Assembly (NCBI RefSeq): GCF_046119375.1
Contig: NW_027362767.1
Coordinates: 41,788,001-41,852,000, forward strand
Source: Phyllobates terribilis
Lineage: Eukaryota
DNA: 64,000 nt
Reading direction: 5' to 3'
The position numbers and the translations under genes were made by a program. Shown here one piece after another: positions 1 through 64,000 of the stretch; positions within the stretch are counted from its first letter, which is position 1; each line of letters starts with the position of its first letter. The notes under the pieces were generated by a model. It worked only from the letters and a program-made list of their open reading frames with translations. It made no database searches and was not told where the DNA came from.

Positions 1-13897: not shown

Positions 13898-16800
13898 ATG
13901 GCCGACCCTGGATCAGGTGGCACGCTCCCACCCCTGGAACTGTATAACCGGGTGTCACAACAAGGGGAGAAAGTCCGAGTATTGAAAACAGAAAAGGCCA
14001 CAAAAGCAAGTATAGTGTGTCTATAAGTTCTGTATGTGTGTACTGCATCTGTCTATAGGTTCTGTATGTGTGTAATGTGTGTACTGCATCTGTCTATAGG
14101 TTCTGTATGTGTGTAATGTGTGTGCTGCATCTGTCTATAGGTTCTGTATGTGTGTAATGTGTGTACTGCATCTGTCTATAGGTTCTGTATGTGTGTAATG
14201 TGTGTGCCGCATCTGTCTATAGGTTCTGTATGTGTGTAATGTGTGTGCCGCATCTGTCTATAGGTTCTGTATGTGTGTAATGTGTGTACTGCATCTGTCT
14301 ATAGGTTCTGTATGTGTGTAATGTGTGTACTGCATCTGTCTATAGGTTCTGTATGTGTGTAATGTGTGTGCCGTATCTGTCTATAGGTTCTTTGTGTGTT
14401 TAATGTGTGTGCTGCATCTGTCTATAGGTTCTGTATGTGTGTAATGTGTGTGTACTGTATCTGTCTATAGGTTCTGTATGTGTGTAATGTGTGTGTACTG
14501 TATCTGTCTATAGGTTCTGTGTGTAATGTGTGTGTACTGTATCTGTCTATAGGTTCTGTATGTGTGTAATGTGTGTACTGCATCTGTCTATAGGTTCTGT
14601 ATGTGTGTAATGTGTGTGCCGCATCTGTCTATAGGTTCTGTATGTGTGTAATGTGTGTGCCGCATCTGTCTATAGGTTCTGTATGTGTGTAATGTGTGTA
14701 CTGCATCTGTCTATAGGTTCTGTATGTGTGTAATGTGTGTGCCGTATCGGTCTATAGGTTCTTTGTGTGTTTAATGTGTGTACTACACGTGTGAATATGT
14801 TGTGTGTGTGTGTGTGTGTATTATATGTATGGATAGGTTCTGTATATGTGTAATGTGTGTACTGAATCCCCCACAAATAATGAGAACGATAATAGATTTC
14901 CTAAAGGAGAAAAAACGTGGCGCTATCTAAGCGTAGTAAGATTTGATCAATTAAAAGGTTGAGTATCTATAGGAAATTGCTCACCTGACCCGCTTGTAGT
15001 ATGGATGAAATTGCAAAGGACTGCGGCCGACCTGGTGAGGTAGGATTGAATCCTGAGACAGGAGTATCCCACAGCGAGAATGCCAAAAGGAAGAACCAGG
15101 TGATGGCGCTATCTTTGCCACCAAGTGAGATCAAGGTGCAGGAACTTCAGGTCGCTCGTAAGTAAGAAAAAAAAAATAAAAATTTTATTATTCACACTAA
15201 TATAAAACGATAAAACCCTGAAGAAGGCTGCAAACTGCCGAAACGCATTGTGTGTATATAGGTTTTATTGTTTTATATTAGTGTGAATAATAAAAATATA
15301 TATATGTATATATATTTTTTTTTTTATTTACGAGCAACCTGAAGTTCCTGCACCTTGATCTCACTTGGTGGCAAAGATAGCGCCATCACCTGGTTCTTCC
15401 TTTTGGCATCCACAAATAATGAGAACAGGAGTCACATGCTATTGCTGATCCATTTTGAATATGGGACTGACGGAGATAGCAGTCAGTCTCATAGACATTG
15501 GAAAGACTATTTTTGTGATCGGATGCCCTAGGCGATCAGCTGCTTAGTATGTATCCTGTTTGATTAGGGACAACCATTTTAAAAGCAAAGTATATTAGAA
15601 ACTTTTTGACCTATTAAGAAAACCTCACTCATGGCAGAAGACTCCCCACAACCATGAGTGACTGATGGTTCATTCATTCGACTAGGTGTTATGTAATACC
15701 ACATCTCTCCTGCAGTGGCCACTAGTGGGTCTTAGAGAATGTAATAACCTCGAACAGTTTCATCATTGTGATCACTGTGACTATAAGATTTCCTCCTCAC
15801 TGGTGGTCGCCCCCATGCCTGCTCTCCTCCCCCTCTCTTGGAGGGGCTTATTAGATAACCTATGTTGTCTTCTTGCTGAAGGATGAAATTGATGCCGCGG
15901 TGAAGCTTCTTCTGGCTCTGAAAGTCAAATATAAGAATGCAACGGGAGAGGACTACAAGCCGGGGTCCCCACCCACCTGTGAGACCCCCTATGCCTACAA
16001 TGGGGTTACTGCTGCAAGTGACGAGAACGATTTTGTGGATCCCTGGACTGTGCAAACTGGCAGCGCAAAAGGGGTGGACTATGATAAACTTATAGGTAAC
16101 TGAGAGTGGATACACAATACTCATGTCATGTCCAGAATCTGTCCCTATTCTGCTCTGTTATTTGCCATCCATCCTTATTCAGTGGGTAGTTCCTGTTCAT
16201 CAGCATTCTGTCAGCACTATAGGTGCTGGAACTTCATAGCATGCATTGCTCCTGATATTGACCAGTGGTTCACCAGAGCTGAACTGAAAGCCGTCTCTGT
16301 GTATGATTCTGACAGGAGAGAAGGCGCCAAGAGACAAAGGCTAGATAAGTTACTGTAGATAGAAAGGAGCCACCTAGTGGTCGTCACTTTGGAGGTATTT
16401 TTTGGGGGTAATACAGTGATTTGCAGATTTCCTATTTAACACATTACCTATCAAATGAGGTCATGTTGTCTGAAAGTACGCAGACCATTTAATTTGGCAT
16501 CAGGATGAGCTGCCAGGTGCTGGACTATCAGATTCTGGATTATGAAATGATCATAGAAAATGTAGTTGGATGCCAGATCACAGGAATTTTGCCATAGACA
16601 TACAAGGAGACAGTTTTTTTCATGTGAGCTCTGCTTTCTCGGTACCTTACACCCTGTACTATATATTTATGATAAATTTCCTGCAGTTCGGTTTGGAAGC
16701 AGCAAAATCGACCAGGATCTGATTGATCGAATTGAACGAGTTACAGGGAACAAGGCGCACCACTTCTTACGGAGAGGAACCTTCTTTTCACACAGGTACG

Positions 16801-19800
16801 GGAACCACCATGTCATTAGGGGTCTGACCTCTGGGGTCCCCATTGATCTTGAGAATTGGGCTGCCTCGGTGCTTGAGGTTTTTCTGTACAGCGGCGTTTG
16901 CGGCAGAGATCTGCAGTCTGCCTCCTTCACCTGTAGGGGGCCGCTCTGCAATTCCTTGCACAGCGTGTTTGCAGGAGCGCTGCTCTGCAGGGAAACAACC
17001 CTGAAGGGAGTCCAGCACTACTCCTGCTCTTCTGCCCCTTCACTCTCAAGGAAATAAAAGTGATGGCAAATTCTAATCTCATATCATCCCTGCATAAGAT
17101 AGGAATACTTCATTGGCAGACTATAGGCTTCTGTAAGCGCCAGCCTGTATTCTGCTTACAGCTCTGAAGGAAAGGTGGCGTACATGTTATTGGCGCATTA
17201 TATCATAGAATGACTATTACAGATGACTCCACAACTAGGATTCACTTTAAACTTTATGTAGAGTTGTGCAACAGTTTAATAAAGCAACTTTGTGAAGTTT
17301 CTCATTTAAAAAAAAACAAAAACCCTGCAGCGTTTTGTGTATACAGCTCCGGTGCGGACCATTTGTCTCTACGGTTACAGACAAACCCTGTACTGTCTGA
17401 TCCTGTGTAGTCACGCTGGTACGCCGCCTCTTCCGGAAAGGGCGTAGTCAGAAACGCGTGACGAAAGGATCAGACTACATAGCGTTTGTTTGTAGTCTGT
17501 AACCATGGAGACACACAGGTCGGCACAGGAGTTCTGTACCTAAAACAGTTGGGGATTTTTAATAACGACTGGTTATAAAGTTTCTGAATTTATTATCTAT
17601 GGATTCACCTGGAGCAAAAAAAAAAAATCAAATGATTGCAAAAGTTTACAGACCCAGCAGATTTAGTACTAATTGCATATGTGATTATTTTTATACATCA
17701 GGGACATGCACCAGATTCTGGATTCCGTTGAGAAGAAGAAGCCTTTTTACCTCTACACGGGGAGAGGCCCGTCTTCAGATTCGATGCACGTCGGTCACCT
17801 CGTTCCATTCATCTTCACCAAGTAAGTAGCGGATCCTTGCTCATTAACCCTTTATGTGACAGCGGCGGCGATTTTATGCAGGCGCCAAGTTAACAGTTAA
17901 AACTCTGCAGGTGATGTTAAGCTATTGTTCTCTGTTTTCATCCAGTTCTTCATTGTGATAAGAACCCATCATTTTTATAACGGGGTTTAGTATCCCTTTA
18001 AGGGGAACCTGCATATGTTAGTTTTAGGGGTCTTATTTTGGGGGGGTACCGAGCTTCTTTTTTTCTCTATTTACAGGTGGTTACAGGAAGTCTTTAATGT
18101 CCCGCTGGTCGTCCAGATGACCGATGATGAGAAGTATCTGTGGAAGGACTTGACCTTAGAGAAAGCCTATCAGTACACTATAGAAAACGCCAAGGACATT
18201 ATTGCCTGCGGCTTCGATGTTAATAAAACCTTCATCTTCTCCGACCTGGAATATATGGGGTGAGTGAGTCCTTAGAATAAAAACATAAAGGGATATTAAC
18301 CCTACAACCTTATAATCAAGCAGTGACTGCATCCACCACTAGGGGGAACTAACTGCATACTGAATTATTTAGTTCAATGTAAATTCAGTATGCAGGAAGC
18401 TTCCCCTGGTGGTGGCTGCAAGCGGATAGATCTGTATTATTTAACCCCTTCTGAACATCCGCTGTACCCAAAGTTTATCCTCTCCATCGTTTTCTCCAAA
18501 GAGCAACAGAGTATGGGGAGAGGTGAAGGCGTCATGGAGGGTTACCCGACGGCTCGTGAAAACTTTTATAACATTCTATGTTCATGGATTCCACAGGATC
18601 AGTTCAGGTTTCTACAAAAATATTGTCCAAGTCCAGAAACACGTAACGTTCAACCAGGTTAAAGGGATATTCGGCTTCACAGACAGCGACTGCATTGGTA
18701 AGTAAAAATGTGAACACCCCAGATCTGACCTGTCTGCTGGGAGTAGTTGTCCTGACCTTGAGTGCCCGGTAATTTGTCTACCTGTCCTGTTGACCTTCAT
18801 TGTCCTATTGTTTTTCAGGGAAAATTAGTTTTCCAGCCATTCAGGCCGCTCCGTCGTTCAGCAGCTCCTTCCCAGAGATATTCAATGGCAGAAAGGATAT
18901 TCAGTGTCTCATCCCCTGTGCCATCGACCAGGTGGGGCGCTTGTTCCAAAATGGGGTAAAATGCTTAGGTCTTGGCCCACATGTGCGACCCTTATTTGCG
19001 TGCAGTGGTTTGTTCCTCTATATTGCAGCCAGAATTGTCTTTTGTGATGTGGAATGGCCTATTGCGTGCACATAATGGGGGGTGAATTCTGTGAAAAAGT
19101 ATATTTAAAAAAATAACTTTTCTGTTGCACTACAAACTATAATCAGTCTGCAAAAAAAAACAGCCTTAAAATACTGTCTTCTCCTTCAGGATCCATACTT
19201 CAGAATGACCAGAGATGTGGCGCCCAGGATCAACTACCTTAAACCAGCTCTGATGCATTCAACCTTCTTTCCTGCGTTGCAAGGGGCACAGACAAAGATG
19301 AGCGCCAGCGATGCCAATTCATCCATATTTCTCACAGACACCCCCAAGCAGATCAAGAATAAGGTGCTGCTCAGAGAATGGTGCAAAAGTCATGTTCAGT
19401 TAAAGGGGGTCGGCCATGTTGAAGCAAATATTACCAAATAGGATGTATTTACTAACGTAATCACTGCCCCATTACTGAGATTTCTGGAGCCATGTCCCCT
19501 TTATTGGCGATGTGACCAGACGTGTCCAAAGCCGTTGGTAAAATCCTCCAGTGCGTTCTGCTTTGTGTTCTCCATCATATATGGCATCCAACTGAACGGG
19601 GCACGGTATGACCCCATCCATGATTTGCAGAGAGCATGGAGGAGCCAGATTTCTGCCCAATTATATCATTAACCCCTTTTCCTCCCTTTTACAGATCAAT
19701 AAACATGCATTCTCCGGGGGCAAAGATACAATCGAGGAACACCGGAAATATGGTGGCAACTGTGAAGTCGACGTCTGTTATATGTACCTGACCTTCTTCC

Positions 19801-20300
19801 TAGAAGACGACGAGAAGCTGGAAAAAATCAAGCAGGTGAGGAGAAAGCAGATGATATATACATAGATCAGTACCCAGGGGCCCGTCACCTACACAGACCC
19901 CGTTAAAACATGTCCCCTCCTACAACATTGGATTGCAATAAGCAATTCCCCTCCTGCTGGAACTACAAGTACCAGCATGCACGGATAGACTGCAGCTGTC
20001 AGGGCTTCATGGGACTTGTAGTTTCCAGCCTGAAGCACTTATCACCTATCTTCTGGGATCTCACTGATTGCTCCGTACCTGCTGCCGTTCGCCAATTGAA
20101 TTACTTGTCAAACCTTCCCCCTCCCTTGTTCCGTCCTTCAGGATTACACTAGCGGGGCGTTACTCACCGGAGAACTGAAGAAAATCCTGATAGAAACCTT
20201 ACAGCCGATAATCGCAACGCACCAGGAGCGGAGGAAAGGGCTGACGGCGGAAACGGTCAAACAGTTTATGACTCCGAGGAAACTGGCCTTCGATTTTTAG
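13898..20300 (+). CDS. WARS1: Cytoplasmic tryptophanyl-tRNA synthetase, 473 aa; join(13898-14005,15882-16095,16687-16795,17702-17821,18077-18259,18597-18697,18819-18931,19190-19363,19695-19835,20142-20300)
   Basis: WHEP domain ([36 protein letters not shown]), HIGH-type HVGH, PCAIDQDPYFR, KMSAS motif, stop TAG at 20298-20300. The exon sum of 1422 nt keeps frame. All introns are GT-AG except the first coding intron (GC-AG). 5' UTR acceptor at 13823. Confidence 0.97.
14015..14865. repeat. ~41-bp minisatellite in WARS1 intron
   Basis: Unit TGCATCTGTCTATAGGTTCTGTATGTGTGTAATGTGTGTAC with (TG) length variation, about 20 copies. Confidence 0.95.
14888..15409. mobile_element. Non-autonomous retroposed insertion (Penelope-like/retrozyme-like) with terminal fold-back
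   Basis: Flanked by the 17-bp direct repeat CCACAAATAATGAGAAC (14871-14887 and 15410-15426). 15080-15409 is a long inverted repeat. Confidence 0.8.
15212..15266 (+). ncRNA. Hammerhead-ribozyme-like motif (type I topology, possibly degenerate)
   Basis: CTGAAGA 15218-15224, stem II GGC/GCC, GAAA 15240-15243, stem III ACGCA/TGTGT, GTA triplet 15254-15256, stem I AAAACC/GGTTTT. Four extra nt (TATA) lie between the triplet and stem I. Confidence 0.6.
17348..17531. mobile_element. Palindromic MITE-like element in WARS1 intron
   Basis: Nested inverted arms TGTCTC/GAGACA, GGTTACAGAC/GTCTGTAACC, TCTGATCC/GGATCAGA, GTCACG/CGTGAC, TACGCC/GGCGTA. Confidence 0.65.
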
Positions 20301-20400
20301 CGACTTTTCCAATCTCTGTGGCGACGCAGATCCAGTCTGCACGATCTTTTAGCCGGGATCATTTTACTGGACTCCATGAAGTTACATTGTAAATTCCTGC

Positions 20401-20406
20401 AATAAA
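20401..20406 (+). terminator. WARS1 polyadenylation signal
   Basis: AATAAA 100 nt after the stop codon. Confidence 0.75.
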
Positions 20407-20789
20407 TCTGTTATACTGATACATAGAGGTCTGGATAAAGGGGAACTCTGCTGCAAATCAGCCTGTAGCCATTGTAATTATTAATTCTGGTGTCAGCATT
20501 ATTAGTCTCCAAACCGTGTCACTCCGGCTGTTGTGAGACTAGTACTCCCATAGAGAGACAGCCATGGAGCACAGCAAAGCCCTGCCCCCCAACTCCCTGT
20601 ACAGGGGCAAACTCCTGCCCATTGCTCAAAAAAACAAGAACGCACTCTCTGCAGATAAAAATCCCTCCCCCACTTACCGTAAACGAGACAAGGACCCACC
20701 CATCACTTCCTGTACAGCGATGGATCCACGCCCGCCATTCTGTAAAGTGATAAATGCCCTAAATTTCTAAGCTCCGTTTCCCCTCCTGC

Positions 20790-21130
20790 AGATGCAACAA
20801 GCCCCACCCTCCTTTCCTATTGGTGCACCAAGCCCCACCCTCCTTTCCTATTGGTGCACCAAGCCCCACCCTCCTTTCCTATTGGTGCACCAAGCCCCAC
20901 CCTCCTTTCCTATTGATGCACCAAGCCCCACCCTCCTTTCCTATTGGTGCACCAAGCCCCACCCTCCTTTCCTATTGATGCACCAAGTCCCACCCTCCTT
21001 TCCTATTGATGCACCAAGCCCCATCCCCCTTTCCTATTGATGTGCCAAGCCCCACCCCCGCTTCCTGTAGATGTGCCAAGCCCCACCCCCGCTTCCTGTA
21101 GATGTGCCAAGCCCCGCCCCCGCTTCCTGT
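20790..21130. repeat. 31-bp minisatellite between the convergent WARS1 and CYP46A1-like 3' ends
   Basis: Unit GCACCAAGCCCCACCCTCCTTTCCTATTGGT, about 11 copies, degenerating rightwards. Confidence 0.92.
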
Positions 21131-21251
21131 TATCCATCCTACCTGCTAGAGCAGGCTTACACTTAACAAAAAGAAGGGAGACTCCATGATGAATACATCG
21201 TTTCTTTATCACATTACTAAAGGGGGAGTTGTGTGAAAGTCCAGGGCCCAT

Positions 21252-24200
21252 TTAATTCCTGGTATTCCGCTGCTGCAGACAGCACATGACTCCATCTTTT
21301 GGTCGCAAGGTCCCGCTGTCGACCATGTCGAAGCTTTGCCCGTCCGTCAGCTGGAACTCAAATCTTTGCAAAAGTTTCGCCATCACCACTTTTGCTTCCA
21401 TCTATTTAAAAAAACAAAAAAAAACAAACACGCTAAAGCTTTCACTTCCCAGCAATCCCTGACTGTGACCAACCGACTACTGGGCCTCCCTGGGCAACAG
21501 TCAGCAATGCTGCGGCCTGGCCGCTCACTGTACACAGCTCACACAATACAGGTGTGTCCTTACCTGTGAGAACACCTGTCCTATACACGACCGGGGCCCC
21601 AAGGAAAACGGGAAGTAGGTGAAGTGCGGCCTGGGAGCAATGAGATACATGAATACACGGCGGAGTCTAGTTATATGCTGGGGGTTGGAGTTTGACACCC
21701 CGTTCTCGAGGATAATGATGGGGTGATGTAAAGCATGGGTATTGGAGGGTGCACTCACCTCTCAGATTCAGGAGCAAATCGATCTGGGTCAAACCTGAGG
21801 GGATCCTTAAAATGCTGCTCCATTCTCCCATAGACATAGGAATTAAACTGTGGAGCGGATGACACCAGAAATTAATAACGGGAACATCAGTTTGTATTTT
21901 AGATTTAACAGGTGTGTATCTACGGGGGCTGCGGAGGCAGAAGTCGCACAGGACCCCTATACCTGAGGGGGCTTAGGACCCCGGCACCATCTATAACATT
22001 ACACATGGCAGGTCGGCATTCTGCAGCTGCTGTTTGTTCTCTTGGGGCCTTTAAGTTCTGCAGTCGGAAAATCATCTGATACTATTGTTCCAGAAGAGAT
22101 GAGCGGCGCCCCCTGTGCAAAGAAAGCTGCTAAGCCCTAAACGGGGTGCCTGCATGCGGCAGGAGAATGGGTGGAGTAGTCTACCCTTGTGTAGCCGCTT
22201 ACCACTAAGGAGACATTAGGTGGGATACGGAGCCCCTCAATCACTAATGCTTTATCCAGAAGACGTGATGTTCCTGGGGCCGTGGGATATAACCGGAGGG
22301 TCTCTTTAAGAATCTATGAAAAATTAGAGTTTAGAAATCTAAGCGATCTGTTCGATAGAAGCTGCAATTCACACTTACCTGCGACAGATACTGCAACTTG
22401 TTCAGATCTTCATACGTAACGTCTCTACGTGACCCGAATACGTCGTCTATTTCACCCTGGACTCTAATTATAAGATGTTAAAAAAAAAAAAAAGGAAAAA
22501 ATTTTTTATTAATTTTATAACAGTTACACATATACAAATAACATTCTCAACCATACCCTGAAATCCTTCCCCTCCCCCCCCCCAACATATGTTATTCAGA
22601 AGATCATATCGTAGATATATGTCCACACAAAACAGAATAAATCAGACCGGCCAAGTCTAAAGCCGCAGAGCCGATTGCCATTTGTTAACGCAATGTGTAG
22701 TGATTCCATAGCAACTGGTAGACCTCTAACAAGACCCTATCGAGGCTGATAACTGGTTGTCTCCAAGCCAAAGACCCCATAGTTTATCAAAATATTTACT
22801 TCTATCCCTTTTGAGGTATACCCATTTTTCCAATGATATAAGGGACTCAACTTGTTTAATAAACTTTCTGCCTGTTGGGGAGGCGTTGCAGAAATCCAGT
22901 TTTTGGCAATCCGTTTTCTAGCCATGTATAGTAATCGAGCTATGGCAAGTCTCCCGGTCTCAGCAGAGTACGCAGCTCGTCTACATATCCCAGTATGCAG
23001 GTAAAAAAAACAAATTATAAGCGTATAAACTGTCACTTCGAGCAGAAGAATAGTGAGTGCAGCTCTGGAGTATAAAACAGGATGTAACTCAGGATCAGTA
23101 ATGTAATGTATGTACACAGGGACTGAACCAGCAGAATAGTGAGTGCAGCTCTGGAGTATAATACAGGATGTAACTCAGGATCAGTAATGTAATGTATGTA
23201 CACAGGGACTGCACCAGCAGAATAGTGATTGCAGCTCTGGGGTATAATACAGGAGGTAACTCAGGATCAGTAATGTAATGTATATACACAGTAACTGCAC
23301 AGCAGAATAGTGAGTGCAGCTCTGGAGTATAAAACAGGATGTAACTCAGGATCAGTAATGTAATGTATGTACACAGGGACTGCACCAGCAGAATAGTGAT
23401 TGCAGCTCTGGGGTATAATACAGGAGGTAACTCGGGATCAGTAATGTAATGTATATACACAGTAACTGCACAGCAGAATAGTGAGTGCAGCTCTGGAGTA
23501 TAATACAGGAGGTAACTCAGGATCAGTGATGTAATGTATGTACACAGTGACTGCACCAGCAGAATAGTGAGTGCAGCTCTGGAGTATAATACAGGATGTA
23601 ACTCAGGATCAGTAATGTAATGTATGTACACAGTGACTGCACCAGCCGAATAGTGAGTGCAGCTCTGGAGGATAGAATAGCACCTGATACGCTGGACCTA
23701 GTGGACATTTGGCCTCACCTTTCTAGTACATCAGGATACCGTGCCAGCTCCATTACTGCAAAAGCCAGCTGGTTTGCTGTGGTCTCTTGGCCTGGAGGCA
23801 TAATACAGTGTGTAGAGTTCTGTTCATAGCAATGAATAATTGACGCCTCCAGAAATGGCTTTATACCCACCTGCTATGAAGAAAGTCACAAAATTATCCA
23901 GCAAACTTTCCAGGTCATACGAATCTTCCACGGCTGTAAAGATTTAGAAGACACCACCCTTATTCTATACCCATTGATCTCTTCCTATATCAGCCACTTC
24001 TGTCCCTGACTACTTCTTGCTCTTGTAGCAGGGGGTCTTGGAAGTAGCTAATATACCGCAGCCATAATACGCAGCTATGGGTCAATGGTTTAGTCACAGA
24101 GTCACCTGGGCTTTAGAGGAAAGCACAGCCCCTGCTCTCCATATAATACAGCGCCACCTAGTGTTCTAGCAGTGGCCAGATCTGCGGTACTGTACCTGCC

Positions 24201-27200
24201 CCTTTGAGTATCTGTGATAGTATATCAGCAGGGACGTCTTCTCCATCTTGTATCGACTTCTGTCTCCTCTCTATACAATCCTTCCCTGTTTGGCGGAGCA
24301 GTCTCACGCTCTCCCGCACGTCTCTGATGAAAGCGCGTCTCCCCGGGGTGTACTGAAGAGTGAGCAGACCAATCATCTTCAAGGATTGCATCACACGCTT
24401 AGATACTCCAGGTCATCAGACAACATGACACGCAATGAGCTTAGATACACCAGTGCAGCAGACAGTATCACAGATGATAGGCTTAGATTTAGATACTCCA
24501 GGTCATCAGACATGACACGCAATGAGCTTAGATACACCAGTGCAGCAGACAGTATCACACATGATAGTATTAGATACACTGATCAGCAGACAGTATCACA
24601 TGATGGATTGGATACATTGGCTCAGCAGACAGTGTCACACAGGATAGGATTAGATACACGGCTCAGCAGACAGTATCACACAGGATAGGATTAGATACAC
24701 TGCCAGGCGGTATAACATAGGATAGGATTAGATACACAGCTCAGCACACAGGATAGGATTAGATACACTGCCAGGCAGTATCACACAGCATAGAATTAGA
24801 TACACAGCTCAGCACACAGTATCATACAGGATAAGATTAGGTACACTGCCAGGCGGTATAACATAGGAGAGGATTAGATACACAGCTCAGCACACAGTAT
24901 CACACAGGATAGGATTAGATACACAGCTCAGCACACAGTATCACACAGGATAGGATTAGATACAATGCCAGGCAGTATCACACAGGATAGGATTAGATAC
25001 ACTGGCAGGCGGTATCACACAGGATAGGATTAGAAACACTGGCAGGCGGTATCACACAGGATAGGATTAGAAACACTGGCAGGCGGTATCACACAGGATA
25101 GGATTAGATACACTGGCAGGCGGTATCACACAGAATAGGATTAGATACATTGCCAGATGGTATCACACAGGATAGGATTAGATACACTGGCAGCCGGTAT
25201 CACACAGGATAGGATTAGATACACTGGCAGGCAGTATCACACAGGATAGGATTAGATACACTGCCAGGCGGTATCACACAGGATAGGATTAGATACACTG
25301 GCAGGCGGTATCACACAGGATAGGATTAGATGCACTGGCAGGCGGTATCACACAGGATAGGATTAGATGCACTGGCAGGCGGTATCACACAGGATAGGAT
25401 TAGATGCACTGGCAGGCGGTATCACACAGGATAGGATTAGATGCACTGGCAGGCGGTATCACACAGGATAGGATTAGATGCACTGGCAGGCAGTATCACA
25501 GGATAGGATTAGATACACTGGCAGGCGGTATCACACAGGATAGGATTAGATGCACCGGCAGGCGGTATCACACAGGATAGGATTAGATGCACCGGCAGGC
25601 GGTATCACACAGGATAGGATTAGATGCACTGGCAGGCGGTATCACACAGGATAGGATTAGATACAGTGGCAGGCGGTATCACAATGGGTATGAATAGCTT
25701 CTGCTGCTCTTTGCTTGTACCTGCACCAGTGGGCTTCGTGTCGCCGCCACCCCCTGCATCACAAGTGAGATCGCTCGTGGGAACGGGGTCTGATCGTCCT
25801 GCAGAGACCTCGGGTCCATCCCAAATGCCACCTGCAGGTCATAAGACAGGTGATACCAGGGCTACGACCCTGACATTAAGCCTCGGGGGTCTCCCCAACC
25901 AGCAGACCCTCTTCAGTATGGGGCCACAGGACCGGCCCGGTCTCCTCTCGCTGTTTGGCCCCTGTGATGCCCCCGTCAGGATTTACCTTTGCGATGACGT
26001 CCAGCGTCACTTTGCTCATCACCTCGTGGATGGAGACCTCACATTTGCCGTCCGCCTTTTCCGACAATCTCTCCATCAGCTCCTCCGCCTTCTCATTAAA
26101 CGTCCCCATCAGTCCCATCAGGTACCTGAAGGTTGGAAAGGCGACTATAATGCATCTAGGGAAGCTCGACGCAATCAATATGGCTGAATCTTATCTAGCG
26201 GTCTGATGGTACAGCTCCCCCTGCATGTTTCCTTCCATATCGCATCTGGTTATCCGGCATGGTTACAGCACATTGCCTGATAATCTGGAAGCTTCCAACA
26301 CCGGAAGATCTTATTTGCATGGGACTGCCAGTTTCCCTGAGGATCACGTTAACCTACGTTCTGCTAAACGAGGGGTCCATGACTCTCCTCTGCTTGTGCC
26401 AATGATCGTAGTTGCGATCAGTCAGCAATCCGGTCCCCAGAAACCTAGAGAGAAAAGGGATAAAACAAAGCAGAAATTTCATAAAGGAGCTTCACCACAA
26501 GATGGCGCCATCCATTGCCCATAGAATATAATCGTTCACCAACCTTACTCCGAAGAGGCTGAACGCCCGCCGATAGACGTCGTCCTTTGTGTATTTTGGT
26601 GACATAAGAATTTCCTGTGTAAAATTATAAAAATAAAAAAAAGGATCAAGAAATGTTTTTACATCCTGGATTAGAAAAACATGGCTGATCTCTTCCAAAA
26701 AATAAAAAAAAACAGCTCCACCCTTATCTACAGGCTGTGTTGGGTATTGCAACTCAGTCAAATTGATAAAACTGATCTGCAATACAACCCATGGACAGAG
26801 GGGGGCGCTGTTTATGGAGGAAAGCAGACATGTTTTTTTTTTAATCCTGGACAACCTGTTTATTGACTCATCATTCTTTGTCCAGTACCTTTACTCCATT
26901 AGGACTGGTGAGAAAAATCATCACATTGTGCAAGGCATTAATCCGGACGACGGGGCCATAGGTCTGCGCCCTGGCAAGTAAGTACAATCATAACCCATTA
27001 ATTGGCTGAACAAGGTAGAAGACATATAACCTGTTTATCTATTGACATGCAGAACGGCCATCTCTGCCGGATTTCCCGGGGCTCCTGGGGGGCTGGGTTT
27101 GTGGGCGGGGGGCAGGGCTTAAACATTCCCAGAAACGTCAGTTATCACACAGCCGAATGGGAAGGGGGGGGGTGTTTTTTTTGTTTTTTTAAATGGCATC

Positions 27201-29392
27201 CAAATAACATGTAATTTTATTCTATGTGTTATCACAATTACCATTTTGTAAGGTTTATATCGTATTTATATTTTACTACTTTTTAGAAAGCTAAAATATA
27301 ATCCGTTCAGCGATCCCCCCAAAAAAAAAAAAACAGACCATAATATACATAATATAAATATACTATGATGGATATATATATTAAAAACACCCCCCAAAAA
27401 AAAAGAAGTAGAAAAAACATATAACACTAGTAAGTTAATTCAGGAAAAAGTAATATAAGCGAAGCCATAGGGAAATTTGGTGACAATTGTAAAAGGAGGA
27501 GGTTGGCACCCTAATAGGCAACGCAAGATACGGCGCCCCCGCTCGGCGTGGTCCGACTTTAGTCACCCATGCAGAGCCCTAAATACATACTAACAATAAT
27601 CATTTCCTGTAGCAAAAAGGACAATGTGCAACAAAAATACGATACAAAAAATGATAATAATAGCCTGTAGCGGAGAGTATATATACTGACAAGGGAACAA
27701 GTACATGGATAACGGTAATGGCGATGATAAACCTAATGACCATAAGCAGACTGCACTGGTCACATAAACCTATCCACACAAAATAAAGACTAAAATGGGA
27801 CAAAAAAAGGGCAAATCACCCACCACATTCCCAACAGATAAAAAAAAAAAGTGTCCAATATTGCTAGGGAGTTAAAAAGATGGGAGTACTTCACTTCAAG
27901 AACTGTCCCGGATCGTGGCCTTTTTTGGGGGTTTTAATGTATGATATATCCATTAAAGTATTTGATGTTTTTTTTTTTTATATAATAGTAATTGTTTTTT
28001 TTTTGTTGGTCTACTTTAAAAAAAATAAATAACTAAATGTTTAAAAATAATTTTGAAATAATGTTATAATCAGATTGATTGTGTTCTACAAGGGGAGCTG
28101 CATTTCTTATTAATACCATTTCGGGGGAACCAAATGATACATTTTTATTTTTTTACTTAACAAGTGAGAAAAGGAGGAAATTTTCACTTTTATAGTTTGT
28201 AATTTCAATATATATATATATTTTTTTTAATGTAAAGAGTTTTTTACATTTTTTTTTAATGTAGGACTTGAACCTGCGATCCTTTGATCACTGGTACAAT
28301 ATACTTAAATACTTCTGCATGGCCCGGTAGTTGAAGTCTCCCTGACTAACCACTTAGCTGCGTTTCCTATTAATGGCAGCATTTAAGGAGTTAAACTGCT
28401 GTGATAGGAGTTAGCGCCAATCACGGCAATACGTATGAAGTGGCATTAGCTAATGAGCCCGACCCCACTCCATCCATACGACTACTTCTGATTTCCCATA
28501 CGACTACTTCTGACTTCCTATGGTGTCACGTGGGGGTTAAGCATCGTATAATAAAACTTTTTTTTAAAACTTTCCAACATAATTTGAGCTGGCATCTGCA
28601 AGATCTCTGCAAAAATATTGTTGTATAAAATTGATTTTACTAAATAACAATGACCTTCAGTTAAAAAAAAGAAAGAAAAAATATTGTTTTTATCCAGAGA
28701 GAGTAAAAACCTGTACAGACCAACCTATCATACTCCTCAAATCTACACCATCCCCAGCAAAGCAGCCTGATACATTTTGCCTGCACTGATATATTGTAGC
28801 AAACTATCAGGATAGATGAATGGATTATAGCAATGTGATAAACCTGTTAATATGTCATTTATATGAAGGAACCGGACTCACCAGCGCAGAAACAGTTCAT
28901 GCACCAAGTTATCATCCTTCATTGATCTCATCAAAGTGGGTAAACTACCCAGCAAAAAACTGCAAAAAAAAATAAGATAAAAAAATTATTTACAGGATTG
29001 ATGATGAATGTATAATTGCTGGGGGCTGAGACTCTCACCGATCTCTAGCGCAGGGGTCCCAAAGTCCCCTTTGTGAATAAAGAGATAGTGAGTGAGTATG
29101 TGCAACCCCCCAATCCTATAGACTTTAAAAGGAGCAGTGATCGCACATGCTCACTACTACCCCAGTTCTCATGCTCACTAGGGGTCCCTCCACTACAAGA
29201 AAGAGCCATAGGTTATACCCTTTTGCAGTATATGCAGGAACACTTGTGCCCTCACCTGTCTCTGGGGGGTCCGGGGATGTGGTCATACTTCATGTGGATG
29301 TACTGGATGTAAGCGCAGTACAGTAGGAAGCAGACAGCAACCAGGCCCAGCAACAGCAGGAGGGCCCCTGAGATCAGAGACCACAGAGCCAT
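21252..29392 (-). CDS. CYP46A1: Cholesterol 24-hydroxylase-like cytochrome P450, 499 aa; complement(join 29392-29256,28959-28882,26970-26889,26614-26544,26444-26358,26125-25987,25831-25721,24352-24196,23933-23871,23791-23719,22463-22379,22313-22203,21847-21759,21630-21564,21401-21252)
   Basis: 15 GT-AG exons with the CYP46A1 phase pattern, summing to 1500 nt without an internal stop. N-terminal anchor then HIPGPP, I-helix DNFVTFFIAGQETT, ETLR, PDRF, heme motif FSLGPRSCIG. Orthologue versus paralogue is not resolved. Confidence 0.93.
22505..23035 (-). mobile_element. L1-clade LINE 3' fragment in CYP46A1-like intron 10 (same orientation as the gene)
   Basis: Minus-strand IARLLYMARKRIAKNWISATPP then, after a frameshift, SLEKWVYLKRDRSKYFDKLWGLW, typical of the fish/amphibian L1 ORF2 C-terminus. 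AATAAA-A tract at 22510-22502. Confidence 0.78.
23040..23672. repeat. ~86-bp tandem repeat
   Basis: Unit GCAGAATAGTGAGTGCAGCTCTGGAGTATAATACAGGATGTAACTCAGGATCAGTAATGTAATGTATGTACACAGTGACTGCACCA, about 7 copies. Confidence 0.95.
24400..25685. repeat. 37-bp minisatellite filling most of CYP46A1-like intron 7
   Basis: Unit CACACAGGATAGGATTAGATACACTGGCAGGCGGTAT, degenerate at the left end. Confidence 0.95.
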
Positions 29393-30202
29393 GGTGAGGG
29401 GCCACAGGCTGAATGCAGATGTCTGTGTGTTATCTACTGAAGCTCAAGGGAAAATACTCAGGATATAATGAGGAGGGGACGGCTCTATACAACCAGGAAG
29501 GGGCTGATGTTTATGGGGAAAGGAGGGACGGTCGAGCTCATTGTATATGGGGCTGAAGTCCTCGCACAGTAAAAGCAGTAATAATCCAGACTAATCCTCA
29601 GCCTGCAACCCCAGATTAAACCCGAAAATTATAGCTGAATTCTATGTCACAAAATAGTACTATGTGCAACCGGATAGTAGCTGTCTGTGCAGATAACAAG
29701 GCATCACCAAATGTTCTTCTACGTAACGAGGCGTCATAACATGCGGAGCGCCTTGAACAAAGATCTGACGATGGACCTGGTTGGTTCAAGTAATTCAGCT
29801 CACCTTTTCCCGATTGCATAAATTGCTCTTTTTGTGATAGATTTCATATCCATAAAATGTATGTTTTCCATAGTCAAAGCATAATAACATATAGTGCATA
29901 AATAAGACAACCAGACTATACTGATATAATGCCGCCTCAAAATGCATAAATAATGCAACCATGCTATGCTAAAATAATGCTGCCTCAAAATGCATAAATA
30001 ATACAACCAAACTATGCTGAAATAATGCCGCCAAAAAATGCATAAATAATACAACCACACTATACTGAAACCACACTATACCACACTAACCACAGAATGA
30101 AATCACACTATGCTTAAATAATGTAACAGAACTATTCTGTAATAATTCTGCCACAAAATGCATAAATAATGCAACCACACTACACTGAAATGATACCATC
30201 AT

Positions 30203-30766
30203 TGTCACGTAGGTTGTGGGAAAGACTTAGTGCAACACAGAGGGAAGAGGGAAAGGGAGCCCAGACACTAGGGAAAGGGGGGAGTGGAGACCTCCTAGTT
30301 TGGTATAGTGTCACCCTGTCTCAACTTCCTATATTGGCTCTTCACCAATCGCCGCACGCGTGCCTCGCCCTGACTTTCCCTGGCATATGGCTATGGCTAT
30401 GGAAGGGAGGAGATGAGCACTAGTCGATCTCCACTAAACTCTATAGACAAGAAGGATAGACAAACAGGGGAAGAATGCTTAGCTTTAGACGAGTCCAGCC
30501 AAATGCGTACACGGCCTCAAGCTCCAGAGACGACAAAGTACTACTCTTGCTAAAGCCTTCACAAGTAGAAAGGAATATCACCTGCACCTCCCTCTCAGAC
30601 ACACCAGGTATATATACACCCAGGGTAGGGGGCTAATTAGCTAGAGGGAGGTAGCCGCTGGGTCCTAGAGACAGCCAGCCTCTAAGAAGATGTCTGTAAT
30701 GCCAAATGTAGAGATCTGCAACCAACTGCAGGGCGACTGTCTGTCACCTCTGACACACCCGTGACA
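30203..30766. mobile_element. Solo LTR (564 bp)
   Basis: Inverted termini TGTCACG...CGTGACA with a perfect 5-bp TSD ATCAT (30198-30202, 30767-30771). Confidence 0.85.
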
Positions 30767-31587
30767 ATCATACAGTGTTTAAATAATACCACAACACAAT
30801 ACTGAAATAGTAGCACAATACAGAGCTTAAAGGGAACTTCTCCAACCACGGCAGCATGAATCACAGCCTGGCTGCACAATTAATCCCAGGCAGGTATATT
30901 CTTCTCTGACACTCCGTTTCAGTGTTGATCTAGTTAGAAGATCCGGCCGGGGATCTTAGGCAGAGACGAGACTAGTCTAGCACAGTCCCCGGATGGCTTT
31001 TCCCAGCACTGCTCGAGGTGACTGACAGATATGTTATTATGGGACAGACCTGTCAATCAAGTTGAAGCAGCGTTGGCAAAAGCCGGCTGGGACCATGCAC
31101 AGAGATGAGACAAGTCCGGTGCCGCCTCCTTATAACTATATTCTTTCTGAAATGTCAGACATTTCAGAGAACATGTCACTGGCTGGAATGGTGCAGCCAG
31201 GCTCTGATTCATGCTGCCCATTCTGGCTTGGGTAACATGAATTGTGCGACAAGTTCCCTGATATCATACAGTAGTGAAGTAAAGCCACCACTTAAATAAT
31301 ACTGCTACACAGTGCAGTAATAATACCGCCATGCAGTGCTTAAATAATACCACCACACACCACTGAAATAATACCACCTTACAATGCTTACATAATACAA
31401 TCATATAGTACTGAAATATACCAGTACAAGTGCTCAAATAATATTACACACAAGACTGAAATTATTTCACCAACACACGGTACTGAAATATTAGCCTCAA
31501 AAATGTCTAAATAATACCACCATATAGTACTGATAAAAATATCTTCATCAATTTATTCAATTTATTTAAATAGGTATATATTCCCAC

Positions 31588-31926
31588 CATGGCTGTGGAG
31601 TCGGTATGCCAAACCTCCGACTCCTCAATTTCCATGACACCGACTCTGACTCCACGACTCTGACTCCCTCATACTCGGCTCATGTGTAAGTGATAAATTT
31701 ACTGCAGCACAGATTCATCTCAGCTAAAAGTCCAGACCCTTAGATCAGGAATAGGACAGACATTTATAGGACATTTCATTACTTTCCCAAATTCTTATGA
31801 AAAAAATTTCCCCACAAACTGCACTGAACTACTGCACCCAATTTATTATATATTTTAGGAGTCGGAGTCAGTCCATTTCATACCGACTCCACCAAAATGG
31901 ACACCAACTCCGACTCCACATTCCTG
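31588..31926. mobile_element. hAT-type MITE
   Basis: 8-bp TSD ATTCCCAC on both sides; termini CATGGCTGTGGAGTCGG / CCGACTCCACATTCCTG; internal CGACTCC repeats. Confidence 0.85.
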
Positions 31927-32032
31927 ATTCCCACTTTTGTTGTTTTGTTTGTTTGATTTTTTTTTCAACATAACAATATTGAATCTGTTCAATTCAGGTT
32001 TTCATTAAGAAATGAGAAAGAATTCCAAATAA

Positions 32033-32278
32033 GGCTAAGTGCACACGATGCGTATTTCATGCGTATTTTGTGCGGAAAATTCCACACCATGTCAATTCTT
32101 TGTGCGTTTACGCATGCGGAATTGCCATTTACAATGCAGTAGAAAACGCAAGGCAATTCCGCATGTGCAAAACGCGCGAAAAACGCATGCCAAATTCCGC
32201 ATGCGTTTTCCAGGAAAAAGGACATGCAGAAATGAAGCGGAAATTTCCGCTTCAAATACGCATCATGTGCACTTAGCC
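32033..32278. mobile_element. PIF/Harbinger-type palindromic MITE
   Basis: TIR GGCTAAGTGCAC...GTGCACTTAGCC, flanked by TAA/TAA. Confidence 0.8.
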
Positions 32279-32281
32279 TAA

Positions 32282-32622
32282 GACTATGTGCCCACGATGC
32301 AGAAATGAAGCGGAAAATTTCTGCTTCATTTCTGCATGTCCTTGCCCGGAAAAACGCGTGCGGAATTTCACATGCGTTTTTGACATGCGGAATTGCCTTG
32401 CGTTTTTTAATGCATTGAGAAGGCAATTCCGCATGTCAAAAACGCACAAATAATGGACATGCTGTGGATTTTTCCGCACATCAAAAACGCTGCAGAAAAT
32501 TCCGCAGCATGGGCATTGAAAGTGCGGATTGTCATTGGGGACCATAGGGGACGGATTACCAAGCAATTTACAAGTGTTTACGCAGCAAAAACGCTTGAAA
32601 AACGCATCGTGGGCACGCAGCC
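32282..32622. mobile_element. Second Harbinger-type MITE abutting the first
   Basis: GACTATGTGCCCACGATGC...GCATCGTGGGCACGCAGCC, flanked by TAA and sharing the 32279-32281 TAA. Confidence 0.75.
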
Positions 32623-33721
32623 TAAATCCATGTACAGATCAGCAGCCAAAGGTGTCAGTACAAAATACTGACATGACAAGTAGATGATGCTTGAATTTAA
32701 GAAATTTCAATCTGAACCACAATGGTGTCTTCACATAAAGCAAACAGTGTCAGGAGTTAATAGTAAAAGAACCTGTGTTTTTAGAGGATGCATTTTTTTC
32801 CTGTAGTACATATTAAATGCCACCAGATGGCAATAAGACATCACTGTCTGTGGTATATATACTATATATAAACTCAATCCAATTAGCTCCTTGGTAGCAT
32901 TGTTGTAAATACTTTTATGCCCAAAAAGACAAAATTATTCTATGAGCGGATACCTTTATTGACTAACCAGAAAAAAAATGGTAGAATTGTAAAATTAAGT
33001 ATGTTGTGTTCACACAGCTGAGGTTTGTTACACTGTATCAGTCCAGGAAATTCTCTGTGGACTAATCACAGCAGCACATAACTGTGGCCTGATCCTGATG
33101 CTCTTAATACATTGCAGCAAACTCTCAGCTGTGTGTGTACATCTGGGTTAGGAGGGGGAGTTCAGCTTCTGGATACAAGATCACGCAAAGTATATTACAA
33201 AGTGCATTTAAAGTTGCAGAACTTTTTAAATTACGTAATATTTAAGCATTTTCTCCTATTCTATGATATTTTATTGCACTTCTGTTTTATGTAGACTATT
33301 TTATTTATATTAATTGCAAAGTGATTAATAAACTTTTTGTTGGCAGTGAAAAACCTTGTCTCATACATCACAATATTTCCCTTTTGGAGGATGAAAATAC
33401 CATAGGATTGTGTTAATAAAAGTGTGCAAATATTTGCCTGTCTTGTGTGTTCGTCAGGACCCTAGAATGTTTCTGCTGCATCTTTTCCATTGCTGTTCCT
33501 ACATATACCCACTAGGTGGCAGCACAGAGCTGACTGTACCCAGGGATCAAAAGTTTGCAGAGTGAGGTCAGGTAAGGGATGAGTTTTATTAGACCCTCCT
33601 CAGTGGGTGTCCACAGTCCCATTAACCCACCCCATTAAACCAAACAGGGGCAGGCATTCCTTTCCTAATGAACTCATTTACAGTAAGAGGACAGAGGTGA
33701 CAAGTTGCCCAGAAGAGCACA

Positions 33722-36700
33722 ATGAAAGGACAAATCATCCTCTCTGCGGCCGCCCTCACTCTCATAGCTTTATGGCTGAAGTTCTCCTTCCCTGGAGGAT
33801 ATTCATATGAGCCATTCCTTTATTCCCAACGCAGCCGGCAAATGAGGCGAGAAATTATGGAGAGACGCAAGGATTTGGTATTTTTTTATCAGACCCTATT
33901 GGAAACTAAAGGTATCGGCCCAGAGGAGGTCATGAGAGTTATGGAGGTGGCCATTGAGGTTCCTCAGAGACTCACCTGCCAGGATCTTGCCCATATTACA
34001 GGACTGGATTATATCGGATCAGGTTTTACCAAGATGGTTGTAAAAGGAACTTTACTGAATGGCAAATCCATGGCCCTCAAGTCCGTGCACGGGGAAGGCA
34101 GTGATGTGAAGCAATGTGTGCGCCAATATGGGGACCACGCTGGGTGCCACCGACTGGCCACATACAAGCTGCAGAAGGAGATTGCTCTGCTGCAGATCCT
34201 CCGCCACCCGGGGATAATCCAGGTAAATAACAATCATTTTTATTTATATAGCGCCAACATATTCCGCAGCACTGACAACCACATCCGAGAGGTCAATATG
34301 TCATTGCATCCCATACAGAATGCAGAGAGTTCCAGACTGGATGATATCTGCATTGTGATCCTATAAATTATGGGGGCTTATTGGCTCGATGCAGTGGTCA
34401 TTGGTTTGTAGAGATGTCGTGGCTGATTGGTGCCCGACTGGCATTGAGATCTAAAAGTAAAGTATTGTCATCAGAAGCGGAAATGGCACCAGGAGCAGAA
34501 AATACGGCTACGTTCACGCTGAGTTTTTTGAGGATTTTCTTGCGGATCCTCACCAAAATCCTTCTCAAAAACGCTTTCTATTAATTTCTCTGGGAAATCC
34601 ACTTTGCTGTTCATTTGAGTTTTTTGAGCGTTTTGGGGTTTTATAAAACGCCTGGTGGAAAAAAAGAGCGCATGAAACGGGTCCAGATGTAATCCGCTCC
34701 ACACTAGTCACTGTCCAATCAGAAGTCTGTAATTATATATAGATTTATAGCTATACAGGCTACATGGTGAACTGTGATTGGAGCGGAGTTTGGTCGCCCA
34801 AGTGATGAGATGAGACCCCCTTATTCCAGATCCATATTCTGGCGGGCTCCGCTGTCCACTCCTCTTGAATATTACAGATCATTAGAGCGTCCAGACATCA
34901 AAGCCACCCCATAAGTAAGAGATGTAACGATATGAGAGACGTAATTAGTGACTGCTTCACCTCCCTGCTGTCATCTTTATACTCCCCCATCCAACCCCCC
35001 GATTAGCTCTGGACAGGGAATCTGTAAATACAACAAGACAAGAGCCAACCATGGATTTCACATCCAGTTTCATCTGCGGGCACCTTCTGATGAGTTTTAT
35101 GGACATTGATGAGATCAATAGGGATCAACATTAATTCTCAGAAATGGTTGGAGTCCTGGGTGGATTGTCCAATCTTGATTTTCCCAATACCTTCAGCCTT
35201 TAGGGGGCTGATGTCTCGTAGACATGGTTAGTGGCCCTAGACATCGCTCAGCAATGGGTCTGAAGACCTTTACCGGTGGTCGGAGACCATGTGGAGTCAT
35301 CTCCTACCAAACTGTGCGGTGTCAATCACTTTGGTTTTCAAGTTGCCCCAGAGAGTATGGGGTGGGCGCCTTATTGCAGTGGTGCAGCCCCATAATGACG
35401 GTCATCGGCTGAGGCGATAAGGCCATGTCCATTTCTGGCCAGTTTTGGGGGTCACAGTTTGAACCAGAAGAACATTTGCCATAAGAAAGGAAAAAAAGAT
35501 CAATCCATTTGAACTATTGATCAGTTCTTGGCTATGGGAATTGAATACTTTTCAGGGTAAACTTAAAGGGATTGTTCATTGTCTTGCAGGGAACTTTTTT
35601 TAACACGTAGCTTAATGAAATCAATAGTTGAGTATCTATTACATGATTAAGACCCCCAATATCTCCATGACATCTATGATGTACATTAATAGAGCTATGA
35701 GCCCTGAAGTGACCAAGATTGTATGTCAATCTCACGGCTCATCAGGACACTTCCTTAGATAAACATGGCCGCTTTACACTTTCTAAAGGACACCCCCGAT
35801 GCTGTGTATATCATAATATACATATATACAGCATCTCCGCAAAGCATCGCTTCCACCAGCAATATTACAAGGATTAAAGTGTCTGTATGGGAGAGCTGAG
35901 TGACTACTAATATGGCCACCATTACTACTTTTACAGGGGTTGTTGCCCACCTTTCCCAACCTTTTGATGAGGCCCTTCACCCTTGGCTTCTACTCATGGT
36001 TGCCTGGGCATCTACTCATGGTTGTCTGGGCATCTACTCATGGTTGCCTTGGCTTCTACTCATGGTTGCCTGGGCATCTACTCATGGTTGCCTGGACATC
36101 TACTCATGGTTGCCTGGGCATCTACTCATGGTTGCCTGGGCATCTACTCATGGTTGTCTGGGCATCTACTCATGGTTGTCTGGGCATCTACTCATGGTTG
36201 CCTTGGCTTCTACTCATGGTTGCCTGGACATCTACTCATGGTTGCCTGGGCATCTACTCATGGTTGCCTGGGCATCTACTCATGGTTGCCTGGGCATCTA
36301 CTCATGGTTGCCTGGGCATCTACTCATGGTTGCCTGGGCATCTACTCATGGTTGCCTGGACATCTACTCATGGTTGCCTGGGCATCTACTCATGGTTGCC
36401 TGGGCATCTACTCATGGTTGCCTGGGCATCTACTCATGGTTGCCTGGGCATCTACTCATGGTTGCCTGGGCATCTACTCATGGTTTCCCACCTCTTTACA
36501 ATTTGTTTTTCTCTCTTTGCAGTTACATGGCCAGTGCTATGTTAATAGCGCCCCCTCTGACATCAGGGTCACAGCAATGCTGGAACTTGGATCTCCCCTG
36601 GAGATGATTCAGCTCCTGCAAACCCCCTGGGAGGAGAGATTTAAAGTAAGTGAAGGCAAACAATGGTGATTGTTCTAGTGGCCATGCCTGGTAGGTGATA

Positions 36701-39700
36701 TTAACCATCTAAACAGCTGGGAACTGCTTGCAGCCCATTACACCTCTGCCCAATGCAATCTCCCTCCAGCTGTGCGATGGTTAATGAGTAAAGGATTCCC
36801 CCAAGCAAAAGAGATTACCATAGAGGTCTGTGCAAACAGCCTGCTAAATGTCCTGCAATGTCCCCTCTGCAGGGACACAGGGGGTGGGTGAGCGGCCATT
36901 TACAATTCACAGCTCAGATCTGTGTTTGTATAAGTGGCCCTGTAAACAGGCCAGAGGTCACGCAGAAGCCATTATACTGTAAGATACAGAGGGCAGAAAG
37001 GGAATTTTTATGGCACCACATTCCTCATATTAACTTATGGAAACCAAAGCGTGAAACCTTAGCTCCACAAGGAATCCTCCTAATTTACACCTTGGTCTCA
37101 CATTGCCCAGCAGACCCTGACCGAGAATGCATCCGTTCACTGACAACAAGCAGAGATCTTTAAAAATGAAGAAAGTTGCAGAAAAAAGTCCCTTAAGGAC
37201 TGGATTCCTTTTTGCCTCCACTTTTTCCAAGTGCCATAACATTTTAGCCATGTCAGGGTTTGATTTTTTTGCGGGACAAGTTGTAGTGTTGAATAATACC
37301 ATTCGTTTTATCATTTAATGTACTGAAAATGGAAAGAAATTCCAAGTGTGAAAAAAAAAACCACAATTCCTTCCCCTGTTTTTTTGGGTTTTGTTTTTTA
37401 CAGCGTTCATTATATGGTAAAAATGTCCTGGTTACATGATTCCCCAGGTCAGTGTGATTACGGCGATACCAAAGTTGTATAGCTTATTTTCTATATATTA
37501 GTTTAAAAAAAAAACAAAAACAGAACTTTGTTAAAAAAAATAGTTTGCCTCTCTTTTCTGAGAACCGTAACGTTTTCATTTTCCCTTTGATGGAGCCATG
37601 TGAGGGCTTGTTTTTTTGCACATCAATTTATAGTATTAGTATCATTTTATACAGTACAAGTGCTTCTCACAAAATTAGAATATCATCAAAAAGTTAATTT
37701 ATTTCAGCCATAATCATCAACATTAACAGAAATAAACACGTGAAATAGATCACTCTGTGTGTAATAACTCTATATAATAGGAGTTTCACTTTTTGTATTG
37801 AAGAACTGAAATAAATTAACTTTTTGATGAAATTCTAATTTAGTGAGAAGCACCTGTATATGTGATCATTGCTTTTGATTAATTGTATTTTGTGGGTAAA
37901 GTCTGGTGTCCCCCCCAAAAAAAACTGAAAAATCTGTCAATTTTATTTTTTTTATTTATTTTATGAAATAATTATTTTCAGATTTTATTAGTTCTTTTTT
38001 ATACTTTTTTTCACACTTTTAATTAGTCCCCTAAGGGGACTTGAACCTGAAATCACTTGATCCCCCATGCAAAGCAAAGGCCGGGCTTCATAGATCCCCA
38101 ACTGTCATGGCAACTGATTGGAACACCATGATCACATTACACGAGGGGCCAATGGCTGTCAGAAGTGACATTTTAAACGCAGCTATCACGCCTGACAGTG
38201 GCATTTAAGAGGTTAAACTGATGAGATTGGAGCTAGCTGTCTGGTGCTGGCTGTGTAGCACAGCAGTCAAGGCCACTCCATACTTGTATATATGACGGCC
38301 ACCACAAAGGCGTTAAAGCTGTAACCACCAGGCAAGAGGTTTAACCTGTGGATTTAAGTGGCTAAATAATGATTGGTCAAGAGGAATGGGAACTTTTTAT
38401 ATAAAGATGCGGCATTTTTCTTGGTCTAAACACTCTATCCATTGAAATAACATGTATGCTCAGCTGAGCTGAACATGCATAAGTATGGGGGCAGATGAGA
38501 GGCCATTTTCTTCAGGAAACCATGGCGATTCCTGCAATTCGGTGGCCTGTTATTCTTGGCAGCCAATCACATTTCAGTTTTCATTTAAAAAATGGCCTCT
38601 GGAAAATGAGAGCTAGAAGATGATTGGTTGCTATGGGCAGCTGCCCCTCTTCTCCCTAGTAACACTTCTCTCCTCCAGCGCTTCTTGATAGATTTATTCT
38701 CACATTTTCATTGTTTTCGAACAGGTCTGTTGGGAATTGGTGCAGTTGCTGCATTATTTGGCAAATTCCCCTCTGGGTTCCATTGCCCTCCTGGATTTCC
38801 AGCCCAGACAGTTTGTCCTGGTGGATGGAAGCCTAAAAGTAACGGACATGGATGATGCCAGCAGCAAGGAGCCGGCGTGTAGACGGGATGCAGACTGCGC
38901 TCTCGCCTTCCCGGCCAGAACATTTACCATGAGCTGCACGGAGGCCGGACGGTGCATGGGGTCCAACGAGAAGAGGAACCTCTATAATGCGTACAGGTAT
39001 AACGCTGACCCTAATAAACCGTCTCACAGGCTGGGAACAGCAGACATAACCCTAAATCCTGTAGTAAACACGTCCTAAAATGGGACGCTGTGTGGCACCA
39101 TCGCTAATCACCAGTGTTTTCCGACAACTTTGGGCGATGTTTATATGTACATTTGGGGTCATTCACAGCCTCGTGGGTAATGGTCATTTTTGATGTTTCA
39201 GATTTTTCTTCACTTACCTCTTGCCTCACGCCGCTCCTCCCGCCCTGCGGCCACTTCTGGAAGACATCATGAATGTGACAGGTATGTCTCCTCCATAGGT
39301 GCAGGGTGGGCTACAGATGAATGGGGGGGTTTACAGGTTCTGATGCTGTTTTCACTGTTGTAATTGCAGGAGATTTACATGTCGGGATAAATGAGACCCT
39401 CGAGGCTTTTGAAGACGTATTACACGTGTACAAGTCAGGAATGACTCAAAGCCTGGAGCATCAATTACATAGTGAGGAACTTCTACAGTACCTTTCCAGA
39501 AAAATGGCGCAGCTGTGGCAAAAAATATAGCATGTGTCACCTATTAGTAGTGACTCATCAATGTGTTCTCCAAATGCCTCATCCATAATATTTGCCACAT
39601 GCCCCATCAATAGTATCTACCATATGCCTAATCTATAGTGTCCACCACATGCCTCATGTATAGCGTTATAGCGTCCATCACATGCCTCATCGGTAGTGTC

Positions 39701-42700
39701 ATCTACATGCCTCATGTATAGCGTGCACCACATGCCTCATAAGTAGTGTCCTCCACATGCCTCATGTATAGCGTCCATCACATGCCTCATCAGTAGTGTC
39801 ATCTACATGCCTCATGTATAGCGTGCACCACATGCCTCATGTATAGTGTCCTCCACATGCCTCATGTATAGTGTCCTCCACATGCCTCTGGTATAGTGTC
39901 CTCCACATGCCTCTGGTATAGTGTCCTCCACATGCCTCTGGTATAGTGTCCTCCACATGCCTCTGGTATAGTGTCCTCCACATGCCTCTGGTATAGTGTC
40001 CTCCACATGCCTCTAGTATAGTGTCCTCCACATGCCTCTAGTATAGTGTCCTCCACATGCCTCATGTATAGTGTCCTCCACATGCCTCTAGTATAGTGTC
40101 CTCCACATGCCTCTAGTATAGTGTCCTCCACATGCCTCTGGTATAGTGTCCTCCACATGCCTCTGGTATAGTGTCCTCCACATGCCTCATGTATAGTGTC
40201 CACCACATGCCTCTGGTATAGTGTCCTCCACATGCCTCATGTATAGTGTCCTCCACATGCCTCATGTATAGTGTCCACCACATGCCTCTGGTATAGTGTC
40301 CTCCACATGCCTCTGGTATAGTGTCCTCCACATGCCTCTGGTATAGTGTCCTCCACATGCCTCTGGTATAGTGTCCTCCACATGCCTCTGGTATAGTGTC
40401 CTCCACATGCCTCATGTATAGTGTCCTCCACATGCCTCTAGTATAGTGTCCTCCACATGCCTCTAGTATAGTGTCCTCCACATGCCTCAGGTATAGTGTC
40501 CTCCACATGCCTCATGTATAGTGTCCACCACATGCCTCTGGTATAGTGTCCACCACATGCCTCTGGTATAGTGTCCTCCACATGCCTCATGTATAGTGTC
40601 CTCCACATGCCTCATGTATAGTGTCCACCACATGCCTCTGGTATAGTGTCCTCCACATGCCTCTGGTATAGTGTCCTCCACATGCCTCTGGTATAGTGTC
40701 CTCCACATGCCTCGTGTATAGCGTCCATCACATGTTTCATCAGTAGTGTCTTCCACATGCCTCATTGTAGCGCCGGCATCTCTCCACTCTGCATCCCTAC
40801 CCCAGCAGAGACGCCAACTCACTCACCACCGCGGTCCCGCACTTCCTCCCTCCTCTCCTGCTGCTCATGACTGGGGTACGTACTTTGGGCGCAGATCCCC
40901 AGGCTCTGTGCTTAGGGTGCGCGCTCCCTCCTTTGTAACGGGGTCATGAATGCCATCCTAAAGTGTCCCCAGCTAATGGCTGGGAAACAACTACTATTTA
41001 AAGCAGTGTTCCCCAACTCCAGTACTCAAGGCCCACCAAAAGGTCATGTTTTTAGGATTTCCTTAGTATTGCACAGGTGATGGAATTATTGCCTGTGCAG
41101 GGGCATGCAACCTGATCCGAATATGTCAAGGAGATGAATGGAAGACGGCCTTTAATACCCGAGATGGCCATTATGAGTATCAGGAAATGCCCTTTGGACT
41201 CTGTAATGCCCCTGTCGTCTTTCAAGAACTGGTGACTGACATCTTCTGGGACCTTCTCTACACGTGTGTGGTAGTATACTTTAACGACATCTTGTTGTTC
41301 TCTCCCGATCTGCCTTTACACTGAAGGGATGTTCGCCAGGTGTAACATACCTGGCGGCGTCCTTGCATGGTGGTCCATCTCCCACTGTGCAAGAGGGCGC
41401 ACTTGATCTCCTGTCCAGAATGTCTCTCTGGCTTCCCTCCATGCTGTCTGTTTGTGTCTGTTTCTGCTGCTTAAGGGCGGCGCCCGATCACTTCCTGCCT
41501 TTTGTACCTGCTGTGGGTCACACCCCTTGTGCGTCCTCAGCCTATTGCTGTCTGTCACTTGGTATATAGCTCAGCAGCTCCCTTCTATCCCTGCCTGTGC
41601 TTAGTGTTTCCTTCAGTGTGTGCTTGCACTCTGAAGGTGCCAGGTCCCGTCTCTTGTCTCCTGCTTTTTGTATCAGTTCCCGTGTCTGAACTTAGTCCTG
41701 TATGTCTCCTGCTTTGCGGTATCAGCTCCCGTGTCTGAACTGTGTCCTGTATGTCTCCTGCTTTGCGGTATCAGCTCCCGTGTCTGAACTGAGTCCTGTA
41801 TGTCTCCTGCTTTGCGGTATCAGCTCCCGTGTCTGAACTGTGTCCTGTATGTCTCCTGCTTTGCGGTATCAGCTCCCGTGTCTGAACTGAGTCCTGTATG
41901 TCTCCTGCTTTGCGGTATCAGCTCCCGTGTCTGAACTGAGTCCTTTCTGTGCTCTCTTGTCTGTCCTGTCTGAACACGCTCCTAGCCTGTTCCTCTCGCC
42001 TTCTAGTGGCCGATTTCCTAGACCCGCTTCTGTGTCTGGTCTGTCCTGTCTGAACACGCTCCTTGCCTGTTCGTTCCGCCTTCTAGTGGCCGATTTCCTA
42101 GACCCGCTCCTGCGTCTGGTCTGTCCTGTCTGAACACGCTCCTTGCCTGTTCGTTCCGCCTCTCTGGGGGCCGTATTCCCAGACCCGCTCCTGTATCCCT
42201 CTGCAGTGTCGGTCTCTTCCGTACACTCAGTTCCAGTCTGAACTCTCTCCTGTCCTTTACCTGTTTTGCCTCTATGTCCGTTCCCTTCCTTTTTCTGCAG
42301 AGTCTGAACTCGTACCTAACTCCTGCTTGTTGTCTCTGCAAGTACTGTGTGAGTATCTGGCTCTGTCTTTCCCTTCCTGTCTGTTCCGTGTGAACAGAGC
42401 CCTGTCCTCCCTGCTCAGCCTTGTCTGCACTCTAGCTGTGCTTGCCTGTAACCCTCTGCCTGTATTGTTCCTAGTCCCGGTGTGTACTGGGTCCTATCCC
42501 GCCTGTGTTCCTACCTGCTAGTGCCTCCCTGTCTGCACTCTAGCTTTGCTTGCCTTTACCCCCCTGCCTGCATACCCGCCTGCCTGCATACCAGTCGTGC
42601 CTGCCTATACCCTCCAGTCTGTGTGCCAGCCTGTTCCTGTATTCCCCTGTGTGGGTCAACAGCCGTGTCCGGGGTCTGTCCTGGAGTAGCACCTGGTCCC

Positions 42701-45700
42701 TCTGCTCGGTTCCTCCTTGGTGCACTGGCGTCGTATGCCGTCGTGCGACCCTGGTCGGATCGGGTGAATACTTAGTCACGCCCCTCCAGGCATTCACTCT
42801 CCGGCACGGTCCAGTGGAATCACTACCAATCACACGCACACGCCGCTTAGCCCGGGCGTGTGCATAACAGCATGCTCAGGCCATGGTTCCCGTTGAGCCC
42901 CACGGCCTTCGCTCTTTGAGAAGTTTTTCCAGCGAATACATGCATTAAAATAAAATAAATAAATTTTTTTCCCCCTTTAGCTGAGTTCCAGGCGAGTTAC
43001 GCACCCGTCCAGATGGATCTATCAGCCCTCGTTCCTGCGGATCCGCCACGTTACTATGGGGATCCAAGACAGTGTCGTGCATTTGTGGAGCAATGCATGC
43101 TACACTTTAAGGCCTACCCTCTCTATTTTCCTTCCGATTGGGCTAAAGTGGCCTTTATGATTGACTACCTAGCGGGTGATGCCTTGAAATGGGTCACCCC
43201 CCTATGGGAAGCATGGGATCCTGTCATCCTTGACCTGCAGGCCTTCCTGGTGGCCTTTCGTATGGTCTTCGAGGACCCTAACTCTGAAGCCCCTGCTGAA
43301 GCTTCACTTCCCAATATCCCGGAGCAGCCCCGACGGGTAATGTGTGTGGGTAGCGCAATAGTCCTCCAGCCCAATGAGACTACTGCCCACCCAGAATCCT
43401 CACAGGGTGACTACGCTTTCCGGAATACTTCTCTCAACCTCAAGAGGCAGTCCAGACGTGCTAGACTTAGAGGCAAGCCGTCACGCCAGGGTCTGTCCTC
43501 CCTGAGACCTCCTGACCCCAACCTTGAAGTCCCTACTGAAGCTTCATCTCCCTGTATCCCGGAGAAACCCCAATGGGTAATGTGCGTGGGTAGTGCACCA
43601 GTTCTCCTGGCCGAAGAGACTTCTGCCCATCCAGACTCCACACAGGAGAACTTCCTGCACCCGGCATCAGATGCTTCTTTCTCTTTAACCGGTGTGCATG
43701 TCCAAGGATGCTCCAAAGCTGTGGTTACCTCAGAGTCTGTGCACCTCTACTACCTGGCGGAGGATCCCCTGTTGCCTCCTGAACCCTCCGGGATACCACT
43801 CGATGACAAATGGAGAGAGACTTCTCTACACCCGGTACTCAATACTTTGTCCGCTTCGTCCTGTGAGCCTGACAATGGGTACCCCAAAGTGGTAGTTACC
43901 TCCGAGTCTCTACACCCCTCCGACCAGGCGGAGGATCTCCAGTTGTCTCCTGAACCCTTCGGGGTGCTACCTGGTAGCGAAAGGACAGAGACTCTCCTAT
44001 ACTCTGTACCTGATACCTCGCTCGCTTCGTCCAGTGAGTCCAACTTAGTGTACTCCGAAGCAGAGGTTACTCCTGAGTCTCTACACCCCTCCGACCAGGC
44101 GGAGGACCTCCAGTTGTGTTCAGAATCCTTCGGGGTGCCACCTGGTGGTGAATGGACAGAGACTTTCCTATATCCTGGATCTGATACCTCGCTTGCTTCG
44201 TCCAGTGAGTCCGACCTAGTGTACTCTGAAGCAGAGGTTACCCGTGAGTCTCTACACCCCTCTGACCAGGCGGAGGACCGCCAGCTGTCTCCAGAACCCT
44301 TCGGGGTGCCACCTGGTGGTGAATGGACAGAGACTTTCCTATACTCGGTACCCGATACCTCGCCTGCTTCCTCCAGTGAGTCCGACCTAGTGTACTCTGA
44401 AGCAGAGGTTACCCGTGAGTCTCTACACCCCTCTGACCAGGCGGAGGACCGCCAGCTGTCTCCAGAACCCTTCGGGGTGCCACCTGGTGGTGAATGGACA
44501 GAGACTTTCCTATACTCGGTACCCGATACCTCGCCTGCTTCCTCCAGTGAGTCCGACCTAGTGTACTCTGAAGCAGTTGTTTTCTCTGAGCCTCTGCACT
44601 CTTCTGACCCGGCGGAGGACCTCCAGTTGTTTCCTGAATCCTCCGGGATACCACCAGATAACAAAGAGACAGTGACTTTTCCTCATTATGTACGTGATAA
44701 CCCGTCTATTTCTTCCTGTGAGCTTGACAAGATGTACCTCGAAGCAGAGATTACCCTTAAGTCTCTGTCCCCCTCCAACCCAGTGAACGACTGGCCCTCG
44801 AATTCCCTGCGGAAGATTCTGGCAGGCCTGAAGAAGAGGGGGCGTAAGGGGGGAGGTACTGTAACATACCTGGCGGCGTCCTTGCATGGTGGTCCATCTC
44901 CCACTGTGCAAGAGGGCGCACTTGATCTCCTGTCCAGAATGTCTCTCTGGCTTCCCTCCATGCTGTCTGTTTGTGTCTGTTTCTGCTGCTTAAGGGCGGC
45001 GCCCGATCACTTCCTGCCTTTTGTACCTGCTGTGGGTCACACCCCTTGTGCGTCCTCAGCCTATTGCTGTCTGTCACTTGGTATATAGCTCAGCAGCTCC
45101 CTTCTATCCCTGCCTGTGCTTAGTGTTTCCTTCAGTGTGTGCTTGCACTCTGAAGGTGCCAGGTCCCGTCTCTTGTCTCCTGCTTTTTGTATCAGTTCCC
45201 GTGTCTGAACTTAGTCCTGTATGTCTCCTGCTTTGCGGTATCAGCTCCCGTGTCTGAACTGTGTCCTGTATGTCTCCTGCTTTGCGGTATCAGCTCCCGT
45301 GTCTGAACTGAGTCCTGTATGTCTCCTGCTTTGCGGTATCAGCTCCCGTGTCTGAACTGTGTCCTGTATGTCTCCTGCTTTGCGGTATCAGCTCCCGTGT
45401 CTGAACTGAGTCCTGTATGTCTCCTGCTTTGCGGTATCAGCTCCCGTGTCTGAACTGAGTCCTGTATGTCTCCTGCTTTGCGGTATCAGCTCCCGTGTCT
45501 GAACTGTGTCCTGTATGTCTCCTGCTTTGCGGTATCAGCTCCCGTGTCTGAACTGAGTCCTGTATGTCTCCTGCTTTGCGGTATCAGCTCCCGTGTCTGA
45601 ACTGAGTCCTTTCTGTGCTCTCTTGTCTGTCCTGTCTGAACACGCTCCTAGCCTGTTCCTCTCGCCTTCTAGTGGCCGATTTCCTAGACCCGCTCCTGTG

Positions 45701-48700
45701 TCTGGTCTGTCCTGTCTGAACACGCTCCTTGCCTGTTCGTTCCGCCTTCTAGTGGCCGATTTCCTAGACCCGCTCCTGCGTCTGGTCTGTCCTGTCTGAA
45801 CACGCTCCTTGCCTGTTCGTTCCGCCTCTCTGGGGGCCGTATTCCCAGACCCGCTCCTGTATCCCTCTGCAGTGTCGGTCTCTTCCGTACACTCAGTTCC
45901 AGTCTGAACTCTCTCCTGTCCTTTACCTGTTTTGCCTCTGTCCGTTCCCTTCCTTTTTCTGCAGAGTCTGAACTCGTACCTAACTCCTGCTTGTTGTCTC
46001 TGCAAGTACTGTGTGAGTATCTGGCTCTGTCTTTCCCTTCCTGTCTGTTCCGTGTGAACAGAGCCCTGTCCTCCCTGCTCAGCCTTGTCTGCACTCTAGC
46101 TGTGCTTGCCTGTAACCCTCTGCCTGTATTGTTCCTAGTCCCGGTGTGTACTGGGTCCTATCCCGCCTGTGTTCCTACCTGCTAGTGCCTCCCTGTCTGC
46201 ACTCTAGCTGTGCTTGCCTTTACCCCCCTGCCTGCATACCCGCCTGCCTGCATACCAGTCGTGCCTGCCTATACCCTCCAGTCTGTGTGCCAGCCTACCA
46301 GCCTGTTCCTGTATTCCCCTGTGTGGGTCAACAGCCGTGTCCGGGGTCTGTCCTGGAGTAGCACCTGGTCCCTCTGCTCGGTTCCTCCTTGGTGCACTGG
46401 CGTCGTATGCCGTCGTGCGACCCTGGTCGGATCGGGTGAATACTTAGTCACGCCCCTCCAGGCATTCACTCTCCGGCACGGTCCAGTGGAATCACTACCA
46501 ATCACACGCACACGCCGCTTAGCCCGGGCGTGTGCATAACACCAGGTCCTGCAGAGATTAAGGAAGAACCATCTGTACGTCAAATATGAAAAGTGCGTCT
46601 TTGAGCAGACATCTCTTCCGTTTCTGGGGTACATCATTTCCAAGACCAGCTTGAAAATGGATCTCGTGAAGGTATCCTCCATCTTAAAGTGGCCCTGTCC
46701 AGACAGTCTGAAAGACAACCAGCAGTTTCTCGGATTTGCAAACTATTACCGCCAGTTTATTTCACATTTCTCCTCTTGGACTGCTCTTATTTCTGCCCTG
46801 ACTCGCAAGAGGGCCAATCCTAAGATATGGGCTCCAGAGGCAGAGAATGCCTTTGTGTCTTTAAAACAGGCCTTCTCCTCAGCTTCTGTGCTGCATTGTC
46901 CGGACAATAACAAGCAGTTCTTTCTGGAGGTGGATGCTTCTTCTTCAGGGGACACAGCCGTTCTTATTCAGAAGTCTTCTTCCGGTCGCATTGTGAGCTG
47001 CGGCTTCTTTCCCAAGATCTTCTCTGCTCCAGAACGCAATTACCCTATAGGTGATCGAGAACTGTTAGCGATTAAACTGGCTCTGGAGGAGTGGATACGT
47101 TGGTTATATACACTGACCACAAGAATCTAGCCTATCTGCAATCCGCACAGCAACTTAACCCACGACAAGCCAGGTGGTCTCTGTTCTTCACTCGCTTCAA
47201 CTTCACTCTCCATTTTCCTGCCGGCAGATAAGAACGTTAAGGCAGATGCACTCTCTAGATCCTTCCAGTCTTCCGACCAGGAGGAGGAGTCTCAACACAT
47301 CACTGAGCCCTCCAAAATTTTTACGGTCACACCGTTGGATTTGTCTCAGCTCCCTTCCAGAAAGATTTACATGGCTGTACCAGGTAGGAAGTGAGTTCTT
47401 CTATGGGTTCACTCGTCTAAGGTGGCTGGCCATGCCGGTCAGAAGAAAACTGCTCTCCTCATCTCCCAACATTATTGATAGCCAACCTTGTGCAAGGATA
47501 TTGCGGATTTTGTCTCTGCCTGTCCCTCTTGTGCCCAGATCAAAACCCCGAAACAGCTGCCTACCAGCAGCATATAGCAATAGATTTCATCATCGATCTT
47601 CCACTATCGGCCGGGTGTACTGTTATCGGGGTGGTTGTGGATCGCTTCTCCAAGATGGCCCATTTCACTCCACTGCCTGGTCTCCCATCTACTCCAGTGC
47701 TTGCAGAGAAGTTCTTTATAAATATTTTTCGCCTCCATGGTCTTTCGCTCCATATTGTCTCGGATAGAGGCATCCAATTTACTTCTCACTTCTGGGTGGC
47801 CACCTGCAAATTACTTAATGTCACTATGGATTTTTCTTCAGCCTACCACCCTCAATCCAATGGCCAGGTAGAGCTGGTCATTCAGATCCTGAACACCTTC
47901 CTGCGGCACTTCATCAGTACCTACCACAGTGACTGGTCTGAACTCAGCTGTGGGCTGAATTCTCGTACAATAGCCATGTGAGTGAATTTTCTGCCAAATC
48001 TCCATTTTTTGTAGTCTAAGGTCAACATCACAATATTCTGTTCCCTGTTTCTACTACCTCCAATATTCTTGCTGCTGAATCCCTCATCAAGGGTTTTTCT
48101 AAGATCTGGGAGGACACCAAGTCCAAATTATTGAAGTCCTTGGAACTGATGAAAAGACACAAAGACTAGAGACGTCTGGATCCACCTCTGTTTTGTCCTA
48201 GGTACAAGGTCTGGCTGTCATCTAAATATGTCCGTCTCAAGGTACCATGCTATAAACTTGGTCCTCGCTTCATCGGATCATTCGAGGTTCTAAAACGGAT
48301 CAGTTCAGTAGCCTACAAGCTCAGACTTCCGGCCTCTTTACGGATCCACAGTTCTTTTCACGTGTCTGTCGTCATCAGTCCTTTTTTCAAAGATCCCGGT
48401 GTACCACTCCTGCTCCAGTCAGCACTGAAGACATTTTTGAGGTAGAGCACATTCTGTCCATCAACTTTTAAAAAAAAAAAAAAAATGTCATCAAAACTTT
48501 TTTTCTTGTGGATTGGAAGGGGTTTGGTCCTGAGGAGAGGTTTTGAGAGCCTAGGGAGAACATCCATGCCCCTCTCCTCCTAGAGAAATTCCTTGCGTGC
48601 TTGAAAAAGAGGGGGCATAAGGGTGGGGGGGTACTGTACCACCGGCATCTCTGCACTCTGCCTGCCTCCCCCAGCAGAGATGCCAACTCACTCACTGCCG

Positions 48701-51700
48701 TAGTCCAGCACTTCCTCCCTCCTCTCCTGCTGGTGATGTCCGAGGTACGCGGTTCTGCATGCAGATCCCTGGGCACAGTGCTTAGAGCGCGCAAGCTCCC
48801 TCCTTGAAGGAGCCACACGCGCTGTCCTAAAGTGTCCCCAGCCAATGGCTGTGAGAAAATTACTATTTAAAGCACCTGCACCGGCATGGAGGTGCCTGTG
48901 CACAGTTGTTAGTCTGTTTCTTAAACATGCTTGCTAGTTCTCAGGTCCCAGTGCTTGTACCCCTGTATACCAGTCCTATATATCAGCCATGCCTCGCTGC
49001 CTGTCTGTATATTAGCAATTCCGGTCTGCACCAGCCTGCCTGTATATCAGCCGTGCCCATCTGCACCAGCCTGCCTGTATATCAGTCGTTCCCGCCTACC
49101 TATCAGCCGTGCCCACCTGCAGCTGCTGCCAGGATACCAGTCGTGCCCTGTAGTACCTGCCTACCTGTGTGTCTGTCATGCCAGTCACTAGACCAGCCGT
49201 GCCAGCCAGTACTTGCCAAGTCTGTCATTCCTGCCTCCTGTCCCTTGGGGGTCAGCTGCCATCCACCCGATGTCAGTCCTGGAGTAGCACCTGTCTCTGG
49301 CTCCCTAGTCTCTCCTCGGATCAAGGTATCGTCAGCCGCCGTGCATCCGAGGTCGTATTTGGTGAGGCACCTAGTCACGCCCCTCCAGGCTCTCCTCGGA
49401 TCACAGTGGTTCAACAACCCAGTCCGTTACACTCATCAGTAGTGTCCTCCACATGCCCCATTAATAGCGTCCTCCACATGCTCCATTAGTAGCGTCTTCC
49501 ACATGCCACATCAATAGTGTCATCCAAATGCCCTGTCAATAGTATCCTCCACATTAACATCAATAGTAAAACCTACAAAAGACAAAAATATATCTCATAC
49601 CCTACCATCATTATATATAAATGTAAAGCAAAGTTGCATAATAAATATAGGGTACTTAGTGAACTATTTTTGATCAAAAAAAGTTCACTAAGTACCCTAT
49701 ATTTATTATGCAACTTTGCTTTACATTTATATATAATGATGGTAGGGTATGAGATATATTTTTGTCTTTTGTAGGTTTTGCTTCTTTTTGCTAGTGTGAA
49801 CATGCTCCTATTTCTTGCATGTCTACCATCTTAGACCTCAGTTCACATTGCTTGGTTTATTAACATCAATAGTGTCCATCACATGCCCCATCAATAGTGT
49901 CCTCCACATGCCCCATCATTACATCTACTTTACTCTTTTGGTTGGTGAGCATGCATTCACCTTATTGCATGGTTACCCTAAACCATACATGTCAAACTCT
50001 GGACCATGGGCCAAATCTGGCCCGCAGGGTGGTTATATTTGGCCCGAGACACCAGAACCGCCACCCCAATGTGGGGCCATTATTCTGTATGGAGGACTAT
50101 ATGGGGCCCATTATACTGTATGGAGGACTATGTGGGCCCATTATTCTGTATGGAGCACTATGAGGGGCCATTATTCTGTATGGAGGACTATGTGGGGCCC
50201 ATTATACTGTATAGAGGACTATGTGGGGCCCATTATTCTGTATGGAGGACTATGTGGGGCCATTATACTGTATGGAGGACTATGTGGGGTCTATTATTAT
50301 GTATGGAGGATTATGTGGGGCCATTATACTATTTGGAGAACTATGTGGAGCCCATTATACTGTATACTTGTTGGCCCGTGACTTTGTCCAAGTTTTTCAT
50401 TTAGGCCCTCTGTGTGTTTGAGTTTGACATCCCTGCCCTAAACTATCAATGTTGATATGACTGGTTGCTGCTATGATCTGGTAATAATGTAGCGTGCACA
50501 GATGCCGAATACCGACGGACTCTAAAGTAGTCACATCCTCCTCACCACTCAAATCGCGCTATTGTTTATCACAGTTTTTAGAGTACAGACCAAAAGTTTG
50601 GACACACCTTCTCATTTAAAGATTTTTCTGTATTTTCATGACTATGAAAATTATACATTCACACTGAAGGCATCAAAACTATGAATTAACATATGTGGAA
50701 TTATATACTTAACAAAAAAGTGTGAAACAACTGAAAATATGTCTTATATTCTAGGTTCTTCAAAGTAGCCACCTTTTGCTTTGATGACTGCTTTGCACAC
50801 TCTTGGCATTCTCTTGATGAGCTTCAAGAGGTAGTCACCGGAAATGGTTTTCACTTCACAGGTGTGCCCTGTCAGGTTTAAGAAGTGGGATTTCTTGCCT
50901 TATAAATGGTGTTGGGACCATCAGGTGTGTTGTGCAGAAGTCTGGTGGATACACAACTGATAGTCCTACTGAATAGACTGTTAGAATTTGTATTATGGCA
51001 AGAAAAAAGCAGCTAAGTAAAGAAAAACTAGTGGCCATCAGTATTTTAAGAAATGAAGGTCAGTCAGTCCGAAAAATTGGGCAAACTTTGAAAGTGTCCC
51101 TAAGTGCAGTTGCAAAAACCATCAAGCGGTACAAAGAAACTGGCTCACATGAGGACCGCCCCAGGAAAGGAAGACCAAGAGTCACCTCTGCTCCTGAGGA
51201 TAAGTTTATCCGAGTCACCAACCTCAGAAATCGCAGGTTAACAGCAGCTCAGATTAGAGACCAGGTCAATGCCACACAGAGTTCTAGCAGCAGACACATC
51301 TCTTCAACAACTGTTAAGAGGAGACTTTGTGCAGCAGGCCTTCATGGTAAAATAGCTGCTAGGAAACCACTGCTAAGGACAGGCAACAAGCAGAAGAGAC
51401 TTGTTTGGGCTAAAGAACACAAGGAATGGACATTAGACCAGTGGAAATCTGTGCTTTGGTCTGATGAGTCCAAATTTGAGATCTTTGGTTCCAACCACCG
51501 TGTCTTTGTGCGACGCAGAAAAGGTGAACGGATGGACTCTACATGCCTGGTTCCCACCGTGAAGCATGGAGGAGGAGGTGTGATGGTGTGAGGGTGCTTT
51601 GCTGGTGACACTGTGGGGGTTTATTCAAAATTGAAGGCATACTGAACCAGCATGGCTACCACAGCATCTTGCAGCGGCATGCTATTCCATCCGGTTTGCG

Positions 51701-54700
51701 TTTAGTTGGCCCATCATTTATTTTTCAACAGGACAATGACCCCAAACACACCTCCAGGCTGTGTAAGGGCTATTTGACCAAGAAGGAGAGTGATGGGGTG
51801 CTACGCCAGATGACCTGGCCTCCACAGTCACCAGACCTGAACCTAATCGAGATGGTTTGGGGTGAGCTGGACTGCAGAGTGACGGCAAAAGGGCCAACAA
51901 GTGCTAAGCATCTCTGGGAACTCCTTCAAGATTGTTGGAAGACCATTTCCGATGACTACCTCTTGAAGCTCATCAAGAGAATGCCAAGAGTGTGCAAAGC
52001 AGTCATCAAAGCAAAAGGTGGCTACTTTGAAGAACCTAGAATATAAGACATATTTTCAGTTGTTTCACACTTTTTTGTTAAGTATATAATTCCACATGTG
52101 TTAATTCATAGTTTTGATGCCTTCAGTGTGAATGTACAATTTTCATAGCCAGGAAAATACAGAAAAATCTTTAAATGAGAAGGTGTGTCCAAACTTTTGG
52201 TCTGTACTGTATATCATACTGTTACACTTCATACATGACCCTAATCCTCTCCTGCTCTGTATTCCAGATTACACAGTTCTGAGAGGATTCCGCATGAATG
52301 ACACAGACGGAGATTTCAGGTGCTGGCCGTCCTATAACCACCAGGGATGCCTGCTGTCCGTATACAGTGCGGCGGAGGCTGCTGACTTCTGCAACAGTCG
52401 TCCACAGTGTCACAACTTTGTCATTAGTCTGCAGAGGACATGGACTGGTATGTAGCCTGGGGCTGATATCGTATTTCCTCTATATAGTGTACTGTCATAC
52501 AGTGTACAAATAACCATACAGTGCATAACTATATAAGCTTAATACAGTTTGGTGCCAAAATAACAGGGACATACACTGACCTAAATATACTGTCATACAC
52601 TTGTCTAATACAGAGCGACCACTATATACTGCAAAAATAATAGTATTGACTATAATGCTTAGGTATATACCACCATACAGTGCTAAAATATTACTGCCAT
52701 ACAGTGACCAAATAACAAATCCATACATAAAGTAATTTATTAATAATGCTACGTAATGTGTAAATAATACCGCTATATAGTGAGCAAACAGCTTCATACA
52801 TAAAGAAAATAATAATTCTGTGTAATGTATAAATATTATCGTCATGTAGTGACCAAGTTACAGCTTCACAGATAAAGAAACTAATAATAATGTTATATAA
52901 TGTATAAATAACATTACTATACAGTGGCCAAATAACAGATAACAAGTGCGTGCATAAAGTAATCTAATAACAGTGCAATATATTGTAGAAATTTGGAAAT
53001 ACATTGACTAAATAACAGCTTGATACATAAAGTAATGTAAAAATAAAGTGATATAATGTATAAATAATGCCATCATACAGTCACCAAATAACAGGTCCCT
53101 GCATAAAGTAATCAAATAAATGTACAATAAGATGCAAAAAGTAATACTGTCATACAGAGATCATATAACAGCTTCATACATAGAGTAATCTAATAGCAAA
53201 GCTATCTAATATATAATTAATACTGTCATACCGTGACCATATAACAGGTTAATGCATAAAATAATAAAATAACGGTGTCATGTATGTATAAATAATATTG
53301 CCTTACAGTGGCTCAATAAAAATGTCATATATAATCTCATGACAGTCGATAATGTATAAATAGTACCACCATATAATAACCAAATAAAAGCTGTGCATAA
53401 AGTAATGTAATAATAGTGCAATACAATGTACTGTATAAGCAATCGCGCTATACACCTAATATTAAGATTGGTTGTGGCTGCACCTGGATTTTTACTCGCA
53501 AATTCAGCGGTGGATTTTGCCTGTAATCCATGTATTACATTGCAGATTAGTCACCCGTTTCCGAAGCTCGCAGCACTCCTCCTCCCTGCCCCTATATTTT
53601 AGCCCTATTTCATCCTCAATTTCCTGTTATTTTCTGATAGTCCTTCACTTTACGAGGCCTCGGCGCTGAGTTACTGTAAATTCTCATTTATCATGCTGTT
53701 TCCCAGCATGTTGCTGCTCTTTAGATCCCTATCACAGCAGTTATCCTGGTAATTATATTTGGGGAGTACGATGGCTCTTGCAGATACGTGGATCCTGGCA
53801 GCGGCACATTTTGATTATATTACGGAGGCTTTTATTACATGCCAGCACATAATGTGCCACAGGGCTCACGGTGTTGACAATATCTCAGAACTCTTTGTAT
53901 ACACTTTTAATCTTTGGAAAAGTGCTCAGCAGAGACATTCTGAAATACATTACATACGCCCCGTGTCCCCATGTGAGGGTTACGTGCGTGGAAATGCACT
54001 GATTGGAATCTCGGCTCGGGTCCAGGCTGTTTGTGTTTGGAATACCACGGTTTAGGGACATTTTGAGCCTCTGTTCCCGTAATCCTGGTGGGGAAGTCTT
54101 CCAAACAGCAGGTGTGGTCAAAACAGCTGGACTTAAAGAAGTATTCCCATCTCCAGGATCCTATCCCAATATCTAGTAGGTGTAATAATAATAATATTGG
54201 CAAATGCCTCCAATTAGAAATATAGTATAGTTCTCCTGATTAGCTATGTCGCTTACCCCATGAGCAGGGCATTGCTGTAACTTAGATATCCATGGTTATG
54301 ACCACTCATACAGTGACAGTTAGTTATTGGTGGTCGTAACCATGGATACTTAAGTTACTGCAATGCCCTGCACATGAGGTAAGCGACATAGCTAATCAGG
54401 CAAACTATACTACGTTTCTAATTGGAGGTATTTGCTAATATTATTATTACACCTACTACCTATTGGAATAGGATCTTGGAAATGGGAATACCTCTTTAAA
54501 GAGAATAGATGGAGGCAGGACACGCATAGACTGTTTCATTTGCTGGAGGAGGGGATATTTTGATATACATTTACTTTGGATTTATTTTATTTAATTTCTG
54601 TATTTTTTATTTTTTTTTAAATATTTACTCTATTTTTTTTTTACAAATGAATTAACCTTTCAATTTTATTTAAAGGGGTTGTGCTTGTTTAACAATCCCG

Positions 54701-57355
54701 CTAAAACAAAGTTGATCACACAATGTCTGCAAGGGAGCCAAAATGTTCCAAATGTTTAATTTTTCTGCAGCGCCCCTCAGGAGAAACAAAGGATTGCATT
54801 GTGACCATTGAAACCTATTAGCTGGTAATGCATGGGCGGGCTGGATCCTCCAGAAACATAGACTGTACTTCACTAAATATACAAAATCATAAATGAGGAT
54901 TCTGAATTTTGCACCCCCGCCATTTGTAACTCATACTTAACCTCGATTAACCCTTTAAATACATTTAAAGAGGACCAGTCACTTGCCATAAATATGTAAT
55001 GACATTTACCTGGTGTGTTCTCCTGAATCTGACGCTGATTTTCTTTTTTTCACTTGCCTTTCCATTCCTAAGATATAGCTCACTTCTCACTGTGTATAAA
55101 CCTAGTGTTTCAAGCCAAATGGGTGTGGTCTTCAAATCTGCTTGTAGGCTGTCTTCTTGAGCAACACACCCACTTGGTTAAAAAAGACTAGATTTACATA
55201 CAGGAAAGATAGGGCCATATTTCAGGAATGGAGAGTAGCAGGAACAAGAGAATAACAATTCCAGATTCAGGAGAACAGCGGTGTCTACACCAGGTAACCA
55301 TGGGCGTACCCAGGATCAAAACTAGGGGGGGGGGGGCAAGCCATGGTCACAGATACCCAAGAGAAATATATAGGTATATAGTACAGTGCAAAGATTTCAC
55401 TTCTTACATTATAGGAGTGATATCTATTGTAAATTCCACAATAGCTCAGAAACCGGCGAATCGCTCCACACAGTATACTGGCCCCCATAAAATGCTCCAT
55501 ACAGAATACTGGCCCCTATATAACACTCCATACAGGATACTGGCCCCTATATAACGCTCCATACAGAATACTGGCCCCTATATAACACTCCATACAGAAT
55601 ACTGGCCCCCATAAAATGCTCCATACAGGATACTGGTCTCCATATAACCCTCCATACGGAATACTGGCCCCCATATAACACTCCATGCAGGATACTGGCC
55701 CCCATATAACGCTCCATACAGAATACTGGCCCCCATATAACGCTCCATACAGGATACTGGCCCCCATATAATGCTCCATACAGAATACTGGCCCCCATAT
55801 AACGCTCCATGCAGGATACTGGCCCCCATATAACGCTCCATGCAGGATACTGGCCCCCATATAACGCTCCATGCAGGATACTGGCCCCCATATAACGCTC
55901 CATGCAGGCTGTTCCCCACACATAATGCCTCATGCAGGCTGTTCCCCCCCACATAATGCCCCACGCAGGCTGTTCCCCCCACATAATGCCCCATGCAGGC
56001 TGTCCCCCCCCATATAATGCCCCATGTAGGATGTCACCCCCCCTTATAATGCCCCATGCAGGATGACACACACCCCCCCTTCCTATAATGCCCCATGCAG
56101 GATGTCACACACCCCCCTCCCTTATAATGCCCCATACAGGATGTCACCCCCCCTCCCTTATAATGCCCCATACAGGATGTCACCCCCCCTCCCTTATAAT
56201 GCCCCATGCAGGATGTCACCCCCCCTCCCTTATAATGACCCATGCAGGATGTCACCCCCCCTCCCTTATAATCCCCCATGCAGGATGTCACACCCCCCCT
56301 CCCTTATAATGCCCCATGCAGGATGTCACCCCCCCCGCCCTCCTTATAATGCCCCATGCAGGATGTCACCCCCCCCGCCCTCCTTATAATGCCCCATGCA
56401 GGATGTCACCCCCCCCCCTTATAATGCCCCATGTAGGACGTCACACACCCCCACCTCACCCCCCTCCCTAATACTGCCACGGGCCTCCATACAATACAAA
56501 AAAAAAAATCAAATACTCACCTCACGTCTCACCTGCTGCCGCTGCTCCGGACTCCAGCGTCGCCGGCCTCACCCCCTCTGACCTGAGACGTCACAGTGCA
56601 GCAGCCGCAGAGGATGCAGGAGCTGCTGCGGAGGCACGGGGAGGGGTAAGTATTGTGCCGGGTGCCGGGGCCCTGAGCAAGTGGGGGGGAGCGGGCGCTG
56701 ACACCGCTCTCCTCCGCTCACGGGGTCCCATAGCGCGCGGGGTGCCTGACGGTGAGGGGCCCCCCCCCCCGCCTGCTCAGGGCCCCGGCATTTGCCCGGG
56801 TGCTGACGCCGGCCCTGATGTGCGGCGTGCGTCCCTGCTTCTAGGGGGGGCTGCTGCCCCCCCCTGCCCCACGGTATGTACGCCCATGCAGGTAACAACA
56901 ATTATATATTTACGGCAAGTGGCAGGTCCTCTTTAATTTAAAGAGGTCGTCCAGTTTTAATAAATTTGATCACACAGTCAGCTGTAATCACAAGGGAGCC
57001 CTCCAGCAGCATGTGCCTAATTTCCCTGCAGCGCCTCCACAGGTTGAAATGAAGCATTACATTGAGCCCATTGAAATCCATGAAAGTGACATAAAATTAT
57101 GGGCTAGTTTGATCCTCCAAGGAGAGCCCACCCTCTGCTATGGTTGATCCCTAATTCTGAAGCCACTTTCTGAATTCATTACTTACTAATAGGTGATTTG
57201 TTTTACCAAAGTAGACACTCGCATTAATGTTGTAATTTTTTCCCACAGGACGCTATCTTACTGCTTTTACCAAAAATTCCCTCCAGCTTGTACCAGATGA
57301 GAATTACAGTGTCTACGCGAAGCGATCAGGTCACAGCGACATGCAGGAGGGATGA
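33722..57355 (+). CDS. PKDCC: Extracellular tyrosine kinase PKDCC/VLK-like, 454 aa; join(33722-34222,36523-36645,38725-38996,39202-39281,39370-39471,52268-52447,57249-57355)
   Basis: Signal/anchor N-terminus, YIGSGFTK loop, ALK lysine, [50 protein letters not shown]. Exon phases match PKDCC, and the 1365-nt sum is open to TGA at 57353-57355. Probably a paralogue (pkdccb/pkdcc2 type). Confidence 0.92.
35978..36485. repeat. 22-bp minisatellite just upstream of PKDCC exon 2
   Basis: Unit CTACTCATGGTTGCCTGGGCAT, about 23 copies. Confidence 0.96.
37657..37856. mobile_element. 200-bp Tc1/mariner-type MITE
   Basis: Long TIRs CAAGTGCTTCTCACAAAATTAGAATATCATCAAAAAGTTAATTTATTTCAG and its reverse complement, TA on both sides. 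Confidence 0.85.
39600..40765. repeat. 25-bp minisatellite (continues at 49432-49560 and 49860-49920 beyond the insertions)
   Basis: Unit GTATAGTGTCCTCCACATGCCTCTG/CAT. Confidence 0.96.
41341..46541 (+). mobile_element. Young non-autonomous LTR retrotransposon (gag-only), LTRs 41341-42869 and 44860-46541
   Basis: TG...CA LTRs nearly identical, TSD CCAGG (41336-41340, 46542-46546), PPT ~44830-44856, no pol in the 1990-bp internal region. Confidence 0.95.
43013..45088 (+). CDS. 691-aa ORF: sushi-type gag capsid N-terminal domain plus acidic Ser/Pro/Glu-rich 75-aa and 57-aa repeats
   Basis: [43 protein letters not shown] matches the sushi/PEG10/RTL8/LDOC1-type gag motif. 171-bp repeats start at 44048, 44219, 44390 and 44561. 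The ORF runs into the 3' LTR. Confidence 0.75.
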   Translation: MDLSALVPADPPRYYGDPRQCRAFVEQCMLHFKAYPLYFPSDWAKVAFMIDYLAGDALKWVTPLWEAWDPVILDLQAFLVAFRMVFEDPNSEAPAEASLPNIPEQPRRVMCVGSAIVLQPNETTAHPESSQGDYAFRNTSLNLKRQSRRARLRGKPSRQGLSSLRPPDPNLEVPTEASSPCIPEKPQWVMCVGSAPVLLAEETSAHPDSTQENFLHPASDASFSLTGVHVQGCSKAVVTSESVHLYYLAEDPLLPPEPSGIPLDDKWRETSLHPVLNTLSASSCEPDNGYPKVVVTSESLHPSDQAEDLQLSPEPFGVLPGSERTETLLYSVPDTSLASSSESNLVYSEAEVTPESLHPSDQAEDLQLCSESFGVPPGGEWTETFLYPGSDTSLASSSESDLVYSEAEVTRESLHPSDQAEDRQLSPEPFGVPPGGEWTETFLYSVPDTSPASSSESDLVYSEAEVTRESLHPSDQAEDRQLSPEPFGVPPGGEWTETFLYSVPDTSPASSSESDLVYSEAVVFSEPLHSSDPAEDLQLFPESSGIPPDNKETVTFPHYVRDNPSISSCELDKMYLEAEITLKSLSPSNPVNDWPSNSLRKILAGLKKRGRKGGGTVTYLAASLHGGPSPTVQEGALDLLSRMSLWLPSMLSVCVCFCCLRAAPDHFLPFVPAVGHTPCASSAYCCLSLGI
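49568..49858. mobile_element. 291-bp insertion with a 212-bp perfect palindrome and 15-bp TSD
   Basis: Palindrome 49568-49779 centred on GATC with one mismatch. Direct repeat ATTAACATCAATAGT at 49553-49567 and 49859-49873. Confidence 0.72.
49984..50435. mobile_element. hAT-type MITE with internal minisatellite
   Basis: 8-bp TSD CCCTAAAC; termini CATACATGTCAAACTC / GAGTTTGACATCCCTG; internal ~31-32-bp TATGTGGGGCCCATTATACTGTATGGAGGAC repeats. Confidence 0.88.
50581..52209 (+). mobile_element. Tc1 transposon, full length, defective transposase (50995-52046)
   Basis: ~210-bp TIRs, TA flanks, MARKKQL start, WSDESKF / QQDNDPKH / SPDLNxIE DD34E motifs. Premature TGA at 51589-51591 and a frameshift near 51620. 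Confidence 0.96.
54137..54495. mobile_element. T2/Kolobok-type palindromic MITE
   Basis: TTAA flanks (54133-54136, 54496-54499); arms AGAAGTATTCCCATCTCCAGGATCCTAT / ATAGGATCTTGGAAATGGGAATACCTCT; nearly the whole element folds back. Confidence 0.88.
55299..56888. mobile_element. 1.6-kb non-autonomous hAT element carrying two minisatellite arrays
   Basis: TIR CATGGGCGTAC/GTACGCCCATG, 8-bp TSD CAGGTAAC; 31-bp array ~55470-55900 and ~33-bp array ~55900-56450. Confidence 0.88.
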
Positions 57356-57734
57356 AGCAGAGCGCTACACTCATCATTAGCGCTACACTCAATGTTATAT
57401 CCAGAGCGTGAAGCTCCTGGGACCCAACGTAAAATCTGTAACATGTCCCCTCACTTACCACGGGCTATTCATATGGGGCAGAAAGGCTTTTGGGCCCACT
57501 AAGATACCAGAGCTCAGGTGCAACTGATATCTTTGCACCCCCTATAGCTTCACCTCTGCCGAGAGCTGAGATCACAAATGAGATGAGAAGGAAACGGAAG
57601 CAGATCAGCCGCCAATCTGTGATCAGTAAGAATGAGGAAGACTTCAGTCAACTCAGAGTAACTATACACCGATAAAGGTTACTTCTAGATTTGGGAACAG
57701 CGGCTATTAGTGTTTGCAAACTAAAATTACTGCC

Positions 57735-60700
57735 AGTAAAGTAGTTATATTCTTGTACATTGGGGGCAGTATTATAGTAGTTATATTCTTGTACATAGGA
57801 GCAGTATTATAGTAGTTATATTCTTGTACATAGGAGCAGTATTATAGTAGTTATATTCTTGTACATAGGGGGCAGTATTATAGTAGTTATATTCTTGTAC
57901 ATAGGGGGCAGTATTATAGTAGTTATATTCTTGTACATAGGACCAGTATTATAGTAGTTCTATTCTTGTACATAGGAGCAGTATTATAGTAGTTATATTC
58001 TTGTATATAGGGGGCAGTATTATAGTAGTTATATTCTTGTACATTGGGGGCAGTATTATAGTAGTTATATTCTTGTACATAGGGGCAGTATTATAGTAGT
58101 TATATTCTTGTATATAGGGGGCAGTATTATAGTAGTTATATTCTTGTACATTGGGGGCAGTATTATAGTAGTTATATTCTTGTACATAGGAGCAGTATTA
58201 TAGTAGTTATATTCTTGTACATAGGGGGCAGTATTATAGTAGTTATATTCTTGTACATAGGGGGCAGCATTATAGTAGTTCTATTCTTGTACATAGGACC
58301 AGTATTATAGTAGTTATATTCTTGTACATAGGGGGCAGTATTATAGTAGTTATATTCTTGTACATAGGACCAGTATTATAGTAGTTATATTCTTGTATAT
58401 AGGGGGCAGTATTATAGTAGTTATATTCTTGTACATAGGAGCAGTATTATAGTAGTTACAGTATATTCTTGTACATAGGGGCATTATTATAGTAGTTATA
58501 TTATTGTACATGTTATGCACACGCCCGGACTGACTGGCGTGTGCGGGTGTTGTGGTTCCACTGGACCATGGACCGGAGAGTGCCTGGAGGGGCGTGACTA
58601 AGTATCTGGCCGATCCGACCAAGGTGGCACGACGGCATACGACGCCAGTGCACCAGGGAGAAACCGGGCAGAGGGACCAGGTGCTACTCCAGGTCAAACT
58701 CCGGACACGGGGGTTGACCCACACTGGAATTACTGGAACAGGCAGGTTAGGCTGGCACAGACTGGTGGATGTAAGCAAACACGGCAGGTATGCAGAGGGG
58801 TGGATACAGGCGAGTATGCAGGCAGGGAGGTACTGGCCGAAAGGACGGGCTGGAGCACAGTAAGGTTAAGACCCAGTACAGACTGGGTCACAGAACCGCA
58901 GATGCGGTAGACAACCACAGCAGAGAGGGAATGCCCAAAGCGGTGGGCAAGAACAGAGCAGGACGGGGCTGCAGGAGCAGCGAGCACAAGCAGGGCAGGA
59001 CAGGACTGCCGGAGCAGCAGGCAGAAGCAGGGCAGGACAGGACTGCCGGAGCAGCGGGCAGAAGCAGGGCAGGACAGGACTGCCGGAGCAGCGGGCAGAA
59101 GCAGGGCAGGACAGGACTGCCGGAGCAGCGGGCAGAAGCAGGGCAGGACAGGACTGCCGGAGCAGCGGGCAGAAGCAGGGCAGGACAGGACTGCCGGAGC
59201 AGCGGGCAGAAGCAGGGCAGGACAGGACTGCCGGAGCAGCGGGCAGAAGCAGGGCAGGACAGGACTGCCGGAGCAGCGGGCAGAAGCAGGGCAGGACAGG
59301 ACTGCCGGAGCAGTGAGCAAAAGGGTAAGAGCGGAGCAAGGCTGCCGGAGCAGTGAGCAAGGAGTCAGAGCAGGACGGACAGGGCTCTGTTCACACGGAA
59401 CAGACAGGAAGGGAAAGGCAGAGCCAGATACCCACAGGGTACTTGCAGTGAAGTAGCGAGGGGACCACAAACTCACAAACGGGAGTACAGAGACAACAAG
59501 CAGGAGTTAGGTACGAGTTCAGACTCTGCAGAAAAAGGAAAGGAACGGACATAGAGGCAAAACAGGTAAAGGATAGGAGAGAGTTCAGACTGGAACTGAG
59601 TGTACGGAAGAGACCGACACTGCAGCGGGATACAGGAGCGGGTCTGGGAATACGGCCCCCAGAGAGGCGGGATGAACAGGCAAGGAGCGTGTTCAGACAG
59701 GACAGACAAGATACAGGAACGGATCTAGGTAATCGGCCCCTAGAAGGCGGGAGGAACAGGCTAGGAGCGTGTTCAGACAGGCCTGGAAATACAGCCTCCA
59801 GGAAAGGCAGCAGGCAAGAGTACACAGACAGGACTCAGTTCAGACACGGGAACTGATACCGCAAGGCAGGAGACATAGACAGGACTCAGTTCAGACAGGA
59901 ACAGATACCGCAAGGCAGGGACACAAACAGGACTCTGTTCAGACGGGAACAGATACCGCAAGGCACAGACAGGCAGATCTAGGAATACGGCCCCTAGAAG
60001 GCGAAAGAACAGGCAAGAAGCGTGTTCACAAGAACAGACCACAGTTCAGACACAGAACTGGAAAACAGGCAGGAAAACAGGATAGGACCTGGCATGTCAG
60101 AGACAAAAAGCCGACTGACAGGACACAATGCTCAGGCGCCATCTTGAGGAAGAAGGTGGTATAAATACCCAAAGATGGACAGCAATAGGCTGAAGGTGCA
60201 ACAGGGGCGTGTCCGCAGAAGGTACAAGAAACAGGAAGTTCAGCGGGCGTCGCCCTATGCAGCCAAAACAGACAAACAGACAGCAAGGAGGGAAGCCAGA
60301 GAGACATTCTGGACTGGAGATCAAGTGCGCGCTCTTGCACAGTGGGAGATGGACCACCATGCAAGGACGCCGCCAGGTATGTTACAGTACATAGGAGCAG
60401 TATTATAATAGTTATATTCTTGTACATAGGGAGCAGTATTTTAGTAGTTATATTTTTGTACATAGGGGGTAGTATTATAGTAGTTATATTCTTGTACATA
60501 GGGGCAGTATTATAGTAGTTATATTCTTGTACATAGGGGCAGTATTATAGTAGTTATATTCTTGTACATAGGGGGCAGTTTTATAGTAGTTATATTCTTG
60601 TACATAGGGAGCAGTATTATAGTAGTTATATTATTATACATAGGGGCTGTATTATAGTAGTTATATTCTTGTACATAGGGGGCAGTATTATAGTAGTTAT

Positions 60701-60845
60701 ATTCTTGTACATAGGAGCAGTATTATAGTAGTTATATTCTTGTGTATATAAGGGGCAGTATTATAGTAGTTATATTCTTGTACATAGGGGGCAGTATTAT
60801 AGTAGTTATATTCTTGTACATAGGGGGCAGTATTATAGTAGTTAC
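57735..60845. repeat. 34-36-bp minisatellite interrupted by a solo LTR
   Basis: Unit TAGTAGTTATATTCTTGTACATAGGGGGCAGTATTA at 57735-58510 and 60387-60845. Confidence 0.95.
58511..60386 (-). mobile_element. Solo LTR related to the 41341 element
   Basis: The minus strand begins TGTAACATACCTGGCGGCGTCC and ends GTGTGCATAACA like the 41341 LTRs. TSD GTACA (58506-58510, 60387-60391); internal 37-bp array ~58990-59310. Confidence 0.93.
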
Positions 60846-61096
60846 ATTCAAAAACTGCCTCTCATTGACCCCCTAAAACACAGTCGTGGGAAACCGATGG
60901 GTTATCGTGTCCTACTGAAGGCCCCTATCTATAACTGCCATCTTGGTCTTCCAACTTATGGAAGAACGTTATTTTAACTTTACACTGAAGTACTGTAGTA
61001 TTGCAGTATCTAGAATAAGCGATGAATTGTACCCTAAGAAGACAACAAAAATAAAGTGAAAAAAAAAAGTGAAATAAAAAGGTATATATATATATA

Positions 61097-62716
61097 CAGT
61101 ACAGACCAAAAGTTTGGACACACCTTCTCATTTAAAGATTTTTCTGTATTTTCATGACTATGAAAATTGTACATTCACACTGAAGGCATCAAAACTATGA
61201 ATTACCACATGTGGAATTATATACTTAACAAAAAAGTGTGAAATAACTGAAAATATGTCTTATATTCTAGGTTCTTCAAAGTAGCCGCCTTTTGCTTTGA
61301 TGACTGCTTTGCACACTCTTGGCATTATCTTGATGAGCTTCAATAGGTAGTCACTGGAAATGGTTTTCACTTCACAGGTGTGCCCTGTCAGGTTTAATAA
61401 GTGGGATTTCTTGCCTTATAAATGGGGTTGGGACCATCAGTTGTGTTGTGCAGAAGTCTGGTGGATACACAGCTGATAGTCCTACTGAATAGACTGTTAG
61501 CTGCTTTTTTCTTGCCATAATACAAATTCTAAGTAAAGAAAAACGAGTGGCCATCATTACTTTAAGAAATGAAGGTCAGTCCGAAAAATTGGAAAACTTT
61601 GAAAGTGTCCCCAAGTGCAGTTGCAAAAACCATCAAGCGCTACAAAGAAACTGGCTCACATGAGGACTGCCCCAGGAAAGGAAGACCAAGAGTCACCTCT
61701 GCTTCTGAGGATAAGTTTATCCGAGTCACCAGCCTCAGAAATCGCAGGTTAACAGCAGCTCAGATTAGAGACCAGGTCAATGCCACACAGAGTTCTAGCA
61801 GCAGACACATCTCTACAACAACTGTTAAGAGGAGACTGTGCAGCAGGCCTTCATGGTAAAATAGCTGCTAGGAAACCACTGCTAAGGACAGGCAACAAGC
61901 AGAAGAGACTTGTTTGGGCTAAAGAACACAATGAATGGACATTAGACCAGTGGAAATCTGTGCTTTGGTCTGATGAGTCCAAATTTGAGATCTTTGGTTC
62001 CAACCACCGTGTCTTTGTGCGACGCAGAAAAGGTGAACGGATGCACTGTACATGCCTGGTTCCCACCGTGAAGCATGGAGGAGCAGGTGTGATGGTGTGG
62101 GGGTGCTTTGCTGGTGACACTGTTGGGTATTTATTCAAAGTTGAAGGCACACTGAACCAGCATGGCTACCACAGCATCTTGCAGCGGCATGCTATTCCAT
62201 CCGGTTTGCGTTTAGTTGGACCATCATTTATTTTTCAACAGGACAATGACCCCAAACACACCTCCAGGCTGTGTAAGGGCTATTTGACCAAGAAGGAGAG
62301 TGATGGGGTGCTACGCCAGATGACCTGGCCTCCACAGTCACCAGACCTGAACCCAATCGAGATGGTTTGGGGTGAGCTGGACCTCAGCGTGAAGGCAAAA
62401 GGGCCAACAAGTGCTAAGCATCTCTGGGAACTCCTTCAAGATTGTTGGAAGACCATTTCCGGTGACTACCTCTTGACGCTCATCAAGAGAATGCCAAGAG
62501 TGTGCAAAGCCGTCATTAAAGCAAAAGGTGGCTACTTTGAAGAACCTAGAATATAAGACATATTTTCAGTTGTTTCACACTTTTTTGTTAAGTATATAAT
62601 TCCACATGTGTTAATTCATAGTTTTGATGCCTTTAGTGTGAATGTACAATTTTCATAGTCATGAAAATGCAGAAAAATCTTTAAATGAGAAGGTGTGTCC
62701 AAACTTTTGGTCTGTA

Positions 62717-62719
<3 letters not shown>
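61097..62719 (+). mobile_element. Tc1 transposon, full length, start codon inverted, frameshifted
   Basis: Same family as 50581-52209, inserted in (TA)n. 28-bp inversion at 61501-61528 and small deletions near 61580 and 61837. The C-terminal DD34E part (61780-62556) is open. Confidence 0.96.
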
Positions 62720-62767
<48 letters not shown>

Positions 62768-62790
62768 TTATTATTATTATTTTTTATTAT
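62720..62790. repeat. (TA)n then (ATT)n microsatellite
   Basis: Read directly. Confidence 0.9.
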
Positions 62791-62830
62791 TATAGCGCCA
62801 TTTATTCCATGGCACTTTACATGTGAACAA

Positions 62831-62960
62831 NNNNNNNNNNNNNNNNNNNNNNNNNNNNNNNNNNNNNNNNNNNNNNNNNNNNNNNNNNNNNNNNNNNNNN
62901 NNNNNNNNNNNNNNNNNNNNNNNNNNNNNNNNNNNNNNNNNNNNNNNNNNNNNNNNNNNN
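62831..62960. other. Assembly gap (130 N)
   Basis: Run of N. Confidence 1.
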
Positions 62961-64000
62961 ATTTGTGCATTTTTTTTGCTACTAAGATATAAAAACTCTT
63001 ATGCGTTTGGTATTTTATGTTGTAAAAATAAACCCCCCCCAAAAAACAATGGGGGAATTACATTATTTTTACATCATTTTACCACAATTGTAATTTCCTT
63101 CCAGTTTTTCAGGACACTACATGGTAAAGTGAATGGCGTCCTTCAAAAAGTACAACTCATCCCATAAAAAAATGAAATCCAAAAAGGTGAAAATTGACCT
63201 GTCATGACAGCGGATAAAATACACTCTGAATGTGAAAAAAAAACAAATTAATTTTGCCATTACCGTAGAACGCTGTTGTTTTTTTTCACATGAATAACAA
63301 ATCAAAGATGCTACGTGTGAACAAGCCTTTACTTTGGCAGCTACTTGTGATTAAATCTTTTTTTGTGAGAAAATCTAAAATTTTAATTTAGGCAAATCGG
63401 GCCTTTATTTTGTTTCCATGGGGGGAGGCGCAGGTGCAGGGACATATTGATTAGACAGGTGTTTTGGAGCAGGGCGGAAAATTAAATTAAATTTCTGAAC
63501 CCGTGAGAGGACGCCCACCCCTCTGGTAAGGTTTCAAAAATAATAAGTTATAAAGCGACGCTGAGCAAATCTTAGGTAAGGAGTGAGGGACACAGAGGTG
63601 ACGATGACGCATTTCAGACCGGCACAAATATTCTTTCCGTGAAAGATGTTTCTAACCAAAAATATATATATATTTATTTTGTTTTTTGTAATAAATAATT
63701 TTTTTATTTTATTTGTTCGTTTTTTTTTGCTATTTTTTATAGTTTGTGGTATATACACAATAAATATTGAAAAAAAATTACAAATAAATGCAGTTACATT
63801 AAATGTGTGTTCATTTTTTAATTTCTTTATTTTAATGGCTGTAAATTGGGATTTTGCCCATTTTTCTATACTTTTTTTTTAGATAAGTTGTGGTTGAACG
63901 TTACATTTTGAATCTTTAAAAATAAATTTAATTGATGTCATTTATTTGAGTAAAACCAGGTTTAATTAAACTGTTGGAAAAATTGAAGCGCGAGGGAATA

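What the first reader, a model, noticed from the sequence alone, without database searches (positions are those of the whole stretch)
14871..15426. Hammerhead-like ribozyme at the apex of a 330-bp fold-back, inserted with a 17-bp TSD in WARS1
Seen: 522-bp insert between 17-bp direct repeats. 15080-15409 folds into a hairpin with ~135-bp arms whose only unpaired apex is CTGAAGA-A-GGC(TGCAAACT)GCC-GAAA-CGCA(TTG)TGTG-TA, the conserved hammerhead core. It lies on the WARS1 sense strand, in the same intron as the GC donor. Four extra TATA nt precede stem I. Known: Penelope-like elements and retrozymes carry type I hammerheads, PLEs leave inverted terminal copies, and long TSDs indicate target-primed insertion. 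Inference: a non-autonomous PLE/retrozyme-like family whose insert could self-cleave WARS1 pre-mRNA or form an ADAR substrate.
Basis: partly seen in the sequence, partly recalled or inferred. Interest (0 to 1): 0.75.

Follow-up and report, generated by a model that had tools for sequence, protein, structure and literature searches.

The report
Decayed Penelope-type hammerhead in frog retroelement
A 522-bp jumping-gene copy in an intron of a frog's tryptophanyl-tRNA synthetase gene carries, at the tip of a long hairpin, a worn-out copy of the small self-cutting "hammerhead" RNA typical of Penelope-like retroelements; this kind of element is already known to be abundant in frogs, and this copy is probably inactive.

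Summary
An exact 17-bp direct repeat flanks a 522-bp insert (14888-15409). Positions 15080-15409 fold into a 330-nt hairpin. Its apex carries CUGAAGA, GAAA and UH boxes on the WARS1 sense strand, inside the 1.88-kb intron between the first two coding exons.

Contigs from three DNA runs show the insert is a high-copy repeat: summed depth in the thousands, against about 5-13 in the flank. The 37-nt core (15217-15253) recurs in many other sequence contexts.

Most copies read G at 15247. That gives GAAA-CGCG-UU, a 1-bp helix III with a palindromic loop. There is also a bulged nucleotide between A9 and G10.1.

This copy has the loop mutated to CGCA and no helix I in the minimal register. In the register it actually folds into, 4-5 extra junction nucleotides remain. 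It is most likely catalytically dead.

Rfam found no hammerhead, but it also missed an intact example of this class, so that negative says little.

The fold-back fits the inverted partial copies made during target-primed retrotransposition.

This is a known kind; the scan has noted similar hammerhead/Penelope-like inserts elsewhere in this genome.

The parts
14871..14887 (.). Left copy of the 17-bp target-site duplication
   Evidence: Exact 17/17 match to 15410-15426. Two contigs from other family copies already align from 14879 or 14884 (table 8). Part of it may therefore also be microhomology with the element's end.
14888..15079 (.). Unique (non-palindromic) part of the insert, contiguous with the left arm in other copies
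   Evidence: High-copy: summed contig depth 2,600-10,000 against about 10 in the flank (table 2). Most other copies carry about 30 extra nt at 14988/14989 (tables 5c and 7). No tRNA-like head.
15080..15178 (.). Left outer arm of the fold-back, ending in an A-run
   Evidence: 99 nt, 96% complementary to 15311-15409. The outer 73 nt are identical between the arms. All 4 outer-arm mismatches lie at 15153-15175, and the single inner-arm mismatch is at 15209.
15183..15217 (.). Left inner arm (AT-rich). It acts as the long 'stem I' 5' strand in the fold this copy adopts.
   Evidence: 35 nt, 97% complementary to 15261-15295. MFE structure.
15218..15253 (+). Hammerhead core module: CUGAAGA, bulged A15225, helix II 15226-15228/15237-15239, GAAA 15240-15243, loop CGCA 15244-15247 (family majority CGCG), UU 15248-15249, GUGU 15250-15253
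   Evidence: Recurs in many other contexts. Contigs run on into unlike sequence before 15217 (13-19 contigs per run) and behind 15253 (16-18 per run) in all three DNA runs. A15247>G is the majority state (1384/1656 in X1, 1234/1751 in X6). The features match the PLE min-HHR description in PMC4209133. An independent example with the same layout is at L001:5940-5990.
15254..15260 (+). Specific to this subfamily.
   Evidence: Most core-bearing contigs diverge from this copy after 15253. Seven X1 contigs follow it to 15258 and then continue with a variant of the right inner arm (table 7).
15261..15295 (.). Right inner arm
   Evidence: A homologous sequence follows the core in some other copies (table 7).
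15296..15310 (.). (TA)n-like asymmetric bulge
   Evidence: Skipped as a repeat by the read tool.
15311..15409 (.). Right outer arm: an inverted partial copy of 15080-15178 that abuts the right TSD
   Evidence: The variant at 15378 mirrors the variant at 15111, both private to this copy relative to the family majority (table 3). The two arms therefore share one source.
15410..15426 (.). Right copy of the 17-bp target-site duplication
   Evidence: Contigs from two samples of two different studies span 15382-15900, so the junction is present in both (table 8: X1 record 8, X5 record 16).

Best explanation
The insert is one copy of an abundant, non-coding, non-autonomous retroelement family of this frog. 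It was inserted by target-primed reverse transcription into the first coding intron of WARS1, at the edge of a 41-bp minisatellite.

The motif at the hairpin tip is a genuine relative of the minimal type-I hammerhead carried by Penelope-like elements and their retrozyme derivatives. It has the CUGANGA box, one bulged nucleotide before helix II, a G10.1-C11.1 pair and GAAA. Helix III is 1 bp and closed by a palindromic CGCG loop that lets two copies pair. Then come UH and a short helix I.

In this copy the loop has mutated to CGCA. The flank that should form helix I does not pair. The RNA instead folds into a look-alike three-way junction with 4-5 surplus nucleotides next to the would-be cleavage site. 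It is therefore most likely a dead ribozyme.

The fold-back is the inverted partial copy that this type of retrotransposition often leaves, by a twin-priming-like or inverted-copy route. On this reading the element's RNA has the hammerhead near its 5' end. One cDNA was primed at the left target end on the RNA's 3' end. A second was primed internally from the right target end and ran to the RNA's 5' end. Whether that happened at this insertion or in its master copy cannot be told.

Shown: the repeat structure, the high copy number, the conservation of the core, the majority G at 15247, and the intron context. Inferred: mobilisation by Penelope-like elements, the twin-priming route, and inactivity.
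For: Structure and TSD.

High copy number: summed contig depth of 2,000-10,000 over 14866-15405, against 5-13 in the unique flank, in three DNA runs from two studies.

Core conserved in other contexts, with majority G at 15247 (tables 3 and 7).

Upstream consensus of the other copies ends ...AUACA before C15217 in all three runs. That would pair with GUGU 15250-15253 as helix I (table 7).

An independent contig, L001, has the same layout with helix I CAGC/GCUG directly after UU.

The helix III hexamer self-duplex is -7.5 kcal/mol with G at 15247 and -2.3 in this copy.

This copy passes only the loosest min-HHR descriptor.

The literature describes PLE insertions as 5'-truncated, with inverted partial copies, and for the newly described N-terminal-EN PLE clades (Naiad/Chlamys) a microsatellite insertion bias (PMC8557442).

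The insert abuts a 20-copy 41-mer minisatellite.

Other copies join the body, truncated at variable points (15080, 15116, 15130, 15152, 15165), to a fixed start at 15212-15217. Still other copies are fold-backs with different turning points (15110 or 15118 joined to 15362) (table 5).

Frogs are known to carry thousands of such motifs, and about 43% of Xenopus retrozyme copies are intronic (PMC4209133; bioRxiv 10.64898/2026.07.22.740005).
Against: No Rfam hammerhead model scores at E<=10, although the control shows this is uninformative.

No Penelope-like RT/GIY-YIG gene was linked to this family, and no other copy could be read in full. The family picture therefore rests on contig joints and loose-end consensus lines with only 0.5-0.6 agreement.

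Contigs break at repeats, so some boundaries may be assembly artefacts.

The adjacency of the left arm to the core recurs in at least two other contigs (joint 15165->15212; the X7 contig running on from 15208). That fits an inherited palindromic master at least as well as twin priming at this site.

The inverted piece lacks the element's 3' end, unlike the textbook Penelope arrangement.

Inactivity is inferred, not measured.
Confidence: 0.6

Rival explanations
1. The apex is an active hammerhead in the reader's register: helix III ACGCA/UGUGU, cleavage after A15256, and the long hairpin as helix I. It cuts WARS1 pre-mRNA co-transcriptionally.
For: This three-way junction is the minimum-free-energy fold of this copy (z = -3.3). 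All core boxes are present. A bulged nucleotide after A9 is tolerated in natural hammerheads (De la Pena & Flores 2001, as cited in PMC4209133).
Against: Four unpaired nucleotides separate the cleavage site from helix I, which no described hammerhead has. That stem III is not conserved: most copies diverge after 15253 and read G at 15247. There is no covariance-model hit. Even intact PLE-type hammerheads cleave poorly (PMC4209133), and 8 of 9 Xenopus retrozyme dimers did not cleave in vitro. The insert is present in samples from two studies within an essential gene, which suggests it is tolerated.
Confidence: 0.07
2. The fold-back is not a product of retrotransposition. Either two tail-to-tail copies of an A-tailed SINE-like repeat were later hit by a small inverted-repeat (MITE-like) element carrying the core, or the palindrome arose by DNA-level fold-back repair.
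For: The left arm ends in an A-run and the right arm begins with a T-run. The inner 113 bp (15183-15295) is a self-contained inverted repeat. The core occurs elsewhere without these arms.
Against: A single exact 17-bp duplication flanks the whole unit, and the right arm abuts it directly. The arms share private variants (15111/15378) and are identical over their outer 73 nt, so they are not two independent insertions. There is no short duplication around the inner repeat. 17 bp is too long for cut-and-paste transposons. Other copies of the family are fold-backs with different turning points, which points to a process tied to insertion.
Confidence: 0.12
3. The hammerhead resemblance is a coincidence in the loop of a palindromic insert.
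For: Descriptors loose enough to accept this copy are expected 0.035-0.037 times per 64-kb window. That means dozens across a scan of this size. No Rfam hit.
Against: The 37-nt module recurs in many unrelated contexts. Its majority state restores the palindromic loop. It shows three features not required by a plain box search (bulged nucleotide, G10.1-C11.1, palindromic loop) that are diagnostic for PLE min-HHRs. The motif starts exactly at the base of the stem.
Confidence: 0.04

Closest known systems
Minimal type-I hammerheads (min-HHR) of Penelope-like elements (Cervera & de la Pena 2014, PMC4209133)
   Same: CUGANGA box. One unpaired nucleotide between A9 and G10.1. G10.1-C11.1 pair. GAAA. 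A 1-bp helix III with a palindromic loop (CGCG in the family majority). UH. Thousands of dispersed, mostly solitary copies in frog genomes.
   Different: This copy has CGCA instead of the palindrome. Its helix I is 1 bp instead of 4-5 bp. Helix II is short (3 bp, then a U-U mismatch and one G-C). The core sits at the tip of a 134-bp-arm hairpin. No pLTR or RT/EN gene is linked to it here.
Non-LTR retrozymes of vertebrates (Cervera & de la Pena 2020; Li, Clavereau & Pollet 2026 preprint, 10.64898/2026.07.22.740005)
   Same: Non-coding element a few hundred nt long with a type-I hammerhead. Abundant in amphibians. Many monomeric copies, often intronic. Derived from PLE pLTRs.
   Different: Retrozymes are defined by tandem units, each with a ribozyme, and by circular RNAs. 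This locus is a single TSD-flanked unit with an inverted partial copy. No tandem of the whole unit was seen. One other contig has two cores about 74 nt apart.
Complex tandem/inverted insertions of Penelope-like elements (Craig et al. 2021, PMC8557442)
   Same: An inverted partial copy forming inverted repeats. 5' truncation. Insertion next to micro/minisatellite sequence.
   Different: In the textbook arrangement both copies keep their 3' ends outward. Here the inverted piece lacks the 3' end, as if primed internally. No direct pLTR and no 30-40-bp tail were recognised.
L1 twin priming (5' inversion)
   Same: TSD-flanked insert made of a 3' piece and an inverted, internally primed 5' piece. 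Overlap of the two pieces gives inverted repeats around a unique spacer.
   Different: No poly(A) next to the TSD. A hammerhead-bearing non-LINE family.
Intronic hammerheads HH9/HH10 of amniotes and Xenopus (De la Pena & Garcia-Robles 2010)
   Same: Type-I hammerhead on the sense strand of an intron.
   Different: Those are canonical, with tertiary loop contacts; they are conserved and detected by Rfam models. This one is not detected and has no loop-loop partners in a perfect 35-bp helix.

Membership tests
Hammerhead ribozyme, canonical type I (Rfam Hammerhead_1/HH9/HH10) | Conserved boxes CUGANGA, GAAA and UH in the right order around three helices | tested here: met
   15218-15224, 15240-15243, and 15255-15256 or 15248-15249
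Hammerhead ribozyme, canonical type I (Rfam Hammerhead_1/HH9/HH10) | Helix I starts directly after the cleavage site, with no surplus junction nucleotides | tested here: not met
In the other register helix I is 1 bp.
Hammerhead ribozyme, canonical type I (Rfam Hammerhead_1/HH9/HH10) | Score against the family covariance models | tested here: not met
   No hammerhead model at E<=10 in 2.5 kb or in 141 nt. The control, an intact min-HHR in L001, is also missed.
Hammerhead ribozyme, canonical type I (Rfam Hammerhead_1/HH9/HH10) | Self-cleavage giving 2',3'-cyclic phosphate and 5'-OH ends | not testable with these tools
   No confirmed RNA run. All runs are held as contigs, which cannot show RNA ends.
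PLE-type minimal hammerhead (min-HHR) | [quoted passage not shown] | tested here: met
   A15225; G15226-C15239. Criteria from PMC4209133.
PLE-type minimal hammerhead (min-HHR) | Helix III of 1-2 bp closed by a small palindromic loop that allows dimers | tested here: not met
   This copy has A-CGCA-U, self-duplex -2.3 kcal/mol. The family majority has G at 15247, giving A-CGCG-U at -7.5 kcal/mol. Met for the family, not for this copy.
PLE-type minimal hammerhead (min-HHR) | Helix I of about 4-5 bp flanking the core | tested here: not met
   Only C15217-G15250 can pair in this copy. Other copies have ...ACAC upstream, which would pair with GUGU (table 7; the consensus agreement is only about 0.5).
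PLE-type minimal hammerhead (min-HHR) | Many dispersed copies forming consensus families in one genome | tested here: met
   Hundreds of contigs 80-99% alike, with the core present in other contexts.
PLE-type minimal hammerhead (min-HHR) | Location in the pLTR of an element encoding RT and GIY-YIG endonuclease | not tested
No genome-wide search was possible.
Non-LTR retrozyme | Tandem units, each carrying a hammerhead | tested here: not met
   Single unit at this locus. No joint in the contigs goes back by a whole unit. One contig has two cores about 74 nt apart (table 5).
Non-LTR retrozyme | Circular RNA intermediates | not testable with these tools
   Contigs only; the single candidate RNA run (X7) is only guessed to be RNA.
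Penelope-like element insertion architecture | Target-site duplication of variable, often long, size and an inverted partial copy | tested here: met
   17-bp exact TSD; inverted copy 15311-15409. Description in PMC8557442.
Penelope-like element insertion architecture | Both copies keep the element's 3' end, giving inverted repeats that flank the whole unit; a direct pLTR is present | tested here: not met
   The termini 14888... and ...15409 are not inverted repeats of each other. The right piece ends at the equivalent of 15080.
L1-type twin priming | Poly(A) tail next to the 3' TSD | tested here: not met
   Neither end next to a TSD is A- or T-rich. The A/T runs are internal.

The most novel reading that the evidence does not exclude
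The hammerhead of this family works in vivo and defines the 5' end of the RNA that gets copied. In independent fold-back copies the inverted piece begins either at the start of the core (15217/15218) or at 15252/15253. The latter is 2-3 nt from the cleavage site predicted for the minimal register (15249|15250). Such junctions would be genomic footprints of ribozyme-cleaved RNAs used as retrotransposition templates. The core would then sit at the hairpin apex because it marks the RNA's 5' end.
Probability: 0.1. Interest if true: 0.6.

Novelty: new member of a known kind. Interest (0 to 1): 0.27.

Why it matters
Taken at face value, a self-cutting RNA on the sense strand of an essential housekeeping gene would be a striking regulatory device. 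The evidence says otherwise. This is one more decayed copy of the Penelope-type hammerhead repeats already known to litter frog genomes and introns.

Two modest points are worth keeping. First, Rfam covariance models miss this whole class, so negative model searches should not be used to dismiss such motifs, and box-only matches should not be read in the canonical register. Second, the pattern of junctions among copies suggests that this family often inserts as fold-backs with the ribozyme end at the apex. With a full genome, that pattern could inform the still unknown transposition mechanism of Penelope-like elements.

The 330-nt perfect hairpin in the WARS1 intron is a plausible double-stranded RNA source, but this was not tested.

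Tried and rejected
- **Rfam scans.** Scans of 2.5 kb and of 141 nt found no hammerhead. They returned only sub-threshold hits to plant and animal miRNA precursor models (for example 58 bits against a 200-bit cut-off). These merely reflect a long hairpin and were rejected.
- **Rfam control.** An intact min-HHR (L001) is also missed by Rfam.
- **tRNA-like SINE head.** None found.
- **Other copies in the window.** blastn with word size 7 found none.
- **Earlier scan notes by sequence.** Blank.
- **Earlier scan notes on a Penelope RT/GIY-YIG gene in this genome.** Blank.
- **Pattern scans of public collections.** One good example in a eukaryotic metagenome contig; the large ORF beside it is a C2H2 zinc-finger gene, not a Penelope RT. 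None in viral contigs. Three hits in GC-rich bacterial MAGs lack helix I and were rejected as chance.
- **Supplement of PMC4209133.** It holds the Xenopus consensus families but is not held as text.
- **Empty-site allele.** No contig joining 14887 to 15427 was listed. That is not proof of fixation.
- **Expression and editing.** The only candidate RNA run (X7) is merely guessed to be RNA. Its contigs over the insert come from other copies, so nothing can be said.
- **cDNA snap-back model with the core antisense.** Considered, and ranked below twin priming because it does not explain variable body ends joined to a fixed core start.
- **Exons.** WARS1 exons were examined one by one by reference.
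- **Operator limits.** No N run was touched. The read call used 1,071 letters.
Full report
**What is in the sequence**

An exact 17-nt direct repeat lies at 14871-14887 and 15410-15426 and flanks a 522-bp insert. The insert has two parts. The first is a unique stretch, 14888-15079. The second is a fold-back, 15080-15409. Its outer arms are 99 nt long and 96% complementary. Its inner AT-rich arms are 35 nt long and 97% complementary. A 43-nt apex (15218-15260) sits between them.

As RNA the fold-back has a minimum free energy of -226.8 kcal/mol, z = -29 against shuffles. From 5' to 3' it reads:
- CUGAAGA plus one A;
- a 3-bp stem GGC/GCC with an 8-nt loop;
- GAA;
- a 5-bp stem ACGCA/UGUGU with loop UUG;
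- AUAUA, leading into the long stem.

The hairpin is also interrupted by an AT-rich asymmetric bulge at 15296-15310. The apex is therefore not the only unpaired part.

**Gene context**

On the + strand I found open segments carrying the class-I synthetase signatures. These are an HVGH exon at 17685-17822 and a KMSAS exon at 19109-19438. Both match Pfam tRNA-synt_1b, the former below the curated cut-off because it is short. Further tryptophanyl-tRNA-synthetase-like exons lie at about 15883-16090, 16690-16795 and 18078-18260.

The first coding exon starts at ATG 13898 and ends at 14005, before GCAAGT, a GC donor. The next exon starts near 15883. It follows directly after a 41-bp minisatellite of about 20 copies at 14034-14868.

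**Is it a hammerhead by model search?**

No Rfam hammerhead family scored at E<=10, either in 2.5 kb or in 141 nt centred on the apex. The hits to miRNA precursor families are far below their cut-offs and only reflect a long hairpin.

This negative carries little weight, for the following reason. A public metagenome contig from a eukaryote (L001) holds a motif with the same layout and an intact 4-bp helix I. Rfam does not detect that one either.

My own descriptor searches gave these chance estimates:
- A relaxed canonical descriptor accepts this motif and is expected 0.035 times per window by chance.
- The loosest minimal-hammerhead descriptor accepts it at 0.037 per window.
- It fails the versions that require a palindromic loop or a helix I.

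On sequence alone the motif is only weakly significant.

**What the reads add**

All runs holding this stretch are kept as contigs. They come from one organism, coded, and earlier notes of this scan call it a frog. I laid four runs on 14830-15900 at 80% likeness or more. Summed contig depth was 2,000-10,000 over 14866-15405, against 5-13 in the unique flank. Hundreds of contigs were 80-99% alike. The insert is therefore a member of a high-copy family.

The right junction (15382-15900) is present in samples from two different studies. No empty-site contig was listed.

Three features stand out.

1. In all three DNA runs, 13-19 contigs match only from 15217 onward, and 16-18 match only up to 15253. 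Unrelated sequence lies beyond those points. The 37-nt core is thus a module that occurs in many other contexts.
2. The majority state at 15247 is G (1384 of 1656 in X1, 1234 of 1751 in X6). Most copies continue after 15253 with a T-rich sequence unlike this copy.
3. The upstream consensus of those other copies ends ...ATACA before C15217 in all three runs.

**Re-reading the motif**

With G at 15247 the conserved reading is GAAA, then the palindromic loop CGCG, then UU, then GUGU. Helix III is a single A-U pair closed by a palindromic tetraloop. The cleavage site would be 15249|15250. Helix I would be ...ACAC paired with GUGU.

Cervera and de la Pena (PMC4209133) describe exactly this for the minimal hammerheads of Penelope-like elements. 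Their list includes:
- a conserved G10.1-C11.1 pair;
- palindromic 15.2-16.2 positions or loop 3;
- a short helix I of 4-5 bp;
- presumed action as dimers, with low activity in vitro;
- about 9,000 such motifs in Xenopus tropicalis.

The "extra A" (15225) is therefore a family hallmark. L001 shows the same layout, with helix I CAGC/GCUG starting right after UU.

**State of this copy**

- The loop is CGCA. The hexamer self-duplex drops from -7.5 to -2.3 kcal/mol.
- Only one base pair of helix I can form in the minimal register.
- In the preferred fold, four unpaired nucleotides separate the would-be cleavage site from the long helix. I know of no natural hammerhead with this (my own knowledge).

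Intact motifs of this class also cleave poorly. Eight of nine Xenopus retrozyme dimers did not cleave in vitro. I conclude that this copy is most likely inactive. This is an inference.

**Origin of the fold-back**

The two arms are identical over their outer 73 nt. They differ at 5 positions, all near the apex (Fisher p = 0.018). They also share a state private to this copy (15111/15378). They therefore come from one source.

Other contigs of the family show three relevant patterns (table 5):
- The body is truncated at variable points (15080, 15116, 15130, 15152, 15165) and joined to a fixed start at 15212-15217.
- Some are fold-backs with other turning points (15110 or 15118 joined to 15362).
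- Some junctions begin at 15252/15253.

A twin-priming-like route fits best. On this model the element's RNA reads as the + strand from 15218 rightwards. The hammerhead is near its 5' end, and the RNA ends with the complement of 14888 onward. One cDNA is primed from the left target end on the RNA's 3' end and stops short of the core. A second is primed internally from the right target end and reaches the RNA's 5' end. The overlap of the two gives the arms, and the part copied once gives the apex.

Penelope-like elements are known for complex tandem/inverted insertions with inverted partial copies. A microsatellite insertion bias is reported for the newly described Naiad/Chlamys clades (PMC8557442).

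There is an alternative. The same adjacency of left arm and core recurs in at least two other contigs. This insert could therefore be a 5'-truncated copy of an already palindromic master. I cannot decide between the two.

A second long-TSD insert in this window (49571-49859) has the same plan of fold-back plus unique tail, without any hammerhead.

**Comparison with what is known, and novelty**

Hammerhead-bearing, non-autonomous Penelope derivatives are well described in amphibians. In Xenopus about 43% of retrozyme copies are intronic. This insert is a new member of a known kind.

It fails the tests for a canonical hammerhead. It fails two of the tests for a minimal one at the level of this copy, although the family passes them. 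It is not a retrozyme in the strict, tandem sense.

The scan has already noted several hammerhead/Penelope-like inserts, some of them fold-backs with 14-15-bp duplications, elsewhere in this genome.

**Limits**

- No full copy from elsewhere in the genome could be read.
- The family picture rests on contig joints and on consensus lines of modest agreement.
- No confirmed RNA data exist, so cleavage, editing and small-RNA production remain untested.

Noticed in passing
window 14034-14868: A 41-bp minisatellite of about 20 copies at 90% match fills the first 860 bp of the WARS1 intron, right up to the insertion site. It contains TG-rich tracts.
   Followed up: partly
window 14000-14012: The first coding exon of WARS1 (ATG 13898) appears to end before GCAAGT. 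That is a GC-AG intron; the acceptor lies near 15882.
   Followed up: partly
window 49556-49874: A second insert flanked by a 15-bp direct repeat (14/15 identical). It consists of a nearly spacer-less palindrome of about 212 bp plus a 77-bp unique tail. This is the same plan as the studied insert in mirror image, with no hammerhead boxes and no sequence similarity to it.
   Followed up: partly
window 15691-15723: A 33-nt stretch in the otherwise single-copy intron has summed contig depth of 1,400-3,700 against about 10 beside it. Contigs run on into partly conserved unlike sequence on both sides. It is a short fragment of another abundant repeat.
   Followed up: no
window 15153-15209 against 15269-15336: All five mismatches between the hairpin arms cluster in the inner 61 nt; four of the five are transitions. 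At three positions the left arm has G where the right arm implies A. This could be CpG decay, low-fidelity copying of the A/T-rich part, or editing of a hairpin RNA before copying. It remains unexplained.
   Followed up: partly
window 14988/14989: Most other copies of the family carry about 30 extra nucleotides here that this copy lacks (tables 5c and 7).
   Followed up: no
L001:5940-5990: A solitary, apparently intact Penelope-type minimal hammerhead lies about 370 bp downstream of a 700-aa C2H2 zinc-finger ORF, on a eukaryotic contig of a public metagenome. No Rfam model detects it.
   Followed up: partly
other loci of the same genome (contig in run X6, table 5): One contig carries two copies of the 37-40-nt core head to tail with 34 nt between them. 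That is a very short tandem of about 74 nt.
   Followed up: no

Follow-up and report, generated by a model that had tools for sequence, protein, structure and literature searches.

Terminal-repeat retrotransposons with a GAG domain (TR-GAG elements) are known from plants (PMC13570524) and are regarded as semi-autonomous and partner-dependent (PMC13570524 and references there). Like other gag-retaining non-autonomous LTR elements, they are LTR-flanked, lack pol and carry one gag-derived ORF. The mammalian genes LDOC1 and RTL8 are “half-capsid” genes, encoding the capsid N-lobe alone, with adjoining disordered regions (PMC10516033); LDOC1 and RTL8A/B/C, of the RTL/SIRH/Mart family, are fixed, LTR-less host genes, conserved in placental mammals under purifying selection. 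RTL8 binds the N-lobe of PEG10, antagonises PEG10 particles and cuts particle yield (PMC11684626). In yeast, Ty1 p22/p18 and Drt2 are element-derived partial capsids that target full-length Gag in trans (PMC4599808, PMC10951436); they are of Ty1/copia origin, retain the C-terminal capsid domain and are the products either of a domesticated gene or of an autonomous element's internal transcript.

We analysed a 64,000-nt stretch of the genome of the frog Phyllobates terribilis (hereafter referred to as the window), in which a pol-less LTR element encoding a gag domain fused to acidic repeats had been predicted, with LDOC1/RTL8 and the plant TR-GAG elements named, correctly, as comparators (PMC10516033, PMC13570524). 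The element (Table 1) is a variant of these known kinds. It has the general organisation of TR-GAG elements, but these generally keep a gag or gag/protease domain, whereas only the capsid N-lobe survives in the frog element, the C-lobe and zinc knuckle being replaced by a 500-aa acidic repeat tail running through the polypurine tract (PPT) into U3. It belongs, by Pfam PF16297 (DUF4939/RTL1-8_LDOC), to the same gag clade as LDOC1 and RTL8A/B/C but, unlike these genes, has the form of a whole young LTR element flanked by a target-site duplication; its ORF is five times as long as theirs and has no N-terminal helix. It differs from the yeast factors in carrying a Ty3/gypsy gag N-lobe in a pol-less element, with a putative inhibitory action.

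Table 1. Features of the nested element and of related sequences in the window.
Feature	Position	Strand	Remarks
Host element, old broken chromovirus-like Ty3/gypsy copy	40766-49431	+	
Target-site duplication, left copy	41336-41340	+	CCAGG, 5 bp; same pentamer at 46542-46546
Young, pol-less LTR element	41341-46541	+	5' LTR, internal region, 3' LTR
5' LTR	41341-42869	+	1529 nt, TG..CA ends
TATA-like motif in 5' LTR	41563-41568		
49-nt array in 5' LTR	41655-41944		5.9 copies
80-nt array in 5' LTR	41955-42194		3 copies
Leader, 5' LTR to ORF	42870-43012	+	primer-binding site expected here
Single ORF	43013-45088	+	691 aa, stop included
Capsid N-lobe (CA-NTD)	43043-43279	+	residues 11-89; Pfam, phmmer, AF2, fold matches
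Decayed gag continuation	43280-43504	+	residues 90-164, split by ~18-aa insertion
Two 41-aa core copies	43286-43408, 43526-43648	+	80% nt identity, 80 codons apart
Six 57-aa (171-nt) units	43691-44812	+	residues 227-568, plus partial seventh
Polypurine tract	44830-44859	+	read in the ORF as ten residues; homologous to host pol tail and PPT
3' LTR	44860-46541	+	1682 nt
Target-site duplication, right copy	46542-46546	+	CCAGG; same pentamer at 41336-41340
Solo LTR, related subfamily	58511-60386	-	75-81% identical, first 55 nt identical

The element was inserted very recently, into a dead relative. A global alignment of its LTRs revealed two substitutions, gaps of 8 and 2 nt and one 147-nt gap (99.87% identity over 1527 aligned columns), the last corresponding to three units of the 49-nt array (5.9 versus 8.9 copies); all the differences listed in the original prediction were thus recovered. 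The perfect duplication on both flanks, the PPT directly 5' of the 3' LTR and the TG..CA ends likewise bear out its description of a young, structurally intact element. The TATA-like motif is kept in four related LTRs, together with a CCAAT-like motif upstream. Minisatellites are abundant throughout the window. The insertion lies in the reverse-transcriptase (RT) region of the host element, and the pol of a relative aligns over residues 295-373 to its left and 375-1090 to its right; this alignment runs on across the insertion site, and the host was therefore continuous before the insertion. Damage to the host pol comprises at least nine stops, at least three frame changes, the nested insertion and a large 5' deletion that removed most of the 5' LTR, gag, protease and the start of RT. 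The host LTR remnants are 79% identical, and its own 5-bp duplication (CTCAT) lies within a 25-nt satellite. As predicted, the pol enzymes have been lost from the nested element, neither Pfam nor tblastn with the pol of an autonomous relative finding any protease, RT, RNase H or integrase in it; the parts required in cis for copying by foreign enzymes (LTRs, leader and PPT) have been retained. Autonomous chromovirus-like Ty3/gypsy elements of frogs (Logan contig L001; Ranitomeya gag and gag-pol, P0002 and P0003), the gag N-lobes of which are 49-52% identical to that of the element, differ from it in having, besides a full gag (N-lobe, C-lobe and CCHC knuckle), protease, RT, RNase H and a chromodomain-bearing integrase. 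The pol tail and PPT of L001 and of the host element are of the type seen in the nested element, which is best explained as derived from this chromovirus-like lineage, with a gag from the clade ancestral to PEG10, RTL and LDOC1.

In the product of the sole ORF, an intact capsid N-lobe precedes remnants of gag that have decayed and an extended tail of acidic repeats. Residues 11-89 constitute a well-conserved Ty3/gypsy N-lobe. The check proposed for residues 1-90 gave a Pfam DUF4939/RTL1-8_LDOC match just below the cut-off of 29 bits (27.6 bits, E 2.8e-6) and a confident AF2 helical bundle (pLDDT >90 over residues 11-88), and phmmer returned 1609 matches, the best (E 8e-26) to frog gags with 51-52% identity. 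The top Foldseek matches were the Arc N-lobe, PNMA2, dArc1 and the Ty3 capsid, with E-values (0.6-2) that are not significant alone; the best matches are all retroelement capsid lobes, and the structures of Ty1 p22/p18 and Drt2 also figure among the fold matches. Membership of the RTL/LDOC1/PEG10-type gag clade is thus supported. The N-lobe retains 22 of the 24 family columns conserved at ≥70% (family median 0.87), a count flattered by the selection of the sequences of this alignment (A1) for likeness to the query, whereas the following 30 residues retain just two of six. Gag homology had been predicted to end at FEDP; strong conservation does extend to about residue 89, but likeness fades over the next 20-75 residues, reaching residue ~109 in many alignments and 140-164 in few. 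Neither the capsid C-lobe nor the zinc knuckle can still be recognised in residues 90-164. PEG10 chain 7lga falls on positions 145-234 of the family profile, which would presumably lie downstream of the retained part. The 60-100 residues normally ahead of the capsid in gags of this clade are missing from the ORF.

The uninterrupted ORF was reproduced in full. It is in the gag frame at its 5' end and in the pol-tail frame at its 3' end, and occupies 93% of the internal region. We hold, with slightly better than even confidence, that the element is a non-autonomous, trans-mobilised LTR retrotransposon in which this frame has been kept open, the half-capsid product probably binding the Gag of a partner. 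An alternative that we consider unlikely is that the ORF is an untranslated relic, in a LARD-like deletion derivative consisting of a gag stump and a minisatellite with a period that is a multiple of three, its length being due to youth, A-poor composition and chance. The very young insertion would indeed have an intact ORF merely mirroring its parent, and the window is rich in minisatellites. The + strand is A-poor (20% A), and stop frequency is therefore lower; the opposite strand over the repeats is also open (304-aa ORF), so openness over the repeats is partly compositional. The ORF begins at an internal Met whose context is weak (C at -3), with three ATGs upstream in the leader and an A/T-rich ATTAAA/AATAAA cluster (42944-42970) directly upstream. 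Against this, the open length of the whole ORF is far above chance: it was open in 0 of 20000 mononucleotide shuffles, and its first 226 codons in only 0.025%. The sharp contrast in conservation between the N-lobe and the residues downstream also argues against a relic.

The repeats provide evidence on both sides. The two 75-aa repeats of the original prediction reflect a genuine duplication, but the actual unit is a 41-aa core (residues 92-132 and 172-212); the count of about six 57-aa repeats holds for the full units, to which a partial seventh must be added. The 57-aa units are Ser/Glu/Pro/Leu-rich, and the net charge of residues 236-615 is -49. Two of these units are identical, and divergence among the repeats reaches 33% with no stop gained, as had been observed; the four diverged units remained stop-free in only 1.3% of neutral simulations. 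Every unit is exactly 171 nt long, and the repeats display no net indels versus the 9-36 expected from ~141 substitutions (P of none ≤8e-5) at one indel per 4-15 substitutions, the rate in the LTRs (element versus solo LTR; host pair), which is difficult to reconcile with an untranslated minisatellite. Their codon-position composition (G 0.35 at position 1, 0.10 at position 2) is coding-like, matching that of the N-lobe. Amino-acid constraint is nevertheless absent, as a relic would predict: dN/dS is 0.65 for the 57-aa units (control frame, 0.44) and reaches 1.2 for the 41-aa pair, and differences are evenly distributed over codon positions. The tail has thus stayed in frame, its units unchanged in length, despite drift in its amino-acid sequence.

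Retention of frame and length with amino acids left free is also what would be expected if the open frame served the RNA and not the protein: left with little untranslated sequence at its 3' end, the RNA would be protected from decay triggered by premature stops. The tail peptide would then be irrelevant, and the N-lobe would look conserved only through recent inheritance from, or exchange with, an autonomous partner. The 3' end of the ORF is consistent with this possibility. The passage through the PPT into U3 was confirmed: the likeness between ten residues of the ORF and ten of the host pol tail is real and in-frame (84% over 43 nt of the PPT region), and the first 229 nt of the 3' LTR encode the last 76 codons and the stop, which falls within a TATA-like motif (45082-45088) at the presumed U3/R border. 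The pol frame of the host likewise reads through its PPT into its LTR. The U3-encoded Cys-rich tail has no coding signature or sign of selection as protein, as an untranslated relic would also predict, and the stop is not kept in the related solo LTR. Protection of the RNA nonetheless leaves the conservation of the N-lobe beside a decayed gag unexplained, unless the element often recombines with its partner; we consider this explanation quite improbable.

According to the preferred reading, trans-mobilisation with a translated half-capsid, an autonomous relative in the same genome would copy the element in trans. Its ORF product would bind the N-lobe of the partner's Gag, as RTL8, an N-lobe-only protein, does with its full-length relative PEG10 (PMC11684626), and would thereby reach the particles that the partner is assembling, possibly together with its own RNA. 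The repeat tail may act as a disordered spacer, for which only openness and composition matter. The element is a mobile counterpart of the half-capsid genes domesticated in mammals. None of L001, P0002 and P0003 is close enough to be a candidate partner. Binding could disturb particle assembly as a side effect; the predicted roles as packaging parasite, dominant negative and precursor of domestication remain putative. It is very doubtful that the product is mainly an inhibitor, poisoning the assembly of autonomous relatives and favoured by the host, with this locus or a sister locus heading towards domestication, in the dominant-negative manner of RTL8 towards PEG10 or of Ty1 p22 towards Ty1 Gag. 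The domain content is that of LDOC1 and RTL8 (PMC10516033, PMC11684626), there are established examples of truncated-Gag restriction factors in yeast (PMC4599808, PMC10951436), PDB 7nlh and 9rxy are among the fold matches, and short N-lobe-only ORFs are annotated “LDOC1” or “LDOC1-like” in Rhinatrema, Pleurodeles, Dendrobates tinctorius and Dendropsophus. However, this copy is a fresh mobile insertion with intact LTRs inside a dead transposon rather than a fixed host gene, blocking its own helper would restrict its spread, and the yeast factors retain the C-terminal capsid domain, not the N-lobe.

The mobile, recently active family of the original prediction remains putative, one copy with this internal region being seen here, with the related solo LTR as the sole further evidence. 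This solo LTR is flanked by a 5-bp duplication of its own (TGTAC), within a 36/71-nt satellite; 5-bp duplications and TG..CA ends characterise the insertions of this lineage in the window. Given the presence of the related solo LTR and host element within 20 kb, this LTR lineage has inserted here repeatedly.

Positions 41341-46541 of the window hold a young LTR retrotransposon that descends from a chromovirus-like lineage and lacks pol; its capsid N-lobe is intact and its acidic tail has been preserved in frame. Global alignment of its two LTRs gave 99.87% identity over 1527 aligned columns, with two substitutions and gaps of 8, 2 and 147 nt, the longest of which corresponds to three units of a tandem array with a 49-nt period, present in 5.9 versus 8.9 copies. 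The pentamer CCAGG is present at both flanks, as a 5-bp target-site duplication (TSD). Residues 295-373 of the pol protein of L001, a Logan contig carrying an autonomous frog chromovirus-like Ty3/gypsy relative, aligned directly to the left of the element and residues 375-1090 directly to the right. As this alignment picks up at the next residue beyond the insertion, the host, an old broken chromovirus-like copy, was formerly continuous and the CCAGG duplication is genuine. An assembly artefact was rejected, because the TSD, the continuity of the host and the difference in repeat number between the LTRs all fit a real insertion. With two differences per 1527 nt and a neutral rate assumed to be 1e-9 to 2.5e-9 per site per year, the insertion would date roughly to the last few hundred thousand years.

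Pfam searches of the element identified DUF4939 alone, with no protease, RT, RNase H or integrase, and the sole tblastn match of the 1093-aa L001 pol to the element was that of its last 11 residues, at the polypurine tract (PPT). The PPT adjoins the 3' LTR and is homologous to that of the host: the pol tail and PPT of the two elements are 84% identical over 43 nt of DNA, with peptide likeness in the same frame. This bears out the homology to the pol tail of the host put forward in the original prediction, and its counts for the element (LTR differences, TSD, PPT, 691-aa ORF, no pol domains) were all obtained again. No tRNA genes were found in the window and, in the search for a primer-binding site, the element leader could not be aligned with those of L001 or of a further contig, L002. 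Rfam gave no match over positions 40500-49600, and thus no ribozyme or other known RNA.

Coordinates of the element, of related insertions and of other features in the window
Feature	Positions	Strand	Remarks
5' LTR	41341-42869		1529 nt; TG..CA ends
ORF	43013-45088		691 aa; only large ORF of the element
Polypurine tract	44830-44859
3' LTR	44860-46541		1682 nt; TG..CA ends
Host	40766-49431		Interrupted by the element in the reverse-transcriptase region; own 5-bp duplication CTCAT
Solo LTR, related subfamily	58511-60386	-	75-81% identical, first 55 nt identical; own duplication TGTAC
CCAAT-/TATA-like motif pair	41545-41570 / 45064-45089
CCAAT-/TATA-like motif pair	60150-60180	-
CCAAT-/TATA-like motif pair	48840-48870
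CCAAT-/TATA-like motif pair	40975-41005
25-nt satellite	39667-40763, 49432-49554
36/71-nt satellite	57740-58511, 60387-60849
37-nt array	58945-59313
Tc1/mariner-type copy	50995-52046	+	HTH_Tnp_Tc3_2 and DDE_3
Tc1/mariner-type copy	61569-62556	+	HTH_Tnp_Tc3_2 and DDE_3; 258-aa ORF
Cellular-looking exons	33722-34366, 38737-39078, 52132-52455	+
32-nt satellite	231-4596		136 copies, 99% identity
Minisatellites	12043, 14034, 20791, 24545, 35981, 50069, 55462, 55983		Units of 22-41 nt

The host is an old copy, as its LTR remnants are only 79% identical. Its pol has at least nine stops, at least three frame changes and a large 5' deletion in addition to the nested element, and its pieces carry RVT_1, RT_RNaseH, rve and SH3_Tf2-1. 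Relatives of the element within the window are limited to this host and one related solo LTR, both of which likewise show 5-bp duplications; over about 20 kb, therefore, this lineage of LTRs has produced three or more insertions. A 25-nt satellite lies at both sides of the host, indicating that the host inserted into this satellite. The solo LTR sits within a 36/71-nt satellite and carries a 37-nt array of its own.

The capsid part of the ORF matches Pfam DUF4939 (labelled RTL1-8_LDOC) at residues 11-86, with an E value of 2.8e-6 and a score of 27.6 bits, just below the 29-bit cut-off. A phmmer (HMMER) search with residues 1-120 against 1.84 billion representatives yielded 1609 matches, the best of them with E values of 8e-26 to 4e-25 and 51-52% identity. 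The nearest were gags and gag-pols of frogs (Ranitomeya variabilis, R. imitator, Mixophyes, Xenopus and Ascaphus), together with short amphibian ORFs named "LDOC1" or "LDOC1-like" by NCBI; no N-lobe hit matched under the name "sushi". The proteins best matched by phmmer carry PF16297, PF03732 and PF19259, and full-length relatives bear PF16297, PF03732 and Ty3_capsid. In L001, gag is followed by pol in another frame, and pol ends with a chromodomain. A profile built from 60 relatives matched PEG10 (7lga, E value of 3.6e-18, profile positions 145-234) and Ty3 Gag in PDB; the 7lga match, in profile positions that are not mapped to ORF residues, probably spans the part of the capsid that the element has lost. 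By sequence, the N-lobe belongs to the PEG10/RTL/LDOC1 (Mart) clade of Ty3/gypsy gags. Among the short ORFs, four proteins (P0004, P0011, P0033 and P0054), from one caecilian, one newt and two frogs, bear the annotation "LDOC1" or "LDOC1-like" and end just past the N-lobe. Such half-capsid ORFs seem to be a recurrent feature of this gag clade in amphibian genomes, as genes or as decayed transposon copies.

An AF2 model based on the alignment of 60 relatives had a mean pLDDT of 84, with values above 90 for residues 11-88 and five helices in residues 18-86. The top Foldseek matches were all lobes of retroelement capsids, namely the Arc N-lobe (TM score of 0.71 on the target), PNMA2, dArc1 and the Ty3 capsid, with E values of 0.6-2 that are not significant for a domain so small. 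Residues 9-89 keep 22 of the 24 family columns conserved at ≥70% (family median 0.87) and residues 90-120 two of six (family median 0.83), in an alignment that was selected by likeness to the query and therefore favours it. The original prediction placed the end of gag homology at FEDP, but this boundary was too abrupt: beyond the N-lobe (residues 11-89), many tblastn alignments extend to about residue 109, and a few reach residues 140-164, crossing an insertion of ~18 aa and regaining a motif with which the following capsid segment typically begins. What comes after residue 89 is thus gag that has decayed and not a foreign graft. The ORF retains half a capsid, with an intact N-lobe, a decayed C-lobe that is gone as a domain, and no zinc knuckle, which fits the idea of a gag ORF but not a full gag. 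At the other end, the ORF lacks the 60-100 N-terminal residues of normal gags, and the 16 codons open upstream of its ATG resemble their Pro/Ala/Ser linker. The leader contains, at 42944-42970 and thus 45-70 nt upstream of the ATG, an ATTAAA/AATAAA cluster with a T run after it; this cluster may be the scar of a deletion or recombination event in which the gag N-terminus was lost, a premature site of polyadenylation or a region of internal initiation.

The remainder of the ORF consists largely of repeats. A 41-aa core occurs twice, at residues 92-132 and 172-212, the copies being 80% identical in nucleotides and spaced 80 codons apart, and residues 227-568 form six 57-aa units, two of them identical, followed by a partial seventh. 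The repeat region is rich in Ser, Glu, Pro and Leu, with a net charge of -49 over residues 236-615, a composition from which the tail would be predicted to be disordered; modelling of the whole protein by AF2 without an alignment was uninformative (mean pLDDT of 37, low even over the N-lobe). No relative of the repeat region was found in Pfam or PDB, and capture of a known cellular domain as the source of the repeats is thus unsupported. At the DNA level, both the 41-aa core and the N-lobe were rejected as sources of the 57-aa units (z about 0).

Does this long frame reflect maintenance, or is the ORF an untranslated relic? Several features count against maintenance and would suit a relic. Differences between units are spread evenly across codon positions 1 to 3, the NG86 estimate of dN/dS is about 0.65 among the units (0.44 in a control frame on the other strand) and 1.2 for the 41-aa pair, and a 304-aa ORF is open on the opposite strand across the same repeats. 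On the other side, the whole ORF was open in none of 20000 mononucleotide shuffles and its first 226 codons in 0.025%, and four diverged units remained stop-free in only 1.3% of neutral simulations. Every 57-aa unit is exactly 171 nt long. The non-coding LTRs of the family show one indel per 4-15 substitutions, and with ~141 substitutions among the units this ratio predicts 9-36 indels; the probability of zero lies between 8e-5 and 1e-16. As small compensating gaps are possible in some unit pairs and the LTR ratios include slippage-prone arrays, we take the bound of 8e-5 as the fair value. Also to be set on the side of maintenance are the 0-6% indels in other arrays of the window with similar divergence, and a codon-position composition of the repeats like that of the N-lobe. 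As judged from the sequence, the pattern of the repeats is one in which frame and length are kept and amino acids are free, and the frame of the element shows signs of having been kept open. A further, less likely explanation is that the ORF is held open only to protect the RNA; the lack of constraint on amino acids in the repeats would fit it, and the conserved family columns of the N-lobe speak against it.

The last 76 codons of the ORF lie in U3. Relative to the solo LTR, the first 40 of these codons have 5 nt differences, mostly amino-acid-changing, and are conserved as DNA; the last 35 are 59% identical, with codon-position differences that are flat. The solo LTR lacks the stop of the ORF, its frame continuing 46 codons further. 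A role for the Cys-rich U3 tail as a selected peptide was therefore rejected, on the grounds of the replacement changes, the flat codon positions and the unshared stop. The first 120 nt of U3 (44860-44979, against 60267-60386 on the minus strand) are 96% identical, the first 55 nt being identical and the rest of the LTRs 75-81% alike, as two subfamilies; this conserved start has no coding signature and exceeds the length required of an integrase-binding end. A CCAAT-like motif followed ~20 nt further on by a TATA-like motif, at about LTR positions 205-229, is common to four LTRs that are otherwise 60-80% identical, and the stop codon of the ORF falls inside the TATA-like motif. If this motif (LTR positions 223-229) acts as a promoter, transcripts would be predicted to start just downstream of it, U3 would be only about 255 nt long, transcription would cover the 49-nt and 80-nt arrays, and the leader, with 10 ATGs, would measure about 1.4 kb. 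No common poly(A) hexamer was found anywhere in the LTR.

To our knowledge, LDOC1, RTL8 and similar half-capsid genes have been described solely as old, fixed host genes, and capsid halving is therefore inferred after the fact. The element carries a halved capsid still within a mobile, freshly inserted retrotransposon. It encodes what LDOC1 and RTL8 encode, but differs from them in being still mobile (PMC10516033). It would work like the TR-GAG elements of plants (PMC13570524), but has a vertebrate host and keeps only half a capsid, and this is the other half from that of Ty1 p22 and Drt2 (PMC4599808, PMC10951436). On the favoured reading, an autonomous relative would copy the element in trans, the 691-aa ORF would be translated and the half-capsid product would bind the N-lobe of its partner's Gag, as RTL8 binds the N-lobe of PEG10 (PMC11684626). 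By analogy (PMC11684626, PMC4599808), such binding to the full-length Gag of a relative might cut particle formation. A rival reading makes the product an inhibitor en route to domestication; its likeness to LDOC1 and RTL8 in domain content would fit this reading, but the ORF is not itself a domesticated host gene, as the element that carries it is complete, has a TSD and LTRs that are nearly identical, and is nested in a dead transposon.

Neither the full ORF nor its residues 1-110 or its first 226 residues had a match in word-indexed protein searches, and metagenome scans for the start of the LTR and for the ORF were likewise negative. Exact protein look-ups found no record for the ORF, two LTR-borne ORFs, the Tc1 transposase ORF or a cellular-looking exon, in a collection that probably lacks the source genome, so that absence weighs little. 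We consider it conceivable, but on balance unlikely, that pol-less LTR elements of this kind form an active family in vertebrates that is spreading while expressing an N-lobe with a disordered acidic tail, as a mobile half-capsid that rides on autonomous relatives and interferes with them; such a family would be a living intermediate towards host genes of the LDOC1/RTL8 type. If the element proves to belong to a multi-copy, expressed family, that family would extend gag-retaining non-autonomous LTR elements to vertebrates (the literature found concerns mainly plants), offer a natural system, via comparison of copies, for selection on the protein of a parasite of a parasite, and allow the first step in the domestication of a capsid to be observed. 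Should it be a singleton, it would be an ordinary derivative by deletion whose ORF is unusually tidy.

Two Tc1/mariner-type copies and three cellular-looking exons are also present in the window. The second of these exons has a weak match to a FAM69/PIP49 kinase domain (E value of 0.002, below the cut-off), and the transposon nest may lie inside an intron of a FAM69/PIP49-like gene. A 32-nt satellite beside an N run (28-227) yields a meaningless 1437-aa ORF (19-4332), and many more minisatellites are scattered along the window.
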